A stretch of DNA of 64,000 bases from Mayamaea pseudoterrestris (lineage: Eukaryota): NCBI GenBank assembly GCA_027923505.1, contig BROI01000006.1, forward strand, positions 1,054,001 to 1,118,000, read 5' to 3'. Under the pieces are notes generated by a model. It was not told the origin of the DNA. It saw only the letters and a list, made by a program, of their open reading frames with translations, and did not search any database. Position numbers and translations under genes: made by a program. This document shows positions 1 to 64,000 of this stretch, in pieces (position 1 is the stretch's first letter; each line of letters opens with the position of its first letter).

Positions 1-565
1 AATTGCTTGACATATCAGTTGGTTGGTTCTTGACTAGAATGCGAATTACGACAGAAGCCGCTTTTGTTGCGTCAACTAGCGATCCGATGGATTGGTGATT
101 ATACGGCATCCGGCTCAGCAAGCGATGCAGAATGAATTGAGCGTCGTCGTCACCGTCGCAGTCGAGCAAAAGTGGAAGACTCGCTGCTGCTGCGGCTGCA
201 TCGATATCTCTCTCGCTACAATTTTCTGCTTCATTTGCATATCTTTGCTGGTTGTCGAGTGCGACAAGCTGCTTGCAGAGCCGAGTCCAAATGAGGGCGT
301 TAATGTGAAGATAGTCGCCGCTGGCTTCACCATGACATGCTTGAAACCCCAACGGCCGAGCGACTCGCTGCAAGAGTCCTTCCGGCGTGACGCACTGCTG
401 GAGCGTGGCAATGAGACTGCTACTTGTACTGCTGCTGGAGCTTGTCGTTGTTGATAAAAGGTGCGTCGCTTGTCGGCGCGTGGTGCCGATCGGGCGAACA
501 ACAAGTGCACCAACACCGACATGCAGCAGCAATGAAAGCGTCACAGCGACGCTCGTCCTTCGCAT
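1..565 (-). CDS. AlkB-like 2OG-Fe(II) dioxygenase, 5' part of copy 1 (runs off the left edge)
   Basis: Identical to 2697-3261 (offset 2696); ATG at 565; hydrophobic N-terminus MRRTSVAVTLSLLLHVGVGA. Family assignment comes from the downstream sequence seen in copy 2. Confidence 0.6.
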   Translation of the reverse strand, partial: MRRTSVAVTLSLLLHVGVGALVVRPIGTTRRQATHLLSTTTSSSSSTSSSLIATLQQCVTPEGLLQRVARPLGFQACHGEASGDYLHINALIWTRLCKQLVALDNQQRYANEAENCSERDIDAAAAAASLPLLLDCDGDDDAQFILHRLLSRMPYNHQSIGSLVDATKAASVVIRILVKNQPTDMSSN

Positions 566-733
566 GATTGCAGCAGCCGTCTTTCTTTTGGACTATTAAA
601 ACAACAACTGCAGATGACAATGGTTCCTTTGCTAATCATAAAGTGTGATGAAGCGCATGAATGGCTCCGCCTTGGTCGAAAGGCGTTCAAACAGTAAATG
701 GCGACATGCGGCACAGTATCAACCTAATAAAAA

Positions 734-1128
734 ACGTCATGAGGCAATAGTACGAAACGAATGCCAGTGTCAATAACGTCACAAGGCAATAGTACGAAAC
801 AAGTGCCAGTGTCAATTACGTCACAAGGCAATAGTATTAAACGAGTGCCAGTGAAAACTGCGTCATAAGGCAATAGTACGAAACGAGTGCCAGTGAAAAC
901 TACGTCAGAAAGCAATAGTAAGAAAACGAGTGCCAGTGAAAACTACGTCACTAGGCAATATTGCGAAACGAGTGCCAGTGAAAACTGCGTCTCGTAGGCA
1001 ATAGTGTGAAACGAGTGCCAGTGAAAACTGCGTCGCAAGGCAATAGTACGAAACGAGTGCCAGTGTCAATTTCGTCACAGGGCAATAGTACGAAACGAGT
1101 GCCAGTGTCAATTTCGTCCCAAGGCAAT
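734..1128. repeat. 42-bp minisatellite, ~9.4 units, in the divergent AlkB/RluA promoter
   Basis: Unit AGGCAATAGTACGAAACGAGTGCCAGTG(AAAACTG/TCAATTA)CGTCACA starts at 742, 784, 826, 868 and onward. Confidence 0.97.
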
Positions 1129-1190
1129 GTATGGCCATTCACTTGTGCATTGCTTTACTTCCATCCTGCCATCAGGAACAGATTGAGATC

Positions 1191-2123
1191 ATGTTTAGCT
1201 TGCTGACAAGGTCTGGAAAACAAAGCGGAGTTTGCATCAATTACCGTCACTTCAGTCAAGCGATAGCGCAAAAAAAAAGCATCAGTCGAGAACCAGCAGC
1301 CGCACTGCCGACTCCGCAAGTTCTCTACACCAACAACCATTTGCTCGTCGTGAACAAGCCTCCAGGATGGCACAGCATGCCAGGCACTGATCGAAAGAGT
1401 ATTGTTTCGTATCTTCAGTCGCAGCGACTCGGTGGCGGCTCGCAAAACACTTACTTGACGCCACTCCATCGCATCGATCAGCCATGTTCGGGCGTGTTGA
1501 TGCTGGCCAAGACGAAACGCATCGCGCAACGAATACAATCGAACTGGAACAAGGCCGTCGTTCGAAAAATTTATTTTTGTGTCTTGGATGACTCGGTGAA
1601 TCTGGAGCGACTGGAGCAGGCATCATCGAAATGCGTCAATGACGAGTGGATGGAACTGACTGGATATCATTTGCCGACGCGTCAACAACATCAAGGCCAA
1701 ATGATTCATGGCACTGCGCCCAAAGGATGGTCCGTGACCATGGCACTGCATGTAAATGATGCGAATCAAGCTGATTGCATGCGAACCATTCAGTGGCGGC
1801 GAGCAGTTGTTGAAGACAGCAACGACACGAGCCGCAACAATACACTACTTGCCATTGAGACGCACCAAGGATCTCGACACATGATTCGAGCACTGCTGGG
1901 CATGGTGCAGTGTCCAATCGCCGGAGACGTTCGATATGGAGCAAGACGACCGCTGCCGGATTGGTCGGTCGCCCTTCATGCGAAACGATTGGACCTTTCG
2001 CCGGACTTGTCGCTGGGACAAGGGGACGCGCAACGAACGTTTGAAGCTAATATACCAAGGACTTGGTCTAGCTATTTTGGAATGCGAGAACAGAATGTAG
2101 AGAAAGGGTTCGGCACTTTGTGA
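1191..2123 (+). CDS. RluA/RluD-family RNA pseudouridine synthase, copy 1
   Basis: Motifs LLVVNKPPG, LHRIDQPCSG (catalytic Asp), GSRHMIRA, PIAGDVRYG and ALHA. ATG 1191 is preferred over 1131, which abuts the repeat. Confidence 0.9.
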   Translation: MFSLLTRSGKQSGVCINYRHFSQAIAQKKSISREPAAALPTPQVLYTNNHLLVVNKPPGWHSMPGTDRKSIVSYLQSQRLGGGSQNTYLTPLHRIDQPCSGVLMLAKTKRIAQRIQSNWNKAVVRKIYFCVLDDSVNLERLEQASSKCVNDEWMELTGYHLPTRQQHQGQMIHGTAPKGWSVTMALHVNDANQADCMRTIQWRRAVVEDSNDTSRNNTLLAIETHQGSRHMIRALLGMVQCPIAGDVRYGARRPLPDWSVALHAKRLDLSPDLSLGQGDAQRTFEANIPRTWSSYFGMREQNVEKGFGTL

Positions 2124-2166
2124 GCAGTGTATGCTGCATTGAGTGGCGTGAATCAAGTTGCTCAGG

Positions 2167-3261
2167 TCACAGGGTTGGCGACGGCCTGATCAAGCAGCAA
2201 TCGTAGTCAATGCCGAGTGGAATTTTCAACGCATCTCGCGTCGTTTGCACCAATGGTGACCAATCTTGCCGGCGCATGCTCTTGCCCGAGTACAGAAACG
2301 GGCCAACCGACGTTTCGCCCTGCCACGCCGTCCGCCGTCGTTCCAAAACGGGCAAGCCCTGGTTAGTCTTAATGGTTGCTTCATCGCCGCTTGCAAAGCT
2401 GACCTGCGACAAGAGGCTGTCGACGTTAAGATGAAGTGCACTGGGTCCCTCGTTTAATGCAACGTTTGCGCAAAGGTTTGGATGAATGCGAAACGGCAAG
2501 CCCAGCTCATGATAGGCTCGTTCAATGTGGCTTGGTACGAGAGGAAGCGAGTAATTGCCCCGTGAGGCACTCATCGAGCGTAAGCCCTCCAGCGCCCAAA
2601 ACAGTCCCGACAATTGGTGCGGTTCAAATGCTTTGAGCTGGTCGACTGTAACGTCACTCCAAAAGTTCATTAGTGGATATGTAATGGCTCGTAACCAATT
2701 GCTTGACATATCAGTTGGTTGGTTCTTGACTAGAATGCGAATTACGACAGAAGCCGCTTTTGTTGCGTCAACTAGCGATCCGATGGATTGGTGATTATAC
2801 GGCATCCGGCTCAGCAAGCGATGCAGAATGAATTGAGCGTCGTCGTCACCGTCGCAGTCGAGCAAAAGTGGAAGACTCGCTGCTGCTGCGGCTGCATCGA
2901 TATCTCTCTCGCTACAATTTTCTGCTTCATTTGCATATCTTTGCTGGTTGTCGAGTGCGACAAGCTGCTTGCAGAGCCGAGTCCAAATGAGGGCGTTAAT
3001 GTGAAGATAGTCGCCGCTGGCTTCACCATGACATGCTTGAAACCCCAACGGCCGAGCGACTCGCTGCAAGAGTCCTTCCGGCGTGACGCACTGCTGGAGC
3101 GTGGCAATGAGACTGCTACTTGTACTGCTGCTGGAGCTTGTCGTTGTTGATAAAAGGTGCGTCGCTTGTCGGCGCGTGGTGCCGATCGGGCGAACAACAA
3201 GTGCACCAACACCGACATGCAGCAGCAATGAAAGCGTCACAGCGACGCTCGTCCTTCGCAT
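2167..3261 (-). pseudogene. 3'-truncated AlkB-like (ALKBH2/3-type) dioxygenase, copy 2
   Basis: ERRRTAWQG...FLYSG...WSPLV...YDCCL matches the N-terminal half of the AlkB domain. It is cut at the duplication junction (~2185) before the HxD iron ligands and ends in the junction-derived RPSPTL*. Confidence 0.7.
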
Positions 3262-3429
3262 GATTGCAGCAGCCGTCTTTCTTTTGGACTATTAAAACAA
3301 CAACTGCAGATGACAATGGTTCCTTTGCTAATCATAAAGTGTGATGAAGCGCATGAATGGCTCCGCCTTGGTCGAAAGGCGTTCAAACAGTAAATGGCGA
3401 CATGCGGCACAGTATCAACCTAATAAAAA

Positions 3430-3824
3430 ACGTCATGAGGCAATAGTACGAAACGAATGCCAGTGTCAATAACGTCACAAGGCAATAGTACGAAACAAGT
3501 GCCAGTGTCAATTACGTCACAAGGCAATAGTATTAAACGAGTGCCAGTGAAAACTGCGTCATAAGGCAATAGTACGAAACGAGTGCCAGTGAAAACTACG
3601 TCAGAAAGCAATAGTAAGAAAACGAGTGCCAGTGAAAACTACGTCACTAGGCAATATTGCGAAACGAGTGCCAGTGAAAACTGCGTCTCGTAGGCAATAG
3701 TGTGAAACGAGTGCCAGTGAAAACTGCGTCGCAAGGCAATAGTACGAAACGAGTGCCAGTGTCAATTTCGTCACAGGGCAATAGTACGAAACGAGTGCCA
3801 GTGTCAATTTCGTCCCAAGGCAAT
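3430..3824. repeat. 42-bp minisatellite, duplicate of 734-1128
   Basis: Same sequence at +2696. Confidence 0.97.
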
Positions 3825-3886
3825 GTATGGCCATTCACTTGTGCATTGCTTTACTTCCATCCTGCCATCAGGAACAGATTGAGATC

Positions 3887-4819
3887 ATGTTTAGCTTGCT
3901 GACAAGGTCTGGAAAACAAAGCGGAGTTTGCATCAATTACCGTCACTTCAGTCAAGCGATAGCGCAAAAAAAAAGCATCAGTCGAGAACCAGCAGCCGCA
4001 CTGCCGACTCCGCAAGTTCTCTACACCAACAACCATTTGCTCGTCGTGAACAAGCCTCCAGGATGGCACAGCATGCCAGGCACTGATCGAAAGAGTATTG
4101 TTTCGTATCTTCAGTCGCAGCGACTCGGTGGCGGCTCGCAAAACACTTACTTGACGCCACTCCATCGCATCGATCAGCCATGTTCGGGCGTGTTGATGCT
4201 GGCCAAGACGAAACGCATCGCGCAACGAATACAATCGAACTGGAACAAGGCCGTCGTTCGAAAAATTTATTTTTGTGTCTTGGATGACTCGGTGAATCTG
4301 GAGCGACTGGAGCAGGCATCATCGAAATGCGTCAATGACGAGTGGATGGAACTGACTGGATATCATTTGCCGACGCGTCAACAACATCAAGGCCAAATGA
4401 TTCATGGCACTGCGCCCAAAGGATGGTCCGTGACCATGGCACTGCATGTAAATGATGCGAATCAAGCTGATTGCATGCGAACCATTCAGTGGCGGCGAGC
4501 AGTTGTTGAAGACAGCAACGACACGAGCCGCAACAATACACTACTTGCCATTGAGACGCACCAAGGATCTCGACACATGATTCGAGCACTGCTGGGCATG
4601 GTGCAGTGTCCAATCGCCGGAGACGTTCGATATGGAGCAAGACGACCGCTGCCGGATTGGTCGGTCGCCCTTCATGCGAAACGATTGGACCTTTCGCCGG
4701 ACTTGTCGCTGGGACAAGGGGACGCGCAACGAACGTTTGAAGCTAATATACCAAGGACTTGGTCTAGCTATTTTGGAATGCGAGAACAGAATGTAGAGAA
4801 AGGGTTCGGCACTTTGTGA
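3887..4819 (+). CDS. RluA/RluD-family pseudouridine synthase, copy 2
   Basis: Translation identical to copy 1. Confidence 0.9.
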   Translation: MFSLLTRSGKQSGVCINYRHFSQAIAQKKSISREPAAALPTPQVLYTNNHLLVVNKPPGWHSMPGTDRKSIVSYLQSQRLGGGSQNTYLTPLHRIDQPCSGVLMLAKTKRIAQRIQSNWNKAVVRKIYFCVLDDSVNLERLEQASSKCVNDEWMELTGYHLPTRQQHQGQMIHGTAPKGWSVTMALHVNDANQADCMRTIQWRRAVVEDSNDTSRNNTLLAIETHQGSRHMIRALLGMVQCPIAGDVRYGARRPLPDWSVALHAKRLDLSPDLSLGQGDAQRTFEANIPRTWSSYFGMREQNVEKGFGTL

Positions 4820-5264
4820 GCATTGTATGCTGCATTGGGTGGCGTGAATCAAGTTGCTCAGGTCACAGGGTTGGCGACGGCCTAGGTATATTGGTTTTCC
4901 ACTTGCCTGCATCGACTATCTGTTCTACATGAGCGTTTACCAACTACGATGATTTGATGGATGAAGCGCAAACAGATCAATACAGTGATGTCTCGTTGCA
5001 AAGCATATTGCCTGTGGGCGATGGAAACACATGCTGCACCTTCAAAACAAATATCTAATACTTTTCGCGGTCTTTATAATACTAGCCATTCATGGCATCC
5101 ATTGATTTAGCATTTAGCTTATTGACAAACACATGTATTGTCAACTCCTATTACGAAAACTTGAACGAGCATATGAACTGCTTTCTTCGAGTTGCCAACA
5201 TTAGACTTTGTAACCGAAGTCCCACGCGAAGCTGAATAAAAAACGTGCATTGAAACCGCTGCAA

Positions 5265-7797
5265 TCATTGCAGTCCGTAGGTATTGGACATTGTCTCGAG
5301 AATGTCACGAATCCGATTTGGAAAGTGATCGGTACCCTGTATGGTATTTATATATTTTAGCCCGGCAAACGCGCAGCACAAGCTCCACTCAACAACAATT
5401 TACAAATCTTACCATTGTTGAACTAACAATAATCTCGTTCAAATCGTCATTCTCAACTCGTACAGGTGTATACTCGAATCCAACGTTGCTCGTCCAGCAA
5501 GTGAGACACTTTTGGACGCCTCGGATGAAGGACTGCTGCTCTCCTGTTTTGACCAGATGTACAATCTTGCCTGGCGGAAAGAGTCGTACATCACGCAGCG
5601 ATCCTCTGGATAGTCGCCGCTCTCTTTGAATTGCCTTGAACCGTTCCAAACGCCGTCTGTAGTCAGAGTCAGGAACATGGTCAGGATCGAATAGAATGTC
5701 GTCAAGTGATGCGTTTTGTAATAGTCGTTCGACAATCTCAATCTTCGGAACCTTGATGAGACCAAATAGCTCGAGAACTTCGTCGCGCAAGCTCTCCATT
5801 GAGTCCCTGTTCAGACGCGATAACAAGTCCGTGTCGAGGATGAAGGACGAGCACCAGTCATGGCAGCTCGTTGCCATTTCCCATGTCAAGCAGCAGCCTG
5901 GAGGACCGTAATTGACACATCGTAGGCTCGGAAACGTTGGTCGCAGCATAAAGCCCAAAATAGTGCAGGTCGCAGCACCCAAGCTGTGACCGACCAATCG
6001 AAGCGTATAATCCGGATAAGAAGCATCTTCTCCGCTTAGAAGATGCTCAAGCAGACGATGTCGCTGCAAATCTCGGTACACGTTGCGTACGCATGCCAAG
6101 GTGCCACCATGGCCATATTGATTCTTGCCGTCAAAACCGAATTCGCGTCCAAGCTCGTCCAGCGGCTCGGGATCTATTAAAACATCCGTCACGACATCCT
6201 CCAAGCTAAACGTCCCTCGAATCGAGACAACGACGGACCGCCACTCGTGGTCCAGCAATATGCAGTATGGGTTCTCGGTAAACCCGCTTCGCAGCTGTGC
6301 ATACACCAAGTCTGCACTTTGTAAACCAGCTGTCAGCAGCAATGCGTGTTTATGCATTTGGCAAATATTATCGTCATCTATCCGGCCTTGATGCGTAAAG
6401 AGTCGTCGCGATGAAGGATTTTGCTGCTGTTGTCGCTTCTCGTCGTGGCAACAAGCGCAACACCCTCTCCAAGCCAAATGTGCCATGCCAGTAATTGGTC
6501 GCTCGTAAACGTATAGTACCCATGTGTAGATTGCCAGCGCATACTTGGCATATCGTGCACCTTCCTCCAGTATCCTCATATCCTCAGCGCATTGTGGATC
6601 AAGCACCGATCGAGCAAGTTGTTGCACCGAACCTTGCGAGTTTCTCCGAAAGATGGATCGCGGCGTGACGCTCCTCACCTGCTGCGCCGGTGGCATGGAG
6701 TCTTCCAAAGGCAAAAGCACTCTGTCGCCCACAAGAACAGCATTCTCATCAGACGGGCCTGCATGTTCAAGCGCAGCGACATCACCAATTGTTCTGGATG
6801 ACACATACTGCAGCCTCGCATTTCGTATTCTCTGCCGCTGCAACTTTTGCAACACCACCAGCCCTGCGATAATATCCGACGGTACTAGATCCAAAACACC
6901 TCTCGTTTCTAAATAGTCCGCCAGTGCTCGCGCAACGTCTCCAAAGGCATCCGACGATCCTTGTCCAAGCAAATCGCGACCGCCAAACAAAAAGCAACTC
7001 GCATAGCTCAAACAGTGACATGCATTGGCGCATCGCTCCGCCCACATTTCCTCCACGAGCTCGTGATTGGTCATGTGAATGGGCAAGAAATCATCGTTAT
7101 GGCTGCCGCCGCCGCCATGCTGCTCCGCGTCGAGTAGAGCGTCAAAGACAATCTCTTGCTGAAACAAGTGCAGCAAATAGGCCGCCGTCAAGATTAGCTC
7201 TAGGAGTTGCGTCGCGAGTAGCATGCCAAACGCAAAGACCCATAGTTTCCACCTCGTTGCATTGTCGTTTGCTGTAGTCGTGTCGTCGTCGTCTGTTCCA
7301 TCGTCTCCATTGCCATCAAAAGTAGCCGTTATACACTGACGATAGTTTGGAGCGTATCCGACAAGAGTCACCATTCCAATCATCCAAGCTGCAAGCAATC
7401 CCAAGGAATATGGAACAAGCTTCAATTGCAGCAGCTTGGTCACCTTGCTTGTGCGTGGCTCCAACACTGTGGGACAGCCTTGTCGACTCCAGTGCGCCAG
7501 CTTGTACTCGAGCAGCATGCCGGCGAGAGTGACAATGGCACTCATGATGGCGTAGATGAACAGCAATTGGAAGAATTGGTTTGCATATATGAAACAGTCG
7601 TCTATACTATTGCTTGCTGCATCATTGTTGCTGCTATTGTATGAATCATGCTGCCGCTGTTGATGAATGCGATGAAGAATGGGAATGAGCAAAAGCGTCA
7701 ATTGAGCGGCCCGAAGACAGACTGACAAAAGCGCGGCAGGCTGCAGGTCGTCACCAGCTAGAAAGGTTCGTCGCTGAAAGAGGATAATGGCCGGCAT
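5265..7797 (-). CDS. Sn1-diacylglycerol-lipase-like protein (N-terminal TM helices + lipase class 3), copy 1; exons 7797-5413 and 5336-5265
   Basis: About four hydrophobic helices, DLVPSDIIAGL, VVSIRGTFSLED, GHSLGA nucleophile elbow, LFPPGKIVHL. A GT-AG intron at 5337-5412 yields a last exon GTDHFPNRIRDILETMSNTYGLQ* that supplies the catalytic His. Confidence 0.9.
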
Positions 7798-8061
7798 GAT
7801 GTATAATGCTGTGGTTCAAAAGAGATGGAAGCGCGCAGATTCATCCATGGCCGATTTCGCGTCACAAGTGTATCACGGTACGACGTAAGACTGACGGTGC
7901 GACTTCAAATTTAGCTTATTGACAAACACATGTATTGTCAACTCCTATTACGAAAACTTGAACGAGCATATGAACTGCTTTCTTCGAGTTGCCAACATTA
8001 GACTTTGTAACCGAAGTCCCACGCGAAGCTGAATAAAAAACGTGCATTGAAACCGCTGCAA

Positions 8062-10594
8062 TCATTGCAGTCCGTAGGTATTGGACATTGTCTCGAGAAT
8101 GTCACGAATCCGATTTGGAAAGTGATCGGTACCCTGTATGGTATTTATATATTTTAGCCCGGCAAACGCGCAGCACAAGCTCCACTCAACAACAATTTAC
8201 AAATCTTACCATTGTTGAACTAACAATAATCTCGTTCAAATCGTCATTCTCAACTCGTACAGGTGTATACTCGAATCCAACGTTGCTCGTCCAGCAAGTG
8301 AGACACTTTTGGACGCCTCGGATGAAGGACTGCTGCTCTCCTGTTTTGACCAGATGTACAATCTTGCCTGGCGGAAAGAGTCGTACATCACGCAGCGATC
8401 CTCTGGATAGTCGCCGCTCTCTTTGAATTGCCTTGAACCGTTCCAAACGCCGTCTGTAGTCAGAGTCAGGAACATGGTCAGGATCGAATAGAATGTCGTC
8501 AAGTGATGCGTTTTGTAATAGTCGTTCGACAATCTCAATCTTCGGAACCTTGATGAGACCAAATAGCTCGAGAACTTCGTCGCGCAAGCTCTCCATTGAG
8601 TCCCTGTTCAGACGCGATAACAAGTCCGTGTCGAGGATGAAGGACGAGCACCAGTCATGGCAGCTCGTTGCCATTTCCCATGTCAAGCAGCAGCCTGGAG
8701 GACCGTAATTGACACATCGTAGGCTCGGAAACGTTGGTCGCAGCATAAAGCCCAAAATAGTGCAGGTCGCAGCACCCAAGCTGTGACCGACCAATCGAAG
8801 CGTATAATCCGGATAAGAAGCATCTTCTCCGCTTAGAAGATGCTCAAGCAGACGATGTCGCTGCAAATCTCGGTACACGTTGCGTACGCATGCCAAGGTG
8901 CCACCATGGCCATATTGATTCTTGCCGTCAAAACCGAATTCGCGTCCAAGCTCGTCCAGCGGCTCGGGATCTATTAAAACATCCGTCACGACATCCTCCA
9001 AGCTAAACGTCCCTCGAATCGAGACAACGACGGACCGCCACTCGTGGTCCAGCAATATGCAGTATGGGTTCTCGGTAAACCCGCTTCGCAGCTGTGCATA
9101 CACCAAGTCTGCACTTTGTAAACCAGCTGTCAGCAGCAATGCGTGTTTATGCATTTGGCAAATATTATCGTCATCTATCCGGCCTTGATGCGTAAAGAGT
9201 CGTCGCGATGAAGGATTTTGCTGCTGTTGTCGCTTCTCGTCGTGGCAACAAGCGCAACACCCTCTCCAAGCCAAATGTGCCATGCCAGTAATTGGTCGCT
9301 CGTAAACGTATAGTACCCATGTGTAGATTGCCAGCGCATACTTGGCATATCGTGCACCTTCCTCCAGTATCCTCATATCCTCAGCGCATTGTGGATCAAG
9401 CACCGATCGAGCAAGTTGTTGCACCGACCCTTGCGAGTTCCTCCGAAAGATGGATCGCGGCGTGACGCTCCTCACCTGCTGCGCCGGTGGCATGGAGTCT
9501 TCCAAAGGCAAAAGCACTCTGTCGCCCACAAGAACAGCATTCTCATCAGACGGGCCTGCATGTTCAAGCGCAGCGACATCACCAATTGTTCTGGATGACA
9601 CATACTGCAGCCTCGCATTTCGTATTCTCTGCCGCTGCAACTTTTGCAACACCACCAGCCCTGCGATAATATCCGACGGTACTAGATCCAAAACACCTCT
9701 CGTTTCTAAATAGTCCGCCAGTGCTCGCGCAACGTCTCCAAAGGCATCCGACGATCCTTGTCCAAGCAAATCGCGACCGCCAAACAAAAAGCAACTCGCA
9801 TAGCTCAAACAGTGACATGCATTGGCGCATCGCTCCGCCCACATTTCCTCCACGAGCTCGTGATTGGTCATGTGAATGGGCAAGAAATCATCGTTATGGC
9901 TGCCGCCGCCGCCATGCTGCTCCGCGTCGAGTAGAGCGTCAAAGACAATCTCTTGCTGAAACAAGTGCAGCAAATAGGCCGCCGTCAAGATTAGCTCTAG
10001 GAGTTGCGTCGCGAGTAGCATGCCAAACGCAAAGACCCATAGTTTCCACCTCGTTGCATTGTCGTTTGCTGTAGTCGTGTCGTCGTCGTCTGTTCCATCG
10101 TCTCCATTGCCATCAAAAGTAGCCGTTATACACTGACGATAGTTTGGAGCGTATCCGACAAGAGTCACCATTCCAATCATCCAAGCTGCAAGCAATCCCA
10201 AGGAATATGGAACAAGCTTCAATTGCAGCAGCTTGGTCACCTTGCTTGTGCGTGGCTCCAACACTGTGGGACAGCCTTGTCGACTCCAGTGCGCCAGCTT
10301 GTACTCGAGCAGCATGCCGGCGAGAGTGACAATGGCACTCATGATGGCGTAGATGAACAGCAATTGGAAGAATTGGTTTGCATATATGAAACAGTCGTCT
10401 ATACTATTGCTTGCTGCATCATTGTTGCTGCTATTGTATGAATCATGCTGCCGCTGTTGATGAATGCGATGAAGAATGGGAATGAGCAAAAGCGTCAATT
10501 GAGCGGCCCGAAGACAGACTGACAAAAGCGCGGCAGGCTGCAGGTCGTCACCAGCTAGAAAGGTTCGTCGCTGAAAGAGGATAATGGCCGGCAT
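8062..10594 (-). CDS. DAG-lipase-like protein, copy 2 (complete)
   Basis: Same protein as copy 1; only two synonymous differences noticed. Confidence 0.9.
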
Positions 10595-10710
10595 GATGTA
10601 TAATGCTGTGGTTCAAAAGAGATGGAAGCGCGCAGATTCATCCATGGCCGATCTCGCGTCACAAGTGTATCACGGTACGACGTGAAACTCACGGTGCGAC
10701 TTCAAACAGT

Positions 10711-11677
10711 GAGCAACCATCGTATTAAAAGACGCCGGCCGATCCTTTTTTGATACCGTTCTGCATCGAGCCGGGCGAGACCCATTCACAATTTGTGTCG
10801 GCTTGGACAATTTTTCACTGTCAATGACGACACGATGCACGGTACTCGTACAAGTACAGTCCAGCAGTCCAGGCCTCGTATGCAGTACTTCAAATAAAGT
10901 TTTTAAGCTTTCAAAGCGTACAATTGATTAAACGCAATAGATCTATCAAGTATGTGAAGCGGCATCTAATGGTGTAATTAGTTTTGTAATACGAGGCGTT
11001 TGGTCCCGCTGCTGCTGCATCATTGGACGAGTTGCATCTGGTCCTTCCCCATCGCAGTTGCAGCCGCTCTTTAATGTGCTAATCTCCTAATTCCTATATT
11101 ATACACTTGCAACTTGCTTCTATACTTCGTATAGGATAGGTATCACATAAAAGATTGACTTGAATCCTTTGTTTAGCGCTTTAGCACGTCGTGCCGATGC
11201 AGGTCAGTGGTCAATAACAGCTGTCGGAACGAACCTCGAACCTTACTGGGAAAATCGAGAGATGCCTGTGCGTTGTAAAGTAATGATGACCGGGATGTGA
11301 GTGTTAAGCATTAATGCATTGTTTTGGCAGTCAACAAACTGCATCAACAAGGCGGTTGACGGTTGACGTCGTGAACCGACCAGCCTCAGCCAAATTTTGG
11401 TGAGATATTGACAGAACCAACTAGTTACGCACCAATTTTAATGCACAGTCAAAGGTTGCTTACCTATGCTGTTGCATTATCAATCACCATCCAGAATTGT
11501 AACAGTTGTAAAGGTTTTGTTTCCCATCGTCAACGATGCAGCTGCCGCAGTTTTGTGGCAACCATCAATCCGACGGTCGGTCCTTCAACGGAAGTTGATT
11601 TGCGTCGGCAGTTTTAAATATGAACGGACAAAATAAGATACTGGCATGGCCGGCGTCTTTTAATACGATGGGTCCTC
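10711..11677. mobile_element. Putative non-autonomous TIR element (MITE-like), ~0.97 kb
   Basis: Perfect 24-bp inverted repeat CCATCGTATTAAAAGACGCCGGCC at 10717-10740 and 11648-11671, extendable to 30 bp with 2 mismatches. No long ORF inside and no clear target-site duplication. Confidence 0.65.
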
Positions 11678-11843
11678 GCCCTATCGGATCTACCGTACCG
11701 GTATGACGAGACGCACGAGGGTATGCATAGTGTATTCAAACCTTGTATCTCGCGTGTGTTAATTTATTTTGTTTATGAAATTATAGTGAGCGTTCATGTG
11801 CAGAGACGCAAGGGACGATTTCAATCGTCGAGTGCCTCGTGGT

Positions 11844-12773
11844 TCAAAAGATCCAATTCAAGTCGGCCGACTGGCTGGGAATGTATTCGACAATAACATG
11901 CGAATAATCCATTTGCGGATAGCATACCAATGATGACGCAGATTGATTCCATTGCTTTTGAGTAGACGACGTAAGTATATACGCGACCGAAATAAGAGCA
12001 AATAGCCAGCCAAGGGCAAGTAAACCAAGCATCAGTCGTCGACCTTTGCGAAAGAAGACTTGCTGGATGCAAAGGTACATATCCAGCCAATTGCGAGGAG
12101 CAGAGTCGAGCCAGACCAAGCACTCATTCATGACTGCTTCAAATTTAGTCGACGCAGAGCATGGTTGTTCTTCGGAAACCAACGATGCGCGACAAAGCTT
12201 GCAAACTCCTCCTCCAAAACCTCCCTCGTTAACCAACGCTTGATGATGCGCACTGCTTGTCCAATCTTTGAGCAAATGCGCCAGCTCATTTTCAACGAAA
12301 GATCCATGCTCGCCATCCTCATGTTCGTCATATACCAGCGAATTCTGAGGATGCGGTGACTCGTGCTTTGCGGCATCCCACCAATGCAGAATCTCATGCA
12401 TCTCCTGCACCGTTCGTTCCGCAAAGGATGCTTGGAGAGAAGAGACTGACACTGCGTGACGAGTCTCATTCGCATCCTTGTGAGTCGTCGTCAGGGGCGT
12501 GAACGTTGATAAATGAACGGCATTGCTTTCTTCCTCTTCCTCGTCAGTGCTAGTATTAATAGCGTAAACAGTAAACGCCTCCACGGAATGCAGGGACACC
12601 AAGTCTTCCAACGTTGCATGAGTCGTGGAGCAAGTTTCATCGCAGTTCGAAATGGATTCACACGAGGATTGCTCAGGTTTCATGTGAATGGATGATGGCA
12701 AGCCATGGTCAGCAGCAGTAGGCGGTGTAGCAGGCTCATTCTTCATCATTTTGCTTTCAACAACAACATCCAT
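11844..12773 (-). CDS. Hypothetical protein with one C-terminal TM helix, copy 1
   Basis: ORF of ~309 aa from ATG 12773; hydrophobic segment LMLGLLALGWLFALISVAYIL; no family recognised. Confidence 0.6.
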   Translation of the reverse strand: MDVVVESKMMKNEPATPPTAADHGLPSSIHMKPEQSSCESISNCDETCSTTHATLEDLVSLHSVEAFTVYAINTSTDEEEEESNAVHLSTFTPLTTTHKDANETRHAVSVSSLQASFAERTVQEMHEILHWWDAAKHESPHPQNSLVYDEHEDGEHGSFVENELAHLLKDWTSSAHHQALVNEGGFGGGVCKLCRASLVSEEQPCSASTKFEAVMNECLVWLDSAPRNWLDMYLCIQQVFFRKGRRLMLGLLALGWLFALISVAYILTSSTQKQWNQSASSLVCYPQMDYSHVIVEYIPSQSADLNWIF

Positions 12774-13949
12774 GCTCGCCACGCTACAAAGCTAATATGA
12801 CAACACAGTCAACACGCTTCCCCTTGACTTGCGCTCCACATCCAATAACGGGTTTGAATCTTTCTGCAAGCGTCCGGCATGACATGCTCCTTCGCAAGTC
12901 GGATTTGTGGACGCTCGCCGACTCGAAAACGACGACGCATGCGTGACAAATGTCGCACCGAGACACATTCAAATTGAGGTGCGACACGTTCATCATCACA
13001 ACATTCGTTCCACCATGGCGCAAGATACGTGTGAGGCAGCGCTGGATCTTGCTTGGAGACAGCTACCGGTAGTTGTAGTCAAGTCGGATGTAGGACGATT
13101 CAAGGATCTACGTCTGCCTTCCTAAAATATAAATAATGGAATCATTTCACCGTCGCACCTTGCACCGTTGGCAATTCTGTAGGATTTCGACGAGAATGGA
13201 TCGCATGATCACATAGCGAGACTGATGAGACTTTCCGGACGTCGGAGCTCACTGTGCATAGCGGTAGCTTATCACTTGCCATCGTACAGGAAATGAGACG
13301 CGCCAAAAGTGGTCAACATTTCAGTGCGTAACGTTTGCTGGCCAGAAACAGGAGCCATTGATGCATTTGAGATTTGACATGTATAGATTTTAAGTTGCTG
13401 CACACATTCTATACGTTTGACGAGCTATCTTTGGCAAGATTGCTGGGAAGGCTGTCCAACATGAGATTTTTTGTCAAGAGGGAGTGACCAATGTTCAAGT
13501 TAATTTATCGGACGATGCCGACCATCTCGCTCAATTTGTGCGACTGCTCAATGCCATTGCTTCGTACGAAGGGACATGTCATTAACAAGAGGAAAGGTCT
13601 CTCGTATGCGATTGATTACTCTAAGCACACAGGAACAATCGACCTAATAATGCGAGAGACAATGAATTTCGGAGAATGCCAATGACCTGCATTGTAAACG
13701 TCGTCATGCAGCGAAGGAACACATCCTCAGTATGCCTCCAGGTCGTCCAGTTTTACTAGCCGACAACGATAACCTGGATTGCATATTTCTTTATTTGCGC
13801 GTGCATCCGCTACTTGCGCTTCGTAAAGTAGGAAGCAGCGGCGGCACAAGGTGGTGTCGGTAAGCGAGGAGTAGTCGATGCGAATTGAGCAGCGTGCTGA
13901 ATTGAGTCACGTACATGGCCGCACGATACACATAAAGTATCATTTAAAT

Positions 13950-15740
13950 CTAGTATTGCGTTTTGGACTCATCGTTTGGATTGTTCCACAGAAGTTGGCC
14001 GAGCAAACGCATTGCCTGGTGCATATCGTCACCTACCGGAAGATCCGCGATCTGCTCCCCCTCATTGTTTGAGACCGCTTCTTTGCTCACCAATGTACCG
14101 TCAGAAGTAGCCAAATTATCATTATCAGCTTGATCCTTTGTCTTTAAATTACTTTCCGTTTCTTTCGCATCCTTTATGCTTTCAACTTGTTTTCGTCGCA
14201 GTGACATGTTACGAAAACGCTCCTTTATCGTTTGCAGTTTGCTCTTTGGCTTTAGCTCGGGATGCAACGTATACTTGACACGCTCCGAGCTCCGTCGCAC
14301 AACATGATTGATCAGCGACCCAAAAATAAACACGTATAAAGTGCATGTCAGACTCAACACGTTGAAGGGCATGCTCATGTCTGGCAGCGGAGGTAGGAAC
14401 AAGACTGAATTCGAATGCAACGCGGCACTAGCGTCGTAGCCACAACGGAGGGTGGACAAGTGAACCACGAGCGGCGGTAGTTCCATTCCTCGATTCGGAT
14501 CGGCTGAAAAACTTTCAAACGGAAGGAAAAGTGGGTCGTAGTCGAAGGAAACAAGCAGTGATGATTGTGCAGGAATCGAGTGGTCGAGTCGCAGTTGGAT
14601 GGAGCCACTGTCCAGCACCTTGATGGAACGATTCTCCAACTCATTCCAAAGTATAGCCCTGCTACTTGTGTTTGGTGCGACACAAGTTTCTCCTACATCA
14701 AGTTCTGGTTGTATTGGATAGGATTGCAACATTTCGACGCGCAGCGACTGCCAAATTGGTTTCAACACTCGTGGAATTGTTTGCGTCAATGCGACAGAGG
14801 CGTCGCAAGTGTCATGCAGATTGTCGACCCTCGCAATCATCATTCCTTTGCTGTATGGTTGTTGCTGATAGCGCATGCTGACGCGCCAAAATGGGTCTGG
14901 CGTTGCCAACACTGGAGCGGCCACAATCGTCTCTGACAGCACGCTGCGGCAGGTGCCAAAGTATTTTGTTGCTTCCTCCGATGCTGTCCCATTCATGTAC
15001 AATACTGTTTCATGCCAGTTGCTATTGATTTCGCTAGTCGGTTTAGATAATGACGATTCAGTTGCAGTCAGCAGCGAAATTTGAGATAGTGCGCACGACG
15101 ATTCAGTCACGCTGTCTGTAGCCTTTGTAGCAACGCTCAATGGGATCAAGTCTTTTAATGCCAAACCATCGAGTGCGCCGGACACTGGTCGCGAATAGTA
15201 AAGCCCATATTTCCATATTCCTTCTGCTACACTCGTTGCTTGTTGATTGCCGCAATGCATGCTTTCATTGTGCATTCTCCACTCCATCCATAGTCCACGT
15301 CCATCATGTTTGCTGCTGCCGCCGCCGCCGCCAGCAGCACTCGCCAGTCGCCCCAGTAGTATCTGCGACCAAACCGTGGCGTTTGGTTGCAGCGTCGTCA
15401 AATATGGAGCGTCGTAGGAGTGGTCAATGTCATACTGCTGCGACAATGTTTGTTCTTTTTGTAACAGCATTTGCAAGCCTTCGGCCGACAGTGGACTCCC
15501 TTGGAATGGTAGCGTCGTGCTGTACTCGACCAGTCTATGAGTAACTTTTGCAGAATTGTTTGCCGCTGCTAATGGCGACGACGACGACGACATCGCTGGT
15601 CTAGTACTATCGTCAACCTGACTTATGTCAACGTGCCGTCGCAGTCCTTGCCCGTGCTGCAGCGATGCGAGTGGAGCAGCGATCCACCGATCCCCCACCA
15701 ATCGCTGGAGAATCTTGTGAAAAGTAGCAAGATCATCATT
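13950..15740 (-). pseudogene. 5'-truncated copy of PIG-T/Gpi16
   Basis: Matches 17940-19730 but lacks the first ~124 codons, which are cut at the duplication junction. Confidence 0.75.
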
Positions 15741-15833
15741 CGCGTGTGTTAATTTATTTTGTTTATGAAATTATAATGAGCGTTCATGTGCAGAGACGCA
15801 AGGGACGATTTCAATCGTCGAGTGCCTCGTGGT

Positions 15834-16763
15834 TCAAAAGATCCAATTCAAGTCGGCCGACTGGCTGGGAATGTATTCGACAATAACATGCGAATAATCC
15901 ATTTGCGGATAGCATACCAATGATGACGCAGATTGATTCCATTGCTTTTGAGTAGACGACGTAAGTATATACGCGACCGAAATAAGAGCAAATAGCCAGC
16001 CAAGGGCAAGTAAACCAAGCATCAGTCGTCGACCTTTGCGAAAGAAGACTTGCTGGATGCAAAGGTACATATCCAGCCAATTGCGAGGAGCAGAGTCGAG
16101 CCAGACCAAGCACTCATTCATGACTGCTTCAAATTTAGTCGACGCAGAGCATGGTTGTTCTTCGGAAACCAACGATGCGCGACAAAGCTTGCAAACTCCT
16201 CCTCCAAAACCTCCCTCGTTAACCAACGCTTGATGATGCGCACTGCTTGTCCAATCTTTGAGCAAATGCGCCAGCTCATTTTCAACGAAAGATCCATGCT
16301 CGCCATCCTCATGTTCGTCATATACCAGCGAATTCTGAGGATGCGGTGACTCGTGCTTTGCGGCATCCCACCAATGCAGAATCTCATGCATCTCCTGCAC
16401 CGTTCGTTCCGCAAAGGATGCTTGGAGAGAAGAGACTGACACTGCGTGACGAGTCTCATTCGCATCCTTGTGAGTCGTCGTCAGGGGCGTGAACGTTGAT
16501 AAATGAACGGCATTGCTTTCTTCCTCTTCCTCGTCAGTGCTAGTATTAATAGCGTAAACAGTAAACGCCTCCACGGAATGCAGGGACACCAAGTCTTCCA
16601 ACGTTGCATGAGTCGTGGAGCAAGTTTCATCGCAGTTCGAAATGGATTCACACGAGGATTGCTCAGGTTTCATGTGAATGGATGATGGCAAGCCATGGTC
16701 AGCAGCAGTAGGCGGTGTAGCAGGCTCATTCTTCATCATTTTGCTTTCAACAACAACATCCAT
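15834..16763 (-). CDS. Hypothetical membrane protein, copy 2
   Basis: Identical translation to 11844-12773. Confidence 0.6.
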   Translation of the reverse strand: MDVVVESKMMKNEPATPPTAADHGLPSSIHMKPEQSSCESISNCDETCSTTHATLEDLVSLHSVEAFTVYAINTSTDEEEEESNAVHLSTFTPLTTTHKDANETRHAVSVSSLQASFAERTVQEMHEILHWWDAAKHESPHPQNSLVYDEHEDGEHGSFVENELAHLLKDWTSSAHHQALVNEGGFGGGVCKLCRASLVSEEQPCSASTKFEAVMNECLVWLDSAPRNWLDMYLCIQQVFFRKGRRLMLGLLALGWLFALISVAYILTSSTQKQWNQSASSLVCYPQMDYSHVIVEYIPSQSADLNWIF

Positions 16764-17939
16764 GCTCGCCACGCTACAAAGCTAATATGACAACACAGTC
16801 AACACGCTTCCCCTTGACTTGCGCTCCACATCCAATAACGGGTTTGAATCTTTCTGCAAGCGTCCGGCATGACATGCTCCTTCGCAAGTCGGATTTGTGG
16901 ACGCTCGCCGACTCGAAAACGACGACGCATGCGTGACAAATGTCGCACCGAGACACATTCAAATTGAGGTGCGACACGTTCATCATCACAACATTCGTTC
17001 CACCATGGCGCAAGATACGTGTGAGGCAGCGCTGGATCTTGCTTGGAGACAGCTACCGGTAGTTGTAGTCAAGTCGGATGTAGGACGATTCAAGGATCTA
17101 CGTCTGCCTTCCTAAAATATAAATAATGGAATCATTTCACCGTCGCACCTTGCACCGTTGGCAATTCTGTAGGATTTCGACGAGAATGGATCGCATGATC
17201 ACATAGCGAGACTGATGAGACTTTCCGGACGTCGGAGCTCACTGTGCATAGCGGTAGCTTATCACTTGCCATCGTACAGGAAATGAGACGCGCCAAAAGT
17301 GGTCAACATTTCAGTGCGTAACGTTTGCTGGCCAGAAACAGGAGCCATTGATGCATTTGAGATTTGACATGTATAGATTTTAAGTTGCTGCACACATTCT
17401 ATACGTTTGACGAGCTATCTTTGGCAAGATTGCTGGGAAGGCTGTCCAACATGAGATTTTTTGTCAAGAGGGAGTGACCAATGTTCAAGTTAATTTATCG
17501 GACGATGCCGACCATCTCGCTCAATTTGTGCGACTGCTCAATGCCATTGCTTCGTACGAAGGGACATGTCATTAACAAGAGGAAAGGTCTCTCGTATGCG
17601 ATTGATTACTCTAAGCACACAGGAACAATCGACCTAATAATGCGAGAGACAATGAATTTCGGAGAATGCCAATGACCTGCATTGTAAACGTCGTCATGCA
17701 GCGAAGGAACACATCCTCAGTATGCCTCCAGGTCGTCCAGTTTTACTAGCCGACAACGATAACCTGGATTGCATATTTCTTTATTTGCGCGTGCATCCGC
17801 TACTTGCGCTTCGTAAAGTAGGAAGCAGCGGCGGCACAAGGTGGTGTCGGTAAGCGAGGAGTAGTCGATGCGAATTGAGCAGCGTGCTGAATTGAGTCAC
17901 GTACATGGCCGCACGATACACATAAAGTATCATTTAAAT

Positions 17940-19974
17940 CTAGTATTGCGTTTTGGACTCATCGTTTGGATTGTTCCACAGAAGTTGGCCGAGCAAACGC
18001 ATTGCCTGGTGCATATCGTCACCTACCGGAAGATCCGCGATCTGCTCCCCCTCATTGTTTGAGACCGCTTCTTTGCTCACCAATGTACCGTCAGAAGTAG
18101 CCAAATTATCATTATCAGCTTGATCCTTTGTCTTTAAATTACTTTCCGTTTCTTTCGCATCCTTTATGCTTTCAACTTGTTTTCGTCGCAGTGACATGTT
18201 ACGAAAACGCTCCTTTATCGTTTGCAGTTTGCTCTTTGGCTTTAGCTCGGGATGCAACGTATACTTGACACGCTCCGAGCTCCGTCGCACAACATGATTG
18301 ATCAGCGACCCAAAAATAAACACGTATAAAGTGCATGTCAGACTCAACACGTTGAAGGGCATGCTCATGTCTGGCAGCGGAGGTAGGAACAAGACTGAAT
18401 TCGAATGCAACGCGGCACTAGCGTCGTAGCCACAACGGAGGGTGGACAAGTGAACCACGAGCGGCGGTAGTTCCATTCCTCGATTCGGATCGGCTGAAAA
18501 ACTTTCAAACGGAAGGAAAAGTGGGTCGTAGTCGAAGGAAACAAGCAGTGATGATTGTGCAGGAATCGAGTGGTCGAGTCGCAGTTGGATGGAGCCACTG
18601 TCCAGCACCTTGATGGAACGATTCTCCAACTCATTCCAAAGTATAGCCCTGCTACTTGTGTTTGGTGCGACACAAGTTTCTCCTACATCAAGTTCTGGTT
18701 GTATTGGATAGGATTGCAACATTTCGACGCGCAGCGACTGCCAAATTGGTTTCAACACTCGTGGAATTGTTTGCGTCAATGCGACAGAGGCGTCGCAAGT
18801 GTCATGCAGATTGTCGACCCTCGCAATCATCATTCCTTTGCTGTATGGTTGTTGCTGATAGCGCATGCTGACGCGCCAAAATGGGTCTGGCGTTGCCAAC
18901 ACTGGAGCGGCCACAATCGTCTCTGACAGCACGCTGCGGCAGGTGCCAAAGTATTTTGTTGCTTCCTCCGATGCTGTCCCATTCATGTACAATACTGTTT
19001 CATGCCAGTTGCTATTGATTTCGCTAGTCGGTTTAGATAATGACGATTCAGTTGCAGTCAGCAGCGAAATTTGAGATAGTGCGCACGACGATTCAGTCAC
19101 GCTGTCTGTAGCCTTTGTAGCAACGCTCAATGGGATCAAGTCTTTTAATGCCAAACCATCGAGTGCGCCGGACACTGGTCGCGAATAGTAAAGCCCATAT
19201 TTCCATATTCCTTCTGCTACACTCGTTGCTTGTTGATTGCCGCAATGCATGCTTTCATTGTGCATTCTCCACTCCATCCATAGTCCACGTCCATCATGTT
19301 TGCTGCTGCCGCCGCCGCCGCCAGCAGCACTCGCCAGTCGCCCCAGTAGTATCTGCGACCAAACCGTGGCGTTTGGTTGCAGCGTCGTCAAATATGGAGC
19401 GTCGTAGGAGTGGTCAATGTCATACTGCTGCGACAATGTTTGTTCTTTTTGTAACAGCATTTGCAAGCCTTCGGCCGACAGTGGACTCCCTTGGAATGGT
19501 AGCGTCGTGCTGTACTCGACCAGTCTATGAGTAACTTTTGCAGAATTGTTTGCCGCTGCTAATGGCGACGACGACGACGACATCGCTGGTCTAGTACTAT
19601 CGTCAACCTGACTTATGTCAACGTGCCGTCGCAGTCCTTGCCCGTGCTGCAGCGATGCGAGTGGAGCAGCGATCCACCGATCCCCCACCAATCGCTGGAG
19701 AATCTTGTAAAAAGTAGCAATATCATCATTGCCATTAGTTTTTAATGGTTGCTTGATGGTAGCAGATACATGAACTCCCGACGGACCGTAAAGGAATGAT
19801 TGTGAATGTGAATGAGAGGATGGAAAATAATCAAAGGAACGTCGATTCACCGAGACGCGTAGGCGAGCCACTCCATACTCGACTAGCCAAGACATTTCAC
19901 TTTGCCTTCGTCTCTCGATTAAAAATGGCAAGTTTCCTGTTAAATGAACATGGTAGTGCACGACGGAGGAAGAG

Positions 19975-20010
<36 letters not shown>

Positions 20011-20102
20011 CCAGCATCTTCGTTTGCTTGGTCCTTGACGGCAGCAACGTAGATTCGATAGTCACTATGACCATTACTACTGCTATTGCTGCTGCTGCTC
20101 AT
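17940..20102 (-). CDS. PIGT: GPI transamidase subunit PIG-T/Gpi16-like
   Basis: PDMSMPFNVLSLTCT followed by a TM helix (compare PDFSMPYNV.LT), ADPNRG and GPSGVHVSA; 720-aa ORF. Confidence 0.8.
19975..20009 (+). repeat. (GAC)n microsatellite encoding poly-Ser in PIG-T
   Basis: About 11 GAC units. Confidence 0.9.
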
Positions 20103-20327
20103 GATATGTTCAATGTATCATGCGAATAGCTACGTTAAAGGCGTCGCGGCGTTGCGGTCGTTGTAATCAAGCAAGGTAGAAGAGGTGAACCTCTTGCGCG
20201 GCGGTCGAATGATGGCGAATCAGCAAAAATGAAAGACATTGAAAAGACAGCGCAAGAAGGTGAACCATGTTGTAAACTGCATCATCATCCAAAGAATTCA
20301 GTTTGTGTATGACCAAGATTAGGTTTG

Positions 20328-22160
20328 TTATAAATTATCATCTGATCCATCCGTGTCATCAAACATCATGGCCAGATTGACCGAATCATCCTCATCGTCA
20401 TCACTCAATGATCTTGGTGAAAAATCATGTTCATCCATGCGATTCACAATGGATAGTCCCATTCGATGTGCACTAGCCATTTCCACGGTGCCACTACCAA
20501 TATTATTTGCATGCTGCGCTCTCAAAGAATTCGCGGCAGAAACAGCTTGTGCCGCATTCTTGAGCGAGGCTGGAATGTCAATATAGTCCTGACGACAGGA
20601 TGGACAGGTAGGTCGTCGTATGAGCCAGTCAGAAATGCACTCAAGGTGAAAGGCGTGCTTGCAGAGAACATTCTTCGACCAGGCAACCACGTCGCCCTCT
20701 TCGTATTCGCCAAGGCAGATGTCGCAAATAATTTCGTCGTGACGAGACGTTGAGCAAGCGTATGCTGGAGGAAGAGGATAAACAATGTTTTTAACGTCAT
20801 TGTCAAGCTCTGCATGGTCGCTCTTGTTGACATCATGCAAGTCAAGATCCAATGGCCCGCTTAAATTGTTACAGCATGTACCGGTAGGTTGATCGGAACA
20901 TACATTAGCATTGCCGTCAGAACCGAGTGATGAAATGTCCATACGCTCGACTAGATTGAAAGGAGCATCAAGATCCATATCATTATCATTTTCCTCTGGT
21001 CGTTCGAGACGCCTTGGAGGACGCGGAGCTAGACAGACGATGCAGTGTAAACACGCCACTTCATTCGCAAGAGTGCATGCAGTGCAGGTCCACTCGTCCT
21101 TGCTGTCCAAATGATCATCTTCCGCCAAGGACTCCACAGTCATCGCCGCAGCAGCAGCAGCAGCAGTAGCTTGTTCATCCTGGAAATCCTCCTTTGTCTC
21201 TTCCTTTTTCGTTCTGAGCAAAGCTGCGGCGTCCTTTCGTGGTAGCTGATGATTTATTACTTCATCGGACATGCTCGAATGGCTCTTGTCTGCAGCAGCT
21301 CCTACTGCCTCAGCTTCGTCCACTGATCCCATTAGCTTTATTTCACTGGTCGAAAGAGGCTTAGAAAATAGATAGCAAATGGATTGTTCGTGTCCATTGT
21401 CAAGCGCAGTCGGCCAGTACGCTGCTTGTTCCGACGCTTGATGCTTCAAAAGATTGACACCCCACACTTGGTCAAAGGTACAATTTGTCGTCTTCACCGT
21501 CTCCACTCCAATACACTTTCGCTTGACAATCAAATCTTGAATCTGCTCCAAGGATAGTCCCGGTGGCGTTTCGGGTGCCGCTGCCGCCGCCGCGAGAGAT
21601 TGATCGGATATCAAGGCGCGCCAAAGCAGTCGCGGCGGAACGGGCGACTCGGTGCAGCAATAGTACATGCACGAGAGTCCCAGCAAGAATATGAGTAGGG
21701 GCAAGCAAAAGAAGACTCCAAACAACAAAACTCCAATGATTGCAAACATAATAATCAATGGAAGAATTAGAATCGACGTGATTCGACAAAATGATTGGTA
21801 GCAACCATGGCAGCAGCAAGTGCTACCTTGATACCGACGATTGCGATTCACGATACGTCGATCCTGCGCTCGTTGGCGAAACTCGGCGCGGCGCATGCGA
21901 GCCTCCATGCGTCGGCGTTGGCGCAATGAGATTGGTGGCGGTGGAGCAGGAGGAGGAGCGACTTCGGCGGCGGATGATGCCAGTCGTACTGGATCATGAT
22001 CCATCGAAACGAAGGGATCGTTGGAGAGAATGTGAGCAATTCGATCTCGCATCATAACCTCAAAGGCAAGAGTTTCATCCGCTGCAGTGCTCATGGTTGC
22101 CTGCAACTTGTAGATTTTATCGGGATCGCAAAAAGGTTGCGTGTGGTTTTCTCGTGCCAT
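20328..22160 (-). CDS. Membrane RING-H2 E3 ligase with a RanBP2-type zinc finger
   Basis: TM segment followed by YYCC; WTCTACTLANEVACLHCIVC; CDICLGEY...CKHAFHLECISDWL...CPSCR. Confidence 0.88.
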   Translation of the reverse strand: MARENHTQPFCDPDKIYKLQATMSTAADETLAFEVMMRDRIAHILSNDPFVSMDHDPVRLASSAAEVAPPPAPPPPISLRQRRRMEARMRRAEFRQRAQDRRIVNRNRRYQGSTCCCHGCYQSFCRITSILILPLIIMFAIIGVLLFGVFFCLPLLIFLLGLSCMYYCCTESPVPPRLLWRALISDQSLAAAAAAPETPPGLSLEQIQDLIVKRKCIGVETVKTTNCTFDQVWGVNLLKHQASEQAAYWPTALDNGHEQSICYLFSKPLSTSEIKLMGSVDEAEAVGAAADKSHSSMSDEVINHQLPRKDAAALLRTKKEETKEDFQDEQATAAAAAAAMTVESLAEDDHLDSKDEWTCTACTLANEVACLHCIVCLAPRPPRRLERPEENDNDMDLDAPFNLVERMDISSLGSDGNANVCSDQPTGTCCNNLSGPLDLDLHDVNKSDHAELDNDVKNIVYPLPPAYACSTSRHDEIICDICLGEYEEGDVVAWSKNVLCKHAFHLECISDWLIRRPTCPSCRQDYIDIPASLKNAAQAVSAANSLRAQHANNIGSGTVEMASAHRMGLSIVNRMDEHDFSPRSLSDDDEDDSVNLAMMFDDTDGSDDNL

Positions 22161-22406
22161 TTTCGCGTTCCTTCCACGCCGATGGATGACCTCATGTCGT
22201 ATAGTTACTGCAAGCGTGACAGAAGTCGTACTGGTTATCCGATTTTCTTGCGCATTTCCAATCCACCGTCAATTTCTCGCCATGGCACAATCGCTTTTTA
22301 TACTACCGTACGCAATCTCCAAGTCACGAAGCCAACAGCGCAGCTATTCGAGGCACTAAAGAAGCCGCACCTCGAACAAGAGCGAATTTCATAACCCCTG
22401 TTGAAA

Positions 22407-23048
22407 ATGACTAACGAGCAATCCATATCAGCCTCCCTCGAAGCATTCGTTGCCGATCGACTATCAGCACTCGGACTAGACGCAGAAACGTATGCACCCT
22501 ATTTATTACCCGTTGTTTTACACAAGGAAGACGATGTTGAAGATGAATGGGAAGGGGTTTTGGAGCTGCTTCAGGCGTCATCCGAAACTCATTCCGATGA
22601 TGAGAATTGTTGGAAGCAACTGCGAATCGACGTTACGTTGGAACATGAGCGACTTGCAGAACAAGAAGAAGGACGACGCGAGCAGCAACGACTTGAGCGA
22701 GAAAAGGTGGAGGAGAATAGACTGCAATTGCTACAAGCAGAGACGTTAGCAAAGCAATCTGCGACGGAACCGAACGGAAACAAGAAAGATCCGGAACTGG
22801 ATGCGGCCAAAAAGGCACTACTTGCTCGCTTTGCCTATGAGGACAGCGACGACGACTTGGACGAGGAGGAAGATACCGACGAACTCAAGACTGCACCCAT
22901 AACCACTGCTGCTGCAGCGACCAATGCACCAGTCGCACCAACGGGTAAGCAGGCTGAGCGGCAAAAGACAAAGCAGGCCAAGGAATCCAAAGTTGCGGCA
23001 AAGGAGGAACGACGCAAGCGAGCGCAAAAGGGTGAGCGAAAGAGATGA
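22407..23048 (+). CDS. CCDC43-like coiled-coil protein
   Basis: N-terminal LSALGLDAETYAPY, KALLARFAY, acidic tract, C-terminal EERRKRAQKGERKR. Confidence 0.7.
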   Translation: MTNEQSISASLEAFVADRLSALGLDAETYAPYLLPVVLHKEDDVEDEWEGVLELLQASSETHSDDENCWKQLRIDVTLEHERLAEQEEGRREQQRLEREKVEENRLQLLQAETLAKQSATEPNGNKKDPELDAAKKALLARFAYEDSDDDLDEEEDTDELKTAPITTAAAATNAPVAPTGKQAERQKTKQAKESKVAAKEERRKRAQKGERKR

Positions 23049-23132
23049 TGCAAATTTAATGTAACTGTAATTTAATATCGTATATATTATCGTCCATTAC
23101 GAAACTACCAACGCGCCATGCTTGTTTTGCAT

Positions 23133-26100
23133 TCAGTTGGCAGGAAACACTGCCATGCGAGCAGCTTCCACATTTATTTTGCGCTCCATTTCCAACTGTA
23201 TCGCATCCTTGATTGCTGCCACCCAGTCACGACGAATGTCTGGAGACGGGCAAAGGATTTGAAACGATTTACGCGGGTGGTGAATTTCAATCAAAAGTTG
23301 GCGGTTCTTTAACGCGGGTGGAAAAAAGTCAGTCACCTTCATTAAATGAAGTGGCAGTTCCTCGCATATTCGATAACCACCAGCTTCCTTCTTCGTGTAA
23401 ATGAGAATGTCCGAAAACAGATAGAACCGAGCATCTGTAGTTCGCCCCGACCGAGTAGACTTCTTGACAAGATTGTCCGACCGAAGGAATGAGCGAGCTG
23501 GATCATGCATGAGAAAGTCGCCGTCAAGAATCTCCTCCACGACCTTCGTCATTTGTATCTTATGCTCCACGTCCACGTGCAACGCCGACATGAGTGAAGC
23601 CATCCAGGCATGAATCTTTCCGAGAGCATAGGCCTTCCGAGCAGGCGATCCAGAGCACGCAGTATCCAGTTCTAGATACCAACTCTCGTCATTGTACGTG
23701 TCGTTTGGGGAAATCCAGCGACCAAAACGACGCTCTTCGAAAGCCTTTAAGCGACCGAGTTGGTTTAAAAAAGCAGCACGCTCTCGCGGCATGTCAAGGA
23801 TAATGGTGCTGGAAAGTGCGTACAGTAAAATTTCGACACAAGGCTCCATGCCCACCGGGTCAAGGTGAGCAGTCTCCATGACGCTGTTGATGACACCGTA
23901 CCATTCGTTCCAAGTCTTCGACACGCAGCTTCTAGCTAAATCCCCAACAGCATCCTGCGCGTTATAGTCCAGCTCCGCGATAAAATCATCGACCGTCGCA
24001 AACTTAAAATGATGCACCGAGAGGCCACGAAGCAAGCACTCGGCGCTTTTAACGTTGCTAAGCATTTCCTCCAACTGTGATGAGGCGCCACCGTCGCTGT
24101 TTTGTAGACCACCATTGAACTTGATAGGATGCGCGGCAATGTCGTCGTATAAGGCTAAGAGAACGTCTTTTGGTACTTCGCTGCCGCATTCGACTCCTCG
24201 GAAATTGCTAGCGAATTCAGTTTTGGTCATCTTCTTGTCTCCCTTTCGAACTCGATTGCAATCTTTGTGAAGGTCAGTGTTCAGCATGATTATTGCAAAC
24301 GAGAGAAGATAAACTACGTCTTCGTTGTCGAATGGGCAGCATTGGCTGTCGCCAGCATTGTCTTGAAAGAAGCATTTTGCAAACGTGCAAATCAATCGAT
24401 CTATCATTTGAGCTTCGCCAGGAAGCTGAAAACCACATTGTGACAGAAAATGTCGCAACCTTCGTTGGTAGAAAGGTTATGATGAGTCAAAGTCTGGATG
24501 AGTGACACAACAAGAATTTCATGTCATAAACCTTACCCTTCGGTCAGCGTCATACCGGCAAAGGAAGTAAAGGAAACGTAAATGAAACGAATCTGGTTCC
24601 AATACTCGACTTCCTTGCTACCAATGCCACTTTCGCTCAGGTAGAGTCCAATTGCTTTTGGATCGAGCGTATCCTTGTGAAGGAAGATGAAATTGGCGAT
24701 ATCTCTTGGGGCAGGAGTGAGAGATCCGCAGGCATACAGGTATTCGATAGCTTTCTTCAAACTTTTCCGATTGGAAATTTCCAATGCTACCATCGTGCAC
24801 TCTCGGTCGCTACGTGCGGTAGATGTAAGACGCTCATTGTGCTTTTCAGCGTATGCATTCTGCCAGAACTTATCGACATCATCATTTGCGTCCGGGGAGC
24901 AATTGTTGGAATTTGCCAGTGACGACGCAACACGACGAGGCGTGAGACCGTTATTGACATCAACGTCGTCACCAATCAAGCGTTGCTCCGCAAAGGATGG
25001 GCTCCGCTCGAAAAGTACAGGAGACGCGAACTGTGTCCATGATAAAAGAAGCTTGCGAAAGATTGGATCAGTGCCGGCTGCAGATGCTATTGCCAACGAC
25101 CGAACAATTTGCAGAAGAGTTTCGAGAGAACTCTTTTTCAGTAATCGAGCAGCTTCTTGCACCGCCATCTTGTCAATCGCAGATCGGCGTTCCAACTTCA
25201 TGGACTCAACTGAAAATTCTGTGAGATTCTCGGTTTCTGACATTATTTTAGTCTGATTCTCTTTGATATGCACTCCGATAATGTCGCCGCATTGTTCCGC
25301 CATTGTACTGAGACAACCGCATAACCGCTGGAAGACCCTCCACGTGGTTCCGTGCATGATCTGGCCCCGACCTTGCAGCTCCTCGCACATATCAGTGTCG
25401 TAATTAAGAAACATTTCAACTACGTCCTTTGGGTCGTCATTAAACCAACATCGAATCTCTTTCAAGACATTTAGTTGTTGAGTCAGTAGGGATACGTTGG
25501 CTTGCTCCGAGCGAAGGTCCAGATTGGGAGGCGACAAGTATTGCGGACCCAATTGAAGGACGCGAATAGCAAAGTGCTCGATGAGCACTCCGATTTCGAC
25601 TTTGCAATTCGAGCGGTAGATGGGCGAGTGCCACAGCTCGGTAACAATTCGGATGAGATGCAGATAAACCCGCGAATTCTCCAATCCAGAACGCGTATTC
25701 GAAAGCATGGCAGGAACAACGAGTCTTCGCACTGCGTATGCGAGAGTGACAACGGATCGCTTATTTTCAATCACATGTTGCGGAGAACCTTTGATTGCCT
25801 CTTGCTCGTCGCTCCAAACCTCCAGAAAGTGGAGAAGAAGCTCAAAGCTGAGCAACTTGCTAGCGATTTCGCGCGGCATCGTTATCGTCTTGGCTGTACG
25901 GTTCTTGCCGGTAGCCACTTTTACAAGGTTTGCAACTACAGCAAAAATCGTCTTGTACGAGTCTTGACAAGAAAATCCATCATCAGAACCTTTCCCAAAC
26001 AATCCATCACCACACGAATGGATCATGTCATGCCAAAAAAGTTCAGAACCTCCAGATCGATGAATTTGGAGAAATGCTAGCTGAGTGTAGTTCGCCCGCT

Positions 26101-28873
26101 CCACGTGATCGACAGCTTCTTCCACAACGCTGTCCACAACGCTCTCCACGAAACCATGCATGTCACCACAATGTCCATCGCTTGATTGCAAATCGACAGA
26201 CGTCTGCCGAAAGATGTGATGGTCTGATTGCAAGACAGCCTCCCCTAACAAGCCAACCAAATGCGATATCAGTTCTTTGAACCCCAAGGCAGCAGCTTGT
26301 GTAGCACCTCCTGGCAAATAAACATTCCCAGTGGCATAATCACGAGGATCATGTAGCAAGTAATCTTCTTGAAGCGCATCGTTTCGGTCATGCTCTAGTA
26401 TCGGTTGCGAAGAGCAGTTCCAAGCCATTCCGGATGGCAAGCTGGCACCAAAGTAGAACACGAAAAAGTAGCATCGGACAACGTACCCAATCGTTCTGGT
26501 ATTGAGCATGCCTCCAGACAACTGTACAGCTGCTCGAACAAACTCGACGCATGCAGGAAAGGTAGTTTCCATGGCATAGGAGGTCGCAACGTCGCAAACT
26601 GTTTGAATTGCCAAGTCCAACAAAGTCACTCGCTTCGAGTATTGGCCAAATTTATGGTCAAAAGTAACGTCATCGCGAAAAAAGTCAGCGTCGATCAACA
26701 ACTTATTTAATCCTTCCACTGCGAGAAGTGCTACACCTCCATGACGTGTGTAGCATGCCGTCAGAACGGGCGTCAACATAATGTTGCGAGACTGCAGTCG
26801 CAAATGCTCGTCCGCTGCATTCGTTTCAATTCTTGGAATGTAGCTCATAGCTTGCGTCAACATTGAATCAACGGTGGAATGAATGTGTCCATTGACAGGC
26901 GTCATTGTTGCAATTAATTGATTCGTCGCTCGCTGCACCAAGGAGGCCAGTTGATGCATTTCATCTAGCTCCAAGTCGCTACTGAACGATTCATGCATCG
27001 ACTTTGCATTGCTGCCTCTCATATCGCAAGTGCTAATAGTTGATTCAACGTCGTGTTCTTGTTGGTTACCACTTGATGGATCATTGCTCATCATGACCGC
27101 TACATGCTTCACCTCGGTTATTTGTCCATTACCACTTTCATTCGACTCACTCAGAGGTGCCGACACGAGCAGTTTGCGCCGCGATGCTTCCATGAGATGC
27201 AGTCGACTCGCAACACTTCCAGGACTTTGCAGTGAATGGGTCGACCGATCCATAATGTGCAAGCGACCAACGTTGGATGAAACAATTGTTGCGCCAGTCG
27301 CATAGTACGCTCGCAACTGCTTTGCCGAGTCAGAATAATAGCAGTCGCCCTCATCGTCATCAGTTTCATCCGTAAAGTCGGCGCCCGCCTTTGGCTGCAC
27401 CGTTCGTAGCAACGGCATTGGACGCAAGACTTCCAAATTGGCCAGCCGCTGGCGATACGCAAGAAACAATTGCTGACCATTCGTTCCTGTCAAACTCGCG
27501 ACGCGATTACGCGGAGTCCGCTCCACTACAGTATAACCAGTTGGAACAGTCTCGGGAGGCAGCAACAACGACAAGCCAGTCAGCGGATTGCCTTCGCGCG
27601 AGCGTCGAAACACCAAGTAGCACCGCTTGCCACTGCATCTTCCAACGTTTGCTGGCACGCCATCTTTGCGCGCCACGCAAAAGCCTGGCGGAACAAACTC
27701 TTGGTCGTCGGGGAAAATGAGTGTGACGGCAGTCACTGTCGGTCGCTGCGTCGCCTTGTCCCAGTTGACTTCCTTGCGAACAAAAATTTCATGGGCGAGC
27801 AATGTCGGCTGGCCACTTGATGTCTGTGAGAGCTTCCAGTAGCCTTGCGGCGGAGGGGATTTCGAGTCCTTGTCGACAATCACAATATCAATAATCGCTC
27901 CCGTCTTTACATCCGGTGGAGCATTCTCCAATGAAAAGGTTTCGGATTGATTGTGTTGCTGTGCCATGCTTGACTTTAAATTGAACTTGTTTCGCGCTTC
28001 GCCCTTTAATTTTGCACCAGGCAATACTTGCGCAACGCCAAATGGACTATTCGAGAGGTGACGCGCATACTCGCTAGCAAATTGGTGAAGCTGCCGCTTC
28101 GGTAAAGGCTGTTGCTGCCGAGTCGTACTGGGCTTGGTGCTTGATGCAGACGATGAATGATCCTCCTTCTTTTCCTCGCCACTAAACGCTCGGCGCTTGT
28201 TCCAAAAGGAACGCTTCTTGGGCGGCTTGCTTTTGATTGTCGCGTTGCTAATCATTACTTTAGTCGGACTTTCCATGATATCAAGAGGTTCAAGAGTTGC
28301 TGCTCCTGTCATTGTCGCTGCGCGCGGCGTTGATTGCTTTTGAATCTGTTCAATCCAAGGGTCCTCCTTTTCTTGCTGGAGCGATTCTCGGCATAAATGC
28401 ACCAAAGACGCATGTCCGATGCGCGAATAAGCTTGTACGACTACTGCAGGTTCGGCTTGTTCAATCAAGTCGGCTTTGCTCAGGTCGAGCGCAGCAATAC
28501 TATCTTCCAGCCGCGGTTTGCCGACAAGATCGTCAAAGAAATCGTCCATGTCGCTGCTGCTACTGTTGCTCCCAAAGGAAGAGTCCCCAGCAGCTTGCGT
28601 CGGAGATGACGATGGTTTCGTTTTAAGCAAGTCGCTACTTGTCGTACTCGCAATATTGTAGTCGTCATTCGAGGGAGGAGAGTCACGTTGCGTGAGCTGA
28701 TCGAGCAAGTCTTTTGTCACGCCACAAGCAGCGGCAATCCAAGCGTCGTTCGGAGATGTATTGTGAATTTCATCCGTCATGATCAAGTCAGTGGAGGAAA
28801 CCATCGATACAGGATTGTTATCTTTCAGAGCAGCCAGACGGTCGTTGTTGTCGTGGATGCCGATGGCCGCCAT
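23133..28873 (-). CDS. Large Sec7 ARF guanine-nucleotide exchange factor with MABP-like, Sec7_N, Sec7 and PH domains; exons 28873-24537 and 24459-23133
   Basis: FQLPGEAQMIDR (glutamic finger), YLLSFAIIMLNTDLH, SKLLSFELL, NYDTD, PH-like RFYLFSDILIY...WVAAI. A GT-AG intron at 24460-24536 joins the two ORFs in frame. Confidence 0.92.
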
Positions 28874-29333
28874 GGTTGTGTGTGTTCGTTTCGGCGCAAA
28901 CGATCATCAGACCGTTACTCAAAGATACCTTTTGCCACGTCATTTAAAAACCAGTCCGACATTTAAGCGTGACTGACGACACACATGCAACTGGACACGT
29001 CGACTTTCGCAATGCAAGTTCACCATGACGCGCCCATGCTCGCACGATTTGTCCAAGAGCGGACACTCGTGGGTCGTCTTGCCTTGGAGACGAAAATAGC
29101 CTATTGTACTATGGACGTGACTGTACACAAGTTCCGGTTCCAGCGACCGTTCCAGTCGTGATGATCGTCGACGACGACGCGCCTCGCCGGATGAAATTGT
29201 TGCGGCGCAACCATTGGATAACAGACTGCGCGGCATCATACTACAAACCCATCAAACCTTGGAACAATCTCGCAGATTCGAAACGAGAGGAATTAACTTA
29301 TTAAATTTTTCAGTCCATTCGCATATTACAAGC

Positions 29334-30413
29334 ATGAGGAAGCTTTCTGTTACACTTGCAATCTCGCTGATGGCCGCGCAGGCGCAAGGCTTGTCAAGCA
29401 TGCCAACCATGATTGCCTCCAGCCACCAACCGACAAGCATGCCCCGAACTCCAGCTTTTTACCAGTCCCGGAAACGTATCAGCAAACGGCAAATGCCAGT
29501 ATTGCATCGAAAGAAACAATCCAATAGCAGCAGCAACGATTCCTTTCCTTCGTCCGTCGCGCCATTCGTGGCGGCATCGGCAACGATTGCCCTTCCCATC
29601 ATGGCCACGGCAGCCGCGCAAGCGTTGCTACACGGATCATCCCACAATCCAGCCGTAGAGGCTGAAGTCTTGACGGATTTGGCCCATGTGACACTTGATG
29701 TGGCAACACTCTTTGGCCCATCCAAACTGGGAATCCGCTTGTCAAGCATTATTGGCAGACTCTTTGTGATTGCGGCCGATTATGTTCCGGATCATACCAT
29801 TGTGGCGGAGGAAATGATTTTTCAAAGCATCATGCTTGGCTTGGCGGCGTTTGGTTTTTGCCGAAGTGCACTGCCAATGTTACTGGCGGCGGGAAGCAAT
29901 GGAACGACTAGTCTCAAGCGCGGCAAGGTTTACCTGAATTTGTTGCAGCCGACTGGAATGAGCTGGAACCAGTTCAAGGCCATGGACGTCATGTGCATGG
30001 ACTGGATTACCATGCAAGCTGGGGAAACACTTGCGGATGACGCTGAGAATGGCAAGTACGTTTACTGGTTGTACTCGGGCAATGTGCTCGTCTCGGAGCA
30101 GAACCGAGTGCTTCACAACATGACGGCGACATCGGGAAAGACTGCCGCTGAAGCTCTTGTCAATGAGGCCCAGCTCATGAGTCAGCATAAGCGTAAGACG
30201 ACGTTGTTTAATTCCGATGCAATCGATGCGGAACCACCGGTTGCTGCGGCGCCCGCCATTCAAGCGGGTGCCGACGGCGCGACGCTCTTGCGCATCAACC
30301 TTCCCAAGCTCCGCGTCCTCATGAAGGCTGACAAGGAACTTGAAGATTGCATGAAGACGTTGGCCTTTCAAAGTCTTCAAAGCAAGCTGTTGACGGCGCA
30401 GTCAATGGCATGA
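29334..30413 (+). CDS. Signal-peptide-bearing (probably plastid) membrane protein with a possible cNMP-binding/Popeye-like C-terminal fold
   Basis: Signal MRKLSVTLAISLMAAQAQG, hydrophobic helices, GETL...YVYWLYSGNVLV and GATLLRINLPKLR. Confidence 0.65.
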   Translation: MRKLSVTLAISLMAAQAQGLSSMPTMIASSHQPTSMPRTPAFYQSRKRISKRQMPVLHRKKQSNSSSNDSFPSSVAPFVAASATIALPIMATAAAQALLHGSSHNPAVEAEVLTDLAHVTLDVATLFGPSKLGIRLSSIIGRLFVIAADYVPDHTIVAEEMIFQSIMLGLAAFGFCRSALPMLLAAGSNGTTSLKRGKVYLNLLQPTGMSWNQFKAMDVMCMDWITMQAGETLADDAENGKYVYWLYSGNVLVSEQNRVLHNMTATSGKTAAEALVNEAQLMSQHKRKTTLFNSDAIDAEPPVAAAPAIQAGADGATLLRINLPKLRVLMKADKELEDCMKTLAFQSLQSKLLTAQSMA

Positions 30414-30769
30414 CTACAGTGCATATTGCAGTGGACGTGAGTAACTCTGTCACCGCGAGTTACCACTTCGTTTGTTCATACACATTTTGGTTGCATGCTT
30501 GTCTGTCTTGCAACCATGCATATATACGACAATAACTTTATAGATAGAGGAGACGGATATAGAACTTTAGAAATATAAACATACAAACATAGACACTTAT
30601 GATAAATGATCAATCAATTATTGACGGCCGGTCAGAGTGATCTTCCGTAAGGATGTACAATGTATGACGCGACGACAGCAACGAACAGCAATCTTCTGTT
30701 TACTAGCAAATAGGAAAATGTTTGTTAACTTGGCGTTACCGCGAAAGAAGAAGCCATTTTTATTCCTCA

Positions 30770-33700
30770 TTATGCCTCTGTGGGCACAGATCCATATCCG
30801 CCGCCACCAGGCGTTTCGATGCGCAAAGTCTCGCCACACTCGATGGTACCGCTGCAACGTCCGCCCATGTTCACGACAATTCCATTATTTCTCACAAGCA
30901 AGTTGCGTCCGCATGCTCCATCGTCGCCTCCCTCCAAGCCATACGGATGCAGCGTTCGGCGCTCGCTCAAGATGCTCATTGTCAAAGGACGAAGCGGTTC
31001 GAGTTCGCGTATAACTCCATCACCTCCAGTATGCATGCCTTGGCCGCCACTGCCGCGGCGTAATGCGAACTGACGCAAGAGCACTGGGTAACGGCGCTCA
31101 AGAATCTCTGGATCCGTGATGCGAGTGTTGGTACAGTGCGTGTGTACGCCGGAAACGCCATTCCATGTTGGACCGGCGCCAGACCCACCGGCGATAGTCT
31201 CATAGTATCCAAAGTCCTCGTCGCCAAAAGTTAAATTATTCATGCATCCTTGACTAGCAGCGCATGCCTTGAAAGCCTTCAAGACGACATCGACGACTCG
31301 CTGACTTGTCAACACATTGCCTCCAACGACGCCGGCATCATCCGATGGGTTCAGCAACGAATACCGCGGAATCACAAACTCGATTGGCGCAAGGCAGCCT
31401 TGGTTTAGTGGGATGTCCTCGGCAACTAGGGAGCGCAGCGAATAAATGACAGCGCTGTACGTGACGGCCGGAGGAGCATTGTGATTTGCAAGTACCTGAG
31501 GCCCAGTCCCGGTGAAGTCAAATCTGGCAGAGCCATTACTAGGATCAATGTCAATTGTCAATTCGATTCTTGATCCATCATCCATGTGATCAACAGCATG
31601 AGCTCTTGTTCCGTGCTCGGTCGCAAAGTCTATTAACATTTTACGAACAGACTTTTCTGCGTTTTTCTGGATAAAACCCATGTAGGCCTGGACATGGCGG
31701 AGCCCAAATTCTCCCACGAGCTCCTTTAGTAACCGGATACCGGAATTGTTTGCAGCCACTTGAGCCCTCAGGTCGCTGAGATTATCTCGCAAATTACGCG
31801 TACCGAAATTGCCGGGCAGTTTACCGGGTGATTGCAGGATTTCAGTGATGCCTGCTTCTTGGAAGGTGCCTTGCTTTACCAATTTGAAAGCCACTATCAT
31901 CGCTCCTTCATCTTCAAGGCGCATGGAGTGAGGAGGCATAGAGCCTGGTGCAATGCCACCGATCTGTAAAACAATAGAACAAGGAAAGTTTGAGGCACAT
32001 CGGATAGCCCACTCGAATGTCAACAAAAATGTTACGTACGTCAGCATGATGACCTCGGGATGCTACAAAGAAAATAATTCGACCCTCATGAAAGACTGGC
32101 GTAATGACTGTTATATCTGGAAGATGTGAGCCGCCGGCAAGCTGTGGGTGATTGGATACAAGCACGTCGCCCTCTTGTATGCCCTCGAAGCCTTCCTGGT
32201 TCCAATACTCAACCTGGAAACGGACTGCTCGTTCCATCGCACCAAGATGAACCGGAATGTGAGGGGCGTTTGCAACAAGCCCTCCAGCTTCAGTAAATAG
32301 CGCACAGGAAAAGTCGAGACGCTCCTTCATGTTTACAGAAATAGCAGTCCTTTGCAGCGTTCTTCCCATTTGCTCCGCAATGCCCATGAATCGGTGCCCG
32401 TAGATGCTCAGTTGTACAGGGTCTTCGACAATTGTATCCGACGCTGCGCTGCCATGATCATGTGCCGTGTGAATCTCAATTTCAATGTCACGCTCGGCCG
32501 TGATGAAAGCGGAGCAAAGCGGTTCGACAAGCACAACGCTGATTGGTTGAATAATAATGGCCGGGCCAGAAATCTCATGACCAGGCTCAAGATCATCCAT
32601 TTGAAACACTGGAATGTCCTCCCATCCTGTTTCAAAGTATGCTCGACTAGTGTCCGCTGGAGTCGGTGGACCACGACCAGCCGGCCTTGGAGGGTGAACC
32701 AACGTCTCGCCAGGGACCACGGCTCGGACACGATAATCGTCAATCAGTATGTCGCGACCCGTCAGAGTGAAACCAAATTCTCTTTCGTAAAGAGCAGTGA
32801 AAGCTGCTTCGAATGATTCATTGTCATTTTCTTGAATCATAATTGCGTTATCTGTTCCTTCATAACGCATGTTGATAAACCGTGTTACATTTATTTCGTC
32901 TGCACCATATCCTTGACGTTTTAACGCAGCCGTAGCCTTTTCGGCCAGAGATGCAAGTCGTATTCGACCAGTCTCTGAGATTTGCCCTTGATACGTTTCG
33001 GCCGTTGGCTCTTGTTCTTCATGAACCGCGTCGGCCAGTCCAAGGCCGTAAGCTGATAAGATGCCTCCATATCGATGGATGAACACCTTCTTCATTCCCA
33101 GCGCCTTTGCCATGGCGCAGGCATGCTGCGGCCCAGCCCCACCAAAGCAAGCAAGGATATGCGTCGTTATATCAAAGCCTCGCATCTGTGTCAAGTTTCG
33201 AATTGGTCGGCACATGGCCTCGTTTGCCACGAGCAAAAAGCCAAAGGCAAGCTCTTCGACGGAACGCCCCGCCGCCTCGGGCAATTTGGTCAGTTCAGCA
33301 AAGGCGGCTCGTGCCCCGTCCACATCCAAGGGCTCGTTCTCGTTTGGTCCGAAGATCTGAGGAAAATACTTTGGCACGACACGTCCCAGCACCACATTTG
33401 CATCCGTCACTGCCAAGTAGCCATTCTTTCTGTAGCAGACTGGTCCAGGATGCGCTCGCGACGACTCTGGCCCTACCAAGAACATGCCTCGTTTCAAAAA
33501 CAATCGACTTCCACCACCAGCCGCAACTGTATGAATATCAAGCTGCGGAGCTTGAATGGCAACACCAGCCGTGACCGTCTCAAAGACATGCTCCAACGTG
33601 CCGGCGAACCGTGAAACATCCGTCGAAGTGCCTCCCATATCGAAACCAATGACTGGTACATTGTCCTTGTAGCAAGTCTTGGCGTAGCCAACAACTCCAC

Positions 33701-34717
33701 CTTCGAATGGAAGAATATTGGGTGAAAACAATGCGTAATTCGTCACACATCTGGACACACTCACACAAATAAGACACATCGATACATACCAGCCGGTCCA
33801 CTGAGAATCGCCTGATGTCCTCCAAAATCCGTCACTGGCGCCAACCCTCCATCACTCTTCATAAATGTAAGCGGCACTTTTGCCAAGTTTTCATCAAATC
33901 CCTTGACGAAATTGTACAAGTAGGCATCAATCTTTGGCGTCAAGTAGGCTGCCGCACAGGCCGTATGCCCACGCGGTACCATGCGCACCATGGGCATGAC
34001 TTTATGCGAAAGTGAAATTTGGGTAAAGCAACCCATGCTTTGCGCAACCTTGGCAATAACGTCCTCGTGCTCGCCCCAAACGTAGGAATGCAGCAAGCAA
34101 ATGGCAAGCGCCGTGATTCCTGCATCGCGCAAAGTTTCAAGTTGCTGACGAACCAAGTCAAGGTTTGGTGCTTGAACCACTTGAATGGTCTCTCCCGTGA
34201 CACCCAGGTGTTCCGTATACTTGTCCGTCCATTCGCTAGGCGTGAATTCCTTGAGAACAATGCGCTCATCCACTTCAATGACTCTTGTATAAAGCAGCGA
34301 CGGCTTGCGGCAGGTCAAGTCAAAAATGTTTGGACGACTCTGATTTCCAATGTCTAGCAAATCTCCAAAGCCTTTCGTTGTGATCAAGGCCATGGGCGCT
34401 CCGTCACGCTCGAGCAAGGCATTGGTGGCAACGGTTGTTCCCATGCGAATGGATCCAATCTGCGACGTGTCAACAAGTGTTTCGCGACTATTGTCACCAC
34501 CCGCTGCTCCGAATTCCTGCAAGATACGTCGAATTCCTTCCGTCGGCGCGTCGAGATAGTGCGAAGGATCCTCCGACAAGAGCTTTCGGACAATCTCTTG
34601 GTTGTTGGGCAGTCGGCAAAAGACGTCGGTGAAGGTTCCGCCTCGATCAATGCAAAAGTGAAACTTGCCGTCACCATTGGTGCTCGTAGTGCTAGAAATA
34701 GTATTAGTATTAGTCAT
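30770..34717 (-). CDS. OPLAH: 5-oxoprolinase (ATP-hydrolysing); introns 33701-33789 and 31964-32039
   Basis: [68 protein letters not shown]. Both GT-AG introns restore the frame. Confidence 0.96.
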
Positions 34718-34834
34718 TGGTCGTGTAGTGCAATGCCCTTTTCCCGATATTGTTAGGACTCGGAATGCAGTCGAGCAAGGGTCGAAGTTTTGGATCCAAT
34801 CTGTTTCGGAGCGACGAAGAGTCGACGTGCATGT

Positions 34835-35229
34835 ACGTCACAAGGCAATAGTACGAAATGAGTGCCAGTGTCAATTACGTCACTAGGCAGTAGTACGAAA
34901 CGAATGCCAGTGAAAACAGCGTCATAAGGCAATAGTATGAAACAAGTGCCAGTGAAAACTGCGTCACAAGGCAATAGTGCGAAACGAGTGCCAGTGAAAA
35001 CTGCGTCATACTTGATTAGTGCGAAACGAGTGCCAATGAATAGTGCGTCTTAAGGCAATAGCGTGAAACGAGTGCCAGTGAAAACTGCGTCACTAAGGCT
35101 ATATTGCGAAACGAGTGCCAGTGAAAACTGCGTCACAAGGCTATATTACGAAACAAGTGCCAGTGTCAATTACGTCACGAGGCTATAATACAAAACGAGT
35201 GCCAGTGTCAATTACGTCACAGGACAATA
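34835..35229. repeat. 42-bp minisatellite, ~9.4 units, upstream of OPLAH (same family as 734-1128)
   Basis: Same consensus unit and orientation, with independently diverged copies. Confidence 0.97.
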
Positions 35230-36055
35230 CTCAGTAGTACAAGTCATTCGTTCGAAGGGCCTCCACCATGATGATGTTATTGACAGTCCATAGTCCATAC
35301 CCGTCTAATAAGCTACAGTAGCTTTCTTTCCTTGTATAAAAAGCGTTTCATTCGAATGTGTAATGATAATATTGAGTGCATGGCTCGCTGTACGATTCAG
35401 GTTACTATGAGCATGACATGGGACATGGCGACACGTCTGACGACCGACGACCGACGACGACAATCCAAATTCATGGCGGCACATTGTTAATGACACAACG
35501 GCGATGAGCAAGAGATGAGCAACGAGCTAAGTATGGTCCTATACCTGATAGTGAATTGTTCGAGTGGGCGAGCTACTTTCACTTAAAATGCGACAAGACA
35601 GTCTTTTGTCGGCATAAACTGGGGTAGTCGGTGGCCGTAAGCCGACCATTCATATCGGACATAGGTACGAGTATTGGAGAAAACAAACGAATCATTAACA
35701 GTCTCTTCGCGAGACGCTGAATGCCGCTGAAGGACGCTTTTCGTCGCCGATCTATTTTGAAGCCAGGGAATGACAGCGGCGTCAATGCCTGAATAACAAG
35801 TGCCTTTTGCTTTGAATCTGCATTTCCAAATCGACACGCAAAACCATACATTTTTTAAGATGTGCATGACAAGTTGCTTTACTATTCAATTCTAATGTTT
35901 ATGGGGTTTTGGGGCTGTCCGACTGTGCGCGAGTAACGTAAAGCTTCTTCTCGGCAGTCGAAACAGTGCTGCGCTTGACAATCATGTTTTTCCATCTGTT
36001 TTGCAAACAACATTGCTTCCTTGTGCCATTCCTTGAGTCTCTACCAGCATCCGGA

Positions 36056-37886
36056 CTACTCTTGGCGCATGAGCTGGGCAATCTCAGCATCCTCGGCAGC
36101 CCACCGAGCCAACGTCGCCTCCTTCTCCGCGGTCGAATCCTTCAGCTCGGCACGACGCATAACAAGATGGCTGTTGATGGTAACAGCACGAGCTGTAAGA
36201 TCAAGGACTGTTTCTTCAAATGCTTCAGTCTCGTCGTCAAGATCGCGTACGAGTTGCATGAATGCTTCATAGTCGCGGTCAAACTGCGCCATTGCTTCCG
36301 AACCATCATTTTCGCCAACGTTGTATTCGGGCTCGTCAAGTGGAGGCCGTTCGGCGACAAAGTCGACATCGTCGTCCTCCTCTCGCTCGTCCTCGCCAGT
36401 CGTCTTGAAAGTGTTCATGTCGGTCGTGTATGAATCCATGGTGACATCTTCGCCCGCTCCTTTGAAACTATACGTCTTGGAAGCATTCATTGATTCCGCA
36501 AAGCTTACGTGCTTATTAGCCGCAGCACCAGTGAGTCCTTCACCAGTTGTCGCAGGAGTTACGAGGGGCGGCTTGTTGGACTTGAAGTTGTTGGCGCGAG
36601 GAGTCTTGGCGGCGTCAGAAGCAAGGTTGAAGGGGAAATTAGTTGGAGGCCCCTTGAGCGAGCCTGTGTTCGCAAACGTGCCCGCTGAAACGGTAAAATT
36701 GTCGTGAGGAGCCATTGGCTGCGTAGTAGCAGCGGCAGCGAAAGGCGTATGATTCATGGTGGACGTTCCAGTCTTGGTAAAATTAGGACCGCGAGAGACC
36801 TGCACCGAACGTTTTTCAAACGAGCCGTCGCGAGCCAAAGCGCCGTGTCGAGTAGCAGCAGACTGACCAGGAGTCACAAATGGCTGCGGTTGTAATGGCT
36901 TTGCCGCGCAAGGCGTCGTCGCTGTAAACGTTCCAGCTGCAGTCGCCTTGGTGAGGAATCGCATGGTAGGCGCCGTCGTGGTTGCACCCGCGCCACGTTG
37001 AATTGGAGGGGGCTGTTCGTTTATGACGCCGGACGAAACTCCTATGGAGGCATTCAGTCGGCGAGGATAAAGGTCTTCAAATGCCTTTGGCTTTGACATG
37101 GTCGGGTCGGAGGCGCGCCTCTTGGATTGATTTGGTGCTCCAACAGCTCCAAAGCGAGCAGGCTGCATCGCGTTTCCCGAGGGCGCCATGGTGTTTTGAA
37201 TCGTGTCAAGCTTGCTCGTCGTCGTCAAGGTAGTTTTCTGCTGCTGCTGCTGCTGCTGTCGCTCGGGCGGCATGGCGGTCTGGAGCGCAGTCTTGTTGCT
37301 TGATGGCCCGCCAGCCATCGACACATTACGGCTAGTATTTGGAAATCCAATCTCAGCCGGAGCTCCTTGCTTCGACCCCGCTACCGTTGTGGATCCTAAG
37401 CGATCTTGGGGACTTGATGTCGCTGGCTGCTGCTGGTAAATTTGCTGCATTGGGACGGCGCCAGCGGAGATTTTCGCACCCTGCTCGCGGCGCTTGAAAA
37501 GGCCCGCACCGATACTTTCGGCGCCTGCCGCCGGCTTCTCAGACTGCACTTGGATAGAAGCCTGATAAATAAGGAGTAGTTAGGAAGATTCAAGACGATT
37601 AGGTCAATGTACTTGTAATAATTGCACGAGGCGGGCCATGGACGAGTCATGCCATTACGCTTACCGAGTCATTATCGATTGGCTTGTCCGCAATTTCAAA
37701 GTCGTCCTCCATAAAGTCATCACGAAACGGCCGAGCACCAAAGACGTCATCCTCGCCGCCGTCGTAGAACGAATCAGGATTGCTGTCTCCATTCATTGTC
37801 GCGCTTGCATCATGCGGCTGGTGCTCGACGACCGTTTCGTCCGAGCTCTTGGAGGGCTTGTCATTCAAGGAGAATAACCCAGTCAT
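36056..37886 (-). CDS. Hypothetical low-complexity protein with a C-terminal coiled coil; intron 37562-37664
   Basis: ATG 37886; TCG|GTAAGC donor and ATCAG|GCT acceptor join it in frame to the 497-aa ORF. Confidence 0.65.
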
Positions 37887-38215
37887 GATTTCAAATGATA
37901 AAGTCTTGTAGCAAGAGACGTCGAGCACAGTGATGGACTGATTTGATGATGGTCTGGAGAAAGAGCAAGACTACGATGAGGAGGAGCAACATGAATGATG
38001 GTTGCCTCGATGGATGTTGCATTGTGCGGGAAGCGCAATGCACCATCGCGAAGATGCAGGCGCGGCCGGCGCGCAACCCCGCGCTACCAATGACGTATCG
38101 TAGCGGTTATCGCCTCCATCCGACGATGAATGGAACGAGGTCAGGCAAGGTCCTTGCCGATGGTCCATCTACTACTCCATACTCCATACAAGTTGCATAC
38201 AATCACAAAGCTTCA

Positions 38216-41200
38216 ATGTCATCACCATTTAGAAGCGAACGACTGCAGCAATCACCGAGTCAAAGGTTTGTCGCGCTCGCGTCGACGACGTCTCGACGAC
38301 TGCAGCAATCGATTCAACAACGACGGCCCAACAACGATATCAATCCTCCTTCACCAACAGTGCTTGACAAGGAACCATTTGACGTTTACTCATTGCTACG
38401 ATCCCTTTATCAATTAAATCAAGATGAAATGTCATGCCATCAAGTCGAGGAACGTGCTCATGGTCATCATGATCCAGCTGGTATAGCCAATAATCCACTG
38501 TCGTCCCCATCATCCTATCTTCCGATCCATCAGACAGATTGGATGCTCGATGGCCGCGATGAATGGAAGCACGACTATCTGGAATCCTTGCGTCTTCAAA
38601 ATGAACTACAAAAGAGTAGCAGTTTGCTACATTCCTTGCTAGAGCAGGAGAATCCTTCGATTGATGATTTGCAAGTGATGGAAATTCTGATTGACAATGA
38701 TGAAAGTGATGACAGCTCATCATGCGACGGCAGCAGTTGCGACGAAAATGGCTCAATGGATAATGAGGCAGACTTTGGAGACTTTCAATCCGCATTTCAG
38801 GCAGATTTGGAGAAAGAAGGCAGCGTCCACGTCAGTAAAAATTTGACGCAAGCCATGGAGCTCCAACTTGCGACGACTCTGACCGGCACGGAGGAATATC
38901 AAGTGATACATCAGTTGCCACGACATGATATATTTCCAGAAAGCGAGTTGTCAACGTCAACGAATGGTTTACTGGATCGGGTCGATGCGTTGCTGCATAA
39001 ATCTGCCGATTGGAATGGTTCACCATCTCGACCTTTTTCCTCCATGAAACAAACGCCAAATTCTCCCGACACGTTTCGATTGATGGAGCAGACGGAACTT
39101 GTTCTTCAAACTGCCAAGCGTAGCAAAACGTGTTTTCGCACGTCCAATGAATGCAGCAATTCACCCAGCGAGGAAAAGAAGCAGGATGATGCACCTCTCG
39201 ATTTCAGCATAAGTCAAACGTCTCAGCGTCAACCTAATACGGCTGGGTTGGACGATGACTTCGTCCATGGCCATGCCACAATACACGCGGCAGCTCCTAT
39301 TGACATTGACAGCATAGAGTCAGCCTCTGTAACGAGCAACGGTGCGATCAACGATGGCTCGGACGGCGTGCCGAACACAAGGCCCATGACGGAAATACAA
39401 TTTCTTAAACCTACCTGTGGCAAGCCTCCGCTCCACTTGACGACTCCTACACCATCAATTACACACAATATACTGCATACCACTGATTCGAGTTGCAACT
39501 ATAGTCCAACCGTAGATCCACATCGACAAATGCACATCTCCGAAACGGAAGAGTCCATTCCACTTTCCCTCCAGCTACCAATGCAAGACATGTCTACCGC
39601 AGCTGGGCGATTTATTCGACGCCAGCAACTTGCTTTACAACAAGAAGAAAGTGCATTAGAGAACGATAATGAGTCGGGAGACGTGGCCAAATCCCTAACT
39701 GCCATTGACCAGTTCGATATCCCTCTCTACTTTTTTCAACCTCCCAACTCCGAGTCGCAAGCTAGGTTGCTTGGTACGTTGCCTTGGCACTTTTTGCATG
39801 AACACATGGGTGAGCAGGGCTTTGCCACGTGGGACGAGTACATGGTGGAGAAACTTTCCGTCTTTGATAGTGCGCTGGAACAAGTGCATGCCCACATTTT
39901 GAATGACATTGGTCCACATGAGACTGACGTTCGCCACGCCAACGAGCTTGTCCACGACTTGGAGCAAAACCTGCAGCTTTCGCTCATGTACAGCGAACGA
40001 TCGAGGCGAGCCATCGAGCTGGCGTGGGGCGATGGAGTGAGCGGCGCAGGTCTAATGGTGCACGCGGCGTTGTTGCCGTGGTGGGAGGAGCGTAGCCGCG
40101 CGCAGGAACTGGACGTGCTTTTGTTAAGAGTCAGCGATATTTTGAAGAAGGAACAAGAATTACTGCAACGCATCGACACTTTCAATGTTCATGAGACCCA
40201 TGCGATGGATGAATATCTTGCAGTAATGAGTTCAGCGAGCGAAGTCCAGTCCTTGCTATGTCAGGGTACGATCGAACGCTTGACGTGCATGGACGAATCA
40301 AGGTTACGTCTTTCAACGATTCGTTTCCGATTTTGGAATCGCCTTTTGCTTCTGACAGAGTCTTTAGTGGCTAAATTCTGTCGAACGGGCATTTTCGATT
40401 GGGACGAGTATGCTCGCCTTCTTCAAATCGCTATCAACCTGCATGCGAGTACTTTCACTGATGCCCACAAGGCGCATCTGGCTGAGAAATGGTCACAATG
40501 TATCATTCGTGCATTGTGCAATGAGTCAGACAGAGCGTTGGCGACGGCACTTTTAGAACCATCGGGAGCACAACCTACTCAGTTTACTGACGAGCTGGCG
40601 CGTCTGAGACATGAAATAGATCGACATCTGGGCGACAAGACGGAACTAAAGTCTATCACGCACAACCTCGTATCAATAAGATTCCATTTGGAACTCGACC
40701 AAAACTACTTGCCTAGGGTAATATGTCGACTGCTGGAGAAATTGACAAACATATTCTATGTTCACCATTTGTTTGAACGGTTTCACGATGATTCGCCGAA
40801 CAAGAAAACTACCCAGATGCCTGATATATTGACAATTCGGCGCGAAGCTAAAGCTGTTTATGGACGCCTCTCAAAATCAAGGAATACAGTAGCCAACAGT
40901 TGTCAAAATGTCATCATTCGCTGCCTTGACGAGTACAGCAAGTTTGCTGGACAGCCTGACCTATTCCAACGCAGCGCGCCAGAAACAAGCGACAATATAT
41001 GGAAACAAGACCTGACGAGTCTACATCAATGTCTTTGTCTCTCATCCCGGTATGTTGCTATTGAAAACGAATTTATCGGAAATGTACAGTCAACGTCGCA
41101 TGATAAGCATGCCGTTTGCGAAAAGCTCGCCCATCTCTTTCGCCACCATCTCGAATGCGTGCACGCTGAAGCTATGACATCGATGGGACGCATGCTTGCA

Positions 41201-42859
41201 AGAGAGACATGGATGCTGTCTGAATTTGCGTCCGATAAACGGAATGAATCGATGCCTGGAAATCCACAGAAAACGGTTGAATCGCTTCTTCGAGACGCTT
41301 TAGAGAAAGAATGTATGAGTGACACATCTTGGCAAAACACCAGTTTCAATGTTCCGTGCGAATTTATTTTGAATTACCCGATTATCGGCAACCCATTTAG
41401 CAAGGCATTTGAAGATGTCATCGCAGCTTGTTCATCTAAGATTGAAACGAAATGTCGCAATTGCCGAGCACTGTCGCCGTCACCTGTGTATCTAGAATTA
41501 GTGCGAGTTTTTGCCACGGATTCCACATTATTTTTTGTTGCTCCGACAAGCACCATTTTTGAACTCACTAAATGGTGCAGCCGGTTGTTGACAACTATAC
41601 AGATGCTGCCTCTACTCGCAGCCGACGTTTCGGTGGTGGCTGAGAACATACTTGATCTCTTCTTCACGACGGTCTTTCGCTTTTGTTGTGGGTCTGCAAA
41701 GAATGAAAAGTTATTGCTTGCCATTGTACCGCCAAGCGACATCCATATCCCCCCAGCTGATGCACTTCCGCATATCGCGGCGCCTGTCGAGTCGCCACTG
41801 TTTAGTCCTTTTCGCAAGACAGCCATGAGTTATGCAAACAGTCCGCCGAGGCGTCATACAGTGAATGTCTCGGCTCAAGTCGAAGCTGAAATGACGACAC
41901 CTCTGAGGCATGAATTAGCTGACGTTGTTAAGCTCCAGCATTTTATCACGCGCGCACATGACCGCCTGCAGGGTTTCGTGAATCTTGATAAGGTTGGCTC
42001 GTGGCTCTCGTATCCGCCTCAATGCAGTCAGTCGATTGAAGAGCACGCTTGCAATTTGGCTCAGATTCTCTTACGACGCGTATCTGCGCTTTGGAGTTGT
42101 TTCATCGCTGCTGCGCTTGCCGATGCTTTTCGATGCGCTGCGCATGACCGCATTCTTTCTTCTTCTTGTGAACTTGCGACTAACAGCTGTCTGCTGCCCC
42201 TGGTGACATATGTTACTGATGCGTTGCAAGTGATGCCCACTCTTGTTTCTCTCGGCACCAGATTCTCGTGCTTGTGCGCAATCGGAGGTAATCGCGTCGT
42301 AACGCAAATACTCGAAGTCGGCACTACTTGGGAAGGTTCTAGCTTTAAAGAAAGCGCCAATGAGTATGTTGAGGAGCTTAGTGAACGGTGTGCACTGCTG
42401 TGGGGCTACTTGTCGATATCCGGGAAGTTGCCTCTCCCATTGCTGAACCCTATGTGGGAGCAGCTGCTGTCAGCAGCATACTCCTCGCTTCTTGAAGGCT
42501 TTGCGCGAATCCCATTTTGTTCTACCGAAGGACGCGCTCTTATGACGCTTGACCTGGCGTCACTGTCTGCAGGAACTGCAACGGAGTCGGTGGCAGCGAC
42601 GCTTGAAAAAAGTTCGCTGGAAACACAGCTACCTCCCTTGGTTGACGCTAATCGATTTATGGAACATATTGGAATGTACATTAAAGTGTATTACTTTCCT
42701 GTGGAAGAAGCCATGGATTGGATTAAAAAGAATTGCACAAAATACCCATTGAACCACATGCTTGCACTGATTGTGGCAACGGCGGGGCCGGGAGTCGATA
42801 CGAGGGTCCTGGTCAATCGTGTTCGAGAGTTTGGCTTGGGCAGTGAGGCGGAGCAATAA
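38216..42859 (+). CDS. VPS50: VPS50/syndetin-like EARP tethering subunit
   Basis: C-terminal LLEGFARIPFCSTEGRALMTLDL...YIKVYY and MLARETW. The start is uncertain because the ORF is open from 37943. Confidence 0.8.
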   Translation: MSSPFRSERLQQSPSQRFVALASTTSRRLQQSIQQRRPNNDINPPSPTVLDKEPFDVYSLLRSLYQLNQDEMSCHQVEERAHGHHDPAGIANNPLSSPSSYLPIHQTDWMLDGRDEWKHDYLESLRLQNELQKSSSLLHSLLEQENPSIDDLQVMEILIDNDESDDSSSCDGSSCDENGSMDNEADFGDFQSAFQADLEKEGSVHVSKNLTQAMELQLATTLTGTEEYQVIHQLPRHDIFPESELSTSTNGLLDRVDALLHKSADWNGSPSRPFSSMKQTPNSPDTFRLMEQTELVLQTAKRSKTCFRTSNECSNSPSEEKKQDDAPLDFSISQTSQRQPNTAGLDDDFVHGHATIHAAAPIDIDSIESASVTSNGAINDGSDGVPNTRPMTEIQFLKPTCGKPPLHLTTPTPSITHNILHTTDSSCNYSPTVDPHRQMHISETEESIPLSLQLPMQDMSTAAGRFIRRQQLALQQEESALENDNESGDVAKSLTAIDQFDIPLYFFQPPNSESQARLLGTLPWHFLHEHMGEQGFATWDEYMVEKLSVFDSALEQVHAHILNDIGPHETDVRHANELVHDLEQNLQLSLMYSERSRRAIELAWGDGVSGAGLMVHAALLPWWEERSRAQELDVLLLRVSDILKKEQELLQRIDTFNVHETHAMDEYLAVMSSASEVQSLLCQGTIERLTCMDESRLRLSTIRFRFWNRLLLLTESLVAKFCRTGIFDWDEYARLLQIAINLHASTFTDAHKAHLAEKWSQCIIRALCNESDRALATALLEPSGAQPTQFTDELARLRHEIDRHLGDKTELKSITHNLVSIRFHLELDQNYLPRVICRLLEKLTNIFYVHHLFERFHDDSPNKKTTQMPDILTIRREAKAVYGRLSKSRNTVANSCQNVIIRCLDEYSKFAGQPDLFQRSAPETSDNIWKQDLTSLHQCLCLSSRYVAIENEFIGNVQSTSHDKHAVCEKLAHLFRHHLECVHAEAMTSMGRMLARETWMLSEFASDKRNESMPGNPQKTVESLLRDALEKECMSDTSWQNTSFNVPCEFILNYPIIGNPFSKAFEDVIAACSSKIETKCRNCRALSPSPVYLELVRVFATDSTLFFVAPTSTIFELTKWCSRLLTTIQMLPLLAADVSVVAENILDLFFTTVFRFCCGSAKNEKLLLAIVPPSDIHIPPADALPHIAAPVESPLFSPFRKTAMSYANSPPRRHTVNVSAQVEAEMTTPLRHELADVVKLQHFITRAHDRLQGFVNLDKVGSWLSYPPQCSQSIEEHACNLAQILLRRVSALWSCFIAAALADAFRCAAHDRILSSSCELATNSCLLPLVTYVTDALQVMPTLVSLGTRFSCLCAIGGNRVVTQILEVGTTWEGSSFKESANEYVEELSERCALLWGYLSISGKLPLPLLNPMWEQLLSAAYSSLLEGFARIPFCSTEGRALMTLDLASLSAGTATESVAATLEKSSLETQLPPLVDANRFMEHIGMYIKVYYFPVEEAMDWIKKNCTKYPLNHMLALIVATAGPGVDTRVLVNRVREFGLGSEAEQ

Positions 42860-43021
42860 TTTAAGTGAGTTCTTATGCATAAACGAAGGATACCGTTGCG
42901 GAGCTAGATCCGGAGATAAATACATAGTAGTTGTCACAAACAAATGATTTAGTACGCTACTTATTCATGATTGTTCACTGACAGAGCCAGACCACAGGGA
43001 TCGGCTAATCTTCCGGCCAAC

Positions 43022-43761
43022 TTAACCGAAGAAGATGAATGGCTTGCCGTCGAGCTGCTCATGAACCATGCAGCCGAGGATTCCCATCATGGCGGCGCGA
43101 CCCTGGTTCAACTCCTTGGCGCGGAGCTCCAACTGCTCCTCTGGGCTCTCGTCTCCGAGGAAGCCAACTGGGAAGCTGGAGGCAGAGAAATCGCCTGGGA
43201 AGGAGCCAGCGGCCTGTTTCCATCCGGCAACTTCCAAAGCACCGCAAAAGGCGAGGATTTGAAGAAGTCCGGCGGTGGGGACCTTGAAAACAGCCTCATG
43301 ACCACCTGGAACATCGGCAAAGGCAATGCCCTCGCTGGTGGAGAGCATACCTGGGAGGCGGACACCCGACCAGGTGGTGAGGTATCCAAGGAACGCAAGC
43401 TGCGAAACACGTCCATGCTTGAGCTCGACTCCTCTCAAGCGGTCGAACTTGGCCTGGTCACCATCAGCAACAAGTCCAAGGGGATCGAAAAATCCAAGCG
43501 GGGCCTATAGTTCGGAATGAATGAGCAGCGCGTTAGCACATAGGTTTATTTTCGCCAATGAACAAAATTTATGATCGACCGTAGACCATTGCAATGAGAC
43601 CGTCTGTCAAGATGCAGTCTACAAGAGGCGCCATTTCAATACCTTACCTGGGCTCCGAGTTCGCCCTCAAACGCCTTGACAGACGTGCTGGAGGCCTGCT
43701 GGGAGGCAGGGGCAAAGGCAGCGGCCGAAGCGACGAGGGAGGCGGCAATGATGGTCTTCAT
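43022..43761 (-). CDS. Lhcf: Fucoxanthin-chlorophyll a/c light-harvesting protein (Lhcf type); intron 43505-43647
   Basis: MKTIIAASLVASAAAFAP presequence, ELGAQ|APLGFFDPLG, ELKHGRVSQLA, ELNQGRAAMMG. Confidence 0.96.
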
Positions 43762-44129
43762 GTTGGATACTACAAGCTTCTCGATCAAGAATTTGTGTGT
43801 CTTTGTTGTGCATCTTGGCCTGGTGTCACGAGGCGGCCCCCAACCGCCACGGGACCACGTCCGCTCAAGATCCGCTTCAAGAAAATCTGGTGCGCAAGAT
43901 TTGCTTCAATAATCGGGTTACTTCGAATTCGAATGAATTCCTTTCCGTTCCGCCATTGATACTGTGACATTATGACGTTTGGTGTAATTTAGCTATCGAT
44001 AGGAGAACAGTAGCAGTGGCAGTGGCGAGTGGGTGCACGAATTGGTTTTTGCTAGCTATGATATGATCATACAGATACAACTAGAATAAATCAATTTTAC
44101 GGCTTTTTAACGCTCCCGCATGATAACTT

Positions 44130-45476
44130 TTACTTGGATCGCTTGTAAATCTTTTGCAGAAACAAGTCAAAGACTTGTCGAGGAACCAGTGTGACCGTCT
44201 CCAGGTGCGTTTGAATCTGGGCATAACTTTGCTCCTCGTACTCGTGAAAGGTTCTTTCCAACTCCAATTCCTTGTAGAGCTGCTTGACTCGCCCGACACA
44301 AGCATCGTCCCATTTGCCGTAATTGTCTTGGAGGATCTTCTTTTGCGCTGGCGACGCTTTTTGCAAGGCCTGCACCACCAACCAGCTGCATTTGTTATCT
44401 TGAATGTCAGTGCCAACCTTCCCAATGACTTGAGGATCGCCATAGCAGTCCAAGTAGTCGTCCTGCACCTGAAAGTACTCGCCCATGAGCAGGCAAATCT
44501 TGTTGGCCAAGTCGTAGGCCTTTTTATCGCGAATGCCAGCAAGAATCATGCCCATGGCCACGGGCAAGTAAAAGGAATAGTAGGCAGTCTTGTACTTAAC
44601 AATGAGACGGTATCGCTGCAGGGTGAAGCGATCCAAGTCAATCTGCTTGTTGGACTTGTCGCTCGTGGCATCCATGGGTTGACTCGTCAGGTCAAGCAAC
44701 TGTCCAATCTCAGTCTTTTGAACAACATCCAGCATGAGCGCCACCAAATCTCCATAGTAACGTTCGTTTCCAAAATGAAGCTTGATAATTCCAAAAACAA
44801 AGCTTTCCAACAAGAATGAGTCGTTAATGGCAATCATTTTAACCTTTGGTAGCTTGTACCAGCAAGGCTGTCCACGACGCGTCACTGACTCGTCCATGAC
44901 ATCATCCGCTACAAGGAAAAAAGCTTGCAGAAACTCAATCGCCCATCCCAAAACTGCAGCCTTCGCATGTACTAGTGGCGAAAGTGGTTTCTTGAGAATG
45001 GCCGAGAGAACCGTTGGTACCATGGTTCCTCGATTCAACTTTCCACCCGGAACATTGTAATCCATCATGTTTGCGCACCATTCAGTAGTTTCTGTTGGCA
45101 TTTCATCGACGCTTGATAGTTGTTGTAGCATTTGTTGCTTGAGTAACGGATAGACGGCGAGAAACTTGTCCTTGTCGGTTGCGGCAGCTTGAATGGCTTG
45201 GAGCGGATAGGGAATGCTGCTTCCGCTGCTTGCCGACGGCGACTTGAATGCATTTAGAAGCAAGTCTCCATTATGACTCGTCGATACGGCAGCAAAGATG
45301 ATGGAGAAGAGAATGGTCAAGACAGAGACTTGCTCGACCAGACTATAGCTGAAAAATGCGGCTGCCATGTCATTGAGTCGGTGCGTCACTTGAAAGGCAG
45401 CAGCCGAAAGAAGAATCACTGGAATTCCAATCGATTGAATCGCGACGGGAACAGCAACTGCAGTTTGGGATGCCAT
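44130..45476 (-). CDS. FDPS: Farnesyl diphosphate synthase with a hydrophobic N-terminal extension
   Basis: GGKLNRG, FFLVADDVMD (first aspartate-rich motif), TRRGQPCWY, GQLLD, KTAYYSF, QVQDDYLD, C-terminal KIYKRSK. Confidence 0.95.
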   Translation of the reverse strand: MASQTAVAVPVAIQSIGIPVILLSAAAFQVTHRLNDMAAAFFSYSLVEQVSVLTILFSIIFAAVSTSHNGDLLLNAFKSPSASSGSSIPYPLQAIQAAATDKDKFLAVYPLLKQQMLQQLSSVDEMPTETTEWCANMMDYNVPGGKLNRGTMVPTVLSAILKKPLSPLVHAKAAVLGWAIEFLQAFFLVADDVMDESVTRRGQPCWYKLPKVKMIAINDSFLLESFVFGIIKLHFGNERYYGDLVALMLDVVQKTEIGQLLDLTSQPMDATSDKSNKQIDLDRFTLQRYRLIVKYKTAYYSFYLPVAMGMILAGIRDKKAYDLANKICLLMGEYFQVQDDYLDCYGDPQVIGKVGTDIQDNKCSWLVVQALQKASPAQKKILQDNYGKWDDACVGRVKQLYKELELERTFHEYEEQSYAQIQTHLETVTLVPRQVFDLFLQKIYKRSK

Positions 45477-45682
45477 GGCTACTGTATGAAGGAGTCAAAG
45501 CGACGAGCAGAAGAGAGAACAAAGGTGCAAACGAATGAGCGAGAGGCACGGCGTGAGCAATGCTTTGGTCCAATGGTCCAAGCAAAAATCGGACGGCGCG
45601 CGTTAAATCGGATGGCGCGCGCAAATTGGTCTGCCAATGCGCGCTCTGATTGGCTAATCGACATCATCACTGAGGTACGGAC

Positions 45683-45758
45683 AAATCAAAGTTATTGGCA
45701 CTATAGGACGAAGTGTAGTACCAAAAACTTTGAAAATCAAAGTTATTGGTCACTGTAG
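45683..45758. repeat. Partial copy of the CCAATAACTTTGA palindromic dispersed repeat
   Basis: AAATCAAAGTTATTGG occurs twice; TTGAAAATCAAAGTTATTGGTCACTGTAG is identical to ~50712-50740. Confidence 0.85.
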
Positions 45759-46208
45759 AAATTAGTGTACAAGTCGGACCGGTTCCCCATACACCATCAG
45801 TTTCGTCGACATCGACCATGGCGCCAACCGGTGCTGCCAATGTAAACTACCCAGCAGCTACTTCTTCATATTACTGTTAGAAAAAGATATATACCGGTAT
45901 GTCTTGCACCGGATGAGGTTGGCAAACGAATGCAATCCAGTGGAGAGGTTTTCCGTTGTTGAGTAACGCACGGACATCGTCAAGCGACGGTTTCTTCGAG
46001 GACGGAGGAACATCGAACATTGCACCGACGCACCAAAACTATTCATACCGACCCGACAGCAGCTTGCAAGCAGCGTATCTTGTTCGTCGTCATAGAGCCG
46101 TGGAGCTTATCAGTCGTTTGGTGAGCTGCGAGGAACTTACTGTTATCGGGAATCGGACTTGTTTCTGCCGATTGTCCATTCGCTTCAGCAATCAGTCGAC
46201 ACATCATT

Positions 46209-48272
46209 ATGACAGATTTCAATCACTACTCCACGCAGCAATACCCAGATCAATTGCCTCGGCAGCGAAGGAGAATATCCCAACTACAGCCGGATAAGGA
46301 TATTGTGTCTGCTGAACAGAATGGAACAGCCAGTGCCAATGGCTCCGGCAATATTCGTCGAGTCAAGCGTCGTCAAAGCGATCCACTCGTCGCCAAAATA
46401 AAACACGCATTTGCAGTGATTCGCTGTCGACAACACTACGTTTGGATATTTATCTATCTTGTCATCGTCTTGAAACTTTTATCAAACCTATATTGGGGAC
46501 GCTCATCACCAAGATCCTCGCGCATCACGCGACTAGCGACACCGAGCCCCGACGGCTCCTCGTCTACTGCAACAATTCACAGATCCATTGCTTCCATCAA
46601 GGCTCCCACCAAGGATTCATTCTCCCAATCACGTGCAAGTGCTGCTGCATCTTCCATACGACTCCCAAAGGGGCATTTGTACAGCGACCCCATTCCCGAT
46701 TTTGCACATTTGGATTTTTACAGTCTCAAGTACTTGCCGGAATCAAGCTTCTTTCGCTACATTCACCAGCAAGAATCTGCCTGGCACGAGGAGGAAAGGC
46801 ATCATCAGCTTGCTGCCATTGACGACCCAAATTTGGACGAGGAGCATGAAGCTTTCGTCGACTTGGACTATCCGCAACCAGATTGCCACCGACTAAAGTG
46901 GGCCGACGATTCCCACCCAACATGTCAGCACTTCCACGAATTCGTTGTCTTGGACCGCGATCCCGATCGAGACCGTTTGCAATCCTATTCACGTCGATAT
47001 TTAGCGCATGGATACTTTCGCGATGCGTGGCTATTGGAGCCGACGGAACATTCGCATACTCACACTAGCACCATGGTGCTCAAAACTCTTCGGATCGAAC
47101 GAGACTTTAACGTTGCAATTGTCGCCAATATTAACAAGGAGGCTCTCATTATGGAGCGCATGTCAGCCTCACCCCGCATAATGAACATTTACGGACACTG
47201 CTTTACGAGTATGTTGGTGGAGCATGGCTATGAGATTTCACAGCGCATGGTGCAAGGCGTCGAATATAAGGACCGCGGACGAGTCACGCAGGAGGAGCTT
47301 GATCTGGAGGAGAAGGACGGTGTCAAGCCTCGAAACAACTTTACGGTGGAAGAGAAGTTGGAGATTGCTCTCGCCATGGCGGAAGGAGTTGCCGAGTTGC
47401 ATGGTACGTTTTTGTGAATGAATTGACTATGCGATCTTGCTTGCGCGAATGCTCCACTAATCGATGCTTATTCCTTTTCTTGTTTGGCAGGCCATCCAGA
47501 AGGAGTTATTCTTAACGACGATGTACATCCTGACCAATGGCTGATCACACCCGATGGTTTAGTCAAGTTTAATGACTTTAGTACGTACTCTTCTGTGTGT
47601 GAACTTTCGACAAATACGAATTAAATTTTTACGAATCATCTTCGCCTTTCAGACAATGCACACATTATGACTTGGAATACCAAAAACAGTACATACTGCA
47701 AATACTCTATATGGATTGGTGGCGATTACAGGAGCCCAGAGGAAATGGATGGGGACCCAATCGATGACAAGTCGGACGTTTGGCCGATAGGCGCCAACCT
47801 TTTTGTCCTCTTGTCAGGCCTCTATCCATACTACTCGATACGAGAGACTAAATTGATTGAAAGAACCATTGCAAATGGAACGCGGCCATTTCTTGATCCC
47901 CGGTACAGGGAGCGCAGCGCGATCGAAGGTGGCATGTTTGATATCATGCAGCAGTGCTTTGAGGTCGACCCAGAGAAGCGAGTCGACATATTCTCAGTGG
48001 TACACCATCTCCGCCAATTGAAAACCTTGATTGCAACGAAGCAGTCTCACAAGATTCACAAGAAATACAAGGCGCACCAAGTGAATCCTGTTATGCGTGA
48101 CCTCGTCAAGCGTATCATTTTCGCCGAGAAGATGAAGCTGCGGCAAAAGGAGGCATACTTGCAATCACACGGCAATCTCGAAGGATTTGAAGTTGTATCC
48201 TATGGCGAGTACGGCGGTGATAATGACGATGGGTCGGAGGGTGACGATGCGGGTGGGGACGACGGTGAATAA
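46209..48272 (+). CDS. Type II membrane protein kinase-like (PKDCC/POMK-like); introns 47404-47490 and 47581-47652
   Basis: TM YVWIFIYLVIVLKLL; LAHGYFRDAW, VLKTL, EALIMERM, spliced ILNDDVHPDQW and KFNDFNNA, YRSPEE, KSDVW. Confidence 0.85.
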
Positions 48273-48559
48273 GGTGGCTACATGACAGTTTTTTGGATTA
48301 TGCGGCAGTGCCTACCATCGTTGATGTTTTTGAATCGGCAAGTCATTCATTGCGCTGTACCAAGGCGACGATCAAGGCCACGTGATGGTTCCGCCTGTAT
48401 TGAGTTGTTTGTTTGTCACTCTTGCTGCGCATGCACCAGACTCACTTACTACACGAAGCTTGTTGGTAAACATAATTTAAACCTGACTATATACAATGAA
48501 AGTTGTTTGCTTGACTGTGAATTATAGATGTTAGCCGCTCTTGTATAAAATTACGTGTT

Positions 48560-50476
48560 TCAATCCTCTTCATCGGCACACAACTCGGCAAGCTGCAGGC
48601 GAAGCATTGAGTCGACATGTTTGTCCACCTTGACACTGCTGGACGGAGTAACGTTCGCCAACAGGGAAACTGCGCTCACGAAGTAATTTAGACACTCCGA
48701 AAGAACGTTGCTAAAAGTGACGCATTCTTTCGAGTCCTCAAGCGACTTGTCCATCTCAGCAAAGCGAATGCTCTGCACTTCCACCCATCGCAGCACAATG
48801 TGAAAAAAGCAGATCAAAGCATCCCGGACAGGGTTCCATACGAGTAGAGAGTAGTCAAGAACGTAATCCTTGTCGTGTTGTTGAATGACAATCCTGTGAA
48901 GAAGTGATACCGCGATCGCAATTGCCGATACGCCACGATTCCATTCCTTGCTGGTTGAGTGCGTCGTGGCCATTTGCGTCCGTAACAGGTTCATATTGTC
49001 ATGTGACTGTGACAGTGCGTAAAAGAATGCAACGCATACTCCACAAAAGTTTATTAATTCGTCTTCCGTCATGACGAGCTGGAGCGACCCGTCCTCGTCA
49101 TCGCCGGCTCGCTTCCACCGCCGCAGTATGACTGCTTCCAACACATCCAACACGGCAGCCAAGATGGTCCGAGTCCAAGGTTCCACCGTCTCATACTCGT
49201 CGTTCGTTTGCTGATTTCCGTCATTTAACTGTTGCACCTGCCCCCAACCGTTCTTGGCGGCAGTGGCGAATATTGGCAGCGCCACAAGGAGGTAATCCAT
49301 GGGCTGCTCCTTGGATTGATCGGCATTGGCGGCATCCGCAGTACTTTTATTGCGGCGTCCTCGACCAATGTCATCCTTGCTAATGTTGTGATGTTCATGA
49401 ATGGGATGCATGCTCGAGTAGCGTTGCCGCAACAAGTCAGGGCCATGCGATGTGCTCGACGACGTGTTGAGACGCAACCACGTCGTAGCAGCATTGCAAA
49501 ACGCTCCCACCAACTCTGGACTGGGTAGCATTGACGAAATTGCCAATGATTGTTCACTATTTGAATCGATATTGTTGAGTATGAGATCAAGAGTCCGCAA
49601 CGACATGCAGCCCAACTGGTTGTTGGTACATGCCAATTCCAAGAGTGCTGGGACGAGTCGTTTGTAGATGGTATGCTTTAAAGACTCGTACGCCGAATCG
49701 TCCTGCTGCAGCAAAGATCGTTGCGCTCGCAGAAACAAGTCTTGATTGTTGCCAGTGTTGTTGGCTTGCTCGTCTTGAAACGAGATTCGACTTGCGTCCA
49801 CCGTAATGGTGTCGGCCGGTAGGTGATGCAAGGCATAGTAGAGCGCCGCCAAAATGTCCATATCCTGGTGCAGCAAGAAGCGATCAGCAAGACTGGAACA
49901 AACCTGATGCGACGACGCATTTATCGGTAGTGCCAATAGCCACGGAACGATACTTGCGGCCGAGGTGGAAGCCAGCGTTTGAGCCAAAATGTGCGTCAAT
50001 GAATAGTTTGTATCGCTGCTGCTGTTGACGACTACAGCACTGGAAGTGTTCCAGGCGGTAATCGGCAAAGCTGCAGTGGATGGAGTAATAATTTGGGAGG
50101 AATGAGGAGCACTGTCCGCTGGGCTTGCGACGGCTAGTGGAGGTATTGGAAAGTGTGCCGCCGCGTCATGTTCGTTCGGTCGTTCCTGTTGTAGTCTTTG
50201 CTGCAGCGACTGCGCCTGACTCCTCGCCACATTGGCTTCCTGCTGCGTTCGTCTCAACTGTTCCTGTAACAGTCTTACTTGCTGAGCAGTTTCCTGCTGA
50301 ATGGTTTCAATCTGATGCTTGGTTTCTGTCTCAATGGCCGTGACGGTGAACGACAGTTCAAATACTTGCTCCTCCTTTTCTTCTAGTTGCTCCTGCAGTG
50401 ACTTTATTAAATCATCGGATGAAGCTGCTGCTGCTGCTGCATTGCCATGATGCTGATTGTCGGATGGAGCCGCCAT
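48560..50476 (-). CDS. Hypothetical protein with an N-terminal coiled coil and helical C-terminus
   Basis: Long ORF; first ATG at 50476; heptad region LIKSLQEQLEEKEEQ... Confidence 0.7.
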   Translation of the reverse strand: MAAPSDNQHHGNAAAAAASSDDLIKSLQEQLEEKEEQVFELSFTVTAIETETKHQIETIQQETAQQVRLLQEQLRRTQQEANVARSQAQSLQQRLQQERPNEHDAAAHFPIPPLAVASPADSAPHSSQIITPSTAALPITAWNTSSAVVVNSSSDTNYSLTHILAQTLASTSAASIVPWLLALPINASSHQVCSSLADRFLLHQDMDILAALYYALHHLPADTITVDASRISFQDEQANNTGNNQDLFLRAQRSLLQQDDSAYESLKHTIYKRLVPALLELACTNNQLGCMSLRTLDLILNNIDSNSEQSLAISSMLPSPELVGAFCNAATTWLRLNTSSSTSHGPDLLRQRYSSMHPIHEHHNISKDDIGRGRRNKSTADAANADQSKEQPMDYLLVALPIFATAAKNGWGQVQQLNDGNQQTNDEYETVEPWTRTILAAVLDVLEAVILRRWKRAGDDEDGSLQLVMTEDELINFCGVCVAFFYALSQSHDNMNLLRTQMATTHSTSKEWNRGVSAIAIAVSLLHRIVIQQHDKDYVLDYSLLVWNPVRDALICFFHIVLRWVEVQSIRFAEMDKSLEDSKECVTFSNVLSECLNYFVSAVSLLANVTPSSSVKVDKHVDSMLRLQLAELCADEED

Positions 50477-50600
50477 GGCGTCTACAGTAGCAGGTGAATC
50501 TTTGACGCGAAAGTCTCGTCGACCGTCGCATTTGGACTGTCTGCGAATGTTCGCTGTGGCCGTCGTAGCGGTCGTGCACAATATCACTATCGGCAAAACA

Positions 50601-50807
50601 GTAGTCCAATAACTTTGATTTTCAGTTACTATTGGTTAAAGAGTACTGCCAATAACTTTGAAATATTTCACAATTATTGGCACTGTGCTTCGAACAGTAC
50701 GGCCACGACCGTTGAAAATCAAAGTTATTGGTCACTGTAGGTAAAAGAGTAGTCCAAAAACTGTGAAAAAAGGCCCAAGCAGATTCATTTATGTGATTGG
50801 ATGAATC
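50601..50807 (+). repeat. Palindromic dispersed repeat (171-bp core at 50637-50807) in a divergent promoter
   Basis: Its reverse complement aligns over ~171 bp with 63236-63406; internal 36-bp palindrome at 50647-50682. Confidence 0.9.
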
Positions 50808-50955
50808 GCGAAACAAGTGGTGCTTTTCAATACCGATGTATTTCGACTTACCGCGTTACTAAAACCTGCTTGCACCATGGCACGGGAAGTGAATTCCCAG
50901 CGGATAGTCGTTCTTGCTGAAGAGTTACCAAGCGACTCTTGTTGTTCCTGACACC

Positions 50956-52082
50956 ATGACGAGTGAGTAGATTGTTCTGCGAATGCATGACGAGATGCAC
51001 ATAGAAATAAATGAAGCAAAGATGGCGGATGACGATGGAAAGATGTAGTGCTTGCGTGTATGCACGAGACGGAGACGAGTGACTCGCACCAACGTTCCAA
51101 TATATTCGCTCACTTCTTTCTCCATCAACCTTTACTTTTAGTCAATCTCAAACTCCAAAAGCGCTTGGCCGCATCCGTTTTGAAATGCGGTCGTCGCAAA
51201 ATCTGGTTGGATCCCAATGAAATTAATGACATTGCCTTGGCCAACTCGCGCCGCAACATTACCAAGCTTGCGCGTGACGGCATGATTATTAAAAAGCCAA
51301 ACGTTGTTCACTCGCGGGCTCGCGTGCAACTGCGAAATGAAGCCAAGCGCAAGGGAAGACATACCGGTGAGTTTATAATAGTATTGAGTGAAAGAGTGCA
51401 GGAGCCGCTTGCTGGTTGCGAGAGGAGAATAATTGGAAGATTGCATGGCCCAACATGTCGGAGACTACTGCTTGGCTTCATTCTCCATGTGTCTAGTTTG
51501 TGGGTCTCTTTAGAACTGGGCCGAGAGTATATCGCAACGATTTTTGTCCGCACTTTGAGAAAAGTGTTTGTCATGATTGTTGCAGCCGGCCAGACAACCG
51601 GTGGTCCATTTTCCACGCATTGTGCAGCAGCCAGTCTGCGCAGTGTACTATCTTGTCACGTGACTACAATCGTTCGTTTTTGTCGTGCAACTTATGCTCA
51701 TCATGTGTCATTCTTTCGTTGCATTTCAACAGGAACTGGTAAGCGTCGCGGTACGGCCAATGCTCGTCTACCCTTCAAGGTACTTTGGATGCGTCGCCAG
51801 CGCGTCCTTCGCCGCCTACTCAAAAAGATGAGAGACGCCAAGAAGATTGACAAGCACATTTACCATTCGCTGTATATGCTTGCCAAGGGTAACCAATTCA
51901 AGAATAAGCGCGTCTTGACGGAAACCATTCACGATATGAAGTCAGTCAAGGCCAAGGAAAAGAGCATTCAGGAGCAAGTTGATGCCCGCAAGACGCGCGC
52001 CAAGACTCGTTTGGACCGCAAGGCAGCCAAGGAGGCAAAGAAAATGGCCGATGCCGAGGCGGCGCAAGCAGCGTCATCGTAA
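50956..52082 (+). CDS. RPL19: 60S ribosomal protein eL19; exons 50956-50962, 51142-51366 and 51733-52082
   Basis: [51 protein letters not shown]; canonical GT-AG introns. Confidence 0.96.
51447..51671 (+). ncRNA. Candidate intronic box H/ACA snoRNA(s) in RPL19 intron 2
   Basis: Hairpin 51447-51522, AGAGTA (H box), hairpin 51534-51583, AGACAA (H-like), hairpin 51601-51667, ACA at 51666-51668. Confidence 0.55.
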
Positions 52083-52632
52083 AAAGAGACACACACTCAT
52101 TAGAAATGCGTAGTAAGAGTAAAACAAGTAAACTGATTTATCAACCACCCACTATTGCATGAATATTACATGTTCAATAACAGTTCTGACGAAAATGAAA
52201 ATCTCTTGGTCCGGTACCTGATCCAGTCTTTCTTTGATTAGCGCAAGTCGCTCCAGCGCGTCTCCTTCATTTCGTTATGGGTGCGTGTAATTTGTTGGAT
52301 CTGCTCAAGCTCACCATGACATACATGGTGATGGATACTGAGATCATTGGCCAATCATGACACCAAACATGAATTGGAAAGGATTTCAGGGCTGAGAAGG
52401 CAGCACTGATGATCCCTGTAGCCAAAAAGGGTGCACCGCTGGCACATTCAACCATTGGTTGAAAGTGCAGAAGCTCATGGCAGAGGGATGGGTTCCACAC
52501 TCATGGCGACAAGCCTTTGGGTCCTAATCAAATAAAAACACAATGCGCTTTGTATTCCAGTATTGGCAGGCCATTCTGGCAGTCAGAAGTGCCACTTGAG
52601 ATGCACTGCCAGCAGATCCAACAAGTTGTTAA

Positions 52633-53150
52633 ACTCAGGGCATACAGACGCCCTTAATGATGCCCCATACATGTCTTGGTTACCTTCCAATGGAGCTCCA
52701 GGAGTTGGGTGCGGCTCCAGGGGCATGAGTTTGTTGCCGCAACACAGGAAACTTGTAGCCAGACAGGCACCACTGACATTTCATGGCTTTGAGCACCTTG
52801 GCTGGACTCAGGGCATACAGACGCCTTTAATGATGCCCCAAACATGTCTTGGTTACCTTCCAATGGAGTTCCAGGATTTGGGTGCGGCTCCAGGGGCATG
52901 GGTTTGTTGCCGCAACACAGGAAAATTGTAACCACACAGGCACCACTGACATTTCATCACTTTCAGCACTCTGGCTGGACTCAGGGCATACAGACGCCTT
53001 TAATGATGCCCCATACATGTCTTGGTTACCTTCCAATGGAGTTCCAGGATTTGGGTGCGGCTCCAGGGGCATGGGTTTGTTGCCGCAACACAGGAAAATT
53101 GTAACCAGACAGGCACCACTGACATAACATCACTTTGAGCACCTTGGCTG
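52633..53150 (+). repeat. Satellite family B, 3 x 173 bp
   Basis: ACTCAGGGCATACAGACGCC at 52633, 52806 and 52979. Confidence 0.97.
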
Positions 53151-53154
53151 ATCA

Positions 53155-56100
53155 CAGAAACTCATATTGAAGCTGTCTGGCCCGTGGCTATGGCTATTGA
53201 GTGTGTATGAATTTGAGTAACTGCAACCATTGCTGAACCCAACCCCGGTCATTTTACCGGAGGGTTTATAGTTATAAAATTGAATGGACTGCACATCCTA
53301 CATCCAGAATCCATGCCTAGCAACCGCAAAAACTCATATTAAAGCTAACTGGCCCATGGCTATGGCTATTGAGTGAGTAGCTGAAACCCATGCTGAACCC
53401 AACCCCGGTCATTTTCCTGGAGGGTTTGTAGGTATAAAGTTGAATGGATTGCACATACTTTATCCTTTAAGCATGCCTAGCAACCGCAGAGACTCATATT
53501 GAAGCCGGCTGGCCCATGGCTATGGCTATTGAGTGTGCTTGAGTAGCTGAAACCCATGCTGCCTGCCAGCCACCACCAAACCCACACCCAACCCCAGTCA
53601 TTTCTCTGGAGGGTTTGAAGGTATACCATTGAATGGATTGCACATCCTACATCCTTAATCCATGCCTAGCAACCGCAGAAACTTATATTGAAGCTGGCTG
53701 GCCCATGGCTATGGCTATGAGTGTGTTTGTTTTTGAGTAACTGCAACCATTGCTGAACCCAACCCCGGTCATTTTACTGGAGGGTTTGTGGGTATAAATT
53801 TGAATGGATTGCACATCCTACATCCTTAAGCAATGCCTAGCAACCGCCAAGACTCATATTGAAGCTAACTGGCCCGTGGCTATGGCTATTGATTGTGTTT
53901 ACATTTGAGTAGCTGAAACCCATGCTGAACCCAACCCCGGTCATTTTCCTGGAGGGTTTGTAGGTATAAATTTGAATGGATTGCACATCCTTTATCCTTT
54001 AAGCATGCCTAGCAACCGCAGAGACTCATATTGAAGCTGGGTGGCCCATGGCTATGGCTAATGAGTGTGCTTGAGTAGCTGAAACCCATGCTGCCTGCCA
54101 GCCACCACCAAACCCACACCCAACCCCAGTCATTTCTCTGGAGGGTTTGAAGGTATACCATTGTATGGATTGCACATCCTACATCCTTAATCCATGCCTA
54201 GCAACCGTTAAGACTTATATTATTGCTGGCTGGCCCTTGGCTATGGCTATGAGTGTGTTTGTTTTTGAGTAGCTGAAACCATTGCTGAACCCAACCCCGG
54301 TCATTTTACTGGAGGGTCCTTGGGTACAAATTTGAATGGATTGCACATCCTACATCCTTATGCAATGCGTAGCAACCGCCAAGACTCATATTGAAGCTAA
54401 CTGGCCCATGGCTATGGCTATTGAGTGTGTTTTTATTTGAGTAGCTGAAACCCATGCTGAACCCAACCCCAGTCATTTGCCTGGAGGGTTTGTGGGTATA
54501 AATTTGAATGGATTGCACATCCTACATCCTTAAGCAATGCCTAGCAACCGCCAAGACTCATATTGAAGCTAACTGGCCCGTGGCTATGGCTATTGAGTGT
54601 GCAGAAACTCATATTGAAGCTGTCTGGCCCGTGGCTATGGCTATTGAGTGTGTATGAATTTGAGTAACTGCAACCATTGCTGAACCCAACCCCGGTCATT
54701 TTACCGGAGGGTTTATAGTTATAAAATTGAATGGACTGCACATCCTACATCCAGAATCCATGCCTAGCAACCGCAAAAACTCATATTAAAGCTAACTGGC
54801 CCATGGCTATGGCTATTGAGTGAGTAGCTGAAACCCATGCTGAACCCAACCCCGGTCATTTTCCTGGAGGGTTTGTAGGTATAAAGTTGAATGGATTGCA
54901 CATACTTTATCCTTTAAGCATGCCTAGCAACCGCAGAGACTCATATTGAAGCCGGCTGGCCCATGGCTATGGCTATTGAGTGTGCTTGAGTAGCTGAAAC
55001 CCATGCTGCCTGCCAGCCACCACCAAACCCACACCCAACCCCAGTCATTTCTCTGGAGGGTTTGAAGGTATACCATTGAATGGATTGCACATCCTACATC
55101 CTTAATCCATGCCTAGCAACCGCAGAAACTTATATTGAAGCTGGCTGGCCCATGGCTATGGCTATGAGTGTGTTTGTTTTTGAGTAACTGCAACCATTGC
55201 TGAACCCAACCCCGGTCATTTTACTGGAGGGTTTGTGGGTATAAATTTGAATGGATTGCACATCCTACATCCTTAAGCAATGCCTAGCAACCGCCAAGAC
55301 TCATATTGAAGCTAACTGGCCCATGTCGCTGTCTCTTGAGATTGTGTTTACATTTGAGTAGCTGAAACCCATGCTGAACCCAACCCCGGTCATTTTCCTG
55401 GAGGGTTTGTAGGTATAAATTTGAATGGATTGCACATCCTTTATCCTTTAAGCATGCCTAGCAACCGCAGAGACTCATATTGAAGCTGGGTGGCCCATGG
55501 CTATGGCTAATGAGTGTGCTTGAGTAGCTGAAACCCATGCTGCCTGCCAGCCACCACCAAACCCACACCCAACCCCAGTCATTTCTCTGGAGGGTTTGAA
55601 GGTATACCATTGTATGGATTGCACATCCTACATCCTTAATCCATGCCTAGCAACCGTTAAGACTTATATTATTGCTGGCTGGCCCTTGGCTATGGCTATG
55701 AGTGTGTTTGTTTTTGAGTAGCTGAAACCATTGCTGAACCCAACCCCGGTCATTTTACTGGAGGGTCCTTGGGTACAAATTTGAATGGATTGCACATCCT
55801 ACATCCTTATGCAATGCGTAGCAACCGCCAAGACTCATATTGAAGCTAACTGGCCCATGGCTATGGCTATTGAGTGTGTTTTTATTTGAGTAGCTGAAAC
55901 CCATGCTGAACCCAACCCCAGTCATTTGCCTGGAGGGTTTGTGGGTATAAATTTGAATGGATTGCACATCCTACATCCTTAAGCAATGCCTAGCAACCGC
56001 CAAGACTCATATTGAAGCTAACTGGCCCGTGGCTATGGCTATTGAGTGTGTTTATATTTGAAAAGCTGAAACCCATGCTGAACCCAACCCCGGTCATTTT

Positions 56101-59100
56101 CCTGGAGGGTTTGTAGGTATAAATTTGAATGGATTGCACATCCTTTATCCTTTAAGCATGCCTAGCAACCGCAGAGACTCATATTGAAGCTGGCTGGCCC
56201 ATGGCTATGGCTATTGAGTGTGTTTGTTTTGAGTAGCTGAAACCCATGCTGCCTGCCAGCCACCACCAAACCCACACCCAACCCCAGTCATTTCTCTGGA
56301 GGGTTTGAAGGTATACCATTGAATGCATTGCACATCCTACATCCTTAATCCATGCCTAGCAACCGCAGAGACTTATATTATTGCTGGTTGTCCCGTGGCT
56401 ATGGCTATTGAGTGTGTTTGGTTTGCTGCAACCATTGCTGAACCCAACCCCGGTCATTTAACTGGATGGTTTGTGGGTATAAATTTAAATGGATTGCACG
56501 TTTCTTATCCTTTAAGCATGCCTAGCAACCGTAAAGACACATATTGAAGCTGACTGGCCCGTGGCTATGGCTATGAATGTGTTTGTTTTTGACTAGCTGA
56601 AACCCATGCTGCCTGCCAGCCACCACCAAACCCACACCCAACCCCAGTCATTTCTCTGGAGGGTTTGAAGGTATACCATTGAATGGATTGCACATCCTAC
56701 ATCCTTTATTCATGCCTAGCAACCGCCGAGACACATATTGAAGCTGACTGGCCCGTGGCTATGGCTATTGAGTGTGTTTGTTTTTGAGTAGCTGAATCCA
56801 TTGCTGAACCTAACCCCGGTCATTTTACTGGAGGGTTTGTGGGTATAAATTTGAATGGATTGCACATCCTTTATCCTTTAAGCATGCCTTGCAACCGCCC
56901 CGCAGAGACTCATATTGAAGCTGGGTTGCCCATGGCTATGGCTAATGAGTGTGCTTGAGTAGCTAAAACCCATGCTGCCTGCCAGCCACCACCATACCCA
57001 CACCCAACCCCAGTCATTTCTCTGGAGGCTTTGAAGGTATAACATTGAATGGATTGCACATCCTATATCCTTAATCCATGCCTAGCAACCGCAGAAACGT
57101 ATATTGAAGCTGGCTGGCCCGTGGCTATGGCTATTGAGTGTGTTTATTTTTGAGTAGCTGCAACCCATGCTGAACCCAACCCCAGTCACTTTACTGGAGG
57201 GTCCGTGGGTACAAATTTGAATGGATTGCACGTCCAACATCCTTAAGCATGCCTAGCAACCGCAGAGACTCATATTGAAGCTGGGTGGCCCATGGCTATG
57301 GCTAATGAGTGTGCTTGAGTAGCTGAAACCCATGCTGCCTGCCAGCCACCACCAAACCCACACCCAACCCCAGTCATTTCTCTGGAGGGTTTGAAGGTAT
57401 ACCATTGTATGGATTGCACATCCTACATCCTTAATCCATGCCTAGCAACCGCAGAGACTCATATTATTGCTGGCTGGCCCATGGCTATGGCTATGAGTGT
57501 GTTTGTTTTTGAGTAACTGAATCCATTGCTGAACCCAACCCCGGTCATTTTACTGACCCAACCCCAGTCATTTCTCTGGAGGGTTTGAAGGTATACCATT
57601 GTATGGATTGCACATCCTACATCCTTAATCCATGCCTAGCAACCGCAGAGACTTATATTATTGCTGGCTGGCCCATGGCTATGGCTATGAGTGTGTTTGT
57701 TTTTGAGTAACTGAATCCATTGCTGAACCCAACCCCGGTCATTTTACTGGAGGGTTTGTGGGTATAAATTTGAATGGATTGCACATCCTACATCCTTAAG
57801 CAATGCCTAGCAACCGCCAAGACTCATATTGAAGCTAACTGGCCCGTGGCTATGGCTATTGAGTGTGTTTATATTTGAGTAGCTGAAACCCATGCTGAAC
57901 CCAACCCCGGTCATTTTCCTGGAGGGTTTGTAGGTATAAATTTGAATGGATTGCACATCCTTTATCCTTTAAGCATGCCTAGCAACCGCAGAGACTCATA
58001 TTGAAGCTGGGTGGCCCATGGCTATGGCTATTGAGTGTGCTTGAGTAGCTGAAACCCATGCTGCCTGCCAGCCACCACCAAACCCACACCCAACCCCAGT
58101 CATTTCTCTGGAGGGTTTGAAGGTATACCATTGAATGGATTCCACATCCTACATCCATAATCCATGCCTAGCAACCGCAGAGACACATATTGAAGCTGGC
58201 TGGCCCGTGGCTATGGCTATTGAGTGTGTTTGTTTTTGAGTAGCTGAATCCATTGCTGAACCCAACCCCGGTCATTTTACTGGAGGGTTTGTGGGTATAA
58301 ATTTGAATGGATTGCACATCCTACATCCTTAAGCAATGCCTAGCAACCGCCAAGACTCATATTGAAGCTAACTGGCCCATGGCTATGGCTATTGAGTGTG
58401 TTTGTTTTTGAGTAGCTGAAACCCATGCTGAACCCAACCCCGGTCATTTTCCTGGAGGGTTTGTAGGTATAAATTTGAATGGATTGCACATCCTTTATCC
58501 TTTAAGCATGCCTTGCAACCGCCCCGCTGAGACTCATATTGAAGCTGAGTGGCCCATGGCTATGGCTATTGAGTGTGTTTGTTTTGAGTAGCTGAAACCC
58601 ATGCTGAACCCAACCACCACCAAACCCACACCCAACCCCGGTTCATTTAACTAAAGGGTTTGTGGGTATAAAATTAAATAGATTGCACATCCTACATCCA
58701 TAATCCATGCCTAGCAACCGCAGAAACTTATATTGAAGCTGGCTGGCCCGTGGCTATGGCTATTGAGTGTGTTTGTTTTTGAGTAGCTGCAACCATTGCT
58801 GAACCCAACCCCGGTCATTTAACTGGAGGGTTTGTGGGTATAAATTTGAATGGATTGCACATCCTATATCCTTAAGCAATGCCTAGCAACCGCCAAGACT
58901 CATATTGAAGCTAACTGGCCCGTGGCTATGGCTATTGAGTGTGTTTATATTTGAAAAGCTGAAACCCATGCTGAACCCAACCCCGGTCATTTTCCTGGAG
59001 GGTTTGTAGGTATAAATTTGAATGGATTGCACGTCCTTTATCCTTTAAGCATGCCTAGCAACCGCAGAGACTCATATTGAAGCTGGGTGGCCCATGGCTA

Positions 59101-60640
59101 TGGCTATTGAGTGTGCTTGAGTAGCTGAAACCCATGCTGCCTGCCAGCCACCACCAAACCCACACCCAACCCCAGTCATTTCTCTGGAGGGTTTGAAGGT
59201 ATACCATTGAATGGATTGCACATCCTACATCCTTAATCCATGCCTAGCAACCGCAGAAACTTATATTGAAGCTGGCTGGCCCATGGCTATGGCTATGAGT
59301 GTGTTTGTTTTTGAGTAACTGCAACCATTGCTGAACCCAACCCCAGTCACTTTACTGGAGGGTCCGTGGGTACAAATTTGAATGGATTGCACGTCCAACA
59401 TCCTTAAGCAATGCGTAGCAACCGCCAAGACTCATATTGAAGCTAACTGGCCCATGGCTATGGCTATTGATTGTGTTTACATTTGAGTAGCTGAAACCCA
59501 TGCTGTACCCAACCGCAGTCACTTTACTGGAGGGTTTGTAGGTATAAATTTGAATGGATTGCACATCCTTTATCCTTTAAGCATGCCTAGCAACCGCAGA
59601 GACTCATATTGAAGCTGGCTGGCCCATGGCTATGGCTATTGAGTGTGCTTGAGTAGCTGAAACCCATGCTGCCTGCCAGCCACCACCAAACCCACACCCA
59701 ACCCCAGTCATTTCTCTGGAGGGTTTGAAGGTATACCATTGAATGCATTGCACATCCTTTATCCTTTAAGCATGCCTAGCAACCGCGGAGACTTATATTG
59801 AAGCTGGCTGGCCCATGGCTATGGCTATGAGTGTGTTTGTTTTTGAGTAACTGAATCCATTGCTGAACCCAACCTGGGTCACTTTACTGGAGGGTTTGTG
59901 GGTATAAATTGGAATGGATTGCACTTCCAAAATCCTTAAGCAATGCCTAGTAACCGCCAAGACTCATATTGAAGCTAACTGGCCCAGGGCTATGGCTATT
60001 GAGTGTGTTTATATTTGAGTAGCTGAAACCCATGCTGAACCCAACCCCGGTCATTTGCCTGGAGGGTTTATAGGTATAATTTTGAACGGATTGCACATCC
60101 TTTATCCTTTAAGCATGCCTTGCGACCGCAGAGACTCATATTGAAGCTGGCTGGCCCATAACTATGGCTATTGAGTGTGCTTGAGTAGCTGAAACCCATG
60201 CTGCCTGCCAGCCACCACCAAACCCACACCCAACCCCAGTCATTTCTCTGGAGGGTTTGAAGGTATACCATTGAATGCATTGCACATCCTACATCCTTAA
60301 TCCATGCCTAGCCACCGCGGAGACTTATATTGAAGCTGGCTGGCCCATGGCTATGGCTATGAGTGTGTTTGTTTTTGAGTAGCTGAAACCCTTGCTGTAC
60401 CCAACCCCGGTCACTTTCCTAGAGGGTTTGTAGGTATTGCACATCCTACATCCTAAAGCAATGCCTAGCAACCGCCAAGACTCATATTGAAGCTAACTGG
60501 CCCGTGGCTACGGCTATGAGTTTGTTTGTTTTTGAGTAGCTGAAACCCATGCTGAACCCGACCCCGGTCATTTTCCTGGAGGGTTTGTAGGTATAAATTT
60601 GAATGGATTGCACATCCTGCATCTTTAATCCATGCCTAGC
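53155..60640. repeat. Satellite family A, ~42 monomers of 171/172/189 bp in a ~532-bp trimeric higher-order repeat
   Basis: CAACCG anchors at 53481, 53670, 53841, 54013, 54202, 54373 and again at 57811, 57983, 58172, 58344. Confidence 0.98.
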
Positions 60641-60642
60641 GG

Positions 60643-60827
60643 CCCTGGAGCCGCACCCAAATCCTTGAGCTCCATTGGAAGGTACCAAAACATGTATGGG
60701 GCATCATTAAAGGCGTCTGGATGCCCTGAGACCAGCCAAGGTGCTCAAAGTCATGATTTGTCAGTGGTGCCGGTCTGGTTACGATTTTCCTGTGTTGCAG
60801 CAACAAACGCATGCCCCTGGAGCCGCA
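60643..60827 (-). repeat. Satellite family B, ~1.05 unit, inverted
   Basis: Reverse complement of the 173-bp unit, circularly permuted, with scattered substitutions. Confidence 0.93.
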
Positions 60828-61161
60828 GACTGCAATGTTACTGGTGAGAAGTTCTCACCAGTCTCAGCCCGCAGATGCCTTGACATGCAACTACTCATAA
60901 AATATGCCGTGTATACACCCAAATCACACCAGAATGGTATCAACATCATTATTAAGTCTGCGCTACAAGATAATATGCCTGGCTGTTGTCTCAGCAGACT
61001 GCAATGTGACTGGTGTGAATGTCTCACCAGCCTCAGCCCGCAGATGCCTTGACATTCAAATATGTCCCTACATCAAGCCATGTATGTGCCCAAAGTACAC
61101 AAGGGTGCCAAAAGATTATACGCCTGGGTGGTGTCTCAGTAGACTGCAATGCGACTGGTGA
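60826..61161. repeat. Satellite family C, ~2 diverged units (169 and 145 bp)
   Basis: AGACTGCAATG..ACTGGTG at ~60827, 60996 and 61141; CTCAGCCCGCAGATGCCTTGACAT occurs twice. Confidence 0.85.
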
Positions 61162-61263
61162 AAACTGAGCAGAACTGCCTTTGAATGGAAATAATGTGAA
61201 TGAGCAGCAACGTGAGGAAGGGAGAGAATGGGTGGTAATATTGAATTAATTTTAATGTTGCCA

Positions 61264-63159
61264 TCATGTCATTAATTTGCTCTTTCGTCGTGCCAAAGCT
61301 TCCTCTGCTCGTTTCCGTAGGATCTCCATCTTTTCGGCCTTGCGTCGCGCGTCAGCATTTAACGCAGCAGCCTCGGCTTCGGACTCTTGCGCTGCTGCTG
61401 CTACGTCCATCGCAGCCACATCCGAAACGCGAGCTACTTTATCATTTAACGGCACATGGCCCACCACCACCACATCTTCCTCTTCGTAGACCACCTCGTC
61501 ATCAAACATGTTTACCAAACCATACCGTCGATCCGGCACCGTTCGTAGTTTTCCAACTGTGAATGAGTCGCCTATAATTACTTCCAAATTATTGAGTGGA
61601 TCTTGAAACTCATCTCGTCGCCACTCCTTTCCATCAATCAAGTCTTGTCGATTTCGAAGGGTACTATCATCCAGTTTGATGCCCTTGGTTGCCATTTGCT
61701 TCAGTATTGAGTCGGATCGTTTAATCAACGCCAGTCCAACCGTGTTGCGGTCTCCCGTTCCACCAGGCTCGGCCATGGATGTAATGGCACCAACGCTAAT
61801 TTCTTGGTTGCTTCCTAGTACATACAACACATCACCAGCTTGCGGAAGCCGCGTCAAGTTTTCCATGGGATCGTCTGCGCCAGACTCGTATTCGTAAACG
61901 TTAAAGTCATCGTCGAAAACGACTTGATACAGTGAGCGAGGCGGACCACGAGGATTTTTGAGAATGGATGCAACGCCTTCCTGGCCCAAGTAGCAACCCT
62001 TCTCTTGGTCGACGAATGATTCAAGATGTAGCTCAAGTGGAGACGCTGGAGTAATGCTGGACTTTTGGGATGCGCTGGTAGCAAGTTCGTCGGCATTGGC
62101 ATTGCCCTTTGCCGACTTGCGCTTGCTGGTTGCCGCATGCCCTGTCATTTCGAATCCAAAGGCTGGCAATCCCGATTCGACTTGCAGTGTTTGATACTCC
62201 AAAGCTCCTACTTCAATCGGACCTAGTGCATTGTCTTCCGACACGAGATTTTGCCATATTTGCTGTCCCATGGATGCCGCCTGGTCCAAGAAGCAAAAGG
62301 TGAAACCGCGTCCGACGCAGTCTGACAGCAGCGTGGTCGGAGCAATGAGCAGAGAGGAACGAGCCGTCGGGTCAGTATCGCTATCAGACCTAGTCACTTG
62401 TGCATATGTACATTGATTGTTGTTTGGAAGTGCCAGCTCCTGGCGAATGTACGGCTGAATAAACTTGTCAAAAGCTGCAGCGACATTGTCGCGACGGGTC
62501 GATGCCAGTGTAAATATGCAGGCATGTTTTATGGTCGAAAGCTCCACCTGGTCCAAGGAAAATACAAATGGATCCAATCGATTCCACAAGGCCTTTGCGG
62601 AATGACCTGGACTCGTCATCAAGTATGCATTTTCAGGCGACGATACGCAAACATTGAAGCGATCAACTACATGCCCTCGATTTGTGAGCAAACAAGCTTG
62701 TCGAAATGAGCCGAGTTGCTTGCTCGATTTATTCTCGACTGCTATCGTATTCTTGGTGAATGACTTTGTCAATTTTGAATGTAGAAAGTCTAGCGTTCCG
62801 GAACCTGCCACTCGCACCAAGCCAAACTCGATTGGCGTTTTCTGCAGCATGTAGCCAATGCATCGGGAGGATTTCAAGGCGCTCCGAACGGCTTCTCCCT
62901 TGAGTCCGGCTGGTGTATTTGGAGGATAGGAACTTGGTAATGATGGTTTTGATGAGATAGCAGGCGCTTGTCCGCGTCGAGGCGGAACGTAGTCGTACTC
63001 ATTGACGGAGGATGAATGGAGGCATGTTCTTGATGAATGCCAATCGCTTCGCCGTTGAGAAAGTTGTCTTTCATTTCGCCATTGGTGCGTCCAGCAAACA
63101 CTTAATTCTACTAAGGACAGCAGAGAAAGTAAAGCAATCGTCTCCCGTAGGCTCTTCAT
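61264..63159 (-). CDS. YgfZ/IBA57/GcvT-family folate-binding Fe-S maturation protein, probably plastid-targeted
   Basis: KGCYLGQE signature, VAGSGTLDFLHSKLT, ACLLTNRG, ESGLPAFG; signal-like MKSLRETIALLSLLSLVELSVCW. Confidence 0.9.
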   Translation of the reverse strand: MKSLRETIALLSLLSLVELSVCWTHQWRNERQLSQRRSDWHSSRTCLHSSSVNEYDYVPPRRGQAPAISSKPSLPSSYPPNTPAGLKGEAVRSALKSSRCIGYMLQKTPIEFGLVRVAGSGTLDFLHSKLTKSFTKNTIAVENKSSKQLGSFRQACLLTNRGHVVDRFNVCVSSPENAYLMTSPGHSAKALWNRLDPFVFSLDQVELSTIKHACIFTLASTRRDNVAAAFDKFIQPYIRQELALPNNNQCTYAQVTRSDSDTDPTARSSLLIAPTTLLSDCVGRGFTFCFLDQAASMGQQIWQNLVSEDNALGPIEVGALEYQTLQVESGLPAFGFEMTGHAATSKRKSAKGNANADELATSASQKSSITPASPLELHLESFVDQEKGCYLGQEGVASILKNPRGPPRSLYQVVFDDDFNVYEYESGADDPMENLTRLPQAGDVLYVLGSNQEISVGAITSMAEPGGTGDRNTVGLALIKRSDSILKQMATKGIKLDDSTLRNRQDLIDGKEWRRDEFQDPLNNLEVIIGDSFTVGKLRTVPDRRYGLVNMFDDEVVYEEEDVVVVGHVPLNDKVARVSDVAAMDVAAAAQESEAEAAALNADARRKAEKMEILRKRAEEALARRKSKLMT

Positions 63160-63235
63160 TGCTTCTGCTTGGTCGATTGAGTATGTAGGAGGCGACGGGA
63201 GCAAGAAATTGACGGATGGATCTTTGTGTAGTCTG

Positions 63236-63406
63236 GATTCATCCAATCACATCAATGAATCTTCTTGGGCCTATTTTCAAAGTTTTTGGCCTACTCTTTC
63301 ACACTCAGTGACCAATAATTTTGATTTTCAACGCTCGTGGTAGTACTGTTCGAAGCACAGTGCCAATAACTTTGAAATATTTCAAAGTTTTTGGCACTAC
63401 TCTTTA
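63236..63406 (-). repeat. Palindromic dispersed repeat, inverted copy of 50637-50807
   Basis: Colinear reverse-complement match; near-perfect palindrome at 63359-63398. Confidence 0.9.
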
Positions 63407-63579
63407 TTCCAGAGTCAACACGAACGCCACGTCACTTCACCGACCCGTTCGACTCGACCACGTAGAATCCTACGTGAGACCTCCGGTACTGCGGCAGCAC
63501 GAGAAGGCGCGGTCCACCATGACACAACCACCCGCTCGTCGTGCGTTGATTGAACACTGCACATATTGATATTAAAAAA

Positions 63580-64000
63580 ATGGTTAAGGTTTGGTATGAA
63601 CCTCCTCCTTTTGGTGGAGTCGGCACTGACTTGAATCGCTCTCCCTATGGAATTGGTGAGTGATTGATTTGTTTAGGAGTACACCAAGATTTTTGCATCC
63701 GCGCCTCGAGTCGAATCTCATCCCCTTTCCTTCCTCCTCTTTTGTGCGCAGGCGGAGGAGGCACTTTCAAGACGTTTCTCGAAAAGATGTCCAAGACGCG
63801 TCCAATGGTCGCCATGACTCCCTTTATCATCGGGGTAAGTCGGCATAATTGCATTGAGTCGAACCATTGATCAAGGAGAAATTGGCTGTACCTCCTAAAA
63901 TTGTTTTCCTGCTATTGCCGCTAACAAGCTTGCTATTTAACTCTATACATTTGTTTCATCGCAGGCCATGGTCATTAGCTACGTTCCTGTCATGAACCAC
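63580..64000 (+). CDS. Small spliced single-TM protein, 3'-partial; exons 63580-63655, 63752-63834 and 63965->64000
   Basis: GTGAG/CAG and GTAAG/CAG introns give the in-frame peptide MVKVWYEPPPFGGVGTDLNRSPYGIGGGGTFKTFLEKMSKTRPMVAMTPFIIGAMVISYVPVMNH. Confidence 0.55.

Follow-up and report, generated by a model that had tools for sequence, protein, structure and literature searches.

A satellite array with a 532-bp higher-order unit in a CpG-depleted repeat island of the diatom Mayamaea pseudoterrestris

Diatom genomes are usually called satellite-poor, and the known diatom centromeres are short, AT-rich and non-repetitive. The locus described here carries an array of nucleosome-sized tandem repeats in a freshwater pennate diatom. 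Is this array an ordinary satellite, the inner part of a transposon, a product of the assembly or a centromere? The window is the whole stretch of DNA that was analysed (64 kb). The genome of Mayamaea pseudoterrestris is given as 30.6 Mb in the genome paper (PMC9724779).

Layout of the island and structure of the array

The gap between the 3′ ends of the convergent RPL19 and YgfZ-like genes is wholly filled by a 9-kb compound repeat island. Its order is a MITE-like element (H), three copies of family F, the main array, 1.07 inverted copies of F (F′), then family G. Coordinates are those of the window.

51060-52082, + strand: RPL19, ribosomal protein L19e (ORF list; the intron is read through by the ORF; the stop codon ends at 52082).
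52083-52288, + strand: non-repeat spacer, probably the RPL19 3′ UTR (CpG o/e 1.08, no CpG depletion).
52289-61263, no strand given: CpG-depleted domain, putatively a historically methylated island; the sole such domain in the 64-kb window.
52289-52627, no strand given: family H, MITE-like element of 339 bp with 17-bp terminal inverted repeats (CpG o/e 0.16).
52633-53157, + strand: family F, 3.03 tandem copies of a 173-bp unit (Tandem Repeats Finder, period 173, 94% matches; CpG o/e 0.27).
53158-60642, + strand: main satellite array, about 42.9 monomers of three types with a 532-bp higher-order repeat (GC 46.6%).
53155-54602 and 54603-56051, + strand: near-exact tandem duplication of a 1447-1449-bp block, starting at the left edge of the array.
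60643-60827, - strand: family F′, 1.07 copies of the 173-bp F unit in reverse complement (CpG o/e 0.45).
60825-61160, + strand: family G, tandem repeat of about 2.1 direct copies (CpG o/e 0.33).
61264-63159, - strand: YgfZ-like folate-binding gene with a GCV_T domain (protein comparison, Pfam).

The RPL19 product matches the N- and C-terminal domains of Pfam Ribosomal_L19e (E 9e-24 and 2.3e-28). The YgfZ-like protein shares 99% identity with an NCBI protein assigned to Mayamaea pseudoterrestris and scores 27.5 bits for Pfam GCV_T (cut-off 25.6). The stop codons of both genes are only about 100-200 bp from the nearest repeats. The spacer at 52083-52288 contains one of the two 100-bp windows with a GC content of at most 32% (at 52101) that are found in the 64 kb. 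No telomere repeats were found in the 64-kb window.

Overlapping arrays with periods of 172 and 360 are reported across 53160-60640 by Tandem Repeats Finder. A 14-base anchor word taken from the window, with up to two mismatches tolerated, is matched 41 times from 53313 to 60461, always on the + strand and never on the - strand; it has no match elsewhere in the 64-kb window, and a BLAST search of the window with the trimer gave nothing beyond the array. Of the 40 anchor spacings, 29 are exactly 171 (n = 8), 172 (n = 12) or 189 bp (n = 9). The other 11 are 157, 160 (twice), 166, 174, 194 (four times), 199 and 223 bp. Forty monomers were typed by average-linkage clustering at 10% distance. Three types account for 37 of them (A, 172 bp, n = 13; B, 189 bp, n = 13; D, 171 bp, n = 11), and three are singletons. 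Their order, one letter per monomer, is ABDABDAEABDABDAABFBABDBBDABDACDABDABDABD. Identity is 92.5-95.5% inside a type versus about 86% across types; on average, monomers three apart share 90.2% identity (lag 3), as against 86.1% for neighbours (lag 1) and 86.8% for those two apart (lag 2). The best lag for the ungapped self-match of the array is 532, and the eight complete B-D-A trimers have a mean pairwise identity of 94.6%. There are no ORFs of at least 80 aa between 53104 and 60753, no Rfam matches at E ≤ 1 on the array and no tRNAs according to ARAGORN. The array is a genuine head-to-tail, single-orientation, non-coding satellite with a three-monomer (532-bp) higher-order unit.

A first-pass annotation had described a 7.5-kb gene-free array between convergent RPL19 and YgfZ-like genes, made of monomers of 171, 172 and 189 bp in a fixed-order trimer of about 532-533 bp. 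The ORF list and Pfam bear out the setting, and its array coordinates are correct to within 3 bases. The monomer lengths are recovered by clustering and anchor spacings; the trimer is recovered by the self-match lag and the order ABD.

The internal duplication of 1447 bp was missed by that annotation. It includes an exact run of 721 bp at lag 1447 and gives rise to the odd 223-bp monomer. Global alignment of the two blocks leaves a single difference, one cluster of 8 positions inside the block. At the monomer level, 1-3 are identical to 9-11, and 5-7 to 13-15.

The neighbouring families differ in form. The inverted arms of H (52289-52305 and 52611-52627) are 94% complementary, and their 14-base core occurs exactly at just these two sites in the window. 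The three F copies are alike at 93-100%. F and F′ form inverted pairs (144 nt, 90-91% complementarity; BLAST, 186 nt at 90.9-91.4%). The main array is thus bracketed by inverted 173-bp repeats, a feature also missed earlier. Copies of G are spaced 145-169 bp apart at the locus; in contigs from other parts of the genome the spacing is 155-156 bp, with contig joints that step back by 155, 156 and 311 bp. A common origin of the satellite, F and G was considered and rejected, since none of the alignments stands clearly above shuffles (best z 3.8, on a 25-point local score).

CpG depletion and abundance of the families

All 35 of the 500-bp windows with a CpG o/e below 0.6 start within 52251-60751; values are 1.0-1.3 on both sides. 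In the array and in F alike the CpG o/e is 0.26, and F′ plus G together have 0.38, versus 1.11 in the remainder of the window. Tandem copies are not independent samples, and scoring was therefore repeated with one unit per family, which gives four independent families: 0.16 for H, 0.24 for the satellite trimer, 0.27 for F (0.45 for F′) and 0.33 for G. None of 5000 random segments of the same length is as low as the family units (F′: fraction 0.0004). CpG is depleted 3- to 6-fold in the island, and TpG/CpA are in excess. The edges of the depletion are sharp (52289 and about 61200). Among the CG positions of the monomer, one of eight is near-fixed, and five polymorphic columns are exchanges between CG and TG/CA. 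The depletion is not mentioned in the first-pass annotation.

Loss of CpG with an excess of TpG/CpA is the footprint expected of long-term CpG methylation, and the base composition of the island suggests such a history. In diatoms, according to PMC9998398, methylation is restricted to repeat/TE islands that are co-marked by H3K9me and H3K27me3. A nucleosome-phased heterochromatin island had been proposed earlier as one of two possibilities, the other being a satellite-type centromere. The heterochromatin part agrees with a CpG depletion confined to the island. The phasing part is suggested by the unit length. The ~10-bp WW periodicity is not above shuffles in any of six units (fractions 0.32-0.84), and no excess of dyad symmetry or non-B DNA was seen: 78 of 100 shuffled versions fold as well as the trimer or better (z +0.91).

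Logan public contigs from four runs (at least three organisms) were placed on a 9.8-kb stretch around the island. In one run (X1), 9713 contigs were placed, 1361 at ≥99% identity and 2243 at <90%; many are 85-95% alike. Summed contig depth, which is a rough proxy and not a copy number, averages 30-214 times that of the single-copy flanks for the array (three runs), about 400-1540 times single copy for H and 4000-11000 times for G, by far the highest on the stretch. The summed depth of G, the 155-bp family, is 50-135 times that of the array. The array family would total roughly 0.2-1.5 Mb equivalents, with a 7-fold spread between runs. A 2779-bp contig of single-copy depth has 157 bases of satellite (about 89% identity) followed by other unique DNA, and therefore carries a satellite junction at another locus. 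Independent public contig sets thus hold each of the four families in multiple copies, and the main satellite is multi-locus. In a metagenome scan, a 20-base monomer word had no match; a 19-letter word had one match at each of 27 loci, none with more than 29 aligned bases, and these were rejected as chance.

Readings of the island

The array is probably one of many in a genome-wide satellite family of about 172 bp, forming the core of a 9-kb methylated, heterochromatin-like mosaic of four unrelated families and growing by unequal exchange. Exchange in multimer register is the usual origin of higher-order repeats. The array would have grown and been homogenised by unequal exchange and gene conversion in trimer register. 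The island would long have been CpG-methylated and packed as silent chromatin, as in the methylated repeat islands of other diatoms, and its CpGs would have been eroded by deamination of 5-methylcytosine. It may persist at this locus because insertions are tolerated between two convergent 3′ ends. No cellular function would be required; a role as silent spacer or centromere is possible.

Two other readings concern how the structure arose. The satellite may be real while its length, its monomer order and the 1.45-kb duplicate come from the Nanopore assembly or from haplotype merging; such a partial artefact is unlikely. The published assembly merges two assemblies of a diploid with a heterozygosity of 2.97%, and its Nanopore reads have an N50 of 8.6 kb, close to the array length (PMC9724779). 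Further tandem duplications of several kb, 100% identical, lie in the same window (with exact runs of 2126, 1519 and 3932 bp), so that the 1.45-kb duplicate could have been made by the assembly rather than by recent exchange. None of the Logan contigs reaches across the array. Within the second copy of the duplicate, contig cover is slight or absent at 54616-55596 (depth 0-386 in run X1), which may reflect the placement on the first copy of contigs that fit both places. Against an artefact, the monomers are present in short-read-derived contigs of all four runs (1361 contigs at ≥99% identity in X1), the three types and their order are seen throughout the array, beyond the duplicate, and the F and F′ junctions are single and clean. 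Quite unlikely, too, is a foldback-type or terminal-inverted-repeat element (three F copies, satellite, inverted F′) whose internal tandem repeats expanded and whose family spread by transposition. The array lies exactly between inverted copies of one 173-bp repeat (90-91%), a MITE-like element adjoins, and such elements are a documented source of satellites (Tetris of Drosophila virilis, PMC4079207). The depths of F and satellite are of the same order per length (satellite/F base ratio about 11-30 in the runs, 10.5 at the locus). However, the outer ends of F and F′ are out of phase (the left starts at unit position 1, the right, read inward, near 76), so that the two termini differ. The sequence at 52633 and 60827 shows no target-site duplication, and no transposase or other ORF of at least 80 aa is found in the region. 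Longer inverted symmetry outside F was looked for and rejected: the outer flanks reach a local score of 23, whereas shuffles average 19.5 and go up to 25.

The other reading concerns function: a satellite-type regional centromere, with CENH3 nucleosomes on the 172-bp array, one array per chromosome, and F and the outer repeats pericentric. It is very unlikely, and it is equally improbable that Mayamaea pseudoterrestris has satellite-based centromeres unlike those of its relatives Phaeodactylum and Fistulifera, with a higher-order array of the 172-bp family between inverted 173-bp repeats on every chromosome and the 9-kb island as the centromere of its 1.24-Mb contig. In favour of a centromere are the nucleosome-sized unit and the higher-order repeat of the array. 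The family is multi-locus, and its rough total of 0.2-1.5 Mb permits one such array on each of a few dozen chromosomes. Fission-yeast-type centromeres have a core between inverted repeats, and the F-array-F′ layout might be taken to recall them by analogy. The window offers no low-GC alternative, with only two 100-bp windows of at most 32% GC. The island is gene-free and intergenic, and P. tricornutum centromeres are mostly intergenic too (10.1101/096016). However, the functional centromeres of P. tricornutum, the only ones defined experimentally in a diatom, require <33% GC over at least 500 bp and have no repeats according to the same source. Those of F. solaris, predicted and partly episome-tested, have 36-42% GC and no highly repeated elements (10.1101/2021.11.10.468027). 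The array has 46.6% GC versus 48.8% for the window and falls no lower than 44% over 500 bp or 36% over 100 bp; 100-bp windows of at most 32% and stretches below 33% are absent from it. The region does not fit a low-GC centromere of the P. tricornutum type, being both too rich in GC and made of repeats. Also against a centromere, the array is just 7.5 kb long, with repeats about 100-200 bp from two stop codons, and the heavy CpG-methylation footprint is what ordinary silenced repeats show. Taking the most abundant tandem repeat as the centromere is a common heuristic, but G is 50-135 times deeper than the array, which is therefore not dominant among the genome's tandem repeats. In the literature searched, no satellite-based centromere of a diatom was found described. 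The available text of the genome paper (PMC9724779) does not contain the words 'centromere', 'satellite' or 'telomere', and its supplementary repeat-class table may list satellites; 'satellite' is absent from the available text of PMC12159174.

On the preferred reading, one array of a dispersed satellite within a silenced mosaic, the array as it stands is well formed yet of an ordinary kind, and it is the host that is unusual. Tandem repeats with units of 155-189 bp are represented in this compact 30.6-Mb diatom genome by at least three unrelated families, of which one has clear higher-order structure. CpG depletion offers a sequence-only route to methylated or heterochromatic islands in diatom assemblies. 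Mayamaea pseudoterrestris is flagged for satellite biology (repeat-unit length, DNMT5-type methylation, possible centromere turnover). If the array family, or the far more abundant 155-bp G, proved centromeric, current views of diatom centromeres would change, and so would the way diatom artificial chromosomes are designed. The island, were it the centromere of its contig, would be the first repeat-based diatom centromere and would imply that centromere type had switched inside a single diatom order.

Comparison with known systems

Primate alpha satellite has nucleosome-sized monomers (171-189 bp here) of distinct types in fixed order, and its multimer copies are more similar than adjacent monomers, as in this array (94.6% versus 86%). 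The hierarchy is weak in the Mayamaea array, with monomer types only about 14% apart. The array measures 7.5 kb instead of hundreds of kb, it lies between active-looking genes, and a link to the kinetochore would be hypothetical.

The centromeres of Phaeodactylum tricornutum and Fistulifera solaris are, like the array, intergenic, a few kb long and found in compact pennate genomes; they are non-repetitive (<33% and 36-42% GC, respectively), whereas the array has 46.6% GC and consists of repeats (10.1101/096016, 10.1101/2021.11.10.468027). The CG-methylated repeat/TE islands of diatoms (PMC9998398) resemble the present one as sharply bounded repeat blocks, here amid CpG-normal, gene-dense DNA. 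As described there they are mainly transposable elements, whereas the Mayamaea island is made of satellites and one MITE-like element, and its methylation is read from composition.

The Tetris foldback transposon of Drosophila virilis (PMC4079207) likewise combines tandem repeats with inverted repeats and illustrates a route from mobile element to satellite. In Mayamaea, the inverted flanks have non-matching termini, no target-site duplication and no sign of mobility. The ~170-bp euchromatic tandem repeats of Tribolium castaneum (PMC4675708) and the scattered satellites of Crassostrea gigas (PMC8268682) are, according to these sources, short arrays of satellite-typical unit length in gene-rich arms, multi-locus and associated with mobile elements, as here. 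The Mayamaea island differs from them in its diatom host with a 30.6-Mb genome and in the stacking of several unrelated families with a methylation footprint.

The satellite array and its flanking repeats

The tandem array (the satellite, or 172-bp family) forms the centre of a compound island, which occupies the entire gap between the stop codons of RPL19 and of a YgfZ-like gene. The elements are given from left to right.

51060-52082, + strand: RPL19 ORF, both ribosomal L19e domains
52083-52288: non-repeat spacer, 206 bp
52289-52627: H, MITE-like element, 339 bp, 17-bp terminal inverted repeats with an exact 14-base core
52633-53157: F, 173-bp repeat present 3.03 times, copies 93-100% alike
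53158-60642, + strand: satellite
60643-60827: F', 1.07 copies of the 173-bp repeat of F in reverse complement, 90-91%
60825-61160: G, a third repeat, about 2.1 copies, spacing 145-169 bp
61264-63159, - strand: YgfZ-like ORF, GCV_T folate-binding domain

The two genes are convergent, as the first-pass annotation had stated. The YgfZ-like ORF shares 99% identity with an NCBI protein labelled Mayamaea pseudoterrestris. The array is likewise real and lies where it had been placed: overlapping arrays with periods of 172 and 360 were detected at 53160-60640 (Tandem Repeats Finder), and a 14-base monomer word, searched in the whole 64-kb window with at most two mismatches, gave 41 matches (53313-60461), all on the + strand, with none on the - strand and none outside the array. 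The satellite trimer, used as a BLAST query, had no match in the window beyond the array. In the array region, no ORF of at least 80 aa, no tRNA and no Rfam match at E<=1 were found.

Anchor-to-anchor spacings are exactly 171 (8), 172 (12) or 189 (9) in 29 cases out of 40; the other 11 are 157, 160 (twice), 166, 174, 194 (four times), 199 and 223. Three types, obtained by clustering after alignment, take in 37 of the 40 monomers: A (172 bp, 13 monomers), B (189 bp, 13 monomers, C/A-rich insertion) and D (171 bp, 11 monomers). The monomer order is ABDABDAEABDABDAABFBABDBBDABDACDABDABDABD. Monomers of one type share 92.5-95.5% identity, those of different types about 86%; by lag, identity is 90.2% at lag 3, 86.1% at lag 1 and 86.8% at lag 2. 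The best ungapped self-match of the array is at lag 532, and the eight complete B-D-A trimers have a mean identity of 94.6%. The satellite is a genuine, though shallow, higher-order repeat.

CpG depletion of the island

The array and F each have a CpG observed/expected of 0.26, and F' plus G one of 0.38; the remainder of the window gives 1.11, against 1.09 for the YgfZ-like coding sequence and 1.20 for another intergenic stretch. When the full 64 kb were scanned with a sliding 500-bp window, 35 positions had a ratio <0.6; all of these windows start at 52251-60751, and the ratio is back to 1.0-1.3 within one scan step on both sides of the island. TpG and CpA are elevated in the island repeats.

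CpG observed/expected of one unit per family (tandem copies are not independent) and of the spacer, with the share of equally CpG-poor segments among random ones of the same length drawn elsewhere in the window
H: 0.16; 0/5000
F: 0.27; 0/5000
Satellite trimer: 0.24; 0/5000
F': 0.45; 0.0004
G: 0.33; 0/5000
Non-repeat spacer by RPL19: 1.08

The deficit is common to four unrelated families (the satellite, F with F', G and H), and its edges are the repeat edges. Kinship among the satellite, F and G was considered and rejected, no similarity above shuffled controls being found. Among the 8 CG positions of the satellite monomer, 1 is near-fixed; 5 polymorphic columns are CG<->TG or CG<->CA. Such a deficit fits long-term CpG methylation and deamination, which would produce it.

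Genome-wide abundance and local duplications

Logan contigs of four public runs (coded X1, X2, X3 and X6; at least three organisms, two studies) were placed on 52000-61800. X1 gave 9713 contigs: 1361 at >=99% identity, 2481 at 95-99%, 3628 at 90-95% and 2243 below 90%. This number of variants is far above what one 7.5-kb array could yield. The family is also found in X6, from another organism (328 contigs, 36 at >=99%).

Contig depth on the stretch (summed contig depth is not copy number; fold values are orders of magnitude only)
Single-copy depth at the stretch ends, X1: 82-103
Single-copy depth at the stretch ends, X2: 7.5-8.4
Single-copy depth at the stretch ends, X3: 29-39
Summed depth over single copy, satellite array (mean): 30-214 fold
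Summed depth over single copy, F: 16-218 fold
Summed depth over single copy, H: 400-1540 fold
Summed depth over single copy, G: 4000-11000 fold

The satellite total is roughly 0.2-1.5 Mb equivalents, a value taken from summed contig depth and not a copy number. A 2779-bp contig of single-copy depth has 157 bases of satellite (about 89% identity) followed by other sequence: it is a satellite junction at a different locus. On these contig data, all four families are genome-wide. G contigs have joints going back 155, 156 and 311 bases, so that G is tandem elsewhere in the genome with a 155-156-bp period. Its summed depth, 50-135 times the array mean, is by far the highest on the stretch; the 172-bp array does not rank first in abundance among the tandem repeats of the genome. 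If any satellite here marks centromeres or chromosome ends, G is the first to consider.

Within the array, the block 53155-54602 recurs at 54603-56051 (exact run of 721 bp). This 1.45-kb duplicate begins at the left edge of the array and gives rise to the aberrant 223-bp monomer. The copies differ at one cluster only, of 8 positions spanning 17 bases at 55330-55350 (monomer 12), which resembles either a local error of sequencing or polishing, or a short conversion tract. The duplicate may be the latest event of unequal exchange or conversion; an artefact of the assembly is the alternative, as other 100%-identical tandem duplicates occur in the window. Three gene-bearing blocks are tandemly duplicated: 1-4822, 5112-9427 and 11787-19708, with periods of 2696, 2797 and 3990 bp, exact runs of 2126, 1519 and 3932 bp, and duplicated ORFs of 330, 802 and 309 aa. 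Either genes were duplicated here very recently, or the copies arose as artefacts when assemblies of a heterozygous diploid were merged. According to the available part of PMC9724779, the sequenced strain is diploid (2.97% heterozygosity), the genome is 30.6 Mb in 41 contigs, the Nanopore read N50 is 8.6 kb, and repeats, chiefly Ty1-copia, make up 19%. The public assembly carries the accession GCA_027923505.1 (PMC12159174). Three 42-bp tandem repeat arrays (734-1128, 3430-3824 and 34836-35229; 9.4 copies each, 82-87% matches) are also present, two of them inside the 2696-bp duplicated block.

Centromere, origin and known analogues

The array had been proposed as a satellite-type centromere or a nucleosome-phased heterochromatin island. 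The heterochromatin island is supported by the CpG footprint; the centromere, which would be new if true, is very improbable, and the testable features lean against it. In the available text of the sources, P. tricornutum centromeres, defined by ChIP and episome assays, require GC <33% over at least 500 bp and 'lack repeats' (10.1101/096016), and putative F. solaris centromeres have 36-42% GC without highly repeated elements (10.1101/2021.11.10.468027). In both species these known or putative centromeres are low-GC and non-repetitive, whereas the array has 46.6% GC (window: 48.8%; array minima: 44% per 500 bp, 36% per 100 bp) and is built of repeats. At <=32% GC, the 64 kb has just two 100-bp windows, starting at 30501 and 52101, neither inside the array. 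The second (52101-52200) directly follows the RPL19 stop codon, on the margin of the island, and falls well short of the 500 bp that P. tricornutum centromeres require. No description of a satellite-based diatom centromere was found in the literature searched. No telomere repeat was found in the window, so within these 64 kb the island does not border a chromosome end. 'Nucleosome-phased' holds for unit length only, because the repeat units have no positioning periodicity and the dyad symmetry of the satellite is nothing unusual.

A transposon origin was also considered. F' is F in reverse complement; this inverted symmetry stops at F, none being found farther out. On their outer sides, as read from the sequence, F and F' stop at different points of the 173-bp repeat unit, and no target-site duplication was seen around the F-satellite-F' block, which therefore looks unlike a clean terminal-inverted-repeat transposon. 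A foldback origin like that of Tetris (PMC4079207, available part) is a weaker rival, as the termini do not match. At H, no clear target-site duplication was seen.

Most likely, the array belongs to a satellite family that is dispersed or found at several loci; together with other repeats, it occupies a gap that tolerates insertions, where the 3' ends of two convergent genes meet. The higher-order pattern would be kept up by unequal exchange and by conversion, both in register with the 532-bp trimer, as the identity structure suggests. The island has probably been held CpG-methylated and presumably silent, which would have eroded its CpGs, judging from composition and from other diatoms. The array would need no cellular function.

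The satellite is of a known type, not described for this lineage in the literature searched; the available text of the genome paper (PMC9724779) is silent on centromeres, satellites and telomeres, and its supplementary repeat table may still list satellite classes. As far as the consulted parts of the sources go, the closest analogues are the euchromatic ~170-bp tandem-repeat families of insects (PMC4675708), the scattered satellites of oysters (PMC8268682) and the methylated repeat islands of diatoms (PMC9998398).
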